Source of the DNA: an uncultured virus (IMG/VR IMGVR_UViG_3300027759_000054)
Taxonomy: Duplodnaviria > Heunggongvirae > Uroviricota > Caudoviricetes
Virus record (IMG/VR): IMGVR_UViG_3300027759_000054
Direction: 5' to 3' (one strand)
DNA length: 64,000 nt
Shown here: piece after piece, positions 1 through 64,000 of the stretch
Numbering within the stretch: position 1 is the first letter of the stretch
Layout: each line of letters opens with the position of its first letter
Made by a program: the position numbers and the translations under genes
Notes under the pieces: generated by a model
Database searches by the model: none
What the model saw: only the letters and a program-made list of their open reading frames with translations
What the model was told of the DNA's origin: nothing

Positions 1-2
1 CT

Positions 3-3000
3 ACGATCATCAATAACAACTTCACCATGATCATGAAAGAAGCAGCAACAATAAACTCGGTTTCAAGACCAATTGGTTCTAATATTGCTCTTACGGCTGC
101 TACCTTTACAAGAAACTCTGCACAATCCATTACGATCGATCTTGTAGGAGCAGTTACTTCTGCACCGAAAACCGTAAAATTGTATGTTAATGTTCAAACA
201 GCAAATGCAAATCCTGTTCTGAAGGTTCTTCGTGAAGATCGTTACGCAATTATCAATACGAATACTCACCCATCAACTAGTGGTGGTACGTATTCGCTTG
301 GTCTGTCGGATGTTTATCGAATTAAAAATATCTTTATTGGCGCCAACACTGATTCTGATTCTGCAGTAGTTGCTGCTGGTGTAGATATTGCTTCTTCGTT
401 TACTCTCGATAATGGTCAACGTGATAATGAATATCGCAATGCCAGAATCATCAAGAAACCCAGCGCACCGTCACTTGTAAATAAGAAATTGGTTGTCAAA
501 TTAGATTTCTTCACCCATGATGGTGCTTCTGCAGATGGTACTTTCTTTGTTGTTGATTCGTATCCGATTGATGATACTGGTGCGACCGCAGGAACAATTA
601 AGACGCAGGATATTCCAATTTATAAATCGCCACTAACAGGTGAAACATATGACTTGCGCGATACTTTAGATTTCCGTGTTCGGTATACAGATTCTGCAGC
701 AAATTCTACCACTGTGGGATCTGCAACAACTAATCCTACTGAGAGCACAACCTTAACTGCTCCTTCTGTTGGTATCACAAATCCAGTTCCAACTGAACAG
801 TTTATTACTGATTTAGAGTATTATCTCGGAAGAACAGATCGACTGATCATTGACTCTGAAGGTGTGTTCAGTACGATATATGGTACACCATCGTTGACTC
901 CTGGAATTCCTGCTGAACCTGACAATTGCATGTCACTGGCAATCATAACAATTCCACCATATCCATCACTCGCTCCTAATGTTGCGAAGAGTGTAAACAG
1001 ACCAGATTATGGTGTAACATTCCGAAGCATTGATAATCGTCGTTACACAATGCGTGATATCGGTGTCCTGGAACAGCGCATAAATCGTCTTGAGTATTAT
1101 ACATCTCTATCGCTACTAGAAAAAGCGGCAAGCGATTTATCTATACCAGATGGCTCTGGTCTTGATCGATTTAAAAATGGTATCCTAGTTGATGCGTTTA
1201 CTGGGCATAACATCGGTAATGTTTTTGATAGTGCATATCATATCTCAATTGATCCAGTAAAGAAAGAACTGCGTCCTTTCTTCTATCTAGAAAATATCGA
1301 TCTCGCCTTTGATTATACCAACTCAACAAACGTATATAAGACAGGCGATTTAATCACTCTTCCGTATGCCAATGTCATGATGACGGAAAATACATCGGCC
1401 TCTAAACCAAGAAATTGCGTCGGGGAGTTACTCTTTAACTACATCGGAAATATGGAACTAGATCCACCAGTTGATAACTGGACGGATACCTCGCTGCAAC
1501 CAGATGTAAGCGTAAACTTCGATGGAAATTATGATGCTTGGGAAAACATGGCAGATGCATGGGGAACTCAGTATGGTGATTGGCAAGATGTAGTAACTGG
1601 TAGAACCGCCACAGGACAAACCTCACAAACTGTCGCTGGTAATACACAAATACGTGGTGATACACTATTCCAAGAACAAACACAAGTTATAACTACTACC
1701 ACCGAACAGCGTCAAACTCGTCAAGGTGTTTCTCTTTCAGTAACTCCTGAAACACAAAGTCAGAGAATTGGTGCTCGCGTAACGGACACTTCTATCATCC
1801 CGTTCATGCGTTCAGTTGTCGTAACGTTTATCGCGAAAAGAATGAAACCAAATACACGAGTATTCCCATTCTTTGATGGTATTGGTGTCGCGACACATTG
1901 TAGACCGCTGAGTTTTGATCCGAATACGGATATAACACCTACAGATCCTGCAGCATATTCATCGTATATCGATGGTGCTTATGGTGATCCATTAATTACA
2001 AATGCTCAAGGTATTTGCGTAGGTCAATTTAGAATTCCAGCAGCGACATTCCGCACTGGTGATAAGAACTTCCGTCTCTGTGATGATGAATTTAATCGTG
2101 ATGCTTTTATAACAACTGCGTCAATGCAAACATGGTCAGCAAATGGATTGTCACAATCTGTCCAAGATACAGTTGTATCAACTCGAGTTGCTAATGTAAC
2201 TGTCAATACCATTTCTGATTCAAGATCAGTATTTGAAACATCTACTACTGAAAATAGATTAGCAGATAGAAATGTAGGTGTTGTCCAAACAACAGTAAAT
2301 AATACATTTACGTCAGTTAACAATATAACAAATATTGATAATACTGTGGTTGATAATACAGTAATTAATAATACTACCATAACAAATATTATTCAAAATC
2401 CGCCTGCTATTGTAACTACTCCACCAGTAACACCGATTCCGGAAGTTGTAGTAATTCCAGAGACTCCAACTCCAAATCCTTGCGAACCAGTAACAACTTG
2501 CACACCTGCACAAGAAATTCAAATTGGCGGTTTCGGTGGTTTCGGTGGTCTCGTTTTTGGAAGTTTCGAAACAATAACACTTCCTGAAATTTGTAATACA
2601 GTAAGTCCTTGCGCACCAGCTTTTCGCGGACGAGATCCTATTGCACAGACCTTCTACGTCGAAGGAATGCCATTCGGTTGTTATGTTACCAATCTTGATG
2701 TATATTTCAAAACCAAGTCATCTAGCGCACCAATTACTCTCCAACTAAGAGAAGTGGTAAATGGATATCCTGGTAATAGAGTTATTCCGTTTGGTGAAGT
2801 AACACTAAATCCTGGTGACGTTTCTGTGAGCGCAACCGCCGCAACTGCAACAACCTTCACATTCCCATCGCCAGTATATTTGCAAAACAACACAGAATAC
2901 TGTTTTGTTCTTCTTCCTGCAGGTAATAATCCAGAGTATAATATTTGGGTTTCTGAATTGGGTGAGAACGAACTCGGCACAGAGAATAGAATTTCTGAGC

Positions 3001-4586
3001 AACCTCATGTTGGTGTACTATTCACTTCTGCAAATGATAGATCATGGACAGCACACCAAGCAGAAGATATTAAGTTTACTTTGCGTCGTGCAAACTTTGC
3101 GATCAATACAGTTGGTTCGCTTGTGATGAAAAACATGGATGTCGACTTCCTGAAATTCGATTCGTTTACGAACGGAAACTTTGAAGCAGGTGATATAATT
3201 CACGGATTCTCCTTTAATATTACGAATGCGGGTTCTGGTTATACGAACGGAACTATTACGCATACTCTTTCAGGTGGCGGTGCTACTACGAATGCAACTG
3301 TTGCTGTAACAATCGCAGGTGGAGCAGTAACAAATGTTGTAGTTACAAATCCAGGAGCGGGATATAATACAACACCTGGAACTCTAGCAGCGACTGTTGC
3401 TACTTCTGGTACTGCTGGTCAGTTTACTTGTGGTGCATCTTCACTATCTGTTGGTGATACTGTAACAATTACTGGTACTCGTGCAGGCACAGGCACTATT
3501 ACTGGATACACAACAGGAACTGTCTACAAAGTTTCTGCGGTAACTGGTACATCACCAAATGTTACTGGATTCACTCTTCGAACTTCTGGGAATGCAGCAA
3601 TTGTAACTACTGCTGGTACGTTGACAGGTCTGACATATACGACTGCAACTAATCCAACACTAACTATCTCGAGCGGTAGTGGTTCTGCTGCAGCAGTAGC
3701 AGTAACGTTGAATAGAGGATTTGTTAAACAATATGATTCTCTATACAATGTAGGTAAGATTTTAGTAAATTCAGGTTCGTTCACTGCTGCTGATATTATT
3801 GGTAACGGTACATCTTATGCTGAAATTACTGAAATTGAGAACAAGCAACTTAATGTCCTCGAAACTAATATTGGTGCTATTGATCATACTCCTGCAACTA
3901 TTGCTTGGTCAGTCGCACCAACTGCGACTGGTGCAGGTGCAGGCGGAACTACGTTTGAGGGAATCAATTTCGGGCAGGAGTATGAGTTATCATATGAAGC
4001 ACAAATCTATTCTTACTCAAATGAACAGGCAGATTTGGACGGGGATAAATCTCTGACAGTTAGAGCAGGTATGCTGACACAAACATCAACTGTTTCGCCT
4101 GTAATCGATACTAGAAAATGTTCTATAATCGCAATTGCCAATGATGTAAATAATCTTACTACTACTGAAACTGGAAACAACGGTTCCGCTGCTTCTAAGT
4201 ATATCTCTCGTCGGGTTGTTCTTGATGACGGACAAGATGCAGAAGATCTAAAGGTATATTTGAGCAATCAGATTCCTGTTGGTTGTGATGTTAAAGTATA
4301 TGGTAAATTCCAAGAAGCAACAGATCCCTCAAACTTTGATGATCTTGCGTGGATTGAATTGGAGGCAGTAAATCTACCTCTTAACACCACGGCAAAATCT
4401 GGTTATGTTGAATATCAGTATACCATACCGACAGCAAATAAAAATGCTGGAGTTCTTGAGTATACAGTAGGAAGTGTTACTTACAGCGGATATAAAAGTT
4501 TCGCAGTAAAGGTCATTCCTCTATCAACAAATAGTTCTGTCATCCCTCGCGTGAGAGAACTAAGAGCGATTGCATTACAGGTATAA
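3..4586 (+). CDS. Large virion structural/baseplate-associated protein (VrlC/DUF4815-like), 5'-truncated by the window edge
   Basis: Frame open from nt 3; motifs RYTMRDIG..LEYYTSLSLLE, DRFKNG..VD.F, DPIAQTF and SKYISRRVVL are typical of the large structural protein of T4-like marine phages. Confidence 0.8.
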   Translation, partial: TIINNNFTMIMKEAATINSVSRPIGSNIALTAATFTRNSAQSITIDLVGAVTSAPKTVKLYVNVQTANANPVLKVLREDRYAIINTNTHPSTSGGTYSLGLSDVYRIKNIFIGANTDSDSAVVAAGVDIASSFTLDNGQRDNEYRNARIIKKPSAPSLVNKKLVVKLDFFTHDGASADGTFFVVDSYPIDDTGATAGTIKTQDIPIYKSPLTGETYDLRDTLDFRVRYTDSAANSTTVGSATTNPTESTTLTAPSVGITNPVPTEQFITDLEYYLGRTDRLIIDSEGVFSTIYGTPSLTPGIPAEPDNCMSLAIITIPPYPSLAPNVAKSVNRPDYGVTFRSIDNRRYTMRDIGVLEQRINRLEYYTSLSLLEKAASDLSIPDGSGLDRFKNGILVDAFTGHNIGNVFDSAYHISIDPVKKELRPFFYLENIDLAFDYTNSTNVYKTGDLITLPYANVMMTENTSASKPRNCVGELLFNYIGNMELDPPVDNWTDTSLQPDVSVNFDGNYDAWENMADAWGTQYGDWQDVVTGRTATGQTSQTVAGNTQIRGDTLFQEQTQVITTTTEQRQTRQGVSLSVTPETQSQRIGARVTDTSIIPFMRSVVVTFIAKRMKPNTRVFPFFDGIGVATHCRPLSFDPNTDITPTDPAAYSSYIDGAYGDPLITNAQGICVGQFRIPAATFRTGDKNFRLCDDEFNRDAFITTASMQTWSANGLSQSVQDTVVSTRVANVTVNTISDSRSVFETSTTENRLADRNVGVVQTTVNNTFTSVNNITNIDNTVVDNTVINNTTITNIIQNPPAIVTTPPVTPIPEVVVIPETPTPNPCEPVTTCTPAQEIQIGGFGGFGGLVFGSFETITLPEICNTVSPCAPAFRGRDPIAQTFYVEGMPFGCYVTNLDVYFKTKSSSAPITLQLREVVNGYPGNRVIPFGEVTLNPGDVSVSATAATATTFTFPSPVYLQNNTEYCFVLLPAGNNPEYNIWVSELGENELGTENRISEQPHVGVLFTSANDRSWTAHQAEDIKFTLRRANFAINTVGSLVMKNMDVDFLKFDSFTNGNFEAGDIIHGFSFNITNAGSGYTNGTITHTLSGGGATTNATVAVTIAGGAVTNVVVTNPGAGYNTTPGTLAATVATSGTAGQFTCGASSLSVGDTVTITGTRAGTGTITGYTTGTVYKVSAVTGTSPNVTGFTLRTSGNAAIVTTAGTLTGLTYTTATNPTLTISSGSGSAAAVAVTLNRGFVKQYDSLYNVGKILVNSGSFTAADIIGNGTSYAEITEIENKQLNVLETNIGAIDHTPATIAWSVAPTATGAGAGGTTFEGINFGQEYELSYEAQIYSYSNEQADLDGDKSLTVRAGMLTQTSTVSPVIDTRKCSIIAIANDVNNLTTTETGNNGSAASKYISRRVVLDDGQDAEDLKVYLSNQIPVGCDVKVYGKFQEATDPSNFDDLAWIELEAVNLPLNTTAKSGYVEYQYTIPTANKNAGVLEYTVGSVTYSGYKSFAVKVIPLSTNSSVIPRVRELRAIALQV

Positions 4587-4587
4587 T

Positions 4588-4803
4588 ATGACAAGAATTA
4601 AACTAACTGATACAACTAAGTATGAACGTGATGGTCATTCGAAGGCAATACTTTCGAATGACCTGCCTGCTCTTCAGGCATATAAGTCTCGCAAACAACA
4701 CATGAAGCAAATCGAATCATATGGAGACGATATAAATAATCTTAGAAATGAAATGATTGAGATTAAAAACTTACTATCAAAAATACTACAGAAACAAGGA
4801 TAA
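4588..4803 (+). CDS. Small hypothetical protein with coiled-coil C-terminus
   Basis: ATG 1 nt after the previous stop; ERD..SKAIL..D motif and C-terminal heptads. Confidence 0.7.
   Translation: MTRIKLTDTTKYERDGHSKAILSNDLPALQAYKSRKQHMKQIESYGDDINNLRNEMIEIKNLLSKILQKQG
4731..4738 (+). promoter_or_regulatory. T4-type late promoter
   Basis: TATAAATA about 70 nt upstream of the 4810 ATG. Confidence 0.55.
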
Positions 4804-4809
4804 AAACGC

Positions 4810-5292
4810 ATGAGCACTATTACCCTTAGATCTGTAAAGGGGACTCCGCTGACGAATACTGAAGTTGATAATAACTTCAGCAATTTGAATACAGATAAGT
4901 ATGAATCTGGCGCTAGTCCTTCTTTTGCAGATTTAACACTTACAGGAACCCTAACCAAATCGGTTTCAGGCACAGTTACAGCAGCGGGTACTACCCAAGG
5001 TACTGCAACTGCGCTAACAAAAACCATTAACATGATCACAACAGCAACAGCAAGTCAGGGCGTAAAACTCCCATCTGCTGCCGCTGGTTTGACAATAAAG
5101 GTTATCAACACCACAGCAGTTACTATTGTTGTGTATCCAAATACCTCAGATGTTATTGACGGTGGAACTGTCAATGTTGGTGTCAATTTGTCACCATATT
5201 CATCTGTTGAATTGGTTGCACAAGATGCTGTAGATTGGTATCGTGTAACTAATTTAATTGTATATGACTCGAGTGGTAACAGGTTAAACTAA
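4810..5292 (+). CDS. Tail fibre-associated/adaptor protein
   Basis: N-terminal LRSVKGTPLTNTEVDNNF fibre-anchor-like motif; Thr-rich; C-terminal IVYDSSGNRLN. Confidence 0.65.
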   Translation: MSTITLRSVKGTPLTNTEVDNNFSNLNTDKYESGASPSFADLTLTGTLTKSVSGTVTAAGTTQGTATALTKTINMITTATASQGVKLPSAAAGLTIKVINTTAVTIVVYPNTSDVIDGGTVNVGVNLSPYSSVELVAQDAVDWYRVTNLIVYDSSGNRLN

Positions 5293-5293
5293 A

Positions 5294-7309
5294 ATGAACC
5301 CTCTAAAGGTCAAGGCAACAGGTTCCCCAATCACTTCTGCAAACATCAGCGGTTTGCAGACCATGACCGACGCAGAGGTAAAAAATTATATTGCCAATGT
5401 TATCACAGAAAAGTTTGCTTCAGTAACAGATGGTACTGGTACTGCTGAAATTAACATTACTACAAATAACTCAGGTGCAGGAACTTCGATCGGCACGTTC
5501 GTCGATACAACAAGAACCGAATCTATCGGAACGCATCCTGCTACTGGTGCAGTCTCTACAACAACATACACTGCTAAACAGGTTACTGCTGCTGCAGTGG
5601 AAAGTATCACCAACAGACCATTAGCATGGGATTCTCGCTTAGAAGAAATGGTAGATGGTGACATTGATAGCACAATGGATCTCTGTGTTGCGGCGATGGT
5701 CGCAGAATCAACATATACTGCTGGACAATATAAACTCCAAGCAACTGCGCCATCAGGCGGAACTTGGGTTTCGCGGTATACATTAACAGATACAGCGCAA
5801 GGTGGAAACACTGTAACATATCTGTGGCAGAAAACAGTTTCATCTTCGGCGCCAACAGTGGATCTCACACCACTAAAATTGTTTGCTGGTAGTAACTGCA
5901 AGCAGATGACTGAAGCAGAAATCGAACAGATGCTTCCAGTCTTTAGAAATAGAATTATTGAAACAGGTATCGGGACATATAAAATACAATCAGATGCGCC
6001 TAGTGGAGGCACTTGGGTTCAAACAGGTAACACATTCACGGATACTCGCGAAGAAGTAACACCACAGAACTACGCTGGTAATTACAGTAGTAATTATACT
6101 GGTAATTATACTGGCAATTATACTGGTCCTTTTCCATATTCTGCACCCTATTCCGCATCGGGAAATTATAGCAGTAATTTTACTGGACCTGCTTATAGTT
6201 CGCCATATACTGGTAATTATACTGGCAATTATACTGGATCCTTTTCCTCCCCTTTAGCATATACTGGAACAACCTATACAGGGTCCAGCAATTATACTAG
6301 ATCCTTTTCCTCCCCTTTAGCATATACTGGATTAACTTATACAGGTCCAGCAAATCCAGGAGCAAATTATACTGGTAATTACATAGGTGGTCCATTTTAT
6401 TCTACACCTGCTGGTCCATCATATTCGAATCCAGCAGGTCCATCATACTCGAATCCAGCAGGTAATAATCCAGGAGGTCCATCATATTCAACACCATATA
6501 CTGGCAGTTATGGAGGGAATTTCGATGGTCCTCGGCCCCAAAGACAAGAGGCAGTATACTATACTGGTGGTACCTTTAGTGCAAACTATACTGGGTTTTA
6601 TACAGGTCCAGGTCTCAACTATACTGGATACTTTGAGATACCTATCTATCCAAATGAACCTGGAGAAGTTTACATAGGAGAGTTTTCGGCACCACAAAAT
6701 TATGCTGGATTCTATGCATCAAATTTAGGTTATGCAGGAAATTTCCAAGGCCCTTCCCTGTATTTTGTTACTGGTTATGACAAACAATATTATACTGGAT
6801 TCTATGCGGGACCACCATCATATTCTACACCTGCAGGATCAAACCCAGCAGGTCCATCATATTCGAATCCAGCAGGTCCATCATACTCGAATCCAGCAGG
6901 TCCATCATATGGTCAGCCGTATGCAGGAACTTATACTGGACCTACAGGTCCAGGAACTTCATATACTGGATTCTATACTGGTCCAGGACCAGCGTACTCA
7001 GGGTTTTTCAGCGGTCCAGGAACTTCATATACTGGATTCTATACTGGTCCAGGACCAGCATACTCAGGGTTTTTCAGCGGAACTCCATATACTGGATTCT
7101 ATACTGGAACAGCGTACACTGGAACCTATACAGGGTATTTCACTGGCGTAGGAATAGCATATACTGGTTTTTACACTGGAACAACAAATTACACTGGAAA
7201 TTACTCAGGAAGTTATATAAATAATTTTACTGGATCATTTTCTGGGGCAACAATACAAGCAACTAAAGAAACAGTGTCATCTGTTAAGTTATGGATAAGG
7301 ACAGCATAA
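5294..7309 (+). CDS. Fibre-like virion protein A with Y/F-x-G-x repeat region
   Basis: About 260-aa N-domain and C-terminal ATKETVSSVKLWIRTA shared with 7313..9052; central Gly/Tyr/Thr/Pro repeats. Confidence 0.7.
   Translation: MNPLKVKATGSPITSANISGLQTMTDAEVKNYIANVITEKFASVTDGTGTAEINITTNNSGAGTSIGTFVDTTRTESIGTHPATGAVSTTTYTAKQVTAAAVESITNRPLAWDSRLEEMVDGDIDSTMDLCVAAMVAESTYTAGQYKLQATAPSGGTWVSRYTLTDTAQGGNTVTYLWQKTVSSSAPTVDLTPLKLFAGSNCKQMTEAEIEQMLPVFRNRIIETGIGTYKIQSDAPSGGTWVQTGNTFTDTREEVTPQNYAGNYSSNYTGNYTGNYTGPFPYSAPYSASGNYSSNFTGPAYSSPYTGNYTGNYTGSFSSPLAYTGTTYTGSSNYTRSFSSPLAYTGLTYTGPANPGANYTGNYIGGPFYSTPAGPSYSNPAGPSYSNPAGNNPGGPSYSTPYTGSYGGNFDGPRPQRQEAVYYTGGTFSANYTGFYTGPGLNYTGYFEIPIYPNEPGEVYIGEFSAPQNYAGFYASNLGYAGNFQGPSLYFVTGYDKQYYTGFYAGPPSYSTPAGSNPAGPSYSNPAGPSYSNPAGPSYGQPYAGTYTGPTGPGTSYTGFYTGPGPAYSGFFSGPGTSYTGFYTGPGPAYSGFFSGTPYTGFYTGTAYTGTYTGYFTGVGIAYTGFYTGTTNYTGNYSGSYINNFTGSFSGATIQATKETVSSVKLWIRTA
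6237..7078 (+). repeat. Coding direct repeats in fibre protein A
   Basis: 63-nt period at 6237/6300; identical 51-nt copies at 6413-6463 and 6851-6901; 66-nt tandem at 6947/7013. Confidence 0.9.
7216..7223 (+). promoter_or_regulatory. Possible internal late promoter for fibre protein B
   Basis: TATAAATA about 90 nt upstream of the 7313 ATG. Confidence 0.45.
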
Positions 7310-7312
7310 AAC

Positions 7313-9052
7313 ATGGTTTTAAGAAATAAATCTTCGGCGACCCCTGTTTCTGCTGTAAACTGGCAGGGTCTACAACAGATGTCAGTTGATGAAGTAAAGA
7401 ATTACATTGCACAAACTCTGACAGTTTCTTTCGGCGCAAACTCAGATGGTACTGGCACTGCTGAAATCAACATCACAACAAACAACAGTGGTTCTGGTAC
7501 TTCAATCGGAACATTTGCTGACACAGATCGCCAAGAAGCAACAGGAACTCACCCAGCAACTGGTGCGGTTGACACTGTCACATACACTGCAAAACAGGTT
7601 ACTGCTGCTGCGGCGGAAAGTATTACCAATCGTCCTTTGAAATATGATGCTGGTATTAAAGAACTGACAGATGCTCAAATTGATAGTGAAATCCTAGATT
7701 ATGCTATTAATGCGATGGTCTCTGAAACAACTTATACTGCTGGGCAATATAAATTACAACCAACTGCTCCGTCGGGTGGTACTTGGGTTTCACGTTATAC
7801 TCTAACAGATGTTGCTAATGGCGGTAATACTACTACATATCTGTGGCAGAAAACTGCTGCAACTACTCTTTCAGACTCCAATCTTAAACCATTAAAACTT
7901 ATTGATACCAAAGATGTCAAAGAAATGTCGTCTTCGGAAATCCTACAGATGCTTCCGAATTTTAGAAACAGAATTATTGAGACAGGAATCGGCACATATA
8001 AGGTCCAATCAACTGCTCCAGTTTCTGGTGGAACATGGGTTCAACTCGGTGATGAGTTTGCTGACACCAGAGAGCAAGTAACACCACAGAACTATCAAGG
8101 TAACTTCGTCGGCAACTATCTCGGCACCTTCTCAGGTTCAAGAAATTATTCTGCAGCATATGCTGGTACATATACTGGAGCATTCGCAAACAACTTTAGT
8201 GGCGGTTATGTTGGTCCAGCAAACTATTCCGCAGCATATTCTGGAGCATTCGCAAACAACTTTAGTGGCGGTTATGTTGGACCAAAAAACTATACTGGAT
8301 CTTACTCACAGGGGTTCAGTGGAAACTATGTCGGTAACTATGTAGGACCAAAAAACTATACTGGATCTTACTCACAGGGGTTCAGTGGAAACTATGTCGG
8401 TAACTATGCTGGTTCTAGAAACTATGCAGGTAACTATGCTGGAAACTATCTCGGAACATATTCGCGAAACTTCACAGGAACTTACTCGCAAGGTTTCTCT
8501 GGTAACTATCTCGGAACATATGCACGATTCTTTGGCGGATTCCTTAATGGAAATTTCCAGGGTAACTATCTTGGAACTTATACGGGCAACTTCTCGGGTA
8601 ACTATCTAGGTAACTTCTCCGGCAACTATCTCGGCACCTATGCTGGTTCTAGAAACTATGCAGGAAATTATGCGGGAACATATCTCGGAACATACACAGG
8701 ATTCTTCACAGGAAACTATCTCGGAACTTCAACATATACTGGAACATATTCGGGTAATTATACTGGATTCTTCTCGGGTAACTATCTAGGAACTGCAACA
8801 TATACTGGCAATTATACTGGTTCCTTCACAGGGTTTTATACTGGATTCTATGCAGGAACTGCTACCTATACGGGCACATACACTGGAAACTTCACAGGAA
8901 ACTACACTGGATTCTATTCAGGTTCTAGAAACTATACAGGTAATTATGCCAGCAACTTTAGTGGAACGTATTCAAGCAACTTCTCTGGCGCAACAGTAAT
9001 TGCGACCAAAGAAACTGTATCGACGATAAAACTTTGGGTTCGCACCGTATAA
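7313..9052 (+). CDS. Fibre-like virion protein B, paralog of A
   Basis: Shared N-domain (DGTGTAEINITTNNSG, GTHPATGAV, YLWQKT) and C-terminal strand; GNY/GTY/GFY tetrapeptide repeats. Confidence 0.7.
   Translation: MVLRNKSSATPVSAVNWQGLQQMSVDEVKNYIAQTLTVSFGANSDGTGTAEINITTNNSGSGTSIGTFADTDRQEATGTHPATGAVDTVTYTAKQVTAAAAESITNRPLKYDAGIKELTDAQIDSEILDYAINAMVSETTYTAGQYKLQPTAPSGGTWVSRYTLTDVANGGNTTTYLWQKTAATTLSDSNLKPLKLIDTKDVKEMSSSEILQMLPNFRNRIIETGIGTYKVQSTAPVSGGTWVQLGDEFADTREQVTPQNYQGNFVGNYLGTFSGSRNYSAAYAGTYTGAFANNFSGGYVGPANYSAAYSGAFANNFSGGYVGPKNYTGSYSQGFSGNYVGNYVGPKNYTGSYSQGFSGNYVGNYAGSRNYAGNYAGNYLGTYSRNFTGTYSQGFSGNYLGTYARFFGGFLNGNFQGNYLGTYTGNFSGNYLGNFSGNYLGTYAGSRNYAGNYAGTYLGTYTGFFTGNYLGTSTYTGTYSGNYTGFFSGNYLGTATYTGNYTGSFTGFYTGFYAGTATYTGTYTGNFTGNYTGFYSGSRNYTGNYASNFSGTYSSNFSGATVIATKETVSTIKLWVRTV
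8135..8940 (+). repeat. 66-nt (22-aa) periodic coding repeats in fibre protein B
   Basis: Near-identical units at 8175/8241 and 8279/8345; GSRNY markers at 8135, 8411, 8645, 8921. Confidence 0.9.
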
Positions 9053-9057
9053 AACCC

Positions 9058-9090
9058 TTGACTTTTCGGGTAAAATAGCGTATATATAAT
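9058..9090 (+). promoter_or_regulatory. Sigma70-like promoter
   Basis: TTGACT-N17-TATATA (TATAAT 4 nt further on), upstream of 9122. Confidence 0.55.
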
Positions 9091-9121
9091 ATTGAGAAAT
9101 TATTTTTTAATGGAGATTTGA

Positions 9122-9577
9122 ATGACTAGTACCCGCACAATTGAAAATCCTTACTGGGCGAACAAAGAAAAACAACATGTGATTGCGGAGTTCGTTTATT
9201 CCGATACGGGTAAACGAGCAACTGCATCAATTATGAACGATGGTACTAATCGAGATTATGATGAATTGATGAAGAAGTATAGCGTCGAGCAGATTGATGC
9301 GAATACCAAGAAACGGTTTGATGATCGCAATCAACATATCAAGCATAACATTGAACGCCAGAAGGTTGACAAGACTCGTATGCAGCAAGAGCAGTTGTTC
9401 TCTGCTAAATTGGATGCATTTGAGATCGATCTAATTAAGACCTCGAAGAATCGTGAATTGAAGTCGAAAATTCGTAAAGCAAAAAACATCATGGAAGTTA
9501 CTGCGTACACGGTAATTCTTCTTCAGCAGGAAGAAGCAAATACTGCAATCGCAAGAGAAGCAGTTGATGCAGAATAA
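9122..9577 (+). CDS. Hypothetical protein (possible fibre chaperone)
   Basis: GGAG RBS; directly follows the fibre genes; function inferred from position only. Confidence 0.6.
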   Translation: MTSTRTIENPYWANKEKQHVIAEFVYSDTGKRATASIMNDGTNRDYDELMKKYSVEQIDANTKKRFDDRNQHIKHNIERQKVDKTRMQQEQLFSAKLDAFEIDLIKTSKNRELKSKIRKAKNIMEVTAYTVILLQQEEANTAIAREAVDAE

Positions 9578-10262
9578 TGGTTTTCTCTACGTTGCAACAG
9601 TAAGAAAAGGTTATTATAGAGCGGCGAGAAATTCTGCTATATCTCTACGTGACTTCTATCCTGATGCACATATCACATTCTTTACACACGAGGAATGGGT
9701 GCAACCAGATGATTATGAAATCTTCGACACAGTTATTACTGAGAATGTCCCACGCGACAAGCGAGCAAAACTGTGGGCGCTTGATCAAACTCCATACGAT
9801 CTGACAGTATACATGGATTGCGACACTGAAGTCGAGCATGAAGATATCCAAAAGATTTTCGATCAGATTCCGGATGATATCGATGTCATCTTTACTGCTA
9901 ATCGTCCATATAACGCAGCACTGACTAAGTTGTCTGATACAGAAGAAATGACTGAACACTGTGGGTTGTTCGTCTATCGAAACAATGAACAAACATTAAA
10001 ACTCATGCGTGCTTGGTATGATGAGTATTGGGAGCAGAATAAACCAGGATGGAATCGTAAACATTATCCCGAATCTGCGCTGCAGTGGGACACATTCACA
10101 ATGTGGAGACTTCTGAATCATTTCGATTTTGGTGTTAAGACTGCCAGATTCCCTGATCCAGATGCTAGGTGGAACTTTGTTTCCGGATATAAAAAAGAAG
10201 AATTACAGGGGCAACCAGTAGTGATTTATCATTACACAATTCCACATTCTTTATTAACTTAA
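9564..10262 (+). CDS. GT-A fold glycosyltransferase (GT8/nucleotide-diphospho-sugar transferase-like)
   Basis: TPYDLTVYMDCD (DxD), QWDTFTMWRLL, RWNF and IYHY motifs; start may be 9567. Confidence 0.75.
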   Translation: MMQNNGFLYVATVRKGYYRAARNSAISLRDFYPDAHITFFTHEEWVQPDDYEIFDTVITENVPRDKRAKLWALDQTPYDLTVYMDCDTEVEHEDIQKIFDQIPDDIDVIFTANRPYNAALTKLSDTEEMTEHCGLFVYRNNEQTLKLMRAWYDEYWEQNKPGWNRKHYPESALQWDTFTMWRLLNHFDFGVKTARFPDPDARWNFVSGYKKEELQGQPVVIYHYTIPHSLLT

Positions 10263-10272
10263 CAGGACAAAC

Positions 10273-10950
10273 ATGCTACAATTTACAAATTCAGTTTCTA
10301 AAGAACTAAGTGACATTCTAGATCCATTCACAGAATGGTTCTTTGCTCAAAATGATCAACATCTCGTGCTGGGTCCACAAGAGCACCAAGAAAAGCGTAA
10401 AGGTGGATTGAATGTGGACACTGCCACCGACGAACAATATTTAAATCATATTGTCGGTAAGGGTGATAAGCATGTTGGATTTCCTGATGTTGCATGGTGT
10501 ACCGATATGTCTCAGGCACATGGACAAACATGGTTTCCAACCGAATATGGTAGAAGACAGCAAGCAACGAATTCTGAGATAATGAGTTATCTTGGTGCAA
10601 GAAACAATGCGGTGTTTACATATTATCCCGAAAATGGTTTCATGGGTTGGCATACCAATTGGAATGCATCAGGATATAATATTCTGATTACTTACAATAC
10701 AGAAGAAAATGGTGGATACTTCCGCTACCTGGATCCAGTTACGAAGGAAATCGTAACTATGGTTGATCCTATTGGTTGGTCATGCAAGGTTGGTCATTTC
10801 GGCGATCGTAGCGATCCGAATAAAATTGTCTATCATTGCTGTGGTAATACTGCGAAGAGATTGACACTAGGATATGTTGTACCGCATCTAGAAATCTGGC
10901 GGTCAATGATTGAAGATATCTCAGGTGAAGACGCTTCTCACTTTTCCTGA
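10273..10950 (+). CDS. 2OG-Fe(II) oxygenase-like protein
   Basis: YYPENGFMGWHTN, distal YHCC and RLTLGY; resembles a DSBH pattern with an atypical HxN. Confidence 0.55.
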   Translation: MLQFTNSVSKELSDILDPFTEWFFAQNDQHLVLGPQEHQEKRKGGLNVDTATDEQYLNHIVGKGDKHVGFPDVAWCTDMSQAHGQTWFPTEYGRRQQATNSEIMSYLGARNNAVFTYYPENGFMGWHTNWNASGYNILITYNTEENGGYFRYLDPVTKEIVTMVDPIGWSCKVGHFGDRSDPNKIVYHCCGNTAKRLTLGYVVPHLEIWRSMIEDISGEDASHFS

Positions 10951-11675
10951 GTGCTCTTAACCTCACTATATTTTGTGAGCAGATCTTCTAGAATAGTCAA
11001 CTGCTCATGCATTTTTTCAATATCATCTAGTAACTTAGGAACTGCAATTCTTGCTCGCTCGAGGATTGCAGTTTCATAGTTTTTAATTCCAACATTAGTA
11101 GCAGACTTAATTCGACGGTTTCGAAATAATGTTTTAATTTTACTAATCAACGATGGTTGTTTTGGTGTCATGTTTAGTTGAACCATTTGTTGATTACTGC
11201 GCTGTTCAGTTGCCTGTTGTCGTGCTTTTAAAATTTGTTCTTCTTTTATTTTTGCCGCTGCAGCATTTTCTCTAGCAAGTTTTTCATTTTCCTCTTTGAG
11301 GATTTGTAATTCTTCAACTAGTTTCGGATCTGTAACATGAACAGTTTCTATAACTGTTTCGATTACCTTCTCTATTACAACAGGCGGATTTTCTAAAATC
11401 TCTTTTGCTTTAGCAATTGTTTCTGCTGCTACTTTCGATTCTTCTTCTATTGCAAGTTTTTGTCTCTGCAATTCTTCATGTTTTTCTTGTGCGATTCTTT
11501 CTCTATCAAGTTCTTCTTGAGAAGGTTCATTAATCTCAACTTCGATAATTTCTTCTTGAAAGTTTCCATCGACCCACTCTTCCACGACCACTTCCTCGGG
11601 TGGAGGTGGTGCTGATACTAAAGGTTCCGGAATATAATCTTGCGGTGGTGGTGCGACGACTCTTGCTCTTGCCAT
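10938..11675 (-). CDS. Hypothetical Pro/Glu-rich coiled-coil protein
   Basis: 245-aa ORF, last gene of the minus-strand operon. Confidence 0.7.
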   Translation of the reverse strand: MARARVVAPPPQDYIPEPLVSAPPPPEEVVVEEWVDGNFQEEIIEVEINEPSQEELDRERIAQEKHEELQRQKLAIEEESKVAAETIAKAKEILENPPVVIEKVIETVIETVHVTDPKLVEELQILKEENEKLARENAAAAKIKEEQILKARQQATEQRSNQQMVQLNMTPKQPSLISKIKTLFRNRRIKSATNVGIKNYETAILERARIAVPKLLDDIEKMHEQLTILEDLLTKYSEVKSTQEK

Positions 11676-11676
11676 A

Positions 11677-12276
11677 TTATGTCCCCAATTCTATCATGCA
11701 CGTATTGAGATATAATCTGGAGAATTTTAATTTTCTCTCATAGCAGAAATCTCTGACTGCTGCTCTAACTCCAGGATGTAAACTATTATGTATTGAATAA
11801 TCATCAACAAAAATTAATCCATTTTGTTTTACCACATCAAGACTAGATACCAAATCTTCCATCACACCCTCATAACTATGATCACCATCGATATAAATCC
11901 AGTCCAATTTTTCTCCAGTATACGAAGAAAACCAATCCCGAGAAGTCATTCGATGGATAGTTGCAGGTAAATCTTTAAATTGTTCACAAACGTCAAGATA
12001 GAGATCGTCATAAAATTTTTGAAAATCTGCTGGGTCTGTCGAACCTACTAATGAAGAATATCTCTCTAATATTTTTTCGTACCCCATATTCAACCAATCA
12101 GTAGTATTTTCATATACGCTGATATTATATGGATCTATCATATGTAGATAACTACATTTTGTCAAAAGTTGTTTTGACGCATCACCTCTCCAGATACCAA
12201 TTTCTGCACCTACAGAATTTTCTGGAATCCAATTCTCAGTTATTTTTTTAATATCCGTGTTTGTCCCAAGCATCAT
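11677..12276 (-). CDS. Class I SAM-dependent methyltransferase (Methyltransf_24-like)
   Basis: GAEIGIWRG motif I; IYIDGDHSYEGV; GLIFVDDY. Confidence 0.85.
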   Translation of the reverse strand: MMLGTNTDIKKITENWIPENSVGAEIGIWRGDASKQLLTKCSYLHMIDPYNISVYENTTDWLNMGYEKILERYSSLVGSTDPADFQKFYDDLYLDVCEQFKDLPATIHRMTSRDWFSSYTGEKLDWIYIDGDHSYEGVMEDLVSSLDVVKQNGLIFVDDYSIHNSLHPGVRAAVRDFCYERKLKFSRLYLNTCMIELGT

Positions 12277-12933
12277 TTACTTTTTTCCAATTACCATGAA
12301 GCGATCAAAGTTTACTTTGCCATCCCAAGACCAGTAAGACTGTTCGATCTGTCCCTCGTAGAAAACATCAGTAACTCCAACATTCTCAACATGCTCTTCG
12401 ATCGATGGAACACAATTAATACCCCACATCTCTCTAAAAACATTTGACGACTGACAGGCAAAGATACAATCCTTGTTTGCGGTCGTCATTTTATTTAGCG
12501 GATACATTGCCTCGCAACCAATAGAAACTACCACATCAGTTTCTAGTGCATTGATGTCATGATATGCGAATGGAACATCCCAGTTGATATGATTTAATTC
12601 AATACCCTTCTCAGAATAATACCGATTGAACACCATTGATAATTCCAATGCGTCTTTATCAATATCGATCAAGTTAATTTTCTTGACATTTAAATTTTCA
12701 CACAGTAATGGAACAAGTGGAAATCCTAACCAAGAATTTAGAATTGTAATGTCTAATTCTTCTGGAACATCTTTCATCTCCAATAGTTTTTCGACTAACC
12801 AAATGGCAGCATCCATAGTATTCGGATTCATGGACTTGCGGAAGTCCTCGTGTTTCCATGGCATCTCGTTGGCAATCTTATCAAGTCCCTCGCCCCAATA
12901 GCGATAGTTGTTCAAGTAATTATAATTTAACAT
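12277..12933 (-). CDS. Methyltransferase-fold protein (degenerate motif I)
   Basis: ITILNSWLG..INLIDID..DVVVSIGCE..FACQS..RFMVIGKK; start set at MLNYNY. Confidence 0.55.
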   Translation of the reverse strand: MLNYNYLNNYRYWGEGLDKIANEMPWKHEDFRKSMNPNTMDAAIWLVEKLLEMKDVPEELDITILNSWLGFPLVPLLCENLNVKKINLIDIDKDALELSMVFNRYYSEKGIELNHINWDVPFAYHDINALETDVVVSIGCEAMYPLNKMTTANKDCIFACQSSNVFREMWGINCVPSIEEHVENVGVTDVFYEGQIEQSYWSWDGKVNFDRFMVIGKK

Positions 12934-13603
12934 CTTGTGGTCTTTCCATTGAATCGTATAAACAAACGAGCGGTTCAGGTCTGAGAACATGTTCTCTTAC
13001 ATCAATCGGCCAAACATATCCATAGTTATAACTATACACCCAGTTATCTGGAAAGTGTCCGATTTTCAAAAGACGTTCTCTTTGGTGACCGAATAGATTA
13101 TCTAACCCACGATAATAAAAAAACATTTGGTCAGGATAATCTCTTACGAATTTAGTAATTTTGTTTACATCTAATTTATCGTTCCATCTAAGAACGCTTG
13201 AATTTAGATCCGTGTATCTAAACGGAATTTCTTTTGTATCCTCTTTCATTTGCTTCATGTTATGCCAACGAGTTCGAATGAAAGTTAATGTATCTTCTGG
13301 ATTATATTCAACAATACAATCAATATTGTGTTGAATACCTATGTCTAAGTCTAGGAAAAGTTTTTCTCCCATCTGCCGCACGACATTTTTGTCAAACAAG
13401 TAAAGTTTATTCCACCATTTCTCATAGTAATTATCTTCAGGAATGGGAATAACTATGACCTCTGGATCTAAATCTCCAGGGTGTTCTGTAATACAATAAA
13501 ATTTAAATTCGTGAGTTATGTGCTCTCTACACATTTGCAGAATACGATTTACGTATTCTGGTCCATATTTGAACCCCCACTTCACTGTGTAAATATTAAT
13601 CAT
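12920..13603 (-). CDS. Glycosyltransferase-like protein (KWG.KY family) 4
   Basis: VKWGFKY, WWNKLYLF, FLDLD, NSSVLRW; TGATG overlap with the upstream gene. Confidence 0.75.
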   Translation of the reverse strand: MINIYTVKWGFKYGPEYVNRILQMCREHITHEFKFYCITEHPGDLDPEVIVIPIPEDNYYEKWWNKLYLFDKNVVRQMGEKLFLDLDIGIQHNIDCIVEYNPEDTLTFIRTRWHNMKQMKEDTKEIPFRYTDLNSSVLRWNDKLDVNKITKFVRDYPDQMFFYYRGLDNLFGHQRERLLKIGHFPDNWVYSYNYGYVWPIDVREHVLRPEPLVCLYDSMERPQDVKL

Positions 13604-14427
13604 CAAATATTCCAATGCTCTAAAAGATCAGGATCGACTAGTGATTCCTGCTTCACTTTGCCTCTACGATCATCTTGGAACGGCAGTAAATCCACATTAA
13701 ACACGCAGAGAATGCAGTCTTTTCTATATATACCCACGTCAAGATCTCCCGAATCCCAGTCGCGTCCTCGGTTATATGAGTAAGCAAACGTATTTGGAAA
13801 ATGTTTCCATAGAGGAGTATTGCTAAAGTCGCCCCATCGCCAACTGTGGTAGTTGTCGGTTCCATCTGTAAACGTAAACCAAATACGCTCTTGGTTTTCG
13901 AGAACGTCCTGCCAGATACACTCCGTCTGATCATCTGACCATACCATGCAACTACCATTGGTATATGCACCATGAGAGAGTTTGAAGTTGCGCGATTTCA
14001 TCGGTCGTGGATCTTGCCACCATGACCGTAACTTGGTAGGATTCTCTAAGTCATAAGTGATGATTGGCGACAAATCATTTTGTATGATAACATCAAGGTC
14101 GAAGAATACAAATCTTCCAGTGGGGTTATCTTCTGCGAAGTTGTGTGTATTGAAGATAAACGTTTTCGGTCTGTCCCAACAACGTGCCATGCCGTATTTG
14201 AAATCCTCAGATCCAAACCAGTATTTCGGATGGATGTCGGGAATGTCTGGGAAGTCTATTACTTTAATCTCGGCGTCGAATCCTTCGCTGTTATCCGTAT
14301 AGCAATAGAAGTGAAACTCAAAATTATCTGAAGTATGTTTCTTTGCCATTCGATAAAGACGATTGACAAACTCAGCAGAATACTTTGTCCCCCATTTACA
14401 GCAAACGTAATTAACTCTCATTGCCAC
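13603..14427 (-). CDS. Glycosyltransferase-like protein (KWG.KY family) 3
   Basis: CCKWGTKY, FFDLDVII, NGSCMVW. Confidence 0.75.
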   Translation of the reverse strand: MAMRVNYVCCKWGTKYSAEFVNRLYRMAKKHTSDNFEFHFYCYTDNSEGFDAEIKVIDFPDIPDIHPKYWFGSEDFKYGMARCWDRPKTFIFNTHNFAEDNPTGRFVFFDLDVIIQNDLSPIITYDLENPTKLRSWWQDPRPMKSRNFKLSHGAYTNGSCMVWSDDQTECIWQDVLENQERIWFTFTDGTDNYHSWRWGDFSNTPLWKHFPNTFAYSYNRGRDWDSGDLDVGIYRKDCILCVFNVDLLPFQDDRRGKVKQESLVDPDLLEHWNI

Positions 14428-15179
14428 AACCTAATAATATTTTCATCAGTGCATTCCATTAATTTAATTTGTGCCTTTGCACTCGGATGCGGAACATTGT
14501 CTGTGTTGAACAAACATACCTTAGCATCTTTGCGAAACTTAAACCATTCCACATCATCTGGGTGATGCTTTCCACGATTCCACGAATAGATCCATCCTCC
14601 AGGAATATCCTTCCAAAAATCTCTCTGTCTCCAGTAATGGTAATTGTCACTCCCTTTAAAAAACGTTTTGAAAACGGAGTCAGAATTTTGCATGACATCT
14701 TTGTAGATATGTTCACAAGAAACATTAGGCCATAACATCATGCTCGAATTATAGAAAGTGCCTCGAGTATCTATGAACAATCTATCATGTTTCTGCGATT
14801 GTGGTTGCCAACGACATTGAATTATTCTTGGTTTTTCGGATAATTCAATTACCTCTGTTATATCTTCTTGGATTACCACGTCAAGGTCAAAGTAACACCA
14901 GTTTCCAGTATAACCAAGCCAATTATGTGAATTAAATACCAAGAACTTTGCACGGTCAAAACAGAAGGTTTCTTCGCCAAACCAATATTTGGGATGCAAA
15001 ATACCATCGTCTGGTATAGGTGCAGTATCACATTCAATTCCCTCGGCGTTATCTGTAAAACACGTGAATGTATAGGAAGATGGGTTCCGAGAAAAATTCT
15101 TTCGCACCATCTTATATAAGTTGTTTACATACTTGGCAGAGTACTTGTCGCCCCACTTAATGCATACGAAGTTCATCAT
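14418..15179 (-). CDS. Glycosyltransferase-like protein (KWG.KY family) 2
   Basis: CIKWGDKY, YFDLDVVI, NSSMMLW. Confidence 0.75.
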   Translation of the reverse strand: MMNFVCIKWGDKYSAKYVNNLYKMVRKNFSRNPSSYTFTCFTDNAEGIECDTAPIPDDGILHPKYWFGEETFCFDRAKFLVFNSHNWLGYTGNWCYFDLDVVIQEDITEVIELSEKPRIIQCRWQPQSQKHDRLFIDTRGTFYNSSMMLWPNVSCEHIYKDVMQNSDSVFKTFFKGSDNYHYWRQRDFWKDIPGGWIYSWNRGKHHPDDVEWFKFRKDAKVCLFNTDNVPHPSAKAQIKLMECTDENIIRLWQ

Positions 15180-15834
15180 ATTCTTTATCTGCTCCAGGAA
15201 ACTGGTCTAAACCATTTAGTAATGCTATGGTATATTCTGGTCTATACCAGAAAGATTCGTTGTGGTCATCAATTCCATAATAATCTGCTCCATAAACAAA
15301 AGAATAAATTTCACCCTTTGGAAAGTAATTGAATCTAAAATCTTCATGCCAAAGAAATCTATCATCACCAAAGTATTTGACCATGAAGTAATCAGGATCT
15401 GATTGGAAGTGTTCCCAAATATGTTGAACAGTTCCTTCCCTCCACATAACAACACTCGAGTTATAATTACTTAAGAAACGCATACCATGAGTTTCACCAA
15501 CATAGTCTGGAAATTCTTTATTCTTCCAATAAGTATATACTATTGTAGGAAAATTGTCAATAGAATTCCACAAATGATCAATGTTTTTTTGGATCCTTGT
15601 GTCAAGATCCAAGTAAAGAACATCACCCAATCCCCCCAAAGTATACATCCATATTTTAATCCAATGTCCTTCTATGTCTTCAGGCATAGGAATTGCCGTG
15701 ATCAATGGATCTAGACCCGTTGGATCGTCGGTGATACAAGCATAGTTATATTTTCTGTCAGTATCATTTACTATTCTGTTTACATCTGCAGCAGAATATT
15801 TTTCACCATATTTTATCATCAAAATCGTTTGCAT
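15157..15834 (-). CDS. Glycosyltransferase-like protein (KWG.KY family) 1
   Basis: IKYGEKY, YLDLD, NSSVVMW, GDDRFL; start set at MQTILM. Confidence 0.75.
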   Translation of the reverse strand: MQTILMIKYGEKYSAADVNRIVNDTDRKYNYACITDDPTGLDPLITAIPMPEDIEGHWIKIWMYTLGGLGDVLYLDLDTRIQKNIDHLWNSIDNFPTIVYTYWKNKEFPDYVGETHGMRFLSNYNSSVVMWREGTVQHIWEHFQSDPDYFMVKYFGDDRFLWHEDFRFNYFPKGEIYSFVYGADYYGIDDHNESFWYRPEYTIALLNGLDQFPGADKEYDELRMH

Positions 15835-15849
15835 AGTATTCTCAGTTGT

Positions 15850-15874
15850 TATAAATATTCCCGTATAATTTATA
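15850..15874. promoter_or_regulatory. Pair of oppositely oriented late promoters
   Basis: TATAAATA on + (15850-15857) and near-consensus TATAAATT on - (15867-15874) in the 50-nt gap between divergent operons. Confidence 0.55.
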
Positions 15875-15884
15875 AGGGTTTCCG

Positions 15885-16214
15885 ATGGCACAAATTCAAA
15901 ATATTTATATTGACCAAGGAACAACTTTTTCTTTGTCTCTTACAGTAAATGATCAGAATGGAGACATAAAAGATCTTACAGGTTATACTGTAGCGGCACA
16001 AATGCGCAGATCGTATTACACTACTACTTCTACTAGTTTTACTGCAGCAGTTTCTTTGCCCGAAGATGGTGAAGTCACTATTTCATTGACTGCGGTGCAA
16101 ACCTCAGCAATAAAAGCAGGAAGGTATGTTTACGATATTGAAATTACAGGCGATGGTGAAACGCTACGAGTTCTTGAAGGGATCGTTGTAATTAATCCAG
16201 AGGTAACGAAATAA
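15885..16214 (+). CDS. Virion structural protein (BppU N-terminal-like Ig fold)
   Basis: IDQGTTF..DLTGYT..AQMR..GRYVYDIEI..RVLEG motif. Confidence 0.7.
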   Translation: MAQIQNIYIDQGTTFSLSLTVNDQNGDIKDLTGYTVAAQMRRSYYTTTSTSFTAAVSLPEDGEVTISLTAVQTSAIKAGRYVYDIEITGDGETLRVLEGIVVINPEVTK

Positions 16215-16429
16215 TGGCGCTAAAAGTTACAGTAGGAACTTCAAATACTATAAATACAAATATAGTAAGTAAAAGAACGTCAACTAAAATAGAGACGTTG
16301 GCGGATGTAGATGTTGAGGGTATCCAAGATGGATATACTTTGGTTTACAATACTGCTACGAACAAATGGGAGGCAGTAGATCCTGCTTCAGATTTGAATT
16401 TGGGTATTATAGACGGTGGAACGTTTTAA
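16214..16429 (+). CDS. Small fibre adaptor protein
   Basis: LADVD..DGYTLVYN..KW motif; C-terminal IDGGTF. Confidence 0.65.
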   Translation: MALKVTVGTSNTINTNIVSKRTSTKIETLADVDVEGIQDGYTLVYNTATNKWEAVDPASDLNLGIIDGGTF

Positions 16430-16469
16430 CAACTGAAATAGAAATAATAAACTAAAGGAAACTGACAAT

Positions 16470-18161
16470 ATGTCTACAATCATTCAAATTAAAAGAAGTT
16501 CGGGCGTAACTGCTCCAACAACAGCTGCTCTCCTAGAAGGGGAAATGGCATACGCACAAGACGCATCTGGTAACGGTGCTGGTGCAAAACTTTACATCGA
16601 ATCAATCGAAGGCGCATCTGCCGCCATTCATGCTGTCGGTGGTAAGTATTTCACAGACAAGATTGATGCTCGTCTTATCGACGCAACAACAACAGTTGCT
16701 GGCAAAGCAACCTTTGCTGAAGGAACAAATAATGGTTCCAACAAAGTAACTCTGAAGGCACCAGATACTCTTGCTGCCGATTATACTCTTACTCTTCCTG
16801 CCAATGATGGCGATGCTGACCAGTATCTAAAGACAGACGGTTCAGGCGTTACTTCATGGGCAGCAATTCCATCAGGTTCGTTCACTCTGAGCGACAACCA
16901 AGGAACTCCTAATACAGATACCTTCACAACTGGTGGAACTCTGACTTTTGCTGGTACTGCTGGTATCAAAACAACTGTTACAGACAACCAAATTGGCATC
17001 GTTGCTGATATTACTGGAACAACTGAAGTAACTACTCTTGCTGATGCAGACGAATTCCTCGTTTATGATGCATCTGCGACTGCAAACCGTAAAGTAACTG
17101 CTGAAAATATCGGTGATTACATCTATGCTGGTCTTTCGGGTGACATTACAGTAACTGAAGGTGGTGTTGTTTCGATTGCTGCCAACTCGGTTGCTCTTGG
17201 AACTGACACAACTGGTAACTATGTTGCTACTGTTGCTGGAACTGCAAACCAAGTTACTATCACAGGTTCAGGTTCAGAAACTGCTGCTGTTACCGTTGCT
17301 CTTACAGACGACGTTACTCTTGTTGGTGACCTAACAGTCGGTGGTAATGACATTAAGGCAAATGGTGGAACAACTTCTATCACTCTTTCGGGTGCAGATG
17401 TTGCCGTTGCTGGTGACCTAACAGTTACTGGAAATGACATTAAGTCATCTACTGCAACTGCTTTGTCTCTTGCTGGTGCTGATGTTACTGTTGCTGGTGA
17501 TCTGACTGTAACTGGTAATGACATTAAGTCATCTTCTGCTACTGCTCTAACTCTTGCAGGCGCAGACGTTACTGTTGCTGGTGACCTGACAGTTACTGGA
17601 AATGATATCAAGTCATCTGGCGGGACAACTGCTCTTACACTTTCGGGTGCTAACGTTACTGTTGCAGGAAACCTTACAGTTTCGGGAACAACAACTACTG
17701 TTAACTCGACAACTCTGTCTGTAACCGATCCACTCGTGTTTGTTGGTAACGACAATAACGCAACCGACGCAGTTGACATCGGTCTGTTCGGTATGTATGA
17801 TACCAGCGGTACACAAGATCTCTTCTCAGGTCTCTTCCGCGATGCGTCGGACGGTAAGTGGAAACTCTTTAGAGATTCACAGACTGCTCCAACTACAACT
17901 GTTAACACAGCGGCAACTGGTTATACTGTTGCTACTCTTGTTGCTAACCTCGAAGGCGGAACGGTTTCGTCACTTACTTCGGCAATCACTGTTCCAAACG
18001 GTGGTACTGGTGCGGCAACGTTTACTGCTAACGGCGTTCTATTTGGTGGCGGTACTTCGGCAATCGGTGCAACAGCTGTTGGAACTGCAGGTCAAGCACT
18101 TCTATCTGGTGGTTCAGGCGTTGCTCCTTCGTTCGGTAATATCGACGGTGGAACATACTAA
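16470..18161 (+). CDS. Tail fibre protein
   Basis: IQIKRS..L.EGEMAY N-domain; repeated GADVTVAGDLTVTGNDIKS; C-terminal IDGGTY. Confidence 0.8.
   Translation: MSTIIQIKRSSGVTAPTTAALLEGEMAYAQDASGNGAGAKLYIESIEGASAAIHAVGGKYFTDKIDARLIDATTTVAGKATFAEGTNNGSNKVTLKAPDTLAADYTLTLPANDGDADQYLKTDGSGVTSWAAIPSGSFTLSDNQGTPNTDTFTTGGTLTFAGTAGIKTTVTDNQIGIVADITGTTEVTTLADADEFLVYDASATANRKVTAENIGDYIYAGLSGDITVTEGGVVSIAANSVALGTDTTGNYVATVAGTANQVTITGSGSETAAVTVALTDDVTLVGDLTVGGNDIKANGGTTSITLSGADVAVAGDLTVTGNDIKSSTATALSLAGADVTVAGDLTVTGNDIKSSSATALTLAGADVTVAGDLTVTGNDIKSSGGTTALTLSGANVTVAGNLTVSGTTTTVNSTTLSVTDPLVFVGNDNNATDAVDIGLFGMYDTSGTQDLFSGLFRDASDGKWKLFRDSQTAPTTTVNTAATGYTVATLVANLEGGTVSSLTSAITVPNGGTGAATFTANGVLFGGGTSAIGATAVGTAGQALLSGGSGVAPSFGNIDGGTY
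17320..17690 (+). repeat. 28-29 aa fibre-shaft repeats (about 4-5 copies)
   Basis: V.GDLTV.GNDIK units visible in DNA and protein. Confidence 0.85.
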
Positions 18162-18169
18162 TATATAAA

Positions 18170-18200
18170 GGGAGGGGAATTACTCCCCTCCCACTTTTTT
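18170..18200 (+). terminator. Rho-independent terminator
   Basis: GGGAGGGGA-attac-TCCCCTCCC followed by ACTTTTTT. Confidence 0.85.
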
Positions 18201-18211
18201 GGAGATAGATA

Positions 18212-18538
18212 ATGGATCAAACAAAATTTATTAACTCGTATATTGCGAATCTTGCAGAACGACTGAAAGCATTAACACTTGATAATATCATGCTGAACAC
18301 CCAACTCACAATGGCGAATGAATCGCTTAATGAGTTGCAGAAAAAGATTCAAGTTTTAGAAGATATCCAAGCAATACCAGTTCCTAAGTCCGACTACATG
18401 GGTCTTGATGGTAAATTGAAATCTGATTACAGTTACACTGGTGCAGAAGAACCCTACCTCGTTGACGATGCAGAACAAAATGAGAAGGAAATTTTAAATG
18501 ACAGCGGCGGCAACGATAGTCCAAGTAAAGAGAAGTGA
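18212..18538 (+). CDS. Hypothetical coiled-coil protein
   Basis: GGAG RBS; heptad-like N-terminal half. Confidence 0.65.
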   Translation: MDQTKFINSYIANLAERLKALTLDNIMLNTQLTMANESLNELQKKIQVLEDIQAIPVPKSDYMGLDGKLKSDYSYTGAEEPYLVDDAEQNEKEILNDSGGNDSPSKEK

Positions 18539-18860
18539 AACTGCTAGTGCAATACCCACTGCAGGACAACTTGCGATAGGCGAACTCGCAGTCAATTTGA
18601 CTGACAAAAAGATATTTTCCAAGAAAACTGACGGTACTGTTGTAAGTCTTGGTGGAGTTGAAGTAAATGATGGTGGTGCAGCAACATCGGTAGCAACAAT
18701 CTCGTTTGCTGATACTGCATTCAGCGACTTCTTCGTTGATACAGCAACAAGTCCTGGAACTGCGATCGTTCGTCTCAATCAGATTACTGATCTGGATTAT
18801 GGATTAATCACAGATGAAGTTGCAGCATATAATGCAGTTGATTACGGGAGCATCGCATAA
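18498..18860 (+). CDS. Small fibre module protein
   Basis: VQVKRSET..PTAGQLAIGELAVN N-domain; C-terminal DYG motifs. Confidence 0.7.
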   Translation: MTAAATIVQVKRSETASAIPTAGQLAIGELAVNLTDKKIFSKKTDGTVVSLGGVEVNDGGAATSVATISFADTAFSDFFVDTATSPGTAIVRLNQITDLDYGLITDEVAAYNAVDYGSIA

Positions 18861-19063
18861 TGGCAGCAAGAGTTAAACTGAGAAGAGGTACTTCCACTCA
18901 GCACAATACTTTTACTGGCGCTGTTGCAGAAATTACCGTAGACACTACAAACAATACGATAAGGGTGCATGATGGTTCGACTGCTGGTGGTCACGAATTG
19001 TTGAAGAACACTCTAGCAAATATTAAAGACGGTGCCATTCTTGATGGTGGAACATATACCTAA
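18860..19063 (+). CDS. Small fibre module protein (Mtd/hyaluronidase N-terminal-like)
   Basis: KLRRGT..H..FTGA..EITVDT..VHDGST.GG; C-terminal LDGGTYT. Confidence 0.7.
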   Translation: MAARVKLRRGTSTQHNTFTGAVAEITVDTTNNTIRVHDGSTAGGHELLKNTLANIKDGAILDGGTYT

Positions 19064-19087
19064 ATAGGATGGGATTAGGAGATAAAA

Positions 19088-20236
19088 ATGGCAACGATTT
19101 TACAACTTAGAAGAGGGACTACTGTTCAGCACTCAACCTTCACAGGTGCTGTTGGTGAAGTCACTGTTGACACAACAAAAGATACAGTAGTTGTTCATGA
19201 TGGTACCACCGCTGGTGGTAAACCTCTGGCAACTGAAGCATATGTTACTTCAGCAATTCAGACTAAAGATAACAGTGACGAAATTACAGAAGGTTCAACG
19301 AACCTCTACTTTACAAATACAAGAGCAAGAGACGCATTTAGCGCAAGCACAGGTATTAGTATTACTAGTGGCGCAATTTCATCCACCATTACACAATATA
19401 CAGATGCTCTTGCCCGTGGTGCTGTATCTGTAACTGACTCTGGTGGCGATGGTTCACTAGCATATAACAGTTCGACGGGTGTAATTACTTACACTGGTCC
19501 AAGTGCAACAGATGTTCGCGCTCACTTCAGCGCTGGAACTGGTGTTACTATTACTAATGGTCAAGTTGCTATTGGTCAGGCAGTTGGAACTGGATCAAAC
19601 GTTACGTTCAATGATCTAACGGTAAGCGGTAATCTAACTGTTTCCGGAACTACCACTACAGTAAACACCGAAACAATCAATCTCGCCGATAACATCATTA
19701 CACTTAATAGCAATGAAACCAGTGCTCCTTCTCAGAATGCTGGTATTGAAATTGAGCGTGGTAGTTCCACAAACGTTGCATTTCAATGGAATGAGACTAC
19801 CGATGTTTGGGAATATACGGTAGATGGTACTAACTACATCCCTGTTGTTGGTACTACGGCAACGCAAACTCTTACAAACAAAACTTTAACAAGTCCTGTA
19901 ATTGGTAGTATTGTTAACACTGGTACGCTGACTTTACCAACAAGCACGGATACACTGGTCGGACGTGCTACTACTGATACATTAACCAATAAAACAATCA
20001 GTGGTGCATCAAATACCCTATCGAATATTGGTAACTCGTCACTAACAAATAGTGCAATCACTCTTGCTGGTACATCTGTTTCACTAGGTGGCGCTTTTAC
20101 TGCTACTAATATCCTTGATGCAATCAAAACGGTTGATGGTACTGGTTCGGGACTTGATGCCGATCTTCTCGATGGAAACTCGAGCGCATATTTCCGCATT
20201 AATGTTTACAATTCAGCAGGGACTCTATTGAATTAA
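19088..20236 (+). CDS. Tail fibre protein
   Basis: QLRRGT N-domain; EGSTNLYFT..RAR; QTLTNKT repeats; GSGLDADLLDG. Confidence 0.8.
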   Translation: MATILQLRRGTTVQHSTFTGAVGEVTVDTTKDTVVVHDGTTAGGKPLATEAYVTSAIQTKDNSDEITEGSTNLYFTNTRARDAFSASTGISITSGAISSTITQYTDALARGAVSVTDSGGDGSLAYNSSTGVITYTGPSATDVRAHFSAGTGVTITNGQVAIGQAVGTGSNVTFNDLTVSGNLTVSGTTTTVNTETINLADNIITLNSNETSAPSQNAGIEIERGSSTNVAFQWNETTDVWEYTVDGTNYIPVVGTTATQTLTNKTLTSPVIGSIVNTGTLTLPTSTDTLVGRATTDTLTNKTISGASNTLSNIGNSSLTNSAITLAGTSVSLGGAFTATNILDAIKTVDGTGSGLDADLLDGNSSAYFRINVYNSAGTLLN

Positions 20237-20238
20237 TT

Positions 20239-20481
20239 ATGACAACTGTAATACAATTAAAAAGAAGTGAAACTACTAATGCAGTTCCAACTGCAGGACA
20301 AATTGCAGTTGGAGAACTTGCTGTAAATTTGGCAGACGGAACACTATACTCTAAGAAAACCGACGGAAGTATTATTGAAGTGGGTGGATATAATCCAGAA
20401 TTCTTTACTATTCCAGGAACAATCGATTTGGGTGATCTCGCAGGGGTGGATCCTACAGTTTATGACATGGGTGCATTATAA
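20239..20481 (+). CDS. Small fibre module protein
   Basis: IQLKRSET..GELAVN, paralog of 18498. Confidence 0.7.
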   Translation: MTTVIQLKRSETTNAVPTAGQIAVGELAVNLADGTLYSKKTDGSIIEVGGYNPEFFTIPGTIDLGDLAGVDPTVYDMGAL

Positions 20482-20484
20482 ATA
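20477..20484 (+). promoter_or_regulatory. Late promoter
   Basis: TATAAATA upstream of gp13. Confidence 0.8.
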
Positions 20485-20503
20485 GTCCCAAAGAGGACAA
20501 GAT

Positions 20504-21472
20504 ATGGCAATTTCTTCAAGACAAGGTTTAATAGATTACTGTTTGCGCAGACTTGGGTTTCCAGTAATCGAAATTAATGTGGACGATGATCAAGTAGAAG
20601 ATCGTATCGATGACGCATTACAGTATTTCCAAGAGTATCACTTTGACGGTGTCGAGAGACTCTATCTCACGCACAAAGTTACCACTGCAGAATTAAAATT
20701 CTCAGGATTGTCTGCGCCCTCTTTTCAAAATAGCGAGATGTTAGTCGGCAACACTTCAGGTGCAACATGTATTTTATATACATTATCTGGAACTACTGCG
20801 AGAGTAAGTAACGTAAAGGGTGTTTTTACAACAGGTGAAACTGTAACAGGATCTGTCTCAGGTTTTAGCAGAGCACTAGCAGCAACGAGTTTCTACACTC
20901 CAGGAGATATTCAAAACGGTTATCTTCCGCTTCCAGATTCGGTAATCGGTGTTATCCGTGTTCTTCCAGTCAATGGTCCAAGTTCTGGTATGAACAATCG
21001 TAACAACATGTTCGATCTTATCTATCAGTTCCGCCTGAATGACATGTATAACTTACTGTCTGCTGACATGGTTTACTACACACAAGTCCAACAGCATCTG
21101 TCAATGCTTGACATGCTTCTAGTCGGCGATCGTTCATTCAAATACAATCGTAAAATGGACAAGATGTATATCGACATGAATTGGGAAGAGGTATTAAATC
21201 CTGATGACTTTATTGTGATTGAGTGCTATCGTATCCTAGATCCTTCGACATACACACAAGTCTACGATGACATGTTCCTCAAGCGTTATGCTACTGCACT
21301 GATCAAACGTCAGTGGGGCGAGAACATGAAGAAGTTTGGTGGGATCCAACTTCCTGGAGGTGTCATTCTAAACGGTAGAGAGATCTACGAAGAAGCAGTC
21401 GAAGAAATCACGACAATCGAAAACGAAATGCAATTGAAGTCAGAGTTGCCAATAGACTTCATGGTTGGATAA
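20504..21472 (+). CDS. gp13: Neck protein gp13
   Basis: LIDYCLRRLGFPVIEINV; KRQWGENMKKF; synteny. Confidence 0.93.
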   Translation: MAISSRQGLIDYCLRRLGFPVIEINVDDDQVEDRIDDALQYFQEYHFDGVERLYLTHKVTTAELKFSGLSAPSFQNSEMLVGNTSGATCILYTLSGTTARVSNVKGVFTTGETVTGSVSGFSRALAATSFYTPGDIQNGYLPLPDSVIGVIRVLPVNGPSSGMNNRNNMFDLIYQFRLNDMYNLLSADMVYYTQVQQHLSMLDMLLVGDRSFKYNRKMDKMYIDMNWEEVLNPDDFIVIECYRILDPSTYTQVYDDMFLKRYATALIKRQWGENMKKFGGIQLPGGVILNGREIYEEAVEEITTIENEMQLKSELPIDFMVG

Positions 21473-21475
21473 GAC

Positions 21476-22222
21476 ATGCCAACGAACTTCTATTTTCAAT
21501 CTGGTAATACATCTGGAACCACAAACGAACAACGTTTGGTGGAGGATCTTGTCATTGAAAGTTTGAAGATCTACGGTCATGATGTTTTTTATCTTCCAAA
21601 GCAAACTGGTAACCTTGACGGTATCCTAGGTGAAGATGCGCTTCAGTATTTTGATCAAGCATATCCTCTTGAAATGTATCTTGAAAACGTTCAAGGTTTT
21701 GAAGGCGAAGGCGAACTGTTCACAAAGTTCGGTTTCGAGTTTAGATCCTCAGCAACTTTCGTAGTTGCCAAAAGACGCTGGGAAGAGGGTGTTGCTCAGA
21801 ATGCGGTACTAGAATTACCAGGAAGACCAGCAGAAGGCGATCTACTTTACTTCTCGAAAACCAAAACATTTTTCGTGATCAAGTATGTTGACTTCTTAAA
21901 TCCGTTCTATCAACTTGGTAAGATCTACACATACAAACTGCAATGTGATGTCTTTGAATTCAGTTCGGAAAGAATTGATACAGGGATCGATGAAATCGAT
22001 TCAATCACTGACGCATCAAATCAAGATGTTTACAGATTCCAACTGCTTCAACAGTCAGGGGACTTTGTTCTAAACTCTAACGATGATTCAATTATCCTCG
22101 AGATATATGCAACTGCAGATACAGATCCACAATCAGACAATGATGAATTCGAGGTAGAAGCGGAAGGTATTCTAGACTTCACCGCATTCAATCCATTCGG
22201 TGAGGTACAGAAAAGAGCATAA
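21476..22222 (+). CDS. gp14: Neck protein gp14
   Basis: ESLKIYGHDVFYLP; RPAEGDLLYF; PFYQLGK; NPFGE. Confidence 0.93.
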   Translation: MPTNFYFQSGNTSGTTNEQRLVEDLVIESLKIYGHDVFYLPKQTGNLDGILGEDALQYFDQAYPLEMYLENVQGFEGEGELFTKFGFEFRSSATFVVAKRRWEEGVAQNAVLELPGRPAEGDLLYFSKTKTFFVIKYVDFLNPFYQLGKIYTYKLQCDVFEFSSERIDTGIDEIDSITDASNQDVYRFQLLQQSGDFVLNSNDDSIILEIYATADTDPQSDNDEFEVEAEGILDFTAFNPFGEVQKRA

Positions 22223-22995
22223 TGTTTTTACGTCAACACTTTTATCATCAACATATCAGAAAAGCAATCATTGCTTTCGGTACGATCTTCAATCAGATTA
22301 ATGTCAAGAGATATAATTCTGACCAAGAAGTCGTGCAATCTGTTCGTGTTCCGTTAGCATATTCACCAAAAAATAAGTTCCTCGCCCGTATTGCAGAAGT
22401 CCCAACAACTACTACACAGTCTACTGCAATCATACTCCCACGAATGGGATTTGAGATTACGGGATTACAATATAATCCTGCGAGAAAGATTAACTTGCTA
22501 ACTAAGAACGTAGCAGTCGGTCAGGGCGATGATCCTAACATGCTGCGATCTCAATACACAAGCACACCATATGACATGAATATTTCGTTGTATGCAATGG
22601 CAAAAAATCAAGATGATGCACTACAGATTATTGAGCAAATAATTCCGTTCTTCAACCCCGACTTCTGTGTCACCATAACTGACATTCCTTCGATGGGTAT
22701 TAAGAGAGATCTTCAGATAGTTCTTGATTCCATCAATTATGAAGACGACTATGCTGGTGATTACATGCAAAGACGTTCGATTGTATGGACATTAAACTTT
22801 ACTCTCGGGTTAAACCTATATGGTCCAGTCGAGCAACAAGGAATTATTCGAAACGCAATCGCGAATACATATACGGATATTGAACAACCTACTTATCAAC
22901 AAAAATATCAAGTAACAACAAATCCAAATACTGCTGCAGTAACGGATGACTGGGATTATGTGGAGCAATTCGATGAATTTTTCGAACAAGGGTAA
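22222..22995 (+). CDS. gp15: Tail sheath stabilizer/terminator gp15
   Basis: AFGTIFN; VPLAY.PK.KFLAR; LPRMGFE; QIIEQIIPFF.P. Confidence 0.93.
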   Translation: MFLRQHFYHQHIRKAIIAFGTIFNQINVKRYNSDQEVVQSVRVPLAYSPKNKFLARIAEVPTTTTQSTAIILPRMGFEITGLQYNPARKINLLTKNVAVGQGDDPNMLRSQYTSTPYDMNISLYAMAKNQDDALQIIEQIIPFFNPDFCVTITDIPSMGIKRDLQIVLDSINYEDDYAGDYMQRRSIVWTLNFTLGLNLYGPVEQQGIIRNAIANTYTDIEQPTYQQKYQVTTNPNTAAVTDDWDYVEQFDEFFEQG

Positions 22996-23458
22996 CTATC
23001 AAGATCTTGACGATCTTTTTGGAACCGAAACAACAAAGATCCCAGAACCAGTTGAAGTAATTGAAGCGGAGATTCTCCCAGCAACTACGACTATATCTGC
23101 TCTTCCAGCAGTCATTGAATCCACTGGAGATGACATTGAAGATGACTACAATGTCGCTCGCAATAAACTCAATGAATTGATTGACACAAGTCAAAGAGCA
23201 CTAGAGGGTATGTTAAATGTTGCACTTGCAAGCGACAGTCCTCGTGCTTATGAAGTCGTTGGGCAATTGATCAAAACAACTGGTGATACTGCTAAAGATC
23301 TCATGGATCTTCAGGCAAGGAAGAAAAAAGTTCTTCAAGATGATAACAAAAAGTCTCAGCAAATAGACACACAGAATAATATCATCTTTTCTGGAAGCAC
23401 TCAAGATCTACTCCGAGCATTGAAAGCAGAGAAAGCAAAAGTAATAGAACATGAATGA
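22973..23458 (+). CDS. gp16: Terminase small subunit gp16
   Basis: DDYNVAR; SPRAYEV; NNIIFSGST. Confidence 0.9.
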   Translation: MNFSNKGNYQDLDDLFGTETTKIPEPVEVIEAEILPATTTISALPAVIESTGDDIEDDYNVARNKLNELIDTSQRALEGMLNVALASDSPRAYEVVGQLIKTTGDTAKDLMDLQARKKKVLQDDNKKSQQIDTQNNIIFSGSTQDLLRALKAEKAKVIEHE

Positions 23459-25082
23459 TGAATCCTCGTATCATGGTAATATTAATTTAAAACCGATTGG
23501 ATACAAACATAATTTTACTCCTGAGCAATTGACAGAACTTGCGTTGTGCGAGGAAGATCCAATTTACTTTATTGAGAATTATTGCATGATCGTGTCGCTC
23601 GACAAAGGTCTTGTTCCATTCAAACTGTATGAATGCCAGAAACGCAAAGTCCATCATATTCTAGATAATCGTAGAGCGATTCTAATGGAAGGTCGTCAGC
23701 AGGGTAAGACCATTACATCTGCTGCTTGCATCCTGTGGTATACATTGTTTCAAGATGCAAAAACTGTTGCTATCCTTGCGAACAAGACTTCTGCTGCTCG
23801 CGAAGTCATGAATCGTTATCAAGGTATGTTCGAGAACTTACCTCTCTGGATGCAGCAAGGTGTTAAGACTTGGAATAAGGGTGACGTTGAATTAGAAAAC
23901 GGATCCAAGGTATTTACTGCTGCTACGACTGCCTCTGGTATTCGTGGTAAGTCTGTTAACTGGTTGTATATCGACGAAGCGGCGATTATTCCAAACACAG
24001 TTGCTGAGCAGTTCTTCGCCTCAGTTTATCCTACAATTTCTGCGGGTCAAACAACCAAGATCCTTCTGACCTCGACACCTCTGGGATATAACCACTTCTG
24101 GAAATTCTGGAACGAAGCAGAAAAGGGTGTCAATGGATTCAAACCCATGTTCATCCCATATACTGAAATTCCTGGACGCGATGAAGAATGGGCAGAAGAG
24201 CAACTCAAGATGCTCGGCGAGTTGAAATTCAACCAAGAAGTTCTCTGTAATTTCCTTGGTTCAAGCAACACCCTTGTGAATGCACATACACTTGGAGCGA
24301 TGAGTTCCATTGACCCTATATACATGAAGGATGGTCTAGATATCTTCGAGGATCCAATCCCAGAGCATACTTATGTAATGGGTGTTGATACTGCAAGAGG
24401 TATTGGTGGCGACTATTCCGCATTTACTGTGGTTGATGCAACCTCTGTTCCATATAAACTAGTCGCCAAATACCGCAACAATAAAATACCACCGATGTTA
24501 TATCCTAATGTCGTAAACAAAGTGGCAAGAGATTTTAATAATGCATATGTGATGATTGAAATTAACGACATGGGACAACAAGTCGCCGATATTTTACATG
24601 CAGAATTAGAATATGATAATATTTTAACGACTTCTAAAGATACAAACAAACAATATCTTTCTCCAGGATTTGGTAGAGCAACCCAAATGGGTGTTCGAAT
24701 GACTAAGCAAGTTAAAAGACAAGGTTGTTTTACACTAAAGTCTCTGATGGAAGAAAAGAAGTTACTTATTTTTGATGCAGATACCATTTCAGAGTTCTCC
24801 ACCTTTATCGAAAAGATGGGAACTTGGATGGCAGATGAAGGTTATTTTGATGACTTGGTAATGAGTTTAGTCATGTTTGCATGGGTAACCAGCAATACAT
24901 ATTTCACCGATCTGACAGATATTGACATTAGAAAAAAGTTATATGATGGTCAGATGAAACAGATAGAAGAAGAACTGACACCATTTGGTATAATAATGAA
25001 TGGCACTGAAGAAGAAGTTTTTGTTGATAGCGGAGACCTATGGTCTGTTGATGCTGCACCAACTAAACGTGGTTGGATGTAA
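23451..25082 (+). CDS. gp17: Terminase large subunit gp17
   Basis: RQQGKT Walker A; YIDEAA; STPLG.NHF; DDLVMSL. Confidence 0.97.
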   Translation: MNDESSYHGNINLKPIGYKHNFTPEQLTELALCEEDPIYFIENYCMIVSLDKGLVPFKLYECQKRKVHHILDNRRAILMEGRQQGKTITSAACILWYTLFQDAKTVAILANKTSAAREVMNRYQGMFENLPLWMQQGVKTWNKGDVELENGSKVFTAATTASGIRGKSVNWLYIDEAAIIPNTVAEQFFASVYPTISAGQTTKILLTSTPLGYNHFWKFWNEAEKGVNGFKPMFIPYTEIPGRDEEWAEEQLKMLGELKFNQEVLCNFLGSSNTLVNAHTLGAMSSIDPIYMKDGLDIFEDPIPEHTYVMGVDTARGIGGDYSAFTVVDATSVPYKLVAKYRNNKIPPMLYPNVVNKVARDFNNAYVMIEINDMGQQVADILHAELEYDNILTTSKDTNKQYLSPGFGRATQMGVRMTKQVKRQGCFTLKSLMEEKKLLIFDADTISEFSTFIEKMGTWMADEGYFDDLVMSLVMFAWVTSNTYFTDLTDIDIRKKLYDGQMKQIEEELTPFGIIMNGTEEEVFVDSGDLWSVDAAPTKRGWM

Positions 25083-25093
25083 AGTAGACATCT

Positions 25094-25101
25094 TATAAAT
25101 A
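25094..25101 (+). promoter_or_regulatory. Late promoter
   Basis: TATAAATA upstream of gp18. Confidence 0.85.
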
Positions 25102-25158
25102 AGTTTATAACAAAAAAGACAGTGGTTTTTGTCAGTTTTTATATACAAGGAGAAGAAA

Positions 25159-26832
25159 ATGGCATTTCAATTATCGCCAGGAGTCCTAGTTACTGAAAAG
25201 GATCTAACTAACGTCGTACCAGCAGTCTCAAGTTCTGCTGGTGGATACGTTGGTTACTTCCTCTGGGGACCTGTAAACGAAATTCAAACAGTTTCGTCAG
25301 AAAACCAACTCGTCCGCGAGTTTGGTAAACCAACAAGCACAACTACAGTACACTTCCACACTGCAGCAAACTTTCTTGGTTACGGAAATAATCTACAACT
25401 CGTTCGTGCAGTCGGCACAGCAGCAAGAAACGCTGTTTCAACAGGAACTGCTCTGAAGATCGACAATGAAGATGTATATACTGCATCGTATTCTTCAGGA
25501 GAAGCAGCAGTAGGAACTTGGGCCGCTAAGTATCCAGGTGCTGCTGGTAACTCTCTAAGAGTTGGCATTGCAGACGCATTAACATTCGGTGAATGGTCAT
25601 ATGTTTCACAGTTTGATTCTGCTCCAGGAACCTCAGAATATGCAGCGAATTTCAATTCAACTGGCGACGAACTTCACGTAATCGTTATCGACGAAGATGG
25701 CGTATTTACTGGTACTGCTGGTACTGTTCTAGAAAAATTCCCATTCGTTTCTAAGGCATCGGATGCTAAGAATTCTGATGGGTCATCAAACTTCTATAAG
25801 AACGTAATTAATACACAATCACAATACATTTGGTGGATGGATCACCCAACAGGAATGTCTGATTGGGGTTCAACTGCAGCAGTTGCAGGCGCATTTGTCG
25901 GTCTTAATTCACCAGAAAACGTTTCTCTTACAGTCGGTGTTGATGCTGCTCCTGCTGCTGGCGATCTTCAAACAGGTTACAATCTGTTCGGCAATAAGGA
26001 ACTAGTTGATGTATCACTTCTTCTGACTGGTGGTCATGCTGTTGCTGTTGCTCAGCACGTTATTGATAACGTTGCTCTAGATCGTCTAGACTGTGTTGTT
26101 TTCCTTTCACCACCTCTGGCAGCAGTCCAGAACAATGCTGGTGACGAAGCAGCAGATATCGTAACATATAGAAGTTCAACCTTAAATCGCTCGACTTCAT
26201 ACGCTGTTATGGACTCAGGATGGAAAGTTCAATACGACAAGTATAATGACACCTATGTTAACATTCCTTTGAATGCTGATACTGCAGGTCTTTGTGCTCG
26301 TACTGATCAAACCAATGATCCATGGTGGTCACCTGCTGGTTTCAACCGTGGTGCTATCAAGAATTGCGTGAAACTTCTGTTCTCACCAAATCAAACAGAT
26401 CGTGATACTCTTTACAAGAATGGCATCAATCCAGTTGTGTCGTTCCCAGGACAGGGTGTTGTTCTCTATGGTGACAAGACACTTCTTGCTAAACCATCGG
26501 CATTCGATCGTATCAATGTTCGTCGTCTATTCATCGTTCTTGAGAAGGCAATCGCAACTGCTGCTAAGTTCCAGTTGTTCGAATTCAACGATGTCTTCAC
26601 TCGTGCACAGTTCAAGTCACTAGTTGAACCATTCCTCCGCGATGTTCGTGGTCGCCGTGGTATCTATGACTTCCGTGTCGTTTGTGACGAAACAAATAAC
26701 ACTGGCGAAGTAATTGACCGTAATGAGTTTGTTGCAGATATCTACATCAAACCTGCTAAGTCGATCAACTTCATCTACCTTAACTTCATCGCAACTCGTA
26801 CCTCGGTATCGTTCGAAGAAGTTGGTGCCTAA
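25159..26832 (+). CDS. gp18: Tail sheath protein gp18
   Basis: MAFQLSPGV; WWSPAGFNRG; FDRINVRRLF. Confidence 0.97.
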   Translation: MAFQLSPGVLVTEKDLTNVVPAVSSSAGGYVGYFLWGPVNEIQTVSSENQLVREFGKPTSTTTVHFHTAANFLGYGNNLQLVRAVGTAARNAVSTGTALKIDNEDVYTASYSSGEAAVGTWAAKYPGAAGNSLRVGIADALTFGEWSYVSQFDSAPGTSEYAANFNSTGDELHVIVIDEDGVFTGTAGTVLEKFPFVSKASDAKNSDGSSNFYKNVINTQSQYIWWMDHPTGMSDWGSTAAVAGAFVGLNSPENVSLTVGVDAAPAAGDLQTGYNLFGNKELVDVSLLLTGGHAVAVAQHVIDNVALDRLDCVVFLSPPLAAVQNNAGDEAADIVTYRSSTLNRSTSYAVMDSGWKVQYDKYNDTYVNIPLNADTAGLCARTDQTNDPWWSPAGFNRGAIKNCVKLLFSPNQTDRDTLYKNGINPVVSFPGQGVVLYGDKTLLAKPSAFDRINVRRLFIVLEKAIATAAKFQLFEFNDVFTRAQFKSLVEPFLRDVRGRRGIYDFRVVCDETNNTGEVIDRNEFVADIYIKPAKSINFIYLNFIATRTSVSFEEVGA

Positions 26833-26868
26833 TAACCCGAATAAATAGAATTATAGGAGAAATCTATT

Positions 26869-27387
26869 ATGGATATTTCAAAGTTTAAAGGGTTACTAGG
26901 TGCTGGTGGTGCAAGACCTAACCAATTCCGTGTATTGCTCAACTGGCCTGGATATGTAACATCCGTTCCTGACAGAGAATATGCACTTTTGGTTACTGGT
27001 GCTGCCCTTCCTGCATCAACAGTAAACCCAACTCTCGTTCAGTATCGTGGTCGCGAAGTGAAACTCGCTGGTGAGCGTATCTTCGATCCATGGACAGTAA
27101 CAATCATCAATGACACTGAAATGTCACTCCGTAAACCATTCGAAGAGTGGATGAACGGAATGAATGATCTGGAATTGAACACAGGTGTTCTTACACCAAC
27201 TGATTATCAAGCAGACGTTATCGTTCAGCATCTTGATCGCAATGATGAAGTTCTGATGGAATATACGCTTTATAATTCGTTCCCGATTAACATGTCAGAA
27301 ATTGGTTTGCAATATGGTCAGAATGATGTAATCGAAGAGTTCACAGTAACTTTCAATTACTCACACTACCTAACTAATACGCTTTAA
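26869..27387 (+). CDS. gp19: Tail tube protein gp19
   Basis: GGARPNQF; RGREVKLAGER.F..WTVT; IEEFTVTF. Confidence 0.95.
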   Translation: MDISKFKGLLGAGGARPNQFRVLLNWPGYVTSVPDREYALLVTGAALPASTVNPTLVQYRGREVKLAGERIFDPWTVTIINDTEMSLRKPFEEWMNGMNDLELNTGVLTPTDYQADVIVQHLDRNDEVLMEYTLYNSFPINMSEIGLQYGQNDVIEEFTVTFNYSHYLTNTL

Positions 27388-27402
27388 GAGTAATCTAATA
27401 TT

Positions 27403-28926
27403 ATGGAAATTTTTGGTTATAAGATTACACGATCTGTGGAGCCACCAACGGAAAAATCGTTCGTGGCTCCAACAGACGACGGTGGCACAGATGAAATTAA
27501 AGCAGGTGGTTATTACGGAACCTATCTGGACTTAGATGGGACTGCCAGCACAGAGCAAGAACTTATCAGACGCTATCGTGACATTGCTGGTATGGCAGAT
27601 GTCGACACAGCAATTGATGATATTGTTAATGACTCTATCTCAAATCTTGATGACGAAGATCCAGTTAGAATTAATCTGGATGATGTAGAGATGTCTGCAG
27701 GTATCAAGAAAGATATCGAAAAAGAATTTGAAGAAATCTTAAGAATCTTAGATTTTAAACTAAGAGCACATGATTACTTCCGCCGTTGGTATGTTGATGG
27801 TAGATTGTTTTTCCATAAAGTTATCGACACAGCAAACCCAAAGCAGGGTCTAACTGATGTTCGTTACATTGATCCACGGAAGATTAAAAAGGTTCGTGAG
27901 ATCATCAAGGAAAAAGATACCAAGACCAATGTCGATTTTATCAAACGCATTGATGAGTATTTTCTCTACAATGAAAAAGGTGTAGTACACCAAAAGTCAG
28001 CAGCGATAAACGATTATTCGACATCCGCGAATGCACTTAGAATTACAAAGGATGCTATTTGCCATGTTCCTTCTGGTCTTGTTGATCAGGATAAGAACGT
28101 GGGATTATCGTATCTACATAAAGCAATACGTCCAGCAAACCAACTCCGCATGATGGAAAACGCACTTGTGATTTATCGTATCACTCGTGCACCTGAGCGT
28201 CGAGTATTTTATGTTGACGTTGGTAACCTGCCTAAGATTAAAGCAGAACAATATCTCAAGGGTATCATGAACCAGTATCGTAACAAAATCGTTTACGATT
28301 CAAACACTGGTGAAATTCGTGATGATAAGAAATTCATGTCAATGCTTGAAGACTTCTGGTTGCCTCGCCGTGAAGGTGGTAGAGGAACTCAGATTGAAAC
28401 ACTTCCTGGAGGAGAAAACCTTGGGCAAATCCAAGACGTTGATTACTTCCAGCGTAAACTATATCAGTCATTGAATGTTCCAATCTCAAGACAGCAACAG
28501 CAATCAGGTTTAAACTTTGGTCGTGCTGCTGAAATTAATCGCGACGAGTGGAAGTTTACAAAGTTTATTGCTAGACTGCGTCGTCGTTTCTCGTTAATTT
28601 TTGATGATCTCCTAAAGACTCAGTTGATTCTCAAAGGAATCATAACTGAAGCAGACTGGGAATCCATTAGATATAAGATTCAATATAACTTTGCAACTGA
28701 TGCATACTATACTGAATCAAAAGAACAGCAAATTCTTCAGTCTCGTGTTGAGATTCTAAATGGAGTTGCAAATTATATTGGTTCGCTCTACAGCAAAGAA
28801 TATGTCCAAAAGAATATTCTGAAACTTACTGACGATGAAATAGCAGAAATCGAAGCATCGAATACTGCTAATCCACCAGAAGTTCCACCTGCAGAAGAGC
28901 AACCACCACAACAAGAACAAGGATAA
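27403..28926 (+). CDS. gp20: Portal protein gp20
   Basis: YRITRAPERRVFYVDVGN; MLEDFWLPRREGGRGT. Confidence 0.98.
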   Translation: MEIFGYKITRSVEPPTEKSFVAPTDDGGTDEIKAGGYYGTYLDLDGTASTEQELIRRYRDIAGMADVDTAIDDIVNDSISNLDDEDPVRINLDDVEMSAGIKKDIEKEFEEILRILDFKLRAHDYFRRWYVDGRLFFHKVIDTANPKQGLTDVRYIDPRKIKKVREIIKEKDTKTNVDFIKRIDEYFLYNEKGVVHQKSAAINDYSTSANALRITKDAICHVPSGLVDQDKNVGLSYLHKAIRPANQLRMMENALVIYRITRAPERRVFYVDVGNLPKIKAEQYLKGIMNQYRNKIVYDSNTGEIRDDKKFMSMLEDFWLPRREGGRGTQIETLPGGENLGQIQDVDYFQRKLYQSLNVPISRQQQQSGLNFGRAAEINRDEWKFTKFIARLRRRFSLIFDDLLKTQLILKGIITEADWESIRYKIQYNFATDAYYTESKEQQILQSRVEILNGVANYIGSLYSKEYVQKNILKLTDDEIAEIEASNTANPPEVPPAEEQPPQQEQG

Positions 28927-28931
28927 TTATT

Positions 28932-29174
28932 ATGGAAAACAATGTAGCAGATCTAATAAATAACATTGAAAGCGGTACTCTTGCCGACGCAGAACAAGTA
29001 TTTAATGATTTAATGGACATTAAAGCAGGTAATGCGTTAGATGCATATAGACAGCAAATCGCAATGAATGTTTTTAACGGTCAAGAAGAATCAGAACCTG
29101 AAGAAGAATCTGATACTGACATTGAGGATGAATCAGAAGAAGACTTTACGGGAGAAGACGATGCTGAAGTTTAA
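28932..29174 (+). CDS. Acidic prohead core protein (gp67-like)
   Basis: Position after the portal gene; highly acidic C-terminus. Confidence 0.6.
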   Translation: MENNVADLINNIESGTLADAEQVFNDLMDIKAGNALDAYRQQIAMNVFNGQEESEPEEESDTDIEDESEEDFTGEDDAEV

Positions 29175-29436
29175 GGATTTAATGGAAAGAATCAATGAAA
29201 CTCGCTCATTGAATCTAGAAGAAGGTCGTATGAAAGATCTGGCAATGGACATGGAATCATTGTCTCATGCAGATTTTAAAAGAAAACATAGAAGAACAAA
29301 GCAAGAAATGCAAAGTTCTTTAAAATCTGAAGCACTAAAGGGCGATCAACATAAGATTGACGCGAATAAGAATGGTAAGGTTGACGGTCACGATTTCAAG
29401 ATTTTGCGTAATGCAAAGAAAGCTAGATACCAGTAA
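29161..29436 (+). CDS. Small prohead core/internal protein
   Basis: N-terminal MLKFKDLME resembles a capsid-targeting sequence; LEE site; DANKNGKVDGHDF EF-hand-like loop. Confidence 0.65.
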   Translation: MLKFKDLMERINETRSLNLEEGRMKDLAMDMESLSHADFKRKHRRTKQEMQSSLKSEALKGDQHKIDANKNGKVDGHDFKILRNAKKARYQ

Positions 29437-29446
29437 GGAATAACAG

Positions 29447-29824
29447 ATGGCGACTAAAGCGGTTCTAAAACTAACACAGGTTCATGGTGTGGTGAAAGTG
29501 CGTGGCACGGGATCCGCTACCATTGCACTTGCAACTGATCTGAAGAAGTCTTCAGAAACTCAGTCTTCACCAAAGGCAAACATTCGCACACTCCATTGGG
29601 CACTGGCAGTAGCCACCACTGCTACTGTTACTCGGAATAGCGTAGTTCTATACTATCTATCAGGGTCAGGCAAAATGGAATTCATGGGTTGGTCGGACAA
29701 TGAAGAAAACGGATCAGATATTGTTGTAGATTTTTCATCAGGCACTGGATCTGTAGTTCTAGAACTCGCTAAGATTTCTGGATATGGTTCGCAACAACAT
29801 CAGAACCAAGGAGATCTAGGATAA
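29447..29824 (+). CDS. Head-region hypothetical protein
   Basis: AGGA RBS; directly upstream of gp21. Confidence 0.7.
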   Translation: MATKAVLKLTQVHGVVKVRGTGSATIALATDLKKSSETQSSPKANIRTLHWALAVATTATVTRNSVVLYYLSGSGKMEFMGWSDNEENGSDIVVDFSSGTGSVVLELAKISGYGSQQHQNQGDLG

Positions 29825-30492
29825 TGAAACTTATTACTGAAGTCGTTGAAGACGTAAACCTTTTAATCGAAGAAACCAATGGCAAGAAAACACACTTCAT
29901 CGAGGGTGTGTTTCTGCAATCTAATTTGGCAAACCGCAATGGTCGTGTTTATCCAAAAGAGATTATGTCGAAAGAAGTCGAAAGATATAATGAAAGTTAT
30001 GTCAGATCGAATCGTGCTCTCGGAGAACTCGGTCACCCAGATGGTCCATCGATCAATCTAGATCGTGTTTCACACATGATTGTCTCACTCAAAGAAGACG
30101 GTGACAATTATATTGGTAAAGCAAAACTCATGGATACTCCAATGGGCAATATTGCTAAAGGTCTTATCGAGGGTGGCGCTAAACTTGGTGTTTCTTCCCG
30201 TGGTATGGGTACATTGAAAGCAAATAAAGAAGGCATTAATGAAGTCCAAGACGACTTCTACCTTGCTACTGCTGCTGACATTGTGGCAGATCCTTCTGCT
30301 CCTGACGCATTCGTTCAGGGCATTATGGAAAATAAAGAATGGGTTGTGGTTAATGGTGTCTGGACAGAGCAAGCATGTGACATGTCTAAGAAGTTGATCA
30401 AGAAAGCATCCAGAAAAGAATTGGAAGAAGCGAAGTTGAGAGTATTTGAATCTTTCTTAAATCGTGTCTCCCGTAAAACAAAAGTTTTATAA
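29824..30492 (+). CDS. gp21: Prohead protease gp21
   Basis: NRNGRVY; ALGELGHP; GVSSRGMG; DIVADPSAPDA. Confidence 0.97.
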   Translation: MKLITEVVEDVNLLIEETNGKKTHFIEGVFLQSNLANRNGRVYPKEIMSKEVERYNESYVRSNRALGELGHPDGPSINLDRVSHMIVSLKEDGDNYIGKAKLMDTPMGNIAKGLIEGGAKLGVSSRGMGTLKANKEGINEVQDDFYLATAADIVADPSAPDAFVQGIMENKEWVVVNGVWTEQACDMSKKLIKKASRKELEEAKLRVFESFLNRVSRKTKVL

Positions 30493-30495
30493 ATA
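30488..30495 (+). promoter_or_regulatory. Late promoter
   Basis: TATAAATA upstream of gp22. Confidence 0.85.
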
Positions 30496-30525
30496 TTATA
30501 TAATCTCGAATTCTAGGAGAAGCAA

Positions 30526-31872
30526 ATGAACGTAGAAAACAAAATCAGAGAGTTGCTTAATAAAAAGCAATTATCCGAGGAAAATGCTGGTCCGATGGGC
30601 GCAGTAAAGGGTAAGGATACTTCGATCCCAGCAAAAACTGCAGGCGATGCAACGAATCCACGTCAGGGATCGTCGGAAGACGCAACTATTGCAAGCGAAC
30701 GTGATCAGGAAACTGATAATCCAGGCGCCAAAGAAGCGTCACCAATTGCTGACAACAAGAGCAAGATTTCACAATCAGGCGCAGGTGCTGCTCCAAACTT
30801 TACCACTGTTGCTGATCCAACATCGGTTGTAAACCAAGCATCTTCAAGAGGCAATGTTCATCAAGAAGAGTATGACCCAGAAGAAGACGACGAAGAAGAA
30901 GTCGAAGAACTCGACGAAATCTCGCAAAGTCTAGCATCAAGAGCTGTTGTTAAGAGAGGCGACAAGGTTTACGGCGATGCGATCGAACGTGGCGATGTTG
31001 CAGATCCAAAACAAGAAAAGAAATTTACCTCAGGACTCAACAGAGTCAAGAAAAAGTTCGGTGACGCAGCTGCGAATAAAGTGGAGCGCAAAGTGGACAA
31101 AGCAATTGGTTTAGATAGACACTACAAAGAAGAAGTCGAACTAGAAGAAGAAGCAGATTTCGCTGCTGATCTAGCAACTCTGTTTGACGGTAATCAAGAT
31201 CTTTCAGAAGAATTCCGTGACAAGGCATCATCGCTTTTCGAAGCAATGGTTGTGGCACGTGTAAGCAATGAAGTTTCAATCATTGAAGATACACTCGTTG
31301 CAGAAGCTGCTGAGTTGATGGAAGAATATAAGTCGGAACTCGTAGAGAAGGTTGATTCCTATCTCGGTTACGTAGTCGAAAATTGGATCGAAGAAAATCA
31401 ATTGGCAGTAGAAAACGGTCTCCGTACTGACATTGCTGAAGATTTCATCGAAGGTCTAAAAACACTTTTCGCTGAGCATTATGTTGATGTCCCAGAAGAC
31501 AAATACGATGTTCTAGGTGAAATGCAATCACAGATTGAAGAAATTTCTTCGAAACTGGATGAAGCAATCGCTGCTAATGTAGAACTACACGATGCTAATC
31601 TTCACCTCAACAAGGAAAGTGTTCTTTCTGTAGTTGCTGAAGGTCTTGCAAAAACAGACGCTGAGAAATTCAAGTCGTTGGTCGCTGATGTAGAATTCGA
31701 GAATGCAGATATCTTTGAAGAGAAGTTGAATGTCATCAAGGAAAATTATTTCCCCAAGACAAGAACTCTTTCTGAAGAGAAATTTGACGATGGAGTTGAC
31801 AATGACTTCAGCGAAGGATCAACCGTAAGTCAGTATATCAAGGCACTTGATGTACTTGCTTCTAAAAATTAA
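30526..31872 (+). CDS. gp22: Prohead scaffold gp22 with a basic insertion
   Basis: LSEEFRDKA..FEA; VDSYL.YVVENW..EN; F.EHYVDVPEDK; IKENYF. Confidence 0.92.
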   Translation: MNVENKIRELLNKKQLSEENAGPMGAVKGKDTSIPAKTAGDATNPRQGSSEDATIASERDQETDNPGAKEASPIADNKSKISQSGAGAAPNFTTVADPTSVVNQASSRGNVHQEEYDPEEDDEEEVEELDEISQSLASRAVVKRGDKVYGDAIERGDVADPKQEKKFTSGLNRVKKKFGDAAANKVERKVDKAIGLDRHYKEEVELEEEADFAADLATLFDGNQDLSEEFRDKASSLFEAMVVARVSNEVSIIEDTLVAEAAELMEEYKSELVEKVDSYLGYVVENWIEENQLAVENGLRTDIAEDFIEGLKTLFAEHYVDVPEDKYDVLGEMQSQIEEISSKLDEAIAANVELHDANLHLNKESVLSVVAEGLAKTDAEKFKSLVADVEFENADIFEEKLNVIKENYFPKTRTLSEEKFDDGVDNDFSEGSTVSQYIKALDVLASKN

Positions 31873-31877
31873 ATTTA

Positions 31878-31885
31878 TATAAATA
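31878..31885 (+). promoter_or_regulatory. Late promoter
   Basis: TATAAATA upstream of gp23. Confidence 0.88.
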
Positions 31886-31916
31886 AATCTATTGAACACC
31901 TAAAGGGGAAAACTAA

Positions 31917-33203
31917 ATGTTTCTTTCAGAGCAACTAACAAAAAAGTGGGAACCAGTTCTCAATCATGACGGACTTGGCCAGATCACAGATAAATACAAG
32001 CGTGCGGTTACTGCAGTAGTTCTTGAAAACCAAGAGCGTGCACTTCGCGAAGAGCGCACTGCTCTTTTCGAAACTCCAGCAAACAACATCGCTGGTACTG
32101 GTGCTTCCGACATCGATCGCTACGATCCAATCCTAATCTCGCTCGTTCGTCGTGCGCTGCCTAACTTGATGGCATATGACGTTGCTGGCGTGCAACCTAT
32201 GACTGGTCCAACTGGTCTTATCTTCGCAATGAAGTCAGCTTACACTACCCAAGCGGGTACGGAAGCACTCTTCAACGAAGCAGATACAGACTTCTCTGGT
32301 ACAGGAACTCATGCTGGTTCAAACCCAGTTGATGGCGCTTACACCACAGGTACTGGTGTTGCAACAGTAGACGCTGAGCAACTTGGCGAATCTGGTGGAA
32401 CTGACTTCAACCAAATGGCATTCTCGATCGAGAAAACAACTGTAACTGCTAAGACACGTGCTCTCAAAGCAGAATACACTGTCGAACTCGCTCAAGATCT
32501 CAAGGCAATTCACGGTCTTGACGCTGAAGGCGAACTTTCCAACATCCTTTCACAAGAAATTCTTGCTGAAATCAACCGCGAAGTTATCCGTACGATCTAC
32601 AAAGTTGCTAAGACAGGTGCCGCTTCGACTGCAACTGCTGGTACTTTCGATCTTGACGTTGACTCAAACGGTCGTTGGTCAGTTGAGCGTTTCAAGGGTC
32701 TTCTGTTCAACATCGAACGTGACGCTAACGTAATCGCTCAAGACACTCGTCGTGGTAAGGGTAACTTCATTATCTGTTCGTCAGATGTTGCTGCTGCTCT
32801 CGCAATGGCAGGTATGCTTGATACAGGTGCTGCACTTGCTGGTTCGCCAACTCTTCAGGTTGATGACACAGGCAATACCTTCGTTGGTACGCTGAACGGT
32901 CGTTACAAAGTATTCGTAGATCCTTACTCAGCAAACACTGGCGCTGCATCGCAGTTCTATGTTGTTGGTTATAAGGGTGCCAATGCTTATGACGCTGGTA
33001 TCTTCTATTGCCCATACGTTCCACTACAAATGGTTCGTGCAATCGATCCTAATACCTTCCAACCAAAAATTGGTTTCAAGACTCGTTACGGGATGATCGC
33101 TAACCCATTCGTAACCCAGTCGAACGGTACAACTGACGGTGATACTTTCACTTCTAACCGTAACCAATACTATCGTCGTGTTAAGGTTACTAACCTTATG
33201 TAA
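31917..33203 (+). CDS. gp23: Major capsid protein gp23
   Basis: GVQPMTGPTGLIFAM; ELAQDLKAIHGLDAE; FQPKIGFKTRYG. Confidence 0.99.
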   Translation: MFLSEQLTKKWEPVLNHDGLGQITDKYKRAVTAVVLENQERALREERTALFETPANNIAGTGASDIDRYDPILISLVRRALPNLMAYDVAGVQPMTGPTGLIFAMKSAYTTQAGTEALFNEADTDFSGTGTHAGSNPVDGAYTTGTGVATVDAEQLGESGGTDFNQMAFSIEKTTVTAKTRALKAEYTVELAQDLKAIHGLDAEGELSNILSQEILAEINREVIRTIYKVAKTGAASTATAGTFDLDVDSNGRWSVERFKGLLFNIERDANVIAQDTRRGKGNFIICSSDVAAALAMAGMLDTGAALAGSPTLQVDDTGNTFVGTLNGRYKVFVDPYSANTGAASQFYVVGYKGANAYDAGIFYCPYVPLQMVRAIDPNTFQPKIGFKTRYGMIANPFVTQSNGTTDGDTFTSNRNQYYRRVKVTNLM

Positions 33204-33242
33204 TCGATACCTCTCCATTAGAGAGAGGGTTGCTAAGAAACT

Positions 33243-33271
33243 GGGGGGAGCAGAAATGCTCTCCCCATTTT
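33243..33271 (+). terminator. Rho-independent terminator after gp23
   Basis: GGGGGAGCA-GAAA-TGCTCTCCCC then ATTTT. Confidence 0.8.
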
Positions 33272-33274
33272 CAT

Positions 33275-33282
33275 TATAAATA
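33275..33282 (+). promoter_or_regulatory. Late promoter
   Basis: TATAAATA upstream of gp3. Confidence 0.8.
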
Positions 33283-33304
33283 GTATGAAACAAATGAGGG
33301 TAAC

Positions 33305-33889
33305 ATGGTATTAAAAACATCACTGGGTGTAACAGAAGCAAACTGGGTTAACCAACAACCCAGCGATCTCGATTATCTTAAACCAAATGGATTTAAATTT
33401 CAGGTCCACAATCTACCCAATGTATCATACTTCTGTCAAGCAGCAAACATTCCTGCGATACAACTTGGTTCACCTACATTCCAAACACCATTATCAGATA
33501 TCCCAGTTCCTGGAGATAAATTGTCATATGGTGACTTAGTAATTCGTTTTCTTGTTCAAGAGAACATGAGCAACTATCTTGAATTATACAACTGGTTGGT
33601 TGGTCTTGGATTCCCAGAGTCTAGAGATCAATATATAAACTGGAATGAATCGCAACGTTATAGATTTCCTGCTATCTCAGATAAACGTCTCGGCGCACTA
33701 GGCAACTTCTCAGACGCAGACTTCTTCATTCTTGACTCAGACAATAATCCGAATGTTAAAATTACATACTATGATGTGTTCCCAGTTAGTCTTGAGGCAT
33801 TAGACTTCGACATCAGTTCTGGTAGAGCAGATTACTTGGTTGGTATTGCTGCATTTAAATACCGCCAATATACAGTTGCTGCACTTTAA
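33305..33889 (+). CDS. gp3: Tail completion/tube terminator gp3-like
   Basis: YLKPNGFKF; FCQAANIP; GDKL.YGDL.IRFLV.E.M.NY; FPVSL. Confidence 0.85.
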   Translation: MVLKTSLGVTEANWVNQQPSDLDYLKPNGFKFQVHNLPNVSYFCQAANIPAIQLGSPTFQTPLSDIPVPGDKLSYGDLVIRFLVQENMSNYLELYNWLVGLGFPESRDQYINWNESQRYRFPAISDKRLGALGNFSDADFFILDSDNNPNVKITYYDVFPVSLEALDFDISSGRADYLVGIAAFKYRQYTVAAL

Positions 33890-33894
33890 ATTTT

Positions 33895-34239
33895 ATGATT
33901 AAAGATCGTATACAGTTTACAGATTCTGCTCTTGAGCATTTTCGTAATGTCTCTGTCTCCAATAATGCACTTGGTGTGCGTCTGTCCCTTGCAGGTGGTG
34001 GGTGTGCTGGATTTAGTTACAAGTGGGATCTTGTAAAAAATTCTGACGAACTTGTTGAAGATGATTTCCCACAGGAGTATAATGATTGGACCTTCTGGTT
34101 AGATAGACCATCGGAACTCTATCTTATTGGTAGTACAGTAAACAAAAAAGTGGACATCATTGGTAGCGTCATCGAGATACAAGCACCTCTTGCATCAAGC
34201 AGTTGTGGTTGTGGGGAAAGTATCAATTTTAATCTTTAA
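33895..34239 (+). CDS. A-type Fe-S cluster carrier (HesB/IscA/SufA family)
   Basis: GGGCAGFSY and CGCGES motifs. Confidence 0.92.
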   Translation: MIKDRIQFTDSALEHFRNVSVSNNALGVRLSLAGGGCAGFSYKWDLVKNSDELVEDDFPQEYNDWTFWLDRPSELYLIGSTVNKKVDIIGSVIEIQAPLASSSCGCGESINFNL

Positions 34240-34246
34240 AAAATCA

Positions 34247-34275
34247 TTGACTTTCGAGTCAAATCGTAGTATAGT
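34247..34275 (+). promoter_or_regulatory. Sigma70-like promoter
   Basis: TTGACT-N17-TATAGT upstream of uvsY. Confidence 0.75.
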
Positions 34276-34301
34276 TATATTATTTTTCTATTGAGGGCAT
34301 T

Positions 34302-34742
34302 ATGAAACTATCTGAAATTCAAGAGTCATGGACTAAAGACTGTAAAATCGACCAATTAAATCTTGGTCCAGAATCAACAAAAACTCCAGAGTTGCATTCT
34401 AAATATCTTAACATACTATCAAATTCTAAACTGCAGTTACGCAAGGCAGAGGCAGATTATTATCGCTTGCGCAGAACTAAGATCAAGTATTATCGCGGAG
34501 AACTTACTCGCGAGGAACTTGAAGAACATGGGTGGAATCAATACCAAGGTCTCAAACCACTAAAGAATGAGATGGAAGATGTTCTTCAGTGTGATGAAGA
34601 GATGATCAAGCAGCAAGACAAGATTGATTATATCAAAGCAGTCCTATACCAATTAGAACAGATTCTGCGGTCACTAAATAGTAGGACATGGGATATTAAG
34701 TCCGCAATTGAGTGGACCAAATTTACAAATGGATTAATGTGA
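34302..34742 (+). CDS. uvsY: Recombination mediator UvsY
   Basis: W.KD.KID; LHSKYL; YYRG; R.WDIK.AIEW.KF..G. Confidence 0.92.
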   Translation: MKLSEIQESWTKDCKIDQLNLGPESTKTPELHSKYLNILSNSKLQLRKAEADYYRLRRTKIKYYRGELTREELEEHGWNQYQGLKPLKNEMEDVLQCDEEMIKQQDKIDYIKAVLYQLEQILRSLNSRTWDIKSAIEWTKFTNGLM

Positions 34743-36241
34743 CCGAACTAACCATCACTAAAAAAGATGAAGTGTATCTGAATGTGGAATGCGATCCTAG
34801 TATTTCACAGGAACTATTAGAGTATTTTACGTTTGATGTTCCAGGTGCAAAATTTATGCCCACCTACCGTGCTAAGTTATGGGATGGCAAGGCAAGGTTG
34901 TTTAACATGTGGACTAAAGAACTATACGTAGGACTTCTTCCATATCTCAGAGAATTTTGTCAGCGTAATGAATATGAGATGGACGTTCAGATCGAACGTA
35001 TCGGTGATCCTATAACATATGAAGAACTGGTTGAATATGCCGACTCGCTGAATCTCCACTCACAAGGCAATCCGATCGAAGCGAGAGACTACCAGTTGGA
35101 CGCTGTCAAGTATGCTATTCGGATCGGCAGAACTCTGCTGCTGTCACCAACTGCATCAGGTAAGTCACTGATCATTTATCTGTTGATGCGCTACCATCAA
35201 AAGTTTGGGCGCAAACAATTAATTATTGTTCCAACTACATCTCTGGTTGAACAAATGTATAAGGACTTTCAAGATTATGCCTCGGAAACAGACTGGAAAG
35301 CAAGTTACAATTGTGCGAGAATCTATTCAGGGTTCGAGAAGTCGAATGAGTATCCCATTACGATTTCAACATGGCAGTCAATCTACAAATTGCCTAAAAA
35401 GTTTTTTGATGAGTTTGATGTTATATATGGGGACGAAGCGCATCTTTTCAAAGCGAAATCGCTAACATCAATTTTCAATAAATGCACCAAGACTAAGTTC
35501 CGGATCGGAACAACGGGAACTCTTGATGGAACTAAGACTCATAAGTTAATCCTCGAGGGATTGTTTGGTAAGGTGCATAAGGTTATCTCGACCAAAGAAT
35601 TAATGGAGCAGGGATCTGTTGCCGATCTAGACATAACTTGCATCGTATTGGATTATACTGATGAAGAAAAGAAGGCGCTAACTAAGTATACCTATCAGGA
35701 AGAAATGGACTGGTTGGTAACACACCAAAAGCGCAACAACATAATCAAGAATCTGGCAACCACCCAGAAGGGTAACACGTTAGTGCTATTCCAGTTTGTT
35801 GAGAAACATGGTGCAGTTTTGTATGACTTGATCAATGAGAAGATCGGAAAGTCTCGCCGAGTTTTCTTCGTTCATGGTGGAACTGACACTCAACAGCGCG
35901 AGAAGGTTCGTGAGATTGCCGAGAAAGAAAAAGATGCAGTTATCATCGCATCGTATGGCACCTTTTCAACGGGAATAAATATAAGGAATCTGCATAATGT
36001 CATCTTCGCTTCTCCGTCGAAATCTAGAGTAAGAAATCTCCAGTCGATTGGTAGAGGGTTACGTAAGGGAGATGACAAAACTTCCTGTCGTCTTTTTGAT
36101 ATAGGTGATGACTTGTCTTGGAAGAGCAGAAAAAATTATACTCTACTACACATGATAGAGAGAATTAAGTTATATAATGAAGAAGGTTTTAAATACAAAC
36201 TCGTGAGGATATCTACTGATGGAACCTCCAAAGGTACTTAA
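34739..36241 (+). CDS. uvsW: DNA/RNA helicase UvsW
   Basis: SPTASGKS; DEAH; QSIGRGLR; GTG start overlapping the uvsY stop. Confidence 0.96.
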   Translation: MTELTITKKDEVYLNVECDPSISQELLEYFTFDVPGAKFMPTYRAKLWDGKARLFNMWTKELYVGLLPYLREFCQRNEYEMDVQIERIGDPITYEELVEYADSLNLHSQGNPIEARDYQLDAVKYAIRIGRTLLLSPTASGKSLIIYLLMRYHQKFGRKQLIIVPTTSLVEQMYKDFQDYASETDWKASYNCARIYSGFEKSNEYPITISTWQSIYKLPKKFFDEFDVIYGDEAHLFKAKSLTSIFNKCTKTKFRIGTTGTLDGTKTHKLILEGLFGKVHKVISTKELMEQGSVADLDITCIVLDYTDEEKKALTKYTYQEEMDWLVTHQKRNNIIKNLATTQKGNTLVLFQFVEKHGAVLYDLINEKIGKSRRVFFVHGGTDTQQREKVREIAEKEKDAVIIASYGTFSTGINIRNLHNVIFASPSKSRVRNLQSIGRGLRKGDDKTSCRLFDIGDDLSWKSRKNYTLLHMIERIKLYNEEGFKYKLVRISTDGTSKGT

Positions 36242-36587
36242 ATTTAAAAATGGCGACCTAGTAATCGCATCGATAAGAGATAGTGATACCAATGCATTAT
36301 TCTGGTTGGATAATCCCGTTGCAGTAATTCCCTATCCTGTCTTCCAAGAAGATGTTGTCGGGGAAACGTTTCTTTTGAAACCATGGATTGGTATTACTAC
36401 AGAGAAGACTTTCCTAATACCCAAATCTGAAATAATTACTATCTGTCTTTTGAGAGAGAATCTCCTCGCAAAGTATGAGAGATATATCTCCGGAGAAGTA
36501 AAGTTCCCCGAGGAAACTCAAGAGGAAAATACAGACATGGATATGTTGCACTCCCGAATACTCAGAAGCAGGAACCTACTCAATTAA
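36219..36587 (+). CDS. Hypothetical protein (Sm-like fold likely)
   Basis: LKFKNGDLVIA..LKPW pattern; lies between uvsW and gp55. Confidence 0.65.
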   Translation: MEPPKVLKFKNGDLVIASIRDSDTNALFWLDNPVAVIPYPVFQEDVVGETFLLKPWIGITTEKTFLIPKSEIITICLLRENLLAKYERYISGEVKFPEETQEENTDMDMLHSRILRSRNLLN

Positions 36588-36626
36588 GCAGTAGTAAAGC
36601 TATTATTCATCATACTCGACATAGTC

Positions 36627-36655
36627 ATTATACCTCGAAACCCGAGTGTTGTCAA
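36627..36655 (-). promoter_or_regulatory. Perfect sigma70 consensus promoter, antisense to the uvsW region
   Basis: Minus strand reads GGC-TTGACA-N17-TATAAT. Confidence 0.75.
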
Positions 36656-36690
36656 GCCTTTATCGTGAAATAATAGTAAAAAAAAAATCA

Positions 36691-36719
36691 TTGACTAATA
36701 GGAAAAAGTATAGTATAAC
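36691..36719 (+). promoter_or_regulatory. Sigma70-like promoter of gp55
   Basis: A-tract followed by TTGACT-N17-TATAAC. Confidence 0.75.
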
Positions 36720-36742
36720 GGTATGTATAGATGGAGTTATAA

Positions 36743-37354
36743 ATGACTGAAATACCAGAAAAGAATGTAAAAAAACCATTCAAGAAAAACAAAAAGAACA
36801 ATGTCCATTATGTTGACAATTCTAAATTCTTGGAGGAGATTACGAAATACAGAGATAGTGTGCTTGCTGCGAAAGAAGCAGGAACAATTAAACCAAGAGT
36901 GCCAAATTATCTGGGTGAGTGCTTTCTAAAAATTGCGAATCACTTGGCATATAAGAGCAACTTCATCAACTACACATATCGAGAAGAAATGGTTTCGGAT
37001 GGTATTGAAAATTGTATTACTTACATCGATAACTTTAATCCTGAAAAATCTAAGAATCCCTTCGCGTACTTCACACAGATAACATACTATGCTTTCCTTC
37101 GTCGTATCGCGAAAGAGAAACGCCAACAGCAAACGAAGTATCGATACATGCGAAACATTGATGTTCACGACTTGATAACTCAGGACCATGACACAGGTGA
37201 CTATGGCAATGAGTTTATTGACTATGTTAAGAAGCAGATGGACATGATTGATGATTTTGACAAACCTGCCTCAGCAAAGGTCAGCAATATACCAAAGCGT
37301 CGACCAAAATATTTAGACCAAAAAATCATTGACAATTCCCTTGATATAGAGTAG
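36743..37354 (+). CDS. gp55: Late sigma factor gp55
   Basis: HYVDN; NFINYTYREEMVSDGIENC; NPFAYFTQI..AFLRRI.KEK. Confidence 0.97.
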   Translation: MTEIPEKNVKKPFKKNKKNNVHYVDNSKFLEEITKYRDSVLAAKEAGTIKPRVPNYLGECFLKIANHLAYKSNFINYTYREEMVSDGIENCITYIDNFNPEKSKNPFAYFTQITYYAFLRRIAKEKRQQQTKYRYMRNIDVHDLITQDHDTGDYGNEFIDYVKKQMDMIDDFDKPASAKVSNIPKRRPKYLDQKIIDNSLDIE

Positions 37355-37357
37355 AAT
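37329..37357 (+). promoter_or_regulatory. Sigma70-like promoter
   Basis: TTGACA-N17-TAGAAT. Confidence 0.75.
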
Positions 37358-37389
37358 GGATTTATTAAAGATTGTTAAAGGAGTTGTTT

Positions 37390-37704
37390 ATGACTGAAGT
37401 AAAAACTAACAAGTACGTTGCATGGTTCACTGAAAACTGGTTTACCGCATTTTTCTTTCTTGCGTTTGCATTGATTATCGCGGCAGTATCCAGTAATATT
37501 AGCAACCATCGGAATGGTGTTCAAGGTGTGTCTAAACAGAACGCAGGATGTATCTATCTCGAGTCAAGTGATCTCGGTGAAGGTCAACACTACATGATCT
37601 GCGATGGTCAAATTGTTCTTAAGCGCCTCGCAGAAGAAGGTGACGCAGAACCAACGACTGAAGAAAAGTTGGAAGAAGTAGTTCCTACTGCACCTGCAAA
37701 GTAA
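37390..37704 (+). CDS. Hypothetical membrane protein
   Basis: AGGAG RBS; one N-terminal TM helix. Confidence 0.7.
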   Translation: MTEVKTNKYVAWFTENWFTAFFFLAFALIIAAVSSNISNHRNGVQGVSKQNAGCIYLESSDLGEGQHYMICDGQIVLKRLAEEGDAEPTTEEKLEEVVPTAPAK

Positions 37705-37719
37705 TTAGAAAGTTCTAGT

Positions 37720-38775
37720 ATGAAGGTTGCGTTGATCACAGACACTCACTTCGGTGCTAGGTCAGATTCTATTCCGTTCGATAACTTCTTCGCGAAGTTT
37801 TATACTGAGGTGTTTTTCCCTCACCTTGAACAAGCAGGAATCAAAACTATTATTCATCTTGGTGATGTTTTTGATCGACGTAAGTTTATCAATTATAATA
37901 CACTAAAAAAATGTCGTGAGTATTTCTTCGATAAGACACGAGATCTTGGTATCGATGTGCACATGATCGCAGGAAACCACGATACTTTCTTCAAGAATAC
38001 TAACGATGTAAACTCACTGGACCTTCTGCTCCGTGAGTATGAAAACATTATTACATATTCTGACGCAGAGGAAATTAAAATAGACGGAAAGAATCTATTG
38101 CTCGTGCCATGGATTTGTTCTGGTAATTATGCAGAAACCATGGAGGTTGTAGATAAAAGTAATGCACAAGCAGTATTCGGACACTTTGAATTTTCAGGTT
38201 TTGAAATGTATCGTGGGCATAAAAATGATCACGGAATGGGCACTGAACGTTTTGATAGATTTCCTCTCGTTTGTTCTGGTCATTTTCACCATCGCAGTCG
38301 GACTGGTAACATTCTGTATCTTGGTAATACCTATGAGTTTACTTGGTCTGACTATAATGACCCTAGAGGGTATCACTTATATGACACGGAAACTAACGAG
38401 GTAGAATTCTTTGAGAACCCATTTCAAATCTTCCATAAAATCTATTATGATGATACTACTAGCGATCCTAATAGTATGGACCTTGGACCAATTGTTGGTA
38501 GTTGTGTAAGATTAGTCGTAGTCAAGAAGACAGACTTCTATAAGTTTGATCGCTTCGTTGATAAATTATATGACTGCGATCTGATCGAACTAAAGATAAT
38601 TGAAGACTTCTCTGAGTTCGAGGCAGATGTAATTGAGGAAGATAAGATGGATGTTGAAGATACGATGACCGTACTATCCGATTTTGTTGACACTGTTAGC
38701 ACCGACCTCGACAAAGATAAAATTAAAAACATGTTAAGAACTTTGTATATTGAGGCACAGCACGTTTCTGTATGA
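37720..38775 (+). CDS. gp47: Recombination endonuclease gp47 (Mre11-like)
   Basis: DTHFG; LGDVFD; GNHD; SGHFH. Confidence 0.96.
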   Translation: MKVALITDTHFGARSDSIPFDNFFAKFYTEVFFPHLEQAGIKTIIHLGDVFDRRKFINYNTLKKCREYFFDKTRDLGIDVHMIAGNHDTFFKNTNDVNSLDLLLREYENIITYSDAEEIKIDGKNLLLVPWICSGNYAETMEVVDKSNAQAVFGHFEFSGFEMYRGHKNDHGMGTERFDRFPLVCSGHFHHRSRTGNILYLGNTYEFTWSDYNDPRGYHLYDTETNEVEFFENPFQIFHKIYYDDTTSDPNSMDLGPIVGSCVRLVVVKKTDFYKFDRFVDKLYDCDLIELKIIEDFSEFEADVIEEDKMDVEDTMTVLSDFVDTVSTDLDKDKIKNMLRTLYIEAQHVSV

Positions 38776-40487
38776 TAATTTTTAAAACTATACGTTGGAA
38801 GAATTTACTTTCAACAGGTAATGCTTTCACTGAAATTAAACTCAACCGTTCGCCCAGCACTTTGATTGTTGGTGAGAATGGTGGTGGTAAATCCACGCTG
38901 CTCGATGCTCTCTGCTTCGGATTGTTCGGTAAACCATTTCGTAGCATCAATAAACCACAACTGTTAAATTCTATCAACAAGAAAAACCTTCTAGTTGAAA
39001 TTGAGTTTGACATTGGCGGTAAAGATTATAAGATTGTTCGCGGTATTAAACCGAACATCTTTGAGATTCAATCTGGCGGCGAAGTAATCAATCAGGATGC
39101 TGCTGCTCGCGACTATCAAAAGTATCTCGAGGAATCAGTTCTCAAACTAAATTACAAGTCGTTTACTCAGATTGTTATTCTCGGTTCAGCATCGTTTACT
39201 CCATTCATGCAGTTGCCCCCATTTACTCGTCGTGAGATTATTGAAGACATTCTTGACATTCAGATCTTCACGACTATGAATACTGTTCTGCGCGACAAGA
39301 TGAACGAACTGAAAGATAGTCTTCATGATGCTGATGGTAAGTTAGAAGTTCTGAAACAAAAGGCAACTATCCAGAAAGAGTATGTTGATACGCTCGAAGC
39401 AAATAAAGAAAAGAGAGTTGATGAAATTATCTCACGAATCGAAGACGGTGAATTGTCAATCACTCGTTTCCAAGGTCTTGTTGCTGTACTCGAAGGAGAG
39501 AAGATTACACACGAAGATGCCAAGGCAGCACTCGGAGACCTTGCAACAAAGCAAAAGAAACTCGAATCTTTTAAAACCAAATTTTCCAGCCAACTCCGCG
39601 ATCTCCAAAAGGAGGTGGCATTCTACAAGGAAACGGATGAGTGTCCGACATGTCGGCAAGGCATTGCTCACGATCATAAAGAAACCATCGTATCATCCCG
39701 ACAAGAGAAAATGCAAGAACTTTCTTCAGGAATGGAAAAACTCCAAGAAGAATTTACGAAACTTGGAGAACTTATCTCGGAAAATGAGACTCTCTCCGAA
39801 CAAATTTCTGGATTGAGCGCAGAGATTATTGCGAACAACAACGAAATTATTGTTCAACAGCGTCTGATTCAAGCACTTAATCTAGAACTGAATGACATTG
39901 CAACCAAGACTGCAGATATTGATGAAGAAAAAACAAAACTCAAGTCATATGCTAAGGAAGTTCTGACACAGAACGAGGAGAAGGCAAGACTGAATGAAGA
40001 AAAGCATTACATGGAAGTTGTCTCGACGCTGCTCAAAGACACTGGTATTAAGACTAAGATTATTCGGCAGTATCTTCCAGTTATCAATAAGTTGGTGAAT
40101 AAATATCTACAGGCAATGGACTTCTTTGTTCAGTTTAATCTTGATGAGAAGTTCGATGAAACTATCAAGTCTCGACATCGCGATGACTTCAGTTATGCTT
40201 CATTCTCAGAAGGCGAAAAGCAGAGAATCGATCTGGCACTCCTGTTTACCTGGAGAACAATCGCTAAGATGAAGAACAGCGTAGCAACTAATCTGCTTAT
40301 TCTTGATGAGGTATTCGACTCCTCGCTGGATAACAATGGCACCGATTATGTTATGGCATTACTTGATACTGTCGGCGAAGATACTAATGTGTTCGTTATC
40401 AGTCACAAGGGCGATCAACTGTTTGATAAGTTCCGCAGTTTGATTAAGTTTGAGAAGAAAAATAATTACAGCGAAATGGTGGTATGA
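38772..40487 (+). CDS. gp46: Recombination ATPase gp46 (Rad50-like)
   Basis: GENGGGKST; CPTC hook; FSEGEK; LDEVFD. Confidence 0.97.
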   Translation: MIIFKTIRWKNLLSTGNAFTEIKLNRSPSTLIVGENGGGKSTLLDALCFGLFGKPFRSINKPQLLNSINKKNLLVEIEFDIGGKDYKIVRGIKPNIFEIQSGGEVINQDAAARDYQKYLEESVLKLNYKSFTQIVILGSASFTPFMQLPPFTRREIIEDILDIQIFTTMNTVLRDKMNELKDSLHDADGKLEVLKQKATIQKEYVDTLEANKEKRVDEIISRIEDGELSITRFQGLVAVLEGEKITHEDAKAALGDLATKQKKLESFKTKFSSQLRDLQKEVAFYKETDECPTCRQGIAHDHKETIVSSRQEKMQELSSGMEKLQEEFTKLGELISENETLSEQISGLSAEIIANNNEIIVQQRLIQALNLELNDIATKTADIDEEKTKLKSYAKEVLTQNEEKARLNEEKHYMEVVSTLLKDTGIKTKIIRQYLPVINKLVNKYLQAMDFFVQFNLDEKFDETIKSRHRDDFSYASFSEGEKQRIDLALLFTWRTIAKMKNSVATNLLILDEVFDSSLDNNGTDYVMALLDTVGEDTNVFVISHKGDQLFDKFRSLIKFEKKNNYSEMVV

Positions 40488-41002
40488 TGGAATTAATTAA
40501 ATTTACAGACCCTGCTCTTCGCAAGGTTCCAGAAATCTTTGACTTCGAAACCCAGAACGCACAGGAACTTGCTGATACTTTGTGGGAAGAATCTCGACGT
40601 CTACGAGGACTTGGACTTTCTGCCAATCAAGTTGGTATCGACTCTAAGGTTTTTGTGATGGGATCCGACGATACCAATCGTAAAAATGTTTTTAATCCGC
40701 ATGTAGTTTCTGTCTCTAAGGAAACAGAACTCGCCAAGGAAGGATGTCTATCTTATCCTGGATTGTGGTTGTCGGTTAAGCGTCCAAAGGAAGTGACTCT
40801 TTCATATCAGAATGTTACTGGAGAATATGTGGTTGAAACTTTTACAGGTCTACCCGCAAGAATCGCCCAGCATGAATTTGATCACATGGAAGGATTAAAC
40901 TTTTCTGATCATGTATCACAGTTGAAACTCGACATGGCACTCAAGTCTTTAAACAAACGAGCAAGAAAGTATCTGAAGAAATATGTCAAACAAAACTTAT
41001 GA
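40484..41002 (+). CDS. def: Peptide deformylase
   Basis: GLSANQVG; EGCLS; QHEFDH. Confidence 0.95.
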   Translation: MMELIKFTDPALRKVPEIFDFETQNAQELADTLWEESRRLRGLGLSANQVGIDSKVFVMGSDDTNRKNVFNPHVVSVSKETELAKEGCLSYPGLWLSVKRPKEVTLSYQNVTGEYVVETFTGLPARIAQHEFDHMEGLNFSDHVSQLKLDMALKSLNKRARKYLKKYVKQNL

Positions 41003-41354
41003 TTTTGGATTCACATTTGAAGATCCAACCGAAACCGTGGTTCACGTTCGAGAACCATATAATCCCCAAGAAGATGTAGATACCAGCGGTCTCAAAGATG
41101 AGATCATGGCAAAACTCTATGACATCGAGTCTCGTATTTTGACAGCAGACCAGTCAACAATGATCTCTGAACATAAACGACTCGTCGAAATGGAAGTCAC
41201 AGAGAAACTGAAACAAGTCGAAGATCTAATTCTTCCCCTACTTTACAACCTGATGAAGAATCCTGAGAAGGAGTATATTCATTGGCCAAACAGGATACCA
41301 ATTATTGATGCACAAATTGACAAAATCACCGCGATCACGCGACACTATGAATGA
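40983..41354 (+). CDS. Hypothetical protein
   Basis: DFGFTF..ILPLL.NL.KNP.KEYIHWPNR. Confidence 0.7.
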   Translation: MSNKTYDFGFTFEDPTETVVHVREPYNPQEDVDTSGLKDEIMAKLYDIESRILTADQSTMISEHKRLVEMEVTEKLKQVEDLILPLLYNLMKNPEKEYIHWPNRIPIIDAQIDKITAITRHYE

Positions 41355-41967
41355 TCCTGATCTGCCCTATTTTCCCAGAGCAAAATATTTTCAGCAACCA
41401 GTAGCAACTGCTATAACATTTTATCTCTGTGGTGAAATCAAACCAGCAGAAGATTATGTTGAATGGTTTCAGATTCTGCGAGCAGCAGGTGAGACTGATA
41501 TAATTTACATTCGTATTAACAGTGAAGGTGGTGACTTGTTCTCTGCTTTGCAACTGGTTCGTGCGATTCAGGAATCAAATGCCACCATCGTATGTTCGGT
41601 TGAAGGCATTTGTATGAGCGCTGCTACTTTGATATTCTTGTCGGCAGATAGATTCGAACTATCTGACCATACCATGTTTATGTTCCACAACTACTCAAGC
41701 GGAACAATCGGCAAGGGTGGTGAGATGTATGACCAAATCACTCACTTCAGGTCTTGGTCAGAAAAACTGTTTGATTATTTCTACAAGGACTTTTTGACAT
41801 CTGATGAAATCAAGTCCATGCTTGATAACAAGGACATCTGGTTAGATGCAGATGAAGTCGGGAAACGATTAGCGAATCGTATTGCTGCTCAAGAACCAGA
41901 CGAGGAAATCGTTGTCGTGGAAACTCCAACTCCAAAACGCACAAGAAAAAAAGTATCAAAAGAATAA
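41347..41967 (+). CDS. ClpP-like protease
   Basis: INSEGG; CMSAAT (catalytic Ser); FMFH; DIWL. Confidence 0.88.
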   Translation: MNDPDLPYFPRAKYFQQPVATAITFYLCGEIKPAEDYVEWFQILRAAGETDIIYIRINSEGGDLFSALQLVRAIQESNATIVCSVEGICMSAATLIFLSADRFELSDHTMFMFHNYSSGTIGKGGEMYDQITHFRSWSEKLFDYFYKDFLTSDEIKSMLDNKDIWLDADEVGKRLANRIAAQEPDEEIVVVETPTPKRTRKKVSKE

Positions 41968-42002
41968 ATAGGCTTGACTTTTACTAAAAAAGCGGGTATA
42001 CT
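41963..42002 (+). promoter_or_regulatory. Sigma70-like promoter (probably leaderless mRNA) with an adjacent late-like AATAAATA
   Basis: TTGACT(41974)-N17-TATACT; ATG 6 nt after the -10. Confidence 0.7.
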
Positions 42003-42008
42003 GAGTGC

Positions 42009-42620
42009 ATGATTGGTTTTAAAGATTATATATTCGAACGTAAAGAGGGTTCTGGTCTAACCATTTGGGATATAGACGAGACCCTCTTCAACACAAAGGC
42101 ACTCATCTATGTGATGAAAGGCGGAGAAGTCTCCCGTAAGTTATCCAATCAAGAGTTTAACACCTACAAGTTGGGTGCTGGTGAGTCCTTTGACTTCCGC
42201 GAGTTTCGCGATGCTAAACATTTCCGAGACACTTCTGAACCTATCGCAAAAGCAATCAATAAACTAATCGCCATTCATAAGAATGTAAAGGCAAAGGGTA
42301 GCAAGATGATTGTTATCACTGCTCGTGCTGACTTTGACGATCGTGACATGTTTCTAGATACTTTCCGTAAGCAGGGTATCGACATTGATGACATCCATGT
42401 GCATCGCGCTGGTAATCTAAATGCACCAAACTCTGCTGCTGGGAAAAAGATTTTCATTAAACAGTATCTCGACACAGGTAAGTATGCTCGTGTTCGTTTG
42501 TTTGATGATGCGACCTCAAATCTTGACATGTTGATTGGTTTAAAAACCGAATATCCAGATGTTGACTTTGAGGCGTATCTTGCGCATCATGATGGATCTA
42601 TGACAAGATACCGTAAATAA
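42009..42620 (+). CDS. HAD-superfamily phosphatase with capsid-targeting-like N-terminus
   Basis: WDIDETL motif I; ITAR motif II; K; FDD motif IV; N-terminal MIGFKDYIFE. Confidence 0.8.
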   Translation: MIGFKDYIFERKEGSGLTIWDIDETLFNTKALIYVMKGGEVSRKLSNQEFNTYKLGAGESFDFREFRDAKHFRDTSEPIAKAINKLIAIHKNVKAKGSKMIVITARADFDDRDMFLDTFRKQGIDIDDIHVHRAGNLNAPNSAAGKKIFIKQYLDTGKYARVRLFDDATSNLDMLIGLKTEYPDVDFEAYLAHHDGSMTRYRK

Positions 42621-42624
42621 GGGC

Positions 42625-42653
42625 TTGACTTTTGTCAGGTTCTAGGGTAGAAT
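42625..42653 (+). promoter_or_regulatory. Early promoter
   Basis: GGGC-TTGACT-N17-TAGAAT. Confidence 0.8.
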
Positions 42654-42676
42654 GGAATAATAGAAGGAGAAAGTTT

Positions 42677-43024
42677 ATGATTAAAACTGTTGTCGTAAGT
42701 TTGGTTGCTCTAAGTGTTGCCTTTGTTCCTGTTGCTGCAGAGGCACGCAACCGCGATGGAAATGGTTGGGAACAACGTCAGGAAAGACGCGAACATAAAC
42801 GTTCACGCATTAGTACGGGCGAAGCAATCGCTATCGGTGTAGGTGCGTTCATTCTGGGTGCTGCTGCCAGTCGTAAACAACCTGCAGAACGTGAAGTCGA
42901 ACGCGAAGTCTATGACCGTGAGTATGGATACCACTATCGTCGCCCTGTCTGCCGCGAAATTATCAGCAGCGGCATGGATCGTTATGGCGACTATTATGAA
43001 AAGCGCACCGTTCGCTGCAATTAA
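42677..43024 (+). CDS. Secreted/membrane protein with signal peptide and Gly-zipper-like helix
   Basis: AAGGAG RBS; signal ending AEA; AIAIGVGAFILGAAAS. Confidence 0.75.
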   Translation: MIKTVVVSLVALSVAFVPVAAEARNRDGNGWEQRQERREHKRSRISTGEAIAIGVGAFILGAAASRKQPAEREVEREVYDREYGYHYRRPVCREIISSGMDRYGDYYEKRTVRCN

Positions 43025-43049
43025 TTTAGTCTAAAAGTAATTTTAGGGC

Positions 43050-43078
43050 TTGACATTTCTACCAAAATAGGGTAGAAT
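43050..43078 (+). promoter_or_regulatory. Early promoter
   Basis: GGGC-TTGACA-N17-TAGAAT. Confidence 0.85.
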
Positions 43079-43105
43079 GAAATATATTAATTGATGAGGT
43101 CTGTG

Positions 43106-45367
43106 ATGTCTATTTCCCATAAGTCTACCCTTGCTAAGTTACTCGCCACTGAGAACCTTCGGATTGAACATCAGAAGGTTCCGACCGCGATGTTCGACCT
43201 GAAGAATCGCACCCTTATCCTCCCCATCTGGAAAGACATGTCGTCCGACCTTTATGACCTGCTTATCGGTCATGAGGTTGGACACGCATTGTTCACACCT
43301 GCTCAGGGTTGGCATGGTGAGATTGATGCTCGTGGTATGGGTATTAAGTCCTATCTGAACGTTCTTGAAGATGCTCGTATCGAGCGCAAGATTAAGGACA
43401 AGTTTCCTGGTATCCGTCGTAACTTCTTCGCTGGTTATCAGGAACTGTTTGACAACAACTTCTTCGGCGTTAAGGGATATGACCTCAGCAAGTTGCGTCT
43501 CATTGACCGTATCAATCTTCATTATAAGGTTGGTTCTTTCCTCAATGCTCCGTTCAGTGCTGATGAGAATCAGTATCTTGCTCGTGTTGATGCGTTGGAA
43601 ACATGGGATGATGTTGCTGCGCTCGCAGTAGAACTCTATGAACTTGCTAAATCTGAACCTGAGCATGACTTTGATTCGTCAAACTTCATGGGTGACATGG
43701 GTGCGTTTGATGAGGACGGTGACACAGCAGAGACTGGTGATCAGTGGGGTTCCGACATGGATGACGAGTCAACTGATGAAACTGCGCCTACTGCTGGTAA
43801 ACCTGCAGGTAGTGACGATTCTGATGAAGATGCTGACGGTGATGCTTCCGATGCTCCTGCTGGCGAAAATTCTGACGAGGAAACTGATGCCGCTGAAGAA
43901 GGTGATTCCGATGAAGATGGTGGTGTTGCTCCTGACAATGGTGTAAAACTTCCTGGTTCAAATGATGCACCAATTCTCAACGAAGACCCTGTCTCTATCA
44001 CTGACCAGAACTTCCGCGACATGGAAGATACGTTCATTGACTCAAAGTCACGTGAGTATGCGTATGGTATTCTTCGTAAGGTTGATACCAAGAATTATGT
44101 CATCCCCATGGACTGGGTTCTAGAAAACATGCGTCCAACTGTGTATTCCGACAGGTGGTATACGCAAACTGTAGATTATGATACGACTGCGCAGGAAGTT
44201 TTTTCTGAGTTCCGTAACAACAACCAGAAGTATATCAACACCATGGTTCAAGAGTTTGAAATGCGTCGTCGCGCTTCAGAGTTTGCTCGTGCGCAGACTT
44301 CTAAGACTGGTCGTCTTGATGTTGACCGTGTTTGGGCACACAAGATCAGTGAAGACCTGTTCGCTCGCAACACAGTTGTGCCTAATGGTAAAAACCATGG
44401 TATGCTTTTGTTCCTGGACATGTCTGGTTCCATGGCAGGAAACATGCGTGGTACGATTGAGCAGTTGGTCACACTGATGATGTTCTGCCGCAAGGTTCGT
44501 ATTCCTTTTGAAGTATATGGTTTCACCAACAACGGCATCGTCAACGACAAGTATTCCAAGTCTGATGAAATGCGTGCAAATCGTGCCAGTGCCTTTGGTT
44601 CATCTGGTAAGGAACTTGAAATCGGTGACAATTGTTTCAATCTATTGCAGTTTGTTTCCGATAACTGTTCAGTCGCTAAGTTTAATGAAGTAGTTCGTAC
44701 TCTTCTTATGTGCGCCAAGGGATATGAATATCGCTCTGTGCGCAACGCTGAAACATTCGTTCGCAATTCTCATATCATGGGTCTTGCCTCGACTCCGCTT
44801 GAAGAATCAATCATGGTTGCTCGTTCGATTGCTGACAAGTTCCGTGCTAAAAATCGCGTAGAAGTTCTTAATACCGTGTTCCTTACTGATGGTGATGGTG
44901 ATAACAATATCAGTGTCGGCAAACGTTATGGTGCGCACCATGTTACTATCACAGATTCAACCACCAATGCTTCGGTAACAGTTAAGTATGATGATGACGT
45001 TTATCGCACTCAACTACAAGTTGCTCTTCTAGAACTCTACAAGAAGGCAACTGGTTCGCGTGTTATCAACTTCTTCATCGCTCCTTATAATCCTAAGTGG
45101 GCAGCAAAGCGTATGCACAATACCACTGAAGATTTCGATACCAAGTGGAAGAATGAATGGAAACAAAAGTTTTTCCATACCACAAAATCGTTTGGTTTTG
45201 ATGATCGCTTTTTGATTCCAGGTGGTAGCGAGTTGACTATCGGTGAAGATGTCTTTGAATCCAACAGCAGCGACCCGAAAGATCTTCGTCGGGCATTTAA
45301 GAAGTTCCAAAATACCAAGCAGACCAACCGAGTTCTGTTGAATAAAATGATCCAAGCAGTCGCATAA
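43106..45367 (+). CDS. CobT-like protein: HExxH domain, acidic linker, VWA domain
   Basis: HEVGHAL; NVLED.RIE; LDMSGSM MIDAS; FLTDG. Confidence 0.88.
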   Translation: MSISHKSTLAKLLATENLRIEHQKVPTAMFDLKNRTLILPIWKDMSSDLYDLLIGHEVGHALFTPAQGWHGEIDARGMGIKSYLNVLEDARIERKIKDKFPGIRRNFFAGYQELFDNNFFGVKGYDLSKLRLIDRINLHYKVGSFLNAPFSADENQYLARVDALETWDDVAALAVELYELAKSEPEHDFDSSNFMGDMGAFDEDGDTAETGDQWGSDMDDESTDETAPTAGKPAGSDDSDEDADGDASDAPAGENSDEETDAAEEGDSDEDGGVAPDNGVKLPGSNDAPILNEDPVSITDQNFRDMEDTFIDSKSREYAYGILRKVDTKNYVIPMDWVLENMRPTVYSDRWYTQTVDYDTTAQEVFSEFRNNNQKYINTMVQEFEMRRRASEFARAQTSKTGRLDVDRVWAHKISEDLFARNTVVPNGKNHGMLLFLDMSGSMAGNMRGTIEQLVTLMMFCRKVRIPFEVYGFTNNGIVNDKYSKSDEMRANRASAFGSSGKELEIGDNCFNLLQFVSDNCSVAKFNEVVRTLLMCAKGYEYRSVRNAETFVRNSHIMGLASTPLEESIMVARSIADKFRAKNRVEVLNTVFLTDGDGDNNISVGKRYGAHHVTITDSTTNASVTVKYDDDVYRTQLQVALLELYKKATGSRVINFFIAPYNPKWAAKRMHNTTEDFDTKWKNEWKQKFFHTTKSFGFDDRFLIPGGSELTIGEDVFESNSSDPKDLRRAFKKFQNTKQTNRVLLNKMIQAVA

Positions 45368-45374
45368 AATTATT

Positions 45375-45426
45375 TACCCCGAAACGAAAATAAGGGCTTG
45401 ACTTTTATCTCGTTTCGGGGTAGAAT
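45375..45426 (+). promoter_or_regulatory. Early promoter inside a 13-bp inverted repeat
   Basis: TTGACT(45398)-N17-TAGAAT; arms 45375-45387 and 45410-45422. Confidence 0.8.
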
Positions 45427-45458
45427 GAAATATAATGATTGATAAGGAAAATTTTATT

Positions 45459-45656
45459 ATGGTTGATTTCCCCTCTGAACTTGAAACTCTCGTCCTCTGT
45501 GACTGGTCGCGTGATGAAAATGGTGTCCTTCGTGCTGTTTATCCTAACGGTGCTGGGTTTATTCTTCTTCGTGATGAAACCGTTGAATATTATGACTTCT
45601 GTAATGACGGTTCTTCTGAATTGGTTGAGTCGCGTGAATTGATTATTTCTAAATAA
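45459..45656 (+). CDS. Small hypothetical early protein
   Basis: AAGGA RBS; lies between two early promoters. Confidence 0.6.
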   Translation: MVDFPSELETLVLCDWSRDENGVLRAVYPNGAGFILLRDETVEYYDFCNDGSSELVESRELIISK

Positions 45657-45661
45657 AAGGC

Positions 45662-45690
45662 TTGACTTTTATTTCGTTTTATGGTATAAT
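45662..45690 (+). promoter_or_regulatory. Early promoter
   Basis: GGC-TTGACT-N17-TATAAT. Confidence 0.85.
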
Positions 45691-45724
45691 GTTTATATTG
45701 ATGATGTGATGTGAGGAATTTTTT

Positions 45725-46870
45725 ATGATGAATCGTGATGTTTTGGTTGAATACCTTTCTGCCCGTAATAATAATAACGGAATTTTCCGTACCCGCGATC
45801 TTGTTGAAGCATCTGATGCTTTGGGTCAGCGGTATCCGTTTTGGTTGGCGACTGATGAGCGTCGCGTGAAGCGTGGTACCTATGACCTGTCGACTTTGAT
45901 GGTGGGTGCTAACTCGTCTGTCGTTCAACTTCCCGTTGCTACACCCAAGATGGTTATTCAACCAAAGTTGCAGACGGTGATTGAGAACCTTGTCCCGCAG
46001 GTTGACCCAACCTATGTTCCCTTTGGTTTCTATCGCGATCTCTCGAAGGTTGTGAAGTCGAACAACTTCTACCCAACGTTCATCTCTGGTCTGTCGGGTA
46101 ACGGTAAGACCACCATGATTGAGCAGGTCTGTGCCAAGTTGAAGCGCGAATGCATGCGTGTTAACATCTCCATCGAAACTGATGAAGACGACCTGATTGG
46201 TGGTAACACCCTCGTCGACGGTAACGTTGTTTATCGTGAAGGTCCAGTTCTCACTGCCATGAAGCGTGGTGCTATCCTTATCCTTGACGAAATCGACCGT
46301 GGTTCGAACAAGATGATGTGCCTTCAAGCAATCCTCGAAGGTAAACCATACTTCAACAAGAAAACTGGTGAGACAGTTTATCCGAAGGCAGGGTTCAACG
46401 TCATCGCTACAGCGAACACCAAGGGTCGTGGTTCTGACGATGGCAAGTTTATGTCTGCTCAGATTCTTGACGATGCGTTCCTTGAGCGTTTCGCCATCAC
46501 TGTTGAGCAGGAATACCCTTCGCTGAAGATCGAGAAGCAGATTATCCTCAACAAGATGGAAAAGGTCAATAAGGTTGATGATGAATTTGCTGACAAGTTG
46601 GTAACTTGGGCAGATATTATCCGCAAGACTTTCTATGAAGGTGGTGTTGAGGAACTCATCTCGACTCGTCGTCTTGAGCATATCGTCAATGCCTTTGCCA
46701 TGTTCGGTTCGCGCTCTAAAGCAATCGAACTCTGCGTCAATCGCTTTGACACCGACACCAAGTCTGCCTTCCTAGACCTCTATAAGAAAGTCGACAGCGA
46801 TGCGGTGCCAGATGATGGCGTAAATGAAGACGCATACTTCCAGTCTGTAAATGAAGAAGTTCCATTCTAA
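45725..46870 (+). CDS. CobS/MoxR-like AAA+ ATPase
   Basis: GLSGNGKT; LILDEID; TANTKG.G; AFLERF; ISTRRL. Confidence 0.93.
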   Translation: MMNRDVLVEYLSARNNNNGIFRTRDLVEASDALGQRYPFWLATDERRVKRGTYDLSTLMVGANSSVVQLPVATPKMVIQPKLQTVIENLVPQVDPTYVPFGFYRDLSKVVKSNNFYPTFISGLSGNGKTTMIEQVCAKLKRECMRVNISIETDEDDLIGGNTLVDGNVVYREGPVLTAMKRGAILILDEIDRGSNKMMCLQAILEGKPYFNKKTGETVYPKAGFNVIATANTKGRGSDDGKFMSAQILDDAFLERFAITVEQEYPSLKIEKQIILNKMEKVNKVDDEFADKLVTWADIIRKTFYEGGVEELISTRRLEHIVNAFAMFGSRSKAIELCVNRFDTDTKSAFLDLYKKVDSDAVPDDGVNEDAYFQSVNEEVPF

Positions 46871-46879
46871 GGAGAACAC

Positions 46880-47383
46880 ATGACAATTGAATACAAGTAT
46901 AATGAGGGTGATCTCCTTCGGGAGATTACCCAGTATATTGATGCCACCTATGGCGAGCATTACTCACAGAATCAATACCAAGCAACCGAGTTTATTATCG
47001 ACGGTGGTCATGGTATTGGTTTCACTGTAGGCAATATCCTGAAATATGCCCAACGCTATGGTCATAAGGGAACACCTGCAGACTGGCGTAAGGATTTGTT
47101 GAAAGTCATTCACTATGCAATCATTGCGATGCATGTGCATGATGAATATCTGAGCGAGGATGATGAACCCAAAATATCTACAAAGGTAAATATTAAACCG
47201 TATGAGTTGAAGACATCTTTGTCACTTTCAGATACTATTACTGTCAAACCTGACTACACATTTGCTCCTACCTGGACTGAAAACAACATGGGAACCAGTT
47301 CTCTATTGACTTCTAATGGTGTTCCAGGTATAATTGGATTTACTGAAACAAACAGTAAGAAAACTAACAAGAAGAAAGACTAA
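46880..47383 (+). CDS. DUF3310-like protein with C-terminal extension
   Basis: TY..HY; GF..GNILKYAQRYG.K; DLLKVIHY. Confidence 0.75.
   Translation: MTIEYKYNEGDLLREITQYIDATYGEHYSQNQYQATEFIIDGGHGIGFTVGNILKYAQRYGHKGTPADWRKDLLKVIHYAIIAMHVHDEYLSEDDEPKISTKVNIKPYELKTSLSLSDTITVKPDYTFAPTWTENNMGTSSLLTSNGVPGIIGFTETNSKKTNKKKD
47306..47334 (+). promoter_or_regulatory. Intragenic sigma70-like promoter for gp45
   Basis: TTGACT-N17-TATAAT, 55 nt upstream of gp45. Confidence 0.7.
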
Positions 47384-47389
47384 TATATC

Positions 47390-48049
47390 ATGAAGATTTC
47401 ATCCGACACTCTTGCACTTTTGAAGAACTTTGCAAGTATTAATACCAACATCCTAGTTCGTCAGGGTAATGTTCTTTCCACTGTCAGTGCAGGTAAGAAT
47501 ATCCTCTCTCGTGCAACAGTCTCAGAAACTTTTGACCGCGAGTTTGCGGTGTATGACTTGAACAACTTCCTTGCGTTGCTGAGTCTCTGGGAAAACCCTG
47601 AGATTGACTTTGAAGAAACAGGTATGTTCCTTCGTGAAGGTAAGTCTGAGTTTGAGTATGGTTATGCTGATCCCAGTGTAGTTACCGCTGCTCCAGATAA
47701 GACTCTTGAGATTGATCCATTCTTTGACTTCACTCTGACTGCTGCTGATATCAGCATGGTGCAGAAAGCAGCGAACGTTCTCTCTGCTCCAACCATGAGC
47801 ATTGTATCTAAGGATGGTAAGGTGACGTTGAGTGTTAGCGACCCGAGCAATCCACGTGCGAATGCGTATCGTAAGGAACTGACCACAACTGATGTTGGTA
47901 ATTTTGATTGCCGACTAAAGGTTGAGAATCTGAAGGTGATCACAGATGATTACACTGTTTCTCTTGGTCGTAAGAAAGCAATGCACTTTAAGCATGCAAC
48001 CAAGAACCTTGAGTATTGGTTGGCGATGGAACCATCGTCAGTAGTTTAA
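47390..48049 (+). CDS. gp45: Sliding clamp gp45
   Basis: LKNFASIN; FAVYDLNNFL; KVENLK; YWLAME. Confidence 0.95.
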   Translation: MKISSDTLALLKNFASINTNILVRQGNVLSTVSAGKNILSRATVSETFDREFAVYDLNNFLALLSLWENPEIDFEETGMFLREGKSEFEYGYADPSVVTAAPDKTLEIDPFFDFTLTAADISMVQKAANVLSAPTMSIVSKDGKVTLSVSDPSNPRANAYRKELTTTDVGNFDCRLKVENLKVITDDYTVSLGRKKAMHFKHATKNLEYWLAMEPSSVV

Positions 48050-48061
48050 TTGGAGAGTAGC

Positions 48062-48244
48062 ATGAATAAATTGGAAATTAATTTCAGTGCTCGCGTACCA
48101 TACAACAGCGACGAAGACCATCTCAATCGCTCGACCAGTATGGATTTCGACGTTGAACTTGATAATAATCCAGAAGAAATCGTTCGCCAGTTTAATAAGT
48201 TTCTGGTATTGAATGACTTTGAATTTGTTGTTGGTGTGAAGTAA
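48062..48244 (+). CDS. Small hypothetical protein
   Basis: GGAG RBS; 60 aa. Confidence 0.6.
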   Translation: MNKLEINFSARVPYNSDEDHLNRSTSMDFDVELDNNPEEIVRQFNKFLVLNDFEFVVGVK

Positions 48245-48337
48245 CTTCGCTTCGACAATTTTGAATGCTGGTCACTAAACCAGAGTCCGTGGATGTGCTT
48301 ACTTCGTGACGGACATTTTTTTATTATGGAGAATATT

Positions 48338-49279
48338 ATGGAAAATAATCGTGACCAGTTCCTCTGGGTTGAACGTTACCGTCCTCGCAAACTTGATGAC
48401 TGTATTCTACCCGATGATCAACTAAAGACATTTCGCGAGTTCGTCGCGACTGGTGAAATCCCTAACATGCTCCTATGTGGTTCAGCAGGTGTTGGTAAGA
48501 CTACGATTGCTCGAGCAATTTGTGAAGAACTTGGGTGTGATTACATCATCATTAACGGTTCTGAAGAGTCTGGTATTGATGTTCTTCGCACCAAGATTCG
48601 CGAGTTCGCTTCATCAGTTTCCTTTGGTGGTAAGACCAAGGTAGTCATCCTTGATGAGGCGGACTATCTAAATCCAAACTCAACTCAACCTGCTTTGCGT
48701 GCATTTATTGAGGAGTTCGCAAACAACTGTCGGTTTATCTTCACGTGTAACTTTAAAAATCGTATTATCGCTCCTCTTCACAGTCGGACTGCTGTCATCG
48801 AATTTAAATTGACCAAAGCAGATCGTCCTAAGATGGCAGGTCGTTTCATGAAACGTCTGTCTGACATCCTTGCCACTGAGAATGTGTCATTCGATGAGAA
48901 GGTTGTCGCTGAGGTTCTCAAGAAGCATTTCCCTGACTATCGCCGTGTCCTAAACGAACTGCAGCGGTACAGTGTGTCTGGAACTATTGATGAAGGTATC
49001 CTTGTCAATATTCAAGAAGTCAACATGAAAGAACTTGTTGCCTCGTTGAAGAGCAAGGACTTCAAGAAGATGCGTAACTGGGTGGTTGATAACATTGACA
49101 ATGACCCAAATCTTATTTTCCGTAAGATCTATGACACCATCCTAGATGATGTCAAGTATCCTTCGCAGTTGGTTCTGCTGCTTGCAGATTATCAGTATAA
49201 GGCAGCGTTCGCTGCTAATCCTGAGATTAATCTGGTTGCTTGCCTTGCTGAAATCATGGCAGGGATGGAGTGGAAATAA
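48338..49279 (+). CDS. gp44: Clamp loader large subunit gp44
   Basis: LWVERYRP; GVGKTT; DEAD; PLHSR; FPDYRR. Confidence 0.97.
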   Translation: MENNRDQFLWVERYRPRKLDDCILPDDQLKTFREFVATGEIPNMLLCGSAGVGKTTIARAICEELGCDYIIINGSEESGIDVLRTKIREFASSVSFGGKTKVVILDEADYLNPNSTQPALRAFIEEFANNCRFIFTCNFKNRIIAPLHSRTAVIEFKLTKADRPKMAGRFMKRLSDILATENVSFDEKVVAEVLKKHFPDYRRVLNELQRYSVSGTIDEGILVNIQEVNMKELVASLKSKDFKKMRNWVVDNIDNDPNLIFRKIYDTILDDVKYPSQLVLLLADYQYKAAFAANPEINLVACLAEIMAGMEWK

Positions 49280-49734
49280 TGGACGGAGTACTCGATGGTT
49301 TGGGTGCTCCAAAAGTTGAATATGATGCTGAGGAGTACAAGGAAAAGAAGAAGGGTATATCTCCCTTTGACTTCATTAAAGATATAAACTATGAAAAGAA
49401 GAATCTGATTGTTGATGATTGGTCTGAGAAACAATACAATCCTTGGATCATTAATCGTGGGTTGACATTCAGTATTGATACTGTCCACCCCGCAAATGAA
49501 ATGAACTGCCGCCCCCATCTCGATAAGAGCATGCAAAACCTGTATCTTATAAATACTATTCGTGCTAGAAAACGTTTTGACAAATGGATCAAAATCGAAG
49601 ACGATCACGACGTGGAGATGGTAAAAGAGTATTATGGTTATAGCAATGATAAAGCTCGCCAAGCACTCACAATTCTCTCTGAAGAACAAAAAAAATATAT
49701 AAAAGAGAAATTGTTTAAAGGTGGTAAAAAATGA
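49279..49734 (+). CDS. gp62: Clamp loader small subunit gp62
   Basis: SPFDF; Y.PWIINRGL; RKRF.KW.K; EYYGYS..KA. Confidence 0.93.
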   Translation: MDGVLDGLGAPKVEYDAEEYKEKKKGISPFDFIKDINYEKKNLIVDDWSEKQYNPWIINRGLTFSIDTVHPANEMNCRPHLDKSMQNLYLINTIRARKRFDKWIKIEDDHDVEMVKEYYGYSNDKARQALTILSEEQKKYIKEKLFKGGKK

Positions 49735-50147
49735 GCGAAGATTTTTTTGACATTGACTTTCCAGGGTATGCACCTTTGGAAGTCACCTTAAAGAATCCTG
49801 ACGACTTCTTGAAAGTTAGAGAGACTCTTTCTCGCATAGGTGTTGCATCAAGAAAAGAAAAGATTCTTTACCAATCATGCCACATTCTACACAAGCAGGG
49901 CAGATATTTCATCGTGCACTTTAAAGAACTCTTTGCCTTAGACGGTAAAGATGCAGACTTTAGTGACAATGATTTACAGCGCAGAAACACGGTAGCACAT
50001 CTTCTTTCAGATTGGGGATTAATCACTATTCTAAATCCTGAGATCCATGAGGATAAAGCACCACTAAATCAGATTAAAGTAATTGCGTTCAAAGAAAAGA
50101 CTGAATGGGAACTCGTTCAGAAATATAACATTGGACGCAAAAAGTAA
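49731..50147 (+). CDS. regA: Translational repressor RegA
   Basis: DDFLKVRETLSRIG; LYQSCHILHKQG.YFIVHFKELF. Confidence 0.97.
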   Translation: MSEDFFDIDFPGYAPLEVTLKNPDDFLKVRETLSRIGVASRKEKILYQSCHILHKQGRYFIVHFKELFALDGKDADFSDNDLQRRNTVAHLLSDWGLITILNPEIHEDKAPLNQIKVIAFKEKTEWELVQKYNIGRKK

Positions 50148-50155
50148 ATCTGTAT

Positions 50156-50899
50156 ATGACAATGAATGCTGGTAAAAAATACAAATCGGTATTCATTTCA
50201 GACTTACATCTTGGGTCGAAACATTGTAACTCTGATGCATTGCTAGAGTTTTTATCTACGATTAGAACTGAAAAGTTGTATCTCGTTGGAGATATTTTGG
50301 ATATATGGCGTCTGAAAAAGAAATGGTATTGGCCAAAAATACACAATCAAATCGTCAGAAAAATACTCAAGATGTCAGAAAAGACAGAAGTAATTTATGT
50401 CACTGGTAATCATGATGAAATCTTTCGCTCATTTCCAAATATTAGAATTGGTAAAATTGCAGTAGAGCATCGTTGTGTTCATGTTGGAGTAGATGGTAAA
50501 CGCTACTTGGTGGTACATGGTGACCTCTTCGATAACTTGATGCGAACAAAGACTGGTCGATTCATCATGCATCTGGGAGACTTTGCATATGACTCTCTGC
50601 TCTATGTCAATAAGATTATTAATACATCAAGAAGACTGCTCGGGATGCAACCTTGGAGTTTGGCAAAGTATTTAAAGCGTAAGGCAAAACTTGCTGCCAA
50701 TTATATTGGTGAGTTCGAAAAAGAAATGTCTTACTATTGTAAACGCAAGGGTTACGATGGAGTTATCTGCGGTCATATTCATCATGCAGAAATTACACAA
50801 TATGATGATATTGTTTACATGAACGATGGTGACTGGTGTGAAAGTTGCACTGCCCTTGTGGAAAATTATGATGGAACATGGGAAATACTTAAAAAATAA
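50156..50899 (+). CDS. Metallophosphoesterase, UDP-2,3-diacylglucosamine hydrolase (LpxH-like) family
   Basis: SDLHLG; LVGDILD; GNHD; HGD; CGHIH; NDGDWCES. Confidence 0.85.
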   Translation: MTMNAGKKYKSVFISDLHLGSKHCNSDALLEFLSTIRTEKLYLVGDILDIWRLKKKWYWPKIHNQIVRKILKMSEKTEVIYVTGNHDEIFRSFPNIRIGKIAVEHRCVHVGVDGKRYLVVHGDLFDNLMRTKTGRFIMHLGDFAYDSLLYVNKIINTSRRLLGMQPWSLAKYLKRKAKLAANYIGEFEKEMSYYCKRKGYDGVICGHIHHAEITQYDDIVYMNDGDWCESCTALVENYDGTWEILKK

Positions 50900-50955
50900 T
50901 TGACTTTCTTCTAAAAGTATAGTATAAATAGAGGGTGCCATGCTTCGGATGGCAC
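50900..50955 (+). promoter_or_regulatory. Overlapping sigma70 and late promoters plus a 5' UUCG hairpin for hsp20
   Basis: TTGACT-N17-TATAAA coincides with TATAAATA (50923); GTGCCAT-gcttcgg-ATGGCAC hairpin. Confidence 0.7.
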
Positions 50956-50987
50956 ATTTTAAACACTCGCTTAATAGGAGCAAATAA

Positions 50988-51476
50988 ATGAAATTTGATA
51001 CAACAAGTTTACCGCACATCGATCGTTATTTTGTTGGCGCTGATCGCGTCATGAAAAGGTTGGCAGATATTGCTGATCAATCGACGCTGATGATGCCAAT
51101 TAAATATCCCCCATACAATATCAAGAAAGTCGATGAGAATCGCTACGTAATCGAACTGGCAGTTGCTGGTTTCGGTAAGTCGGAGATTGATATTGAATTG
51201 CAAGAAGGCAAGTTGTCCATCCAAGGAAAGTGTGACTCGCCTGAATCCACTGAATATCTCTATAAGGGAATTGCTGAACGAGGATTCAAACGTGAATTCA
51301 CTCTCGCAGATAACGTCGAAGTAAAGAGTTCTTCTCTGGTAAATGGTATGCTGAAGATCTTTCTCGAGGCATTTATTCCGGAAGAAAAGAAAGCAAAGAA
51401 AATCGACATCACTGATGAGGATAGTGAGTATCCATCGCAAGCTGCCGAATTCTTAGCAGAAGGTAAAACAAAGTAA
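50988..51476 (+). CDS. hsp20: Small heat shock protein Hsp20
   Basis: YPPYNI; IELAVAGF; YKGIAERGF.REF.L; NGML. Confidence 0.95.
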   Translation: MKFDTTSLPHIDRYFVGADRVMKRLADIADQSTLMMPIKYPPYNIKKVDENRYVIELAVAGFGKSEIDIELQEGKLSIQGKCDSPESTEYLYKGIAERGFKREFTLADNVEVKSSSLVNGMLKIFLEAFIPEEKKAKKIDITDEDSEYPSQAAEFLAEGKTK

Positions 51477-51484
51477 TTTAAGAC

Positions 51485-51513
51485 TGGTGGGTGGGAGTAA
51501 TTCTCACCCACCA
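51485..51513 (+). terminator. Stable hairpin after hsp20 (terminator or processing site)
   Basis: TGGTGGGTGGGAG-taa-TTCTCACCCACCA; weak U tract. Confidence 0.55.
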
Positions 51514-51533
51514 TTAACAATGAAGGTGAATAC

Positions 51534-51833
51534 ATGAGCAATATTAGATGCGTGAAACTACTCAGCGGTGATGAAATTATCGCTGATATCGATGAGACAA
51601 TTGATGGTCTTATCATTCTAAAGAAACCTATGCAGATTATGATGATTCCTAATCAGAACAATCAATTCGGTATAGGTCTAGCGCCATTCTGTCCATATGC
51701 GAAAGATGACATGGTTCCTCTTCGCTCTGGTGCAGTTATCACAGTTTTTGAACCAGAGACTGGAATGCTAAACGAGTATAATACTCGCTACGGATCAGGT
51801 CTGGTTGTTCCAGAAAGTAAGATTATCATATGA
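51534..51833 (+). CDS. Hypothetical protein (Sm-like fold likely)
   Basis: VKLLSGDEIIA..YNTRYGSGLVVP. Confidence 0.75.
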   Translation: MSNIRCVKLLSGDEIIADIDETIDGLIILKKPMQIMMIPNQNNQFGIGLAPFCPYAKDDMVPLRSGAVITVFEPETGMLNEYNTRYGSGLVVPESKIII

Positions 51834-52477
51834 AACCATTAATCGCCGCACTATTTCTGTTTGCTCTGCCGACTGCTGCTAATGCGTCCCCATGCGATCA
51901 GTTCTACCCGAACGGTAAGGAAATCGTAGTACCAAACACTACCGTTCTTTGCAACTCTTTCTTTGCAATTGTTTATGACGATGCTCGTAATGCAAATGTT
52001 TTCTCGACTGAGATTGCACAGGAACGAGTAAAGAAAACTCCGCGCACTGACGACTTCCGTCCAGATAAACGCATCGCTGATTCGCCAACCCATGCTGACT
52101 ACACCAACTCTGGTTACGATCGTGGGCACATGGTTCCTGCTGCAAACGCAGACGATGCCAATGAAATGTCAGACACTTTCTTGATGACGAACATGACTCC
52201 GCAGTTGCCTTCGGTGAACCGTATAGCATGGAAGAATCTTGAAGAGCGTGTTCGGTCAGTTCCCTTCAAGTGGGTTGTGACTGGTGCGCATTACTCTAAG
52301 AATCCAACATTGATTGGTAAGAGTAAAGTTCCTGTTCCAGACTTTCTCTATAAGGTTGCATTTTTCGAGAGTGGAAATGTTGCAGTCTATATCGTAGACA
52401 ATCTAGTTCCTAAGTCACAGGTTTCAACCATGAAACTGGAAGAACTCGAAGCGAAGTTAGGATATAAGTTACGATAA
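51830..52477 (+). CDS. Secreted DNA/RNA non-specific endonuclease (NucA/EndoG family)
   Basis: Signal peptide ending ANA; YDRGHMVPAA; TF.MTNMTPQ; NR..W..LE. Confidence 0.92.
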   Translation: MKPLIAALFLFALPTAANASPCDQFYPNGKEIVVPNTTVLCNSFFAIVYDDARNANVFSTEIAQERVKKTPRTDDFRPDKRIADSPTHADYTNSGYDRGHMVPAANADDANEMSDTFLMTNMTPQLPSVNRIAWKNLEERVRSVPFKWVVTGAHYSKNPTLIGKSKVPVPDFLYKVAFFESGNVAVYIVDNLVPKSQVSTMKLEELEAKLGYKLR

Positions 52478-52482
52478 ATCCC

Positions 52483-52511
52483 TTTACTTTTGTTATGTTT
52501 TAAAGTATAGT
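52483..52511 (+). promoter_or_regulatory. Sigma70-like promoter of gp43
   Basis: TTTACT-N17-TATAGT. Confidence 0.65.
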
Positions 52512-52535
52512 AGTATTTGATAATGAGGGATTTAC

Positions 52536-55073
52536 ATGAAATTTTATACATGCGCACACCAATATGGTTCCAAGGTTTTAGTCCGAGGCGTCCATAACGG
52601 TGTGCGCTTCACCAAACGAGATGACTTCAGTCCCACCCTGTTTGTAAAATCCAAGGGTGGCGAAAAAACACAATACAAGACGTTATATGGTGACGATCTT
52701 CAACCAATTGAGTTTGAAGATAACAATGCTGCCAAGCAGTTTGTCCAGACCTATGGTCAAGTAGACAACTTTGAGATCTTTGGGCAAACCAACTATGGTT
52801 ACCAATACATCACAAAGAAGTATCCTGGAGAAATTCAGTGGGACATGTCTCAACTTAATATTCAGACTGTCGATATTGAGACCTCTGCAGAGCATGGGTT
52901 TCCTGATGTAAACAATCCTATCGAAGAAGTTCTTCTAATCACGGTCAAGAATCTCATCACTCGTCAGATTATCACATTCGGTTGTGGTGATTTTGATGAC
53001 AAGAACTCTGAGATTGTTCAGACCCTGAGGGATGCTGGCAACAAGTTTCTCTATGTAAAATGCGATGATGAACGCGACTTGCTAGAAACCTTTCTGCGTT
53101 TCTATTCTGATGATCATCCAGATATTATCACAGGTTGGAACTGCGAACTGTTCGACATTGCGTATCTTATCTCGCGGGTGGATCGTCTGTTCTGCACCGA
53201 AGAAGATACAACCATGCGAAAGAAGTTCTCGCCATGGGGTCTGGTTCGTCGTAAGAATTTGACAATCATGGGTCGCGACCATATCTCATATGACATTACT
53301 GGTGTCGCAGTTATCGACTATCTCGATCTCTATAAGAAGTTTACATACGTTCGTCAAGAGAGTTATAAGTTGGATCACATTGCCAAGGAAGAACTTGGTA
53401 AGAAGAAACTTGAGCATCCGTATGAAACATTCCGCGAGTTCTATACAAAAGACTGGACACGGTTCGTCGAGTATAACATCATCGACGTTGAGATCGTCGA
53501 CGAACTTGAACGCAAGATGAAACTCATTGAACTTGTGCTTACAATGGCATACGATGGTAAGTGCAATTATACTGATGTGTTCTCACAGGTTCGCACATGG
53601 GATTGTATCATCTACAATCACCTTAATGATCAAAATATCCAGATTCCCCAGAAGAAAGAAAACAGGGGTAGGACTATTGAAGGTGCGTATGTGCAAGAAC
53701 CAAAACCAGGAAGGTATGACTGGGTTGTTTCTTTTGATGCTACATCGCTGTATCCATCAATCATCATGCAGTATAACCAATCACCTGAAACTATTGTTCA
53801 GAATGGTGCAAAAGATACGACAGTGAAGGGGTTGCTCGGTCAAAAGTATGACCTCGAAGATCTCAAGGATGCTGATCACTGCATGACTGCGAATGGTTAT
53901 TGCTTCACTCGTAAAAAGATGGGTATGTTCCCTGAGATTGTTCAGAAGTTCTTTGATGATCGTCAGAAATATAAGAAACTGATGATTATTGCTCAGAAAG
54001 AATATGAGCAAACTAAGAATCCTAAACTGAAGAATGATATCTCAAAGTATAACAACTTCCAGATGGCAAGAAAGATTCAGTTGAACTCACTGTTTGGTGC
54101 GTTGGCAAATGAATATTTCCGTTACTATGATTCCCGCATTGCCGAGGGTATCACGATGACTGGTCAGTATATTATTCAGAAGGTTGGTACGGCACTTGAC
54201 GTCTATCTCAATAAGGTCGTAGGAACAAATGGACACAACTACTCTTTCTACTCTGATACTGATTCTTGTTATATTTCCTTGGACCCTCTTGTTCGTAAGT
54301 ATTATGGCAATCTGGATCGCGATAAACTCATTGATGTTCTCGATAAAATCTGCGAAGAGAAAATCACAGAGGCAATCAACAAGAGTTGCGATGGACTTGC
54401 GGACTACACGAATGCATTTCAAAAGAAGATTATCTTCAAACGTGAAGCAATCGCGGAACGTGGTCTCTGGGTTGCAAAGAAAAGGTATGCACTCAATGTC
54501 TACGATAACGAAGGCGTCCGATACAAAGATCCGAAACTCAAAGTCATGGGTCTCGAGATCGTTCGTTCCTCGACTCCAGCACCTGTTCGTGAAAGTCTTA
54601 AAGAAGCAGTAAGACTATCGTTGACTGCAGATGAAGCAACTCTACAGAAGTTTATTGAGCACACTCGTGCGTTGTTTAATAAAATGGAACCTGAAGATAT
54701 TGCTTTCCCGCGAAGCGTCAATGGACTTGCTAAGTATACATCAAGAGCAGACATATATGGCAAAGGAACACCGATGCATGTTCGTGGTGCTTTGATGTAT
54801 AATCACCTGCTCGAGAAGCACAATCTTAGTATGAAGTATGAAGCAATTCAAGAAGGCGAGAAGATTAAGTTCCTATACTTGAAGGAACCAAATACTATTC
54901 GTGAAAATTGTATTGGTTTTATTGGTAAAATACCAAAAGAGCTTGACATACATCGGTATGTAGATTATAATACAATGTTCAATAAGAGTTTTCTTGAACC
55001 ATTAAAACAAATTGTAGAAGGCATTGGTTGGAATACAGAACCAGTTGCCACGTTAGAGGATATGTTTACATGA
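52536..55073 (+). CDS. gp43: Family B DNA polymerase gp43
   Basis: DIET exo I; FDATSLYPSII; KIQLNSLFG; YSDTDS. Confidence 0.98.
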   Translation: MKFYTCAHQYGSKVLVRGVHNGVRFTKRDDFSPTLFVKSKGGEKTQYKTLYGDDLQPIEFEDNNAAKQFVQTYGQVDNFEIFGQTNYGYQYITKKYPGEIQWDMSQLNIQTVDIETSAEHGFPDVNNPIEEVLLITVKNLITRQIITFGCGDFDDKNSEIVQTLRDAGNKFLYVKCDDERDLLETFLRFYSDDHPDIITGWNCELFDIAYLISRVDRLFCTEEDTTMRKKFSPWGLVRRKNLTIMGRDHISYDITGVAVIDYLDLYKKFTYVRQESYKLDHIAKEELGKKKLEHPYETFREFYTKDWTRFVEYNIIDVEIVDELERKMKLIELVLTMAYDGKCNYTDVFSQVRTWDCIIYNHLNDQNIQIPQKKENRGRTIEGAYVQEPKPGRYDWVVSFDATSLYPSIIMQYNQSPETIVQNGAKDTTVKGLLGQKYDLEDLKDADHCMTANGYCFTRKKMGMFPEIVQKFFDDRQKYKKLMIIAQKEYEQTKNPKLKNDISKYNNFQMARKIQLNSLFGALANEYFRYYDSRIAEGITMTGQYIIQKVGTALDVYLNKVVGTNGHNYSFYSDTDSCYISLDPLVRKYYGNLDRDKLIDVLDKICEEKITEAINKSCDGLADYTNAFQKKIIFKREAIAERGLWVAKKRYALNVYDNEGVRYKDPKLKVMGLEIVRSSTPAPVRESLKEAVRLSLTADEATLQKFIEHTRALFNKMEPEDIAFPRSVNGLAKYTSRADIYGKGTPMHVRGALMYNHLLEKHNLSMKYEAIQEGEKIKFLYLKEPNTIRENCIGFIGKIPKELDIHRYVDYNTMFNKSFLEPLKQIVEGIGWNTEPVATLEDMFT

Positions 55074-56140
55074 ATGCACTAATAGATAAAATTAAAAAGA
55101 ACAGCACCATTAAGGAGACCAACGTTCTCTCTAAGAGTAAGTTGTTCAGCACTAAGGATCTGATCCAGACATCAGTTCCTGCCTTGAATGTTGCCTTGTC
55201 TGGTAAACTGGATGGTGGTCTGACTCCAGGATTGACTGTCTTTGCTGGTCCATCGAAGCACTTTAAAACAGCGTTTGCTATGATGCTTATCCAGAGTTTC
55301 CAGAACAAGTATCCCGATGGTGTCATTCTGTTCTATGACTCGGAGTTTGGTGCACCACAGTCATACTTTGAGAACTTTGGTATTAATACTGACATGGTTA
55401 TTCACACACCAATCACTGACATTGAACAGTTGAAGCATGATGTCATGCAGCAAATTAATCAGTTCGAACGTGCCGATAACGTTATGATTGTTGTTGACTC
55501 TGTTGGTAACTTGGCATCCAAGAAGGAAGTTGATGATGCTCTCGATGGTAAGTCGGTTGCAGACATGACTCGTGCTAAGCAGATGAAGTCGCTGTTCCGT
55601 ATGATCACGCCACACCTTACCATTAAGGATATTCCTATGGTTGTGGTCAATCACACTTACATGGAAATTGGTATGTTCCCCAAGGCAATCGTGTCGGGTG
55701 GAACTGGTATCTACTACTCTGCGGATAATATCTTCATCATCGGTCGTCAGCAAGAGAAGTCTGGCACCGAGGTAGTTGGTTACAACTTTATTATCAATGT
55801 CGAGAAGTCCCGTTACGTTCGCGAGAAGTCAAAGATTCCGATTGAAGTCACCTTCGAAGGTGGTATCAGTAAGTGGTCAGGTCTGTTGGATATTTCATTG
55901 GCATCTGGTCACGTTGTGAAACCAAGCAATGGTTGGTATCAGCGAGTTGGTGAAGAGAAGAAGTATCGTCTCACTGATACTTACAACAAAGAATTCTGGT
56001 TGCCGATTCTTACCGACCCAACGTTCGGCGAGTGGATTGAAAATCGTTATCGTATGGGCAATGGACAAATGATGGAGGGTGACAATGTGGACATTTCTGA
56101 TGAAGATATTTCAGAAGAATACGAAAATCAAGATATGTGA
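55070..56140 (+). CDS. uvsX: RecA-like recombinase UvsX
   Basis: AGPSKHFKT; FYDSEFG; DSVGNLASKKE; ADMTRAK. Confidence 0.97.
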   Translation: MNALIDKIKKNSTIKETNVLSKSKLFSTKDLIQTSVPALNVALSGKLDGGLTPGLTVFAGPSKHFKTAFAMMLIQSFQNKYPDGVILFYDSEFGAPQSYFENFGINTDMVIHTPITDIEQLKHDVMQQINQFERADNVMIVVDSVGNLASKKEVDDALDGKSVADMTRAKQMKSLFRMITPHLTIKDIPMVVVNHTYMEIGMFPKAIVSGGTGIYYSADNIFIIGRQQEKSGTEVVGYNFIINVEKSRYVREKSKIPIEVTFEGGISKWSGLLDISLASGHVVKPSNGWYQRVGEEKKYRLTDTYNKEFWLPILTDPTFGEWIENRYRMGNGQMMEGDNVDISDEDISEEYENQDM

Positions 56141-56315
56141 TCAATGTGGGGTCGTTCTGAAAAAGAATGACCCTGCCATGTGTCTTCATGGTATCGAAGA
56201 GGGTCTCGAGTATGAGATGTTTGTGTGCGAACCATGTTGCATTAGAATCGCAAATGAATATGATGAGATAGAGGATTTAAAAATTGCAGAAGATCGAGAC
56301 GATTATACTGAGTAA
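56100..56315 (+). CDS. Small zinc-finger-like protein
   Basis: CDQC and CEPC pairs; overlaps the end of uvsX and the start of gp41. Confidence 0.55.
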   Translation: MKIFQKNTKIKICDQCGVVLKKNDPAMCLHGIEEGLEYEMFVCEPCCIRIANEYDEIEDLKIAEDRDDYTE

Positions 56316-57672
56316 ATTGTTTTCTGATGAAGACTATGCTCGCAAGGTTATCCCATTCATAACACCAGAATATTTCCACGATACTTCCGAGCGCAAGATT
56401 TTTAATTATGCCAGAGAGTTTATCGAGAAGTATAATTCACTTCCGACAGTCGAAGCAATTGAAATCGCAGTGCAGAATGACCGTGGTATAAACGAAAATG
56501 AATTTAAAAATATCAATGAGAAACTGACACATCTTGATGATTCTCTTGATGTTAATGAGAAGTGGTTGCTCGAAGAAACTGAGAAGTTCTGTAAAGACAA
56601 GGCAGTTTACAATGCAATCATGCAATCGATTCAGATTATTGATGGTGATGATAAACAACATACTCAGGATGGTATCCCTTCCATTCTTCAGGATGCATTG
56701 AGTGTTTGCTTCGACAATAATGTCGGGCATGACTATCTTGACAATTCAGAATCACGGTATGATTTCTACCACCGTGTTGAGAACAAGTTGCCGTTCGATC
56801 TTGACATGTTCAATAAGATTACTAATGGTGGTCTGCCAAACAAGACTTTGAATATTGCACTTGCTGGTACTGGTGTTGGTAAGTCTTTGTTCATGTGTCA
56901 CATGGCAGCAGGTGCTTTGGGCCAAGGTAAGAACGTTCTGTATATCACCATGGAAATGGCAGAAGAACGTATCGCTGAACGTATCGATGCGAACTTGATG
57001 AACGTAAACATTCAGGATCTTAAGGATCTCTCTAAGTCCATGTTCGATAATCGTATCGATAAGATTAAGAAAAAGACTGAAGGTAAACTGATCATCAAAG
57101 AATATCCAACTGCTAGTGCGCATGTTGGTCACTTCAAGGCATTGCTAAACGAACTACAACTGAAGCGCAACTTTAGACCTGATATTATCTTTGTTGATTA
57201 TCTTAACATCTGTGCATCCAGTCGATTCAAAGCAGGTGCTGGTGTCAACTCTTATACATATGTGAAGGCGATTGCTGAAGAACTTCGTGGGTTTGCAGTT
57301 GAGTTTGATTTACCTGTTGTTTCCGCCACTCAAACTACTCGTGGTGGTTATGCTAACAGTGATGTGGATCTAACTGATACTTCTGAATCATTTGGTTTGC
57401 CTGCAACTGCTGACTTGATGTTTGCTTTAATCTCAACTGAAGAACTTGAGAACATGGGTCAACTCATGGTCAAGCAGTTGAAGAATCGCTATAATGACCC
57501 TGCTATAAATAAAAGGTTCATGGTTGGGGTTGACCGTGGTAAAATGAAACTGTATGATCTAGAGTTATCTGCTCAACAAGGTATCACCGATTCAGGGCAA
57601 GATGCTGTTCCTGTGTTTGAGCGGACTCCAACTGGATCACGAATGAGGGAGTTGTCTAAATTTGACTTCTAA
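56284..57672 (+). CDS. gp41: Replicative helicase gp41
   Basis: AGTGVGKSLFMCH; EMAEERI; VDYLNIC; SESFGLPATAD; TTG start. Confidence 0.97.
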   Translation: MQKIETIILSKLFSDEDYARKVIPFITPEYFHDTSERKIFNYAREFIEKYNSLPTVEAIEIAVQNDRGINENEFKNINEKLTHLDDSLDVNEKWLLEETEKFCKDKAVYNAIMQSIQIIDGDDKQHTQDGIPSILQDALSVCFDNNVGHDYLDNSESRYDFYHRVENKLPFDLDMFNKITNGGLPNKTLNIALAGTGVGKSLFMCHMAAGALGQGKNVLYITMEMAEERIAERIDANLMNVNIQDLKDLSKSMFDNRIDKIKKKTEGKLIIKEYPTASAHVGHFKALLNELQLKRNFRPDIIFVDYLNICASSRFKAGAGVNSYTYVKAIAEELRGFAVEFDLPVVSATQTTRGGYANSDVDLTDTSESFGLPATADLMFALISTEELENMGQLMVKQLKNRYNDPAINKRFMVGVDRGKMKLYDLELSAQQGITDSGQDAVPVFERTPTGSRMRELSKFDF

Positions 57673-58252
57673 TTTTATAGAACTGTATCCGAACGTATTG
57701 ACTGCTGAGGAATGTGCCGAGGTATGTGATAGGATCGATGATATTATTTCGCGCCCAGATCCTGGTGGTGCTTGCATTTTGTCCGATGATTCTTCTAGAA
57801 CCGATTGGAATATATTTACCAGTAGTTATGGATCATTGAAAAAATCAGAGGATAAGATAGTTGAAGCATTGGCCCGTGGTTGGCGCAAGTATAATTCTGC
57901 ATATTCTGCATCCTCTAAAGCATTTTTTGAAGTCCTGGCACCAGGATGGAAATTCCAGCGCTCTGAAACAGGTGGAGGATTCCATCAATGGCACCACGAA
58001 CAAGGTTCGGGTAGACAATCTCCAGGAAGATTTGCAGTTTGGATGTTATACTTGAATGATGTTGAAGAAGGTGGAAAAACCGAATTTAAACATCAGGAAA
58101 CAGCATACACACCTACTGCGGGAACGCTGGTTATTTGGCCTGCTGCATATACTCACATCCATAGAGCAAATCCAGATCTAGTCGGGAAAAAATATATTGC
58201 GACGGGATGGTTTGTTTATCCTGAAAAAGATAGATTTCGAGAAAACACTTGA
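57662..58252 (+). CDS. 2OG-Fe(II) oxygenase (P4H-like)
   Basis: FHQWHHE; YLNDVEEGG.TEF; WPA..TH.HR; KYIATGW. Confidence 0.9.
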   Translation: MTSNFIELYPNVLTAEECAEVCDRIDDIISRPDPGGACILSDDSSRTDWNIFTSSYGSLKKSEDKIVEALARGWRKYNSAYSASSKAFFEVLAPGWKFQRSETGGGFHQWHHEQGSGRQSPGRFAVWMLYLNDVEEGGKTEFKHQETAYTPTAGTLVIWPAAYTHIHRANPDLVGKKYIATGWFVYPEKDRFRENT

Positions 58253-58277
58253 CAAAATTAAATAAGTATAGTATAGT
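58249..58277 (+). promoter_or_regulatory. Sigma70-like promoter of the tRNA
   Basis: TTGACA-N17-TATAGT. Confidence 0.75.
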
Positions 58278-58289
58278 TGAATAGTAATT

Positions 58290-58366
58290 GGTGCCATAGC
58301 TCAGCTGGATAGAGCAAGAGCCTTCTAAGCTCTAGGTCGTAGGTTCGAATCCTACTGGCATCACCA
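58290..58366 (+). tRNA. tRNA-Arg (anticodon TCT)
   Basis: Cloverleaf: acceptor GGTGCCA/TGGCATC, anticodon arm AGAGC-CTTCTAA-GCTCT, T-loop TTCGAAT, encoded CCA. Confidence 0.96.
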
Positions 58367-58386
58367 TTTTAATAAGAGGATAGATT

Positions 58387-58758
58387 ATGACTGAAGAAAC
58401 TGAAACACAAGAATTGAAATTGAAGTTGGTCGCAACCACACTTGTATGGACCAATGCGGGAACCGAAGACATGCCTTTATGGAGAGCATCGGGTGGTAAA
58501 GAATATATTATTGCTCGATTTGATTATGAACCAACACTACCAGAGATTGGTAAGGTGATGGATTCTAAGCGACACATGATCGAGAATCATTATCCCCAAC
58601 TCCACGAAACTCTTTCGGGGTGGCAACTGTATGTTGACGAATCAATGACACACAATGAATACATGCAGTATCACTTGACACAATCAGTTGACTTCCCTGC
58701 GACTGACTTGACTGTTGTCGATGCATCCGAGGAGATGGCGGGAATTGTCGCAGAATAA
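58387..58758 (+). CDS. Hypothetical protein
   Basis: GAGGA RBS; 123 aa. Confidence 0.7.
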   Translation: MTEETETQELKLKLVATTLVWTNAGTEDMPLWRASGGKEYIIARFDYEPTLPEIGKVMDSKRHMIENHYPQLHETLSGWQLYVDESMTHNEYMQYHLTQSVDFPATDLTVVDASEEMAGIVAE

Positions 58759-59452
58759 TATAACAATTATTCAAACGTATTACAATGAAAGATCCTATCT
58801 CGAAACTCAGATTGAGAGATGGAATTACTATAATACTCCAGTAAATATTATATTAATTGATGATGGTTCTCAGATAGAACCTGCAGAAAATGTTCTTGCA
58901 GAACACACATTAAATGATAATATTAATTTTTCATTGTATAGAGTTACTGAAGATATAGGATTCAACAGTCATGGTTGTCGCAATCTTGGTGCAAGACTAG
59001 CACAATCTAACTGGTTGTTGTTTCTAGACATAGACTACACGCTACAACCAGCAGATCTTAAACGATTACAAACCGAAACCCTCGATCTTAATTCTTGGTA
59101 TGAACTCAATGCCAAGTTTAAAGGTCGAGGGAACACGTATATGGCATTAAATCAATTTCTTATTCCTAGAAAACTATTCTTAGATTCTGGTGGATATGAT
59201 GAATCGTTTGTTCCATTTCATCATGGAGATCGTGAACTGTTATCCCATCTTGAGCGAAAATATCAGAAAAATAATCTAGACTGGTTGGTCTTAACATGTC
59301 GTCGCGGTGGTCGAAAAATTATTAATGATGATACTAGATCAATTCCAGTATACGACGACGAGAACATGTTAGTGTATAGTCCGCCATTTGATAAAGAATC
59401 TATTGTGTGTAAAGATACTAAATTGAATTTCAAATGGGAGAAAGTTATATGA
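58715..59452 (+). CDS. GT2-family glycosyltransferase
   Basis: LIDDGS; GCRNLG; FLDID; GGYDE; GDRE; true start may be TTG 58745. Confidence 0.85.
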   Translation: MSMHPRRWRELSQNNITIIQTYYNERSYLETQIERWNYYNTPVNIILIDDGSQIEPAENVLAEHTLNDNINFSLYRVTEDIGFNSHGCRNLGARLAQSNWLLFLDIDYTLQPADLKRLQTETLDLNSWYELNAKFKGRGNTYMALNQFLIPRKLFLDSGGYDESFVPFHHGDRELLSHLERKYQKNNLDWLVLTCRRGGRKIINDDTRSIPVYDDENMLVYSPPFDKESIVCKDTKLNFKWEKVI

Positions 59453-60156
59453 ATTCTATTGCTATAATACAAACATACTATGACGATCCCAATTATTTAC
59501 AGCAAGCGATTAAAACTTGGAATACGTATGAAATTCCTATTTCCATTATCTTGATAGACGATGGATCTCCGCAGTATCCTGCGTCTGAGGTTTTGTCTCA
59601 ATTTACAATCTCAAATAATGTTAACGTTTCTCTATACAAAGTGACAGAAGATATTGGATTTAATAGTCATGGATGTAGAAATCTTGGCGCAGCAGTATCT
59701 AAATCTGACTGGTTGATTTTTTTAGACATTGATCATTTCCTGGATTCCGATCAGTTGAATGAAATATATAAAATGAAACTTTCTGAAGATTCTTGGTATG
59801 GGTTTACCACTATTCACAATGGACATAATTTGCTCATGGGTGGCGGCCCATCAAACACTTTTATGTGCACAAAAACAATGTATGAACAAGGTGGAGGATA
59901 TGATGAATCGTATACACCATATCATTATGGTGATAGGCAATTTTTGGCGATGATGAAATCTAAATTCGATTGGATTAAACTAGAAAATATTATAATTGAT
60001 TGTCGAAGAGCCGGAAGAAAAATGACAATCGATGCCAATATAATTAAACCAATATATGATAATAATACATGTTCAATAACACACCCTCCATATAATTTGG
60101 ACGCAGTAAAATTTCACGACAAACGATTGAATTTCAAATGGATACAATTATTATAA
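59449..60156 (+). CDS. GT2-family glycosyltransferase, paralog of the previous gene
   Basis: Same motifs (VTEDIGFNSHGCRNLG identical); LNFKW C-terminus. Confidence 0.85.
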   Translation: MNSIAIIQTYYDDPNYLQQAIKTWNTYEIPISIILIDDGSPQYPASEVLSQFTISNNVNVSLYKVTEDIGFNSHGCRNLGAAVSKSDWLIFLDIDHFLDSDQLNEIYKMKLSEDSWYGFTTIHNGHNLLMGGGPSNTFMCTKTMYEQGGGYDESYTPYHYGDRQFLAMMKSKFDWIKLENIIIDCRRAGRKMTIDANIIKPIYDNNTCSITHPPYNLDAVKFHDKRLNFKWIQLL

Positions 60157-60159
60157 ATA
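60152..60159 (+). promoter_or_regulatory. Late promoter
   Basis: TATAAATA upstream of 60186. Confidence 0.8.
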
Positions 60160-60185
60160 GGGGGTAACATTTTATTAGGATCCCT

Positions 60186-61301
60186 ATGCAGAGTTTCTTA
60201 TCATTCCTTTCCGAAGCAGCAATTCTTCACATTGAGCATCCATCCGATAGATTATTCGATGGACCACAAGCAGCAAAACATGCACTTAAAACACTGAAGC
60301 AGGTTTCTGCCAGTAAAGCACCATCCATGACTCGTAAGATTGATGACAAAATGTCATTCAATGTTATTCGCGCAGCAGATGGCAAAGTTGGTGTTAAGTA
60401 TAAGGGAACAGGAAGCAAATACAATTTCTCTGAAAAAGATATTGAAGACCAACATAGTCATAAACAATATCTTGCGCACCCACTAAAACTTCTCCTACAA
60501 CATCTTCCAAAAGTTATTCCGCATACTCCAGGTGAGTATCAAGGCGGATACATGTCAGACCGTGAATCTAGGGAGCATGAAAATGGAAAGATTTCTCATA
60601 CACCAAACACAATTAAATATGAGACAGATGCTAATAGTCCTGAAGGCAAGGCGCTTGCTAAATCTAAAGTAAGTGCTGTCATTCACACTAAGATTACTCC
60701 AGCAGGGGCAAAACCTCTGACTAATCTTGATGGTTTCAATCATCATCCTGATGTTCATCTTGTTCAACACCTTGTGTCAAAAGATCAAGCGGTTATTCCA
60801 AAAGAACATAAGTCTAAAGCAGATAACCATCTGAAACAGGCAGAGCAGATGATGGCGTCGCATACTTATGACCATCATACTGGGCACGAGCGAACACTTC
60901 GTCAGTATATTAACTCAACGTTGTCAACCGATGATACACCTTCGACTCAGGGGTATAAAGGTTATCTTACGAAGTGGCATCAGAAAAAAATTGATGCAGT
61001 TAAAACTGACAAGACGAAGGTTACTAAAAAGAAGGTGTTGGATGATGCGATTGATCATGTTTCTAAACACCAAAAGCAATTCAACGACACCTTAGAAATC
61101 CATCACCACTTGCAACAGGCAACTAATCACCTTTCGAGAGGATTAGATTCTTCTGGTGCAGGTGGTTTCAGTACATCTATCGCAGGTGCTGCGGCAGGTG
61201 GCGAAGGTCATGTCTATAATGGATTGAAGGTTGTCGATCGCCAAGGATTCTCCGTAGCAAATCTCGCTCGCAGTGAAATGATCAAAGCGAGTAAAAAGTA
61301 A
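60186..61301 (+). CDS. DUF6267-like protein, putative ligase-fold nucleotidyltransferase, with capsid-targeting-like N-terminus
   Basis: MQSFLSFLSE; HIEHP.D; KIDD; YQG; GEGHV; KVVDR..FS..N. Confidence 0.65.
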   Translation: MQSFLSFLSEAAILHIEHPSDRLFDGPQAAKHALKTLKQVSASKAPSMTRKIDDKMSFNVIRAADGKVGVKYKGTGSKYNFSEKDIEDQHSHKQYLAHPLKLLLQHLPKVIPHTPGEYQGGYMSDRESREHENGKISHTPNTIKYETDANSPEGKALAKSKVSAVIHTKITPAGAKPLTNLDGFNHHPDVHLVQHLVSKDQAVIPKEHKSKADNHLKQAEQMMASHTYDHHTGHERTLRQYINSTLSTDDTPSTQGYKGYLTKWHQKKIDAVKTDKTKVTKKKVLDDAIDHVSKHQKQFNDTLEIHHHLQQATNHLSRGLDSSGAGGFSTSIAGAAAGGEGHVYNGLKVVDRQGFSVANLARSEMIKASKK

Positions 61302-61912
61302 TGAGCGAATCGCATCATCTGACAATAGGTAGATTCGCACCTGTTCATGCTGGACATGCCATGATGATCAATAAGGTCTTGGATGCAGCAAGATCTGATA
61401 ATGCAACTCATACTATTCTAACCACTGCTTCCCATGATGGTAATAAAAACCCTCTTACTCCAGAGCAAAAGATTAAGCATCTCAAAAGAGCATTTCCTTC
61501 TGCGAATATTGAAGCAATGAGCAAGGGTGCACCCACTATACTCCATCACTTGTCTAAATTGCACAGTCAAGGTGTGAAGAATATCGTTGTTCATGCTGGA
61601 TCTGATAGAGCACATGAATACCACACATTAATACACAAGTATAATGGTGTCGAATCTCGCCATGGGCATTACAATTTTGATTCGATAAAAGTAAAGACAG
61701 TAGGTGCAGTTAGAACTGATGCTGACGAAGGTGTTGCTGGTGCATCCGCAACTAAGATGCGTAACGCAGCGTCTTCAGGCGATGAAAAAACATTTCATTC
61801 GATGGCACCAAGTTCTATGTCAACTACTCATAAACGTGAGATGTATAAGGATGTTCGACGTGGTCTTGGTATTCAAGAGTCGATTTCATTCAAACAGTTT
61901 TTAGATATATAA
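61301..61912 (+). CDS. Cytidyltransferase-like (HxGH) nucleotidyltransferase
   Basis: GRFAPVHAGH; KNPL; GSDR; SATKMR. Confidence 0.88.
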   Translation: MSESHHLTIGRFAPVHAGHAMMINKVLDAARSDNATHTILTTASHDGNKNPLTPEQKIKHLKRAFPSANIEAMSKGAPTILHHLSKLHSQGVKNIVVHAGSDRAHEYHTLIHKYNGVESRHGHYNFDSIKVKTVGAVRTDADEGVAGASATKMRNAASSGDEKTFHSMAPSSMSTTHKREMYKDVRRGLGIQESISFKQFLDI

Positions 61913-61915
61913 ATA
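61908..61915 (+). promoter_or_regulatory. Late promoter
   Basis: TATAAATA upstream of the spanin and polyprotein genes. Confidence 0.8.
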
Positions 61916-61931
61916 TAGCAAGGAATTAAAT

Positions 61932-62444
61932 ATGTTCGGTATGATCCCATTACCATATAAGTTACTAGCAGGTGCTGCTTTAATACTTGGTGTGTTTGTA
62001 TATGGATACATGAAGGGATCTGCTTATGCTGATGCAGAACTGCAAAGATTTGCTGCTAAGAATGCAACATTAACTGCAGACATGGAAAAGAAAAACTCTG
62101 AGATCTCCACTGAAGTAGTGACTCAGTATGTTGATAGAACAAATACGATTAAGGAAAAAGAATATGTATATCGCGACATTGTCAAAGAAAGTGTTCCTAC
62201 TCAGCATGTTATGTCTAACGGTTGGGTGTTCACGCACGACATTAGTGCCACAAGCAGTGATGCCGACGCCACCCGCACTTCTGATGCGTCCCCCTCTGGA
62301 ATTACAGACACTACAGCCCTCCTCGCCATCATCGGAAACTACTCCAGATGCCAGCAAAATGCAGTCCAACTCACAGAACTCCAGCGCTGGATAAATGAGA
62401 ATAAAACTGCGATCGACGAATTAAATAAGAAAGCGAAAAAGTAA
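61932..62444 (+). CDS. Inner-membrane spanin (Rz-like)
   Basis: N-terminal TM helix, helical periplasmic part, C..NA.QL..LQ.W; contains an embedded lipoprotein gene. Confidence 0.8.
   Translation: MFGMIPLPYKLLAGAALILGVFVYGYMKGSAYADAELQRFAAKNATLTADMEKKNSEISTEVVTQYVDRTNTIKEKEYVYRDIVKESVPTQHVMSNGWVFTHDISATSSDADATRTSDASPSGITDTTALLAIIGNYSRCQQNAVQLTELQRWINENKTAIDELNKKAKK
62164..62394 (+). CDS. Outer-membrane spanin lipoprotein (Rz1-like), embedded in the +1 frame
   Basis: AAGGA RBS; KK, hydrophobic core and LTVGC lipobox; Pro-rich mature part (PTPPALLMRPP). Confidence 0.78.
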   Translation: MYIATLSKKVFLLSMLCLTVGCSRTTLVPQAVMPTPPALLMRPPLELQTLQPSSPSSETTPDASKMQSNSQNSSAG

Positions 62445-64000
62445 TGGCAGAAAAAAAGTATATCGGTAAACCAGGAAAACAAGACGATCCTTGCTGGAAA
62501 GGATATGAGATGGTAGGCATGAAGAAGAAGGGTGGACGTCAGGTTCCTAACTGTGTGCCCGAAGCAACCGATATTATTGCCAAAGCAAAGGCAGCAGTTG
62601 CAAAAAAAGCAGGTGCCAAACTAAAGATGGATCCAGATACTGGAACACCTGACCATTTCACTGCTGCTCAAAGACGCAAGAAGGGTCTTGATGAAGCAAA
62701 AAAAGAACACTATCCTAGAGAAGGATTCCCAGAAGAGGGTGACTATGGTTATCACCCAAATCCTGGTCTGAAACCACAGGAGAGCGATAGTGATGAAGAT
62801 ATGGATGTTGCATACAAGAAAGCAACCGAGAAAGAGGGTCGCAAACCATTGAATGCAAAGATTATTGAGGGTGTGACCAATCCAGAAATCAAGAAAGCAT
62901 ATGCTGATCTTATAAAAACTCCTAGTGGTTCTTCTGAACGTAAATCTGCCATCCGTCGTTACAAGAGTCTTCGTCAGAATGCTGTCAAAGAAGAAGTCGA
63001 AGGTAAGGTCTACTCTGTTCACGTCAAGGGTGATAGTAAGGATCACAACTCATCAGAGTTTAAAAAGCACCTAAAGGGTTGGGGCGGTGAATTACACTAC
63101 GCTTCTGATAAAGGCGCAGCGTATAAATTTAAGAAAGAGTATCAAGCGACTGGATTTCATCATGGTGTTAAATCTGGATTTAAAAGTCTTGATTCGGAAC
63201 ACGATGGTCAGGTCAAAGAAGAACTCGAAGAAGCATACGGCATGTGGAAGGTAGACTTCTCTAAGCAACATGCTGGTAAGGCAGTCGCTGCTGGTTCGGT
63301 TCACGTTAAGGCGCAGAACACTGCTCATGCTCACAAGGTTGCTGCTAAGAGAGTCGGTGTTGATCATAAGATGTTCAAGTCAACGGTTACCAAGTCAAGC
63401 ATTCTTCCAGAAGAAGCAGAACAACTTGACGAACTTTCTAAGAAGACCATCGCGTCGTATTCGGACAAAGCGTTCAAGTCTGATGTGCACCTGAATCGAG
63501 CACAAGACAGAAAGACATTGAAAAAGCAAACTAAACGCGAAAAAGGTATTAAGACTGCATATAATAAGTACTATGGTCGCAACGTAAAGGTCATGGCAAC
63601 TGAAGAACTCGGTAAGGACAACGAATGGGGAACTGATGCTCTCCGTAAGAAGTATGCTGCTATGACTCCTGGTCAAGAATCAATGGCAGCAGATAAGATC
63701 CCATCATTTGATCCACGTTACGACAATGTAACTACACAGTATTGTGGTGGCATCAGAGAAGGTTACTTGGCAGAGATCTCAGCAAGAGGTGCTGAAGCAC
63801 GTGCTAAGTTCCAAGCAAAAGTCAGACAAACACTGGCAGATCCTGCTAATATTAAAAGAGCAAAGAAAACTCTTGCGAAAAGAAAAGAAGCAGAAAAAGC
63901 AAAAGAACCAGCACATCTTGTAATGCAACTACGTAAAGCAGTAAGCATTGGTTCAAAGGTTCACTTCCAAGATGGCAGTCATCATGCTATTACGGGAAAT
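62444..64000 (+). CDS. Modular basic polyprotein, putative internal head protein precursor, 3'-truncated (absent from the ORF track)
   Basis: ATG overlaps the spanin TAA; open for 519 codons to the window end; Lys/His-rich modules separated by LDE/IIE/VKEEVE/LEE/LAE linkers. Confidence 0.85.
   Translation, partial: MAEKKYIGKPGKQDDPCWKGYEMVGMKKKGGRQVPNCVPEATDIIAKAKAAVAKKAGAKLKMDPDTGTPDHFTAAQRRKKGLDEAKKEHYPREGFPEEGDYGYHPNPGLKPQESDSDEDMDVAYKKATEKEGRKPLNAKIIEGVTNPEIKKAYADLIKTPSGSSERKSAIRRYKSLRQNAVKEEVEGKVYSVHVKGDSKDHNSSEFKKHLKGWGGELHYASDKGAAYKFKKEYQATGFHHGVKSGFKSLDSEHDGQVKEELEEAYGMWKVDFSKQHAGKAVAAGSVHVKAQNTAHAHKVAAKRVGVDHKMFKSTVTKSSILPEEAEQLDELSKKTIASYSDKAFKSDVHLNRAQDRKTLKKQTKREKGIKTAYNKYYGRNVKVMATEELGKDNEWGTDALRKKYAAMTPGQESMAADKIPSFDPRYDNVTTQYCGGIREGYLAEISARGAEARAKFQAKVRQTLADPANIKRAKKTLAKRKEAEKAKEPAHLVMQLRKAVSIGSKVHFQDGSHHAITGN

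What the first reader, a model, noticed from the sequence alone, without database searches (positions are those of the whole stretch)
7313..9052. Fibre protein B has exact length symmetry, suggesting a long out-and-back hairpin
Seen: an aromatic residue every 4th position (Y/F-x-G-x) with periodic kinks. GSRNY markers at nt 8135, 8411, 8645 and 8921 define two arms of exactly 92 aa each (26+22+22+22). The arms flank a 78-aa centre with a distinct tip (ARFFGGFLNG) and differ in sequence (GPxNY versus GTxTY units). The C-terminal ATKETVSTIKLWVRT strand is conserved in the paralog. Inference: the repeat region is an antiparallel needle inserted into a globular base domain, with length set by coordinated duplications in both arms. 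I do not recognise this fibre architecture.
Basis: partly seen in the sequence, partly recalled or inferred. Interest (0 to 1): 0.78.

Follow-up and report, generated by a model that had tools for sequence, protein, structure and literature searches.

The report
Single-chain tyrosine-glycine hairpin phage fibre
A protein of an uncultured T4-like water phage most likely runs out about 145 residues, turns and zips back along itself as one thin two-stranded ribbon, held by a three-lobed knob that plugs as a single copy onto a three-chain stalk; this is a way of building a virus fibre that matched no known protein family or solved structure.

Summary
Observation confirmed. The hairpin reading is strongly supported. 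In the B clade (defined by the base domain alone), return arm minus outgoing arm is exactly +6 in 46 of 63 proteins with a tip motif, over arm lengths of 41-277 aa (slope 0.98, r 0.992). At one antiparallel register no aromatic faces another aromatic (0 of 1290), 96% face Gly/Ala/Ser, and all 184 kinks tested have a mirror partner (shuffles at most 91). The base is three tandem repeats in one chain, weakly like MABP beta-prisms. A predicted complex of a single-copy relative placed one fibre chain on three copies of the upstream 160-aa protein, one repeat per copy (score 0.88, best control 0.00). So the fibre is probably a monomeric two-stranded ribbon of up to about 48 nm, not a gp37-type six-stranded iron needle (no HxH in 168 proteins). 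Against this: AlphaFold2 did not fold the long insert of B, and about one in six B proteins is asymmetric. Host binding is inferred. This scan already noted the hairpin on other genomes. The 3:1 cap on a trimer is what I add; a word search of earlier notes found no match for it.

The parts
4810..5292 (+). 160-aa upstream protein, predicted trimeric stalk/adaptor; its last 12 residues (nt about 5254-5289, IVYDSSGNRLN) are the predicted docking site
   Evidence: C-end motif in 51 of 53 genes directly upstream of family genes vs 1 of 352 other ORFs (motif defined after seeing the data); complex of the L085 homolog, 53% identical
5294..7309 (+). Paralog A, 671 aa: same three-repeat base and return strand, irregular Pro-rich insert with a variable centre
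   Evidence: A-clade antiparallel score above all 8 shuffles in 50 of 52 tested, window A itself only tied its best shuffle
7313..7624 (+). B base repeat 1 (aa about 1-104), docking hairpin around QGLQQM
   Evidence: hhalign repeat 1-3 91%, 1-2 87%; AF2 pLDDT 79-93; interface mapping
7625..7876 (+). B base repeat 2 (aa about 105-188), short hairpin in place of the insert
   Evidence: hhalign repeat 2-3 98.7%, E 2.5e-16
7877..8092 (+). B base repeat 3, first part (aa about 189-260), from which the long hairpin leaves
8093..8518 (+). Outgoing arm, (Y/F)-x-G-x repeats, aa 261-402, kinks at GSRN 275, GPAN 301, GPKN 323 and 345, GSRN 367
   Evidence: 34 of 34 aromatics face G/A/S at i+j=816
8519..8554 (+). 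Tip/turn YARFFGGFLN(G), aa 403-414; motif Y-x-x-[FY][FY]-[GAS]-G also in minimal relatives
8555..8992 (+). Return arm, aa 415-560, kinks at GSRN 445, GTST 471, GTAT 493 and 515, GSRN 537
   Evidence: 25 of 34 core aromatics face G/A/S, 9 face Q/R/K/N
8993..9052 (+). C-terminal return strand that completes base repeat 3
   Evidence: AF2 strand E553-577, pLDDT 74-91 over the last 19 residues; motif at the C-end of 113 of 140 remote relatives
9122..9577 (+). 151-aa gene that follows the fibre gene in most related loci; possible assembly factor (inferred)
   Evidence: no PHROG match; no Pfam match at cut-off
19088..20236 (+). 382-aa Mtd_N protein ending in the same docking-type motif (VYNSAGTLLN); candidate second stalk for A or B
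   Evidence: only other + strand window ORF with the motif; Pfam PF18454; binding not tested

Best explanation
B is the tip protein of a virion fibre in an uncultured T4-like aquatic phage. One chain folds three tandem repeats into a pseudo-threefold, beta-prism-like knob. Each repeat offers an equivalent hairpin to the C-terminal Tyr motif of one chain of a trimeric stalk (the upstream 160-aa protein), so a single fibre chain caps a trimer (predicted). The hairpin loop of repeat 3 is extended into a two-stranded antiparallel beta-ribbon. On one face every Tyr/Phe lies across a Gly of the other strand, and two-residue kinks come in matched pairs (Arg-Arg, or Gly-Gly with Pro on one side only) that keep the register (shown by covariation). 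The ribbon in the window is about 145 residues each way, at most about 48 nm if extended (3.3 A per residue assumed). Length is tuned by tandem duplication or loss of 4- and 22-residue units, and forms that restore pairing in both arms are retained (pattern shown; selection or exchange of the distal cassette inferred). It most likely serves as a long, thin, flexible probe that makes first contact with the host surface through its aromatic tip or aromatic face (inferred; no receptor evidence).
For: Arm co-variation: 46 of 63 exact, 53 of 63 within 4-8, slope 0.98, r 0.992, 25 different arm lengths; outside the A and B clades 30 of 37 within 4-8; remote set 33 of 42 with one tip within 2-10; sister contrasts r 0.95. 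Register: 0 of 1290 aromatic-aromatic, 95.9% aromatic-G/A/S; kink type fixes the offset in 75 of 75 and 114 of 114 pairs; 184 of 184 mirror kinks vs shuffle mean 55.8, max 91. AF2 of 314-aa P0134: strands 229-265 and 277-312, mean pLDDT 80.6. Three repeats. Top four structural matches of that model are MACPF C-terminal, perforin-2 P2 and MVB12B MABP domains, Z 5.1-6.4, next 3.2. Complex of L085 (3 x 160 aa + 1 x 330 aa): score 0.88, best of 3 controls 0.00, runs agree in at least 94% of contacts, partner pLDDT at least 84; the mark was reached by 116 of 157 solved complexes and 2 of 215 mismatches; Tyr152 of each copy touches residue 22, 117 or 203, one in each repeat. One family gene per locus in L063-L114. 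Location among T4-like structural genes.
Against: AF2 of B left aa 261-556 mostly under pLDDT 50, and that low-confidence part aligned to solenoids; even in P0134 the repeat part is only 52-69. 10 of 63 B proteins lie outside 4-8, including a lineage seen in several records with +20 to +25, so exact symmetry is not obligatory. The register counts used only the 42 distinct inserts already at +6. 101 of 176 remote sequences had no tip motif and could not be tested. A same-direction reading also matches 156 of 184 kinks. Covariation cannot tell pairing within a chain from pairing between identical chains. The complex was run on a relative with a short insert, with my own alignments and a 3:1 layout unlike the calibration; it is a model score, not a measurement. 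The MABP match is under Z 8. No host, virion image or proteome.
Confidence: 0.66

Rival explanations
1. The hairpins of several chains bundle: three B chains (or A and B chains) form a six-stranded antiparallel needle like T4 gp37, with layers of Tyr/Phe and Gly filling the core in place of iron-His sites.
For: Aromatic-opposite-Gly fits a narrow barrel core equally well, and covariation does not distinguish pairing within from pairing between chains. Doubling back to a base domain is the gp37 design (PMC12609058 passage).
Against: The base already holds three repeats and used all three to bind one trimer in the model. A and B lengths are never equal and only loosely linked (25 pairs, Pearson 0.44, Spearman 0.37). 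Many relatives have one gene. A homotrimer was not modelled.
Confidence: 0.17
2. The chain goes out and back in register but not as an extended beta-ribbon: a tightly coiled two-stranded helix, or paired polyproline-II-like strands, so that the fibre is much shorter and thicker or corkscrew-shaped.
For: 22% Gly; Pro-rich irregular blocks in A; AF2 gives no confident geometry for long inserts; kinks every 22 residues could set a pitch.
Against: The 4-residue period with alternating faces and strict cross-pairs suits beta geometry; GGxGG/GGG motifs occur once in 66 B inserts; AF2 of P0134 gives continuous beta strands.
Confidence: 0.11
3. The insert is a parallel solenoid or a flexible low-complexity spacer, and the symmetry is a by-product of direct duplication.
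For: The low-confidence AF2 model of B resembles solenoids; the kink order is the same in both arms of the window protein; 156 of 184 kinks also fit a shift.
Against: The mirror fit is complete (184 of 184) and type-specific; 66-nt units are more alike within an arm (up to 60 of 66) than between arms (32-43 of 66); a spacer has no reason to keep its tip central from 19 to 277 residues.
Confidence: 0.04

Closest known systems
Needle tip of T4 long tail fibre gp37 (and lambda Stf, Bas63 fibres); passages of PMC12609058 and PMC7291167 read
   Same: The chain doubles back at the tip and returns to a base (collar) domain; long antiparallel beta needle; T4-like phage fibre.
   Different: gp37 is a homotrimer with a six-stranded needle held by HxH-iron sites. 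Here there is no HxH in 168 proteins, the repeat is aromatic/Gly, the base has three repeats in one chain, and no collar family match was found.
T-even gp38 adhesin on gp37 trimer (phage S16, PDB 6F45); passages of PMC6851490 read
   Same: A single Gly-rich chain caps a homotrimeric fibre through a pseudo-threefold interface; the tip gene directly follows the trimer gene.
   Different: gp38 docks by three Trp on helices into pockets and carries a beta-helix and a polyglycine-II sandwich. Here the trimer's C-terminal Tyr strand meets three beta-hairpins, and the distal part is a long two-stranded ribbon.
MABP beta-prism of MVB12B and of MPEG1/perforin-2; passages of PMC6753088 read
   Same: Top structural matches of the base; in MPEG1 one elongated beta-hairpin extends from the prism and binds membranes with a hydrophobic, basic tip.
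   Different: Z only 5.1-6.4, rmsd 3.7-5.0 A, 6-11% identity, no sequence-family match; added helices; a hairpin many times longer and built from repeats; phage context.
Hypothetical protein WJE88074.1 of Phage C48C1 (Kyanoviridae, OQ984149.1), 3347 aa
   Same: Same base (27.6% over 92% of aa 1-260), aromatic-x-Gly-x tracts, same type of C-terminal strand, followed by a 153-aa gene.
   Different: Giant, with inserted domains; uncharacterised; host not given in the record; the gene before it lacks the docking motif.

Membership tests
T4 gp37-type needle tip | Chain doubles back and returns to the base domain | tested here: met
T4 gp37-type needle tip | HxH motifs binding iron along the needle | tested here: not met
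   0 of 168 inserts hold HxH; His 0.01% of B inserts
T4 gp37-type needle tip | Homotrimer with six-stranded needle | tested here: inconclusive
   Homotrimer not modelled; the three-repeat base and the 3:1 model point to a monomer
T4 gp37-type needle tip | Phage tail collar domain at the base | tested here: inconclusive
   No collar family among Pfam matches of 52 members at E up to 1; not listed in structure searches
T-even gp38 adhesin | Single chain capping a trimeric fibre | tested here: met
   Model only, on relative L085: 0.88 vs best control 0.00
T-even gp38 adhesin | Polyglycine-II sandwich from glycine-rich motifs | tested here: not met
   One GGxGG/GGG in 66 B inserts; the 6F45 match (Z 7.2) lies on the unreliable part of the model
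T-even gp38 adhesin | Sequence homology to gp38 | tested here: not met
   No PHROG, Pfam or PDB-sequence match
T-even gp38 adhesin | Binds the host receptor | not testable with these tools
   No host known
MABP beta-prism | Three internal repeats forming one prism (definition recalled) | tested here: met
   hhalign 87-99% between repeats; repeated hairpin-helix-strands pattern in the AF2 model
MABP beta-prism | Structural superposition on solved MABP domains | tested here: inconclusive
   Z 5.1-6.4, 111-118 residues, rmsd 3.7-5.0 A; top four of 48,161 chains but under Z 8
MABP beta-prism | Lipid binding through the extended hairpin tip | not testable with these tools
   Analogy only (PMC6753088 passages)

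The most novel reading that the evidence does not exclude
A new class of fibrous protein fold: a free-standing, single-chain, two-stranded beta-ribbon tens of nanometres long (about 90 nm in the longest B relatives if extended, more in giant members) whose register is written as a self-complementary residue code (aromatic opposite Gly; Arg-Arg and Pro/non-Pro kink pairs), much like an RNA stem, mounted on a beta-prism that converts a trimeric stalk into a monomeric tip, and used across a large group of aquatic T4-like phages to reach the host.
Probability: 0.55. Interest if true: 0.86.

Novelty: new variant of a known kind. Interest (0 to 1): 0.74.

Why it matters
Known phage fibres are mostly trimers. 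A monomeric two-stranded ribbon with a readable pairing code would add a fibre architecture, give a function class to a large unannotated family (743 clusters at 50% identity, E up to 0.001, some perhaps matched through the repeats alone), and offer a length-programmable protein rod whose rules can be tested directly: natural members run from almost no insert (287-291 aa) to over 3,000 aa. The predicted 3:1 dock names both partners and the residues to mutate, so the claim is testable without culturing the phage.

Tried and rejected
Family scans of B, A and the 160-aa protein: no PHROG or Pfam match; 52 relatives gave only compositional Gly-zipper matches and weak scattered hits; adaptor alignment nothing useful. 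PDB sequence search with the family profile: best E 0.11. Foldseek of B against PDB and BFVD and of P0134 against PDB: nothing at E up to 0.001. ESM Atlas: only unnamed viral clusters. My first idea that the base is a T4 collar or gp10 C-terminal domain (recalled motifs) found no support in these searches; that does not exclude it. The solenoid matches were set aside because they lie on residues under pLDDT 50. An obligatory A/B hetero-needle was considered and judged unlikely from lengths. A first tip count mixing A- and B-type proteins (61 of 116 at +6) was replaced by clades from the base-domain tree. The first remote-set test (last part) had a faulty anchor and was redone. Whether single-fibre genomes lack a second motif-bearing stalk was tried on five records: one of them (L144) has a 712-aa relative with the motif, and the C-ends of the others were not read, so the idea of one stalk per fibre is neither supported nor excluded. 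Paper searches found no description of this fibre or of phage C48C1; most subscription papers and all supplements were outside these searches.

Full report
Setting. The window is the structural region of a T4-like phage: neck, terminase, sheath, tube, portal and major head genes follow downstream, and the major head protein is at most 67% identical to those of Methylophilales, Pelagibacter and Synechococcus phages. The finding is a 579-aa ORF, B (7313-9052), preceded by its paralog A (5294-7309, 671 aa) and a 160-aa gene. None of the three matches PHROGs or Pfam.

Observation. The 26+22+22+22 spacing runs in the same direction in both arms, which alone would suggest a direct duplication. Read antiparallel at i+j=816, however, 34 of 34 outgoing aromatics face Gly, Ala or Ser, and 25 of 34 returning core aromatics do (9 face Gln, Arg, Lys or Asn). 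The arms are about 145 residues each and the turn about 12.

Arm lengths in relatives. I gathered 191 distinct sequences; 23 lacked an anchor (18 the C-terminal motif, mostly fragments) and 168 were kept. A tree of the base domain alone gave a B clade of 66 rows (SH-aLRT 100), an A clade of 60 (87) and 42 others. Of the 66, 63 have one [FY][FY]GG tip; return minus outgoing arm is +6 in 46 and 4-8 in 53, with 25 different outgoing lengths from 41 to 277, slope 0.98, r 0.992; permuting arms gave at most 9 exact matches in 10,000 tries. Outside both clades 30 of 37 with one tip fall in 4-8. In 176 further, more remote sequences only 42 had a single recognisable tip; 33 of these fall in 2-10, and 101 had no tip motif. 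In 31 non-overlapping closest pairs that differ in length, both arms changed equally in 15 and within 2 residues in 21 (r 0.95). Exceptions exist: two records lack one 22-mer in the return arm, five have +20 to +25 (one lineage, several records), and three lack the tip and look like collapses between direct repeats (the collapse is my inference).

Pairing code. In the 42 distinct inserts at +6, one register gives 0 of 1290 aromatic-aromatic pairs and 95.9% aromatic-G/A/S pairs; this decays as the register is slid. In the 40 with equal kink numbers every kink has a partner at exactly 2 residues from the mirror position, and the type fixes the sign: G-x-R kinks pair only with G-x-R (75 of 75, offset -2, Arg opposite Arg), and Pro-bearing kinks pair with non-Pro kinks (114 of 114, offset +2, Gly opposite Gly, never Pro on both sides). 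In 38 proteins with two or more kinks, 184 of 184 are mirrored, against a mean of 55.8 and a maximum of 91 when segments are shuffled; a same-direction shift matches 156. These rows are related, so the counts are not independent events. At DNA level, 66-nt units are more alike within an arm (57, 60, 51 of 66 for the closest) than between arms (32-43): the arms grew separately. Tyr or Phe packing over a cross-strand Gly is a known stabilising pair in antiparallel sheets (recalled; my search found no paper). The A clade is more irregular but scores above all 8 shuffles in 50 of 52 tested (of 60); window A itself tied its best shuffle there and beat 6 shuffles.

Structure. AlphaFold2 of B is confident for the base and the last strand but under pLDDT 50 over most of aa 261-556, where it resembles solenoids. 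A complete 314-aa relative, P0134, folds at mean pLDDT 80.6 with one hairpin (strands 229-265 and 277-312; repeat part 52-69). The base consists of three tandem repeats (hhalign 98.7% for 2-3, 91% for 1-3, 87% for 1-2); the insert extends the hairpin of the third. The four best of 48,161 solved chains are two MACPF-type proteins matched by their C-terminal parts, the perforin-2 P2 domain and the MVB12B MABP domain (Z 5.1-6.4, rmsd 3.7-5.0 A, 111-118 residues; next 3.2). That the first two are also beta-prisms is recalled. This is suggestive, not decisive. In MPEG1 an elongated hairpin leaves the MABP prism and binds lipid at its tip (PMC6753088, passages).

Partner and stoichiometry. Loci L063-L114 show one family gene each, some cut by contig ends. 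In two-gene loci A is longer than B in 25 of 25 distinct pairs with weak coupling. The gene directly upstream varies from 142 to 1186 aa but ends in a Tyr-x-x-x-Gly motif in 51 of 53 distinct cases, against 1 of 352 other ORFs (motif defined after inspection). From the three repeats I predicted that one fibre chain caps a trimer of this protein, and tested it on the single-copy locus L085 (3 x 160 aa + 330 aa). Score 0.88, best of three controls 0.00; runs agree in at least 94% of contacts; partner pLDDT at least 84; the mark was reached by 116 of 157 solved complexes and 2 of 215 mismatched pairs, counts that hold only roughly for this layout. Tyr152 of the three copies touches fibre residues 22, 117 and 203, the equivalent hairpin of each repeat. 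The L085 stalk is 53% identical to the window's, and about half of the 42 interface residues are identical in A (21) and B (22). No solved like complex was found by sequence, but this remains a model of a relative.

Mechanism. Shown by covariation: antiparallel, in-register out-and-back pairing. Predicted: beta-hairpin geometry, three-repeat base, 3:1 docking. Inferred: a thin ribbon of at most about 48 nm (91 nm for the longest B arm) on the virion that contacts the host, B with a conserved aromatic tip and A with a variable one; matched length change by selection on separate duplications or by exchange of the distal cassette. Which stalk carries A and which B is open; a 382-aa protein at 19088-20236 ends in the same motif.

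Comparison. It works like T4 gp37 in doubling back to a base, but gp37 is a six-stranded trimer with HxH-iron sites (PMC12609058 and PMC7291167, passages), and none of 168 inserts has HxH. It works like S16 gp38 in capping a trimer with one chain (PMC6851490, passages) but has no polyglycine-II motifs and no homology. It is a member of neither family. The only deposited complete phage found with a relative is C48C1, with an uncharacterised 3347-aa protein. Paper searches (listings and abstract starts only) found no description; subscription papers and supplements were not covered. Earlier notes of this scan reached the fold-back reading on other genomes, which I saw after forming my own reading; a word search for the adaptor and beta-prism part found none.

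Verdict. Real, conserved, and not explained by a known family: a new variant of the phage fibre tip, with about even or better odds of being a new fibrous fold. Interest 0.74.

Noticed in passing
window 19088-20236: 382-aa Mtd_N protein ends in the same Tyr-x-x-x-Gly motif as the 160-aa stalk; it may carry the second fibre paralog. A 712-aa relative in L144 also ends so.
   Followed up: partly
window 9122-9577: 151-aa gene follows the fibre gene in most related loci, and a 153-aa gene follows it in phage C48C1; no family match; possible assembly factor.
   Followed up: partly
window 9564-15924: Run of small enzyme-like genes (one with a weak glycosyltransferase 2 match) next to the fibre genes and present in many related loci; could modify the Ser/Thr/Asn/Tyr-rich fibre.
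   Followed up: no
window 4731 and 7216: TATAAATA (T4 late promoter consensus, recalled) just before the 160-aa gene and again inside A, 97 nt before B; 14 copies on the + strand of the window.
   Followed up: no
L062:9995-20038 (Phage C48C1): 3347-aa relative with Arg-rich repeat tracts, several inserted globular domains and an apparently duplicated block; mirror symmetry not tested.
   Followed up: no
P0135, P0224, P0259: Complete 287-291-aa members with almost no insert; good crystallisation targets for the base and minimal tip.
   Followed up: partly
P0001, P0002, P0003, P0005, P0007, P0017, P0018 and P0004, P0027, P0032: Database records with an extra base repeat or with the tip missing; possibly assembly errors between direct repeats, or real variants.
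   Followed up: no
L015:4980 / P0014, P0015, P0018: A lineage whose return arm is 19 residues longer than usual, seen in several records: a tolerated one-sided bulge.
   Followed up: partly
P0043, P0052: Members with a pure 4-residue repeat (YTGT/YSGP) and no kinks, yet a central tip.
   Followed up: no

Follow-up and report, generated by a model that had tools for sequence, protein, structure and literature searches.

The acidic, low-complexity linker that precedes the conserved scaffold domain of gp22 acts as a slot for protein modules in the T4-like phages studied here. Most gp22 proteins have an empty slot; where it is filled, the modules belong to at least four unrelated families, and the module found in our sequence has been exchanged at least twice between gp22 and a small nearby gene, denoted the cassette gene in the following. 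That gp22 contains a mobile slot is close to certain. The scaffold-borne module is best read as cargo resembling the internal proteins (IPs) of T4, which would be cut free by the head protease and carried in the head; we assign this reading a probability of roughly 60%. Exchange and the refilling of the slot are well supported as genetics, and the biochemistry is inferred.

Head genes and occupancy of the gp22 slot

The window, i.e. the whole stretch of 64,000 nucleotides under analysis, is a fragment of a T4-like phage (40.6% GC) and is contained in 20 listed runs from 14 studies, labelled mostly as freshwater or lake. Its head genes are ordered as in T4, with the located ones on the plus strand: a gp67-like core protein (28932–29174, phrog_1064, E 9.6e-9), the cassette gene (29161–29436, 91 aa), a 125-aa gene, the prohead protease gp21 (29824–30492, Pfam Peptidase_S77, E 2.5e-37), which is the presumed releasing enzyme, the major scaffold gene gp22 (30526–31872) and the major capsid gene gp23 (31917–33203), named from synteny. 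In gp23 an L-F-E motif ends at residue 52 and marks the likely propeptide cut; of 75 loci, 70 have L-F-E or L-W-E at the corresponding position, under a search pattern that demanded [LIV]-x-E. The gp22 product of 448 aa (approximately 370–400 aa in insert-free relatives) is assigned to the scaffold class by a T4_CASP domain (PF25623, residues 213–419, E 1.8e-59, 201.7 bits compared to a curated cut-off of 27), a match to phrog_237 (E 3e-68) and the location between gp21 and gp23. Its best-scoring cultured relatives are from cyanophages and Methylophilales phages, with 42–51% identity in the C-terminal half only. A second modular gene, referred to as the polyprotein gene, occupies 62444–64000 on the plus strand; the 519 aa encoded in the window are 100% identical to the polyprotein of L098, which has 758 aa.

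Other parts of the window hold features of separate interest. Two paralogous genes at 5294–9052 carry long Gly/Asn/Tyr/Thr-rich repeats and gave no Pfam match. A minus-strand block of seven genes (10938–15924) lies amid structural genes; one of the seven is methyltransferase-like (PF13578), the others having no convincing Pfam match. Auxiliary genes in four intervals (33895–34239, 41305–41967, 50988–51476 and 57662–60156) encode an Fe–S assembly protein, a ClpP-like protease, an Hsp20, a 2OG-Fe(II) oxygenase and two family-2 glycosyltransferases.

The module, here denoted type A, spans 30910–31134 (plus strand, 75 codons that run from L-D-E through to K-E-E) and corresponds to gp22 residues 129–203. 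Fetching of related sequences provided 75 loci, 69 of which had a parsable full linker and, together with the window, make up a set of 70 full-length gp22 alleles. The block, regarded in the preliminary description as an optional, replaceable cassette and not as a segment conserved in all related gp22 proteins, is absent from 66 of them; the insert-bearing alleles are the window, L001 (the same DNA), L002 and L003. A protein search with gp22 matched 1179 clusters, and among the best 120 of these six are filled at the same acidic linker, by four unrelated module families. Four rows among the 120 escaped the linker pattern and are visibly empty. P0001, P0004 and P0007 contain the present module, their rank being favoured by a query that included the insert, and P0106, P0118 and P0175 contain other, unrelated modules. 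The P0106 insert is 86–90% identical to the module directly downstream of the present one in P0005 and P0006, both cassette-gene orthologs, and the P0118 insert is related to another cassette module (32–37%, E 8e-6). For P0175, which lacks an L/I-x-E motif on the left side, no match was found among the sequences collected in this analysis. The DNA of P0005–P0009, P0106, P0118 and P0175 was not found, and their junctions were read at the protein level only.

P0001, P0007 and P0106 are mutually nearest backbones with C-terminal parts 97.5–99.2% identical, and each of these three members of one gp22 sub-lineage is filled with a different module. Similarly, L002 and L003 are 99% identical in the flanks and 83% identical in the module. 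Near-identical backbones with differing modules indicate that module replacement is faster than backbone drift. The alignment of relatives reveals both presence/absence and replacement of the block, as had been expected, albeit not precisely at the 14-nt repeats that flank it in the window (see below). Contigs containing the insert were recovered from runs X1 (the possible source), X2, X3 and X5; X1 carries the identical allele, matching pieces of the insert occur in the three further runs, from three other studies, and X3 also has an ordinary empty allele. A second length polymorphism of gp22, approximately 18–22 additional residues near the N-terminus that are similar to a later part of the same protein, was observed in L028 and L030–L033.

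Module exchange between gp22 and the cassette gene

The cassette gene is hypervariable, its product ranging from 61 to 528 aa among relatives, and is built from basic modules joined by linkers of the form x-E-E-V-E-(E/G/Q)-(L/T)-D-E. Its conserved end shows a weak EF-hand/dockerin-like motif that recurs in other modular proteins. The gp22 module also turns up in three cassette-gene orthologs (P0005, P0006 and P0008) and in P0009, a modular protein of 839 aa. Two types of the module, A and B, are each found in gp22 and in the cassette gene. Across the two genes the type A copies are 95% identical and the type B copies 90–94% identical, compared to 73–75% between A and B within gp22. A tree in which the four gp22 copies were forced together was rejected in an AU test of grouping by host gene (p-AU 5.4e-9), run after the first tree had been seen and on a 12-row tree that is otherwise poorly resolved. 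The proposal that one module can travel from gene to gene within the head region, at linkers rich in Glu, is supported by this distribution.

A profile search with the insert, suggested earlier, was performed with a profile from eight sequences and returned 98 family representatives at E up to 0.001; the library was clustered at 50%, such that gp22 fusions could be hidden in it. The more distant members are fusions at the gp67 position and modular genes near a nucleotidyltransferase, as placed from 19 loci only; related modules fused to the gene at the gp67 position were seen in the more distant phages L079, L081–L087 and L089. Residues 198–327 of P0024 represent a family member fused to a RecA-like piece, possibly in a chimeric assembly. 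In close relatives, the two modular genes comprise about 41 module clusters, nearly all basic whatever the sequence; the modules measure 45–120 aa and gave no Pfam match.

The nearest relatives of the module were located mainly in orthologs of 29161–29436, and the module family was absent from the polyprotein of the window, in which the preliminary description had seen a similar module. The polyprotein is modular like the cassette gene, its modules vary at K-E-E linkers, and the two have one other module in common (82%). The likeness drawn between the insert and the polyprotein module at 63425–63607 holds for the start motif and for nothing beyond it: BLAST provided E 0.016, hhalign a probability of 2% over 20 columns, and the family HMM did not match this module in a search of 7372 ORFs. 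Homology past the start motif was rejected on these grounds. A DUF6267 gene and a cytidylyltransferase-like gene lie upstream of the polyprotein gene (60186–61912); in S-RIM2 the cytidyltransferase itself has 1021 aa with Glu-punctuated extensions. Virion preparations of S-CREM2 have been described to contain the cytidylyltransferase and the two next hypothetical proteins (ORF154–156), indirect evidence that carries a contamination caveat (PMC10665884).

One account of these data is that the modules are tolerated passengers, which slip by accident into a disordered part of gp22 via linker similarity, are cut out, and are then lost with the debris or kept without benefit, their real job being that in the cassette gene. 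The low occupancy fits this account, with four filled alleles out of 70 (two being the same DNA) and six of the best 120 clusters, as does the freely varying length of the linker, which measures 24–46 aa in empty alleles and carries a 21-nt duplication in one contig. A dN/dS of 0.70 between types A and B, compared to 0.11–0.12 among cassette alleles of a sister module, can also be placed here, as it fits both relaxed and diversifying selection. Still, accident would hardly fill all three members of one sub-lineage with three different modules, nor place both types in two backbones, nor account for an identical allele in X1 and pieces of the insert in three runs of three other studies. Moreover, L003 has a filled slot, and on its contig (L078, 3316–3887) no cassette gene separates gp67 from the 125-aa gene. 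A filled slot combined with a short or missing cassette gene was seen in the window and L003 only. On balance, we consider a tolerated passenger rather unlikely.

Predicted fold and proposed release of the module

The core of the module comprises 70 aa with a pI of 10.0 and a net charge of +8, and 86 of the 98 family members have a pI above 9. AlphaFold2, supplied with a 40-row alignment, models the module as a basic three-helix domain (helices 2–27, 33–50 and 52–65, mean pLDDT 85.8, pTM 0.68). Ala9, Arg16, Lys49 and Gly51 are conserved at 90% or more in the 40 sequences. No match to the module was found in Pfam or PHROGs, nor, at E up to 1, among PDB sequences or cultured phages; among the 97 family hosts, Pfam matches were restricted to a weak DUF7216 (two hosts), the RecA piece (one host) and two marginal cases. 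Structure comparison returned a best score of 0.82 in the ESM Atlas, a lead at most, nothing at E 0.001 with Foldseek in PDB and BFVD, and a best VIA-align Z of 7.4 (rmsd 2.5, 61 aligned), a generic helical match that does not make the fold new. Searches that might have linked the module to a known internal protein by sequence or fold returned generic helical matches, and no Pfam, PHROGs or PDB-sequence match.

In T4, gp21 cuts after L/I-x-E (PMC9026906). If this rule holds here, a fragment encoded by 30919–31149 (plus strand, residues 132–208, 77 aa, 8.6 kDa, pI 9.2) would be released. Under the rule gp22 has 17 sites, two of which end at residues 131 and 208 with none between, and the module therefore sits in a 77-residue site-free fragment that is exceeded in length by the 113-residue N-terminal fragment only. 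By motif, the predicted fragment resembles an internal protein, with L/I-x-E at the mature start and none inside. Across the 98 family members, no L/I-x-E occurs inside the module, compared to 24.2 expected from shuffles; counted by clusters, the values are 0 versus 8.4 (31 clusters) and 0 versus 4.1 (19 clusters under 50% identity). Non-head proteins contain 57 sites versus 42.7 expected, and the gp22 core 13 versus 5.3. L/I-x-D (13 versus 30.6) and L/I-x-x-E (10 versus 24) likewise fall short of expectation in the family, from which it follows that part of the signal reflects the placement of acidic residues. In the 41 other module clusters the depletion of L/I-x-E is not significant (3 versus 6.0, p 0.14). 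The start at L-D-E in 90 of the 98 members is partly circular, as this start was contained in the search profile.

Based on these features, the following sequence of events is proposed. The module would first have entered gp22 by recombination with the cassette gene between Glu-rich linkers that are similar at the DNA level, and later swaps and spread would have relied on ordinary homologous recombination in the gp22 flanks or module ends. Each scaffold molecule that enters the prohead core would bring the fused module with it; gp21 would then cut after L-D-E and L-E-E and shred the scaffold, sparing the folded, basic 8.6-kDa module. Excision of the intact module is considered likely. The module may then stay in the head like IPI* of T4, a product of 76 residues (PMC3012670), and we lean towards its retention in the mature head. 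It probably would enter the host together with the DNA; ejection followed by activity in the host is put forward tentatively. In T4, a prohead contains 576 copies of gp22; most gp22 and core peptides leave the head, which speaks against the cargo reading, and a 2.5-kDa gp22 fragment is kept at 115 copies (PMC9026906).

As to function, blocking of a host defence protein is the leading guess, with a structural polycation and the neutral passenger as alternatives. It is guided by T4, where Ip1–3 each inhibit a specific GmrSD (PMC12373910). The polycation alternative agrees with release and retention and has the module act only inside the head, on DNA charge or core size, the modules being interchangeable because only charge matters. 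The net charge of +8 in the 70-aa core and the basic nature of nearly all module clusters are in line with this, and T4 internal proteins have been described to bind DNA at low salt, with lysines touching phosphates (PMC9026906, PMC3012670). Conversely, charge alone would not call for the four conserved residues or a defined predicted fold, the shuffling of dozens of mutually unrelated modules is what target-specific factors would show, and all three T4 IPs are specific inhibitors; a purely structural role is deemed improbable. Returning to the cargo reading, the Glu-rich linker might serve at once as head-protease site and as recombination handle, with the scaffold providing a selectable high-copy position; a module transferred there from the cassette gene would reach a dose of hundreds per particle and could overwhelm host defence at entry. 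This last proposal is more speculative.

The 14-nt repeats and the history of recombination

The 14-nt direct repeats claimed to flank the insert are present at 30893–30906 and 31127–31140 (plus strand), with a spacing of 234 nt, i.e. the 78 codons reported, in frame within gp22. The 16-mer common to 31125 and the polyprotein linker at 62986 was likewise found, and the quoted peptide is correct. A third exact 14-mer lies at 62988–63001, and one-mismatch copies lie at 63216 and 21390; the third 14-mer and a one-mismatch copy flank another optional polyprotein module (62988–63229, plus strand), which is absent in L108 and located elsewhere in L125. Shuffles gave a mean of 0.07 matches to the 14-mer. 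Given the encoded peptides and the codon usage of the window, three identical 14-mers have a P of 0.001–0.005 and two a P of 0.03–0.05, and the identity hence exceeds chance, but modestly.

Judged by sequence, the 14-nt repeats are two copies of the linker of the modular genes. The left copy is inside a 27-nt stretch at the junction that is found unchanged in the first linker of the L080 cassette gene, and the 14-mer is present in several cassette genes, in L037 twice and around part of the gene. Among 39 distinct cassette linkers, 25 use the codon GTC for the linker valine, compared to 15 of 147 background valines before Glu, a bias that shared descent alone could explain as the linkers are not independent; it is weak in polyprotein linkers (5 of 15). 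Comparison of alleles of the two modular genes gave 23 clean indel rows, several of which represent the same event; without exception, they end in Glu linkers. Exactly shared bases number 6–13 in 11 of these rows, 2 or fewer in five and 4–5 in the rest. Linker-ended indels could reflect selection for whole modules and not directed recombination.

The perfect 14-mers did not hold up as an insertion site. None of the 66 empty alleles contains the word or has the form that exact excision would leave, and position 31135 in the right copy is polymorphic, which makes the repeat imperfect in L002 and L003 (one base off in both) and in the X3 and X5 contigs; a target-site duplication was rejected for the same reasons. 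In contigs of the four runs, which drop rare variants, neither a precise-excision joint nor a mini-circle joint was seen, and the only joint present has an ordinary 34-nt empty linker in place of 262 nt. A repeat-defined mobile element that inserts and excises exactly at the two 14-nt repeats is accordingly highly improbable, notwithstanding the three exact copies beyond chance and the paired copies in L037.

Spread between gp22 lineages involved, as read from the alignments, longer flanks than the 14-nt repeats. The window and L002 are identical over 225 of 225 nt of the insert and 88.6% and 75.7% identical in the flanks. Diagnostic sites define an L002/L003-type tract at 30848–31212 (plus strand), bordered by own-lineage sites up to 30816 and at 31227–31228, with a mixed patch downstream at 31272–31297; approximately 365–410 nt, gp22 flanks included, are common to the window and L002/L003. 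The right-hand patch also occurs in P0007 and P0106, which points to more than one exchange via the gp22 flanks.

The two AGCT sites highlighted in the insert (30942 and 31068) exist, and the tetramer is rare overall (15 observed versus 136 expected in the window), but as an argument they are weak, a third site being located at 31305 in the gp22 core. Two AGCT in a named 234-nt stretch have a P of 0.0015, and about 0.4 such stretches are expected by chance across 64 kb, for which reason AGCT was rejected as a stand-alone argument. The sites would fit if the sequence had passed through the L002/L003/L034 lineage, where RGCY words are hardly avoided (AGCT observed/expected 19/26, 23/28 and 17/23). 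The window avoids all four RGCY words (observed/expected: GGCT 8/88, AGCT 15/136, AGCC 9/49, GGCC 14/32), and CCGG and GTAC likewise. The contrast between the window and this sister lineage may point to distinct hosts or a distinct restriction pressure, even though genes are exchanged. Four sigma-70-like promoter repeats of similar sequence (42612–42659, 43037–43084, 45385–45432 and 45649–45696) each have GGCT preceding the -35 box, and account for four of only eight GGCT in the window. A cluster of four RGCY sites near 58300 was considered as a regulatory element and rejected, as 58290–58365 reads by eye as a tRNA gene.

Significance and comparison with known systems

In these phages, a head-assembly protein that is essential and conserved has a natural plug-in site, the content of which has turned over repeatedly between phages that are almost identical. 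Should the modules survive maturation, the slot would offer a tag-free route for loading ejected proteins, and, if the reading is true, candidate anti-defence proteins, small and unannotated, would be numerous (98 representatives in this family alone). Gene-level annotation of T4-like environmental phages is predicted to hide cargo, and proteome searches that do not allow for cleavage after Glu would miss the cargo peptides.

IPI, IPII, IPIII and Alt of T4 are the closest parallel. Like these proteins as described, the gp22 module is small and basic (in the form of the predicted fragment), non-essential and variable among close relatives; T4 IPs are released by gp21 after L/I-x-E, and IPI* is one residue shorter than the 77 predicted here (PMC9026906, PMC3012670, PMC12373910). 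They differ in being encoded by separate genes with a 10–19 residue N-terminal capsid targeting sequence, whereas the present module is internal to gp22, embedded in an essential scaffold, would have to be cut twice for release and also occurs in multi-module genes. T4 gp22 has the orthologous scaffold domain, and its retained 2.5-kDa fragment is a part of the scaffold (PMC9026906), in contrast to a folded module that may be present or absent and is traded between genes.

Shuffling of accessory genes at short repeats that act as recombination points is known from the PeSL cassettes of RB49 and phi1 and the repeats of the T-even ip locus (PMC2839356, and Repoila 1994 as cited therein). PeSLs are described as intergenic promoter/stem-loop elements of about 100 bp that flank whole genes (PMC2839356). 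The gp22 repeats, unlike these, are short in-frame coding linkers and presumed protease sites, with shuffling inside single proteins as well as from one protein to another.

Polyvalent proteins (Iyer et al. 2017) share the multi-domain chain, a proposed release by peptidase and delivery with the DNA (PMC5512222). In that system release is attributed to embedded peptidase domains, and the available text of this source makes no mention of a scaffold; the modules described here are short (45–120 aa), lack Pfam matches and are bounded by gp21-type sites. Module inserts in gp22 and, among the head genes of T4-like phages, polyproteins with protease linkers were not described in any paper returned by a search that covered the subscription literature thinly. 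What is new here is the scaffold slot together with the allele-level evidence of exchange.
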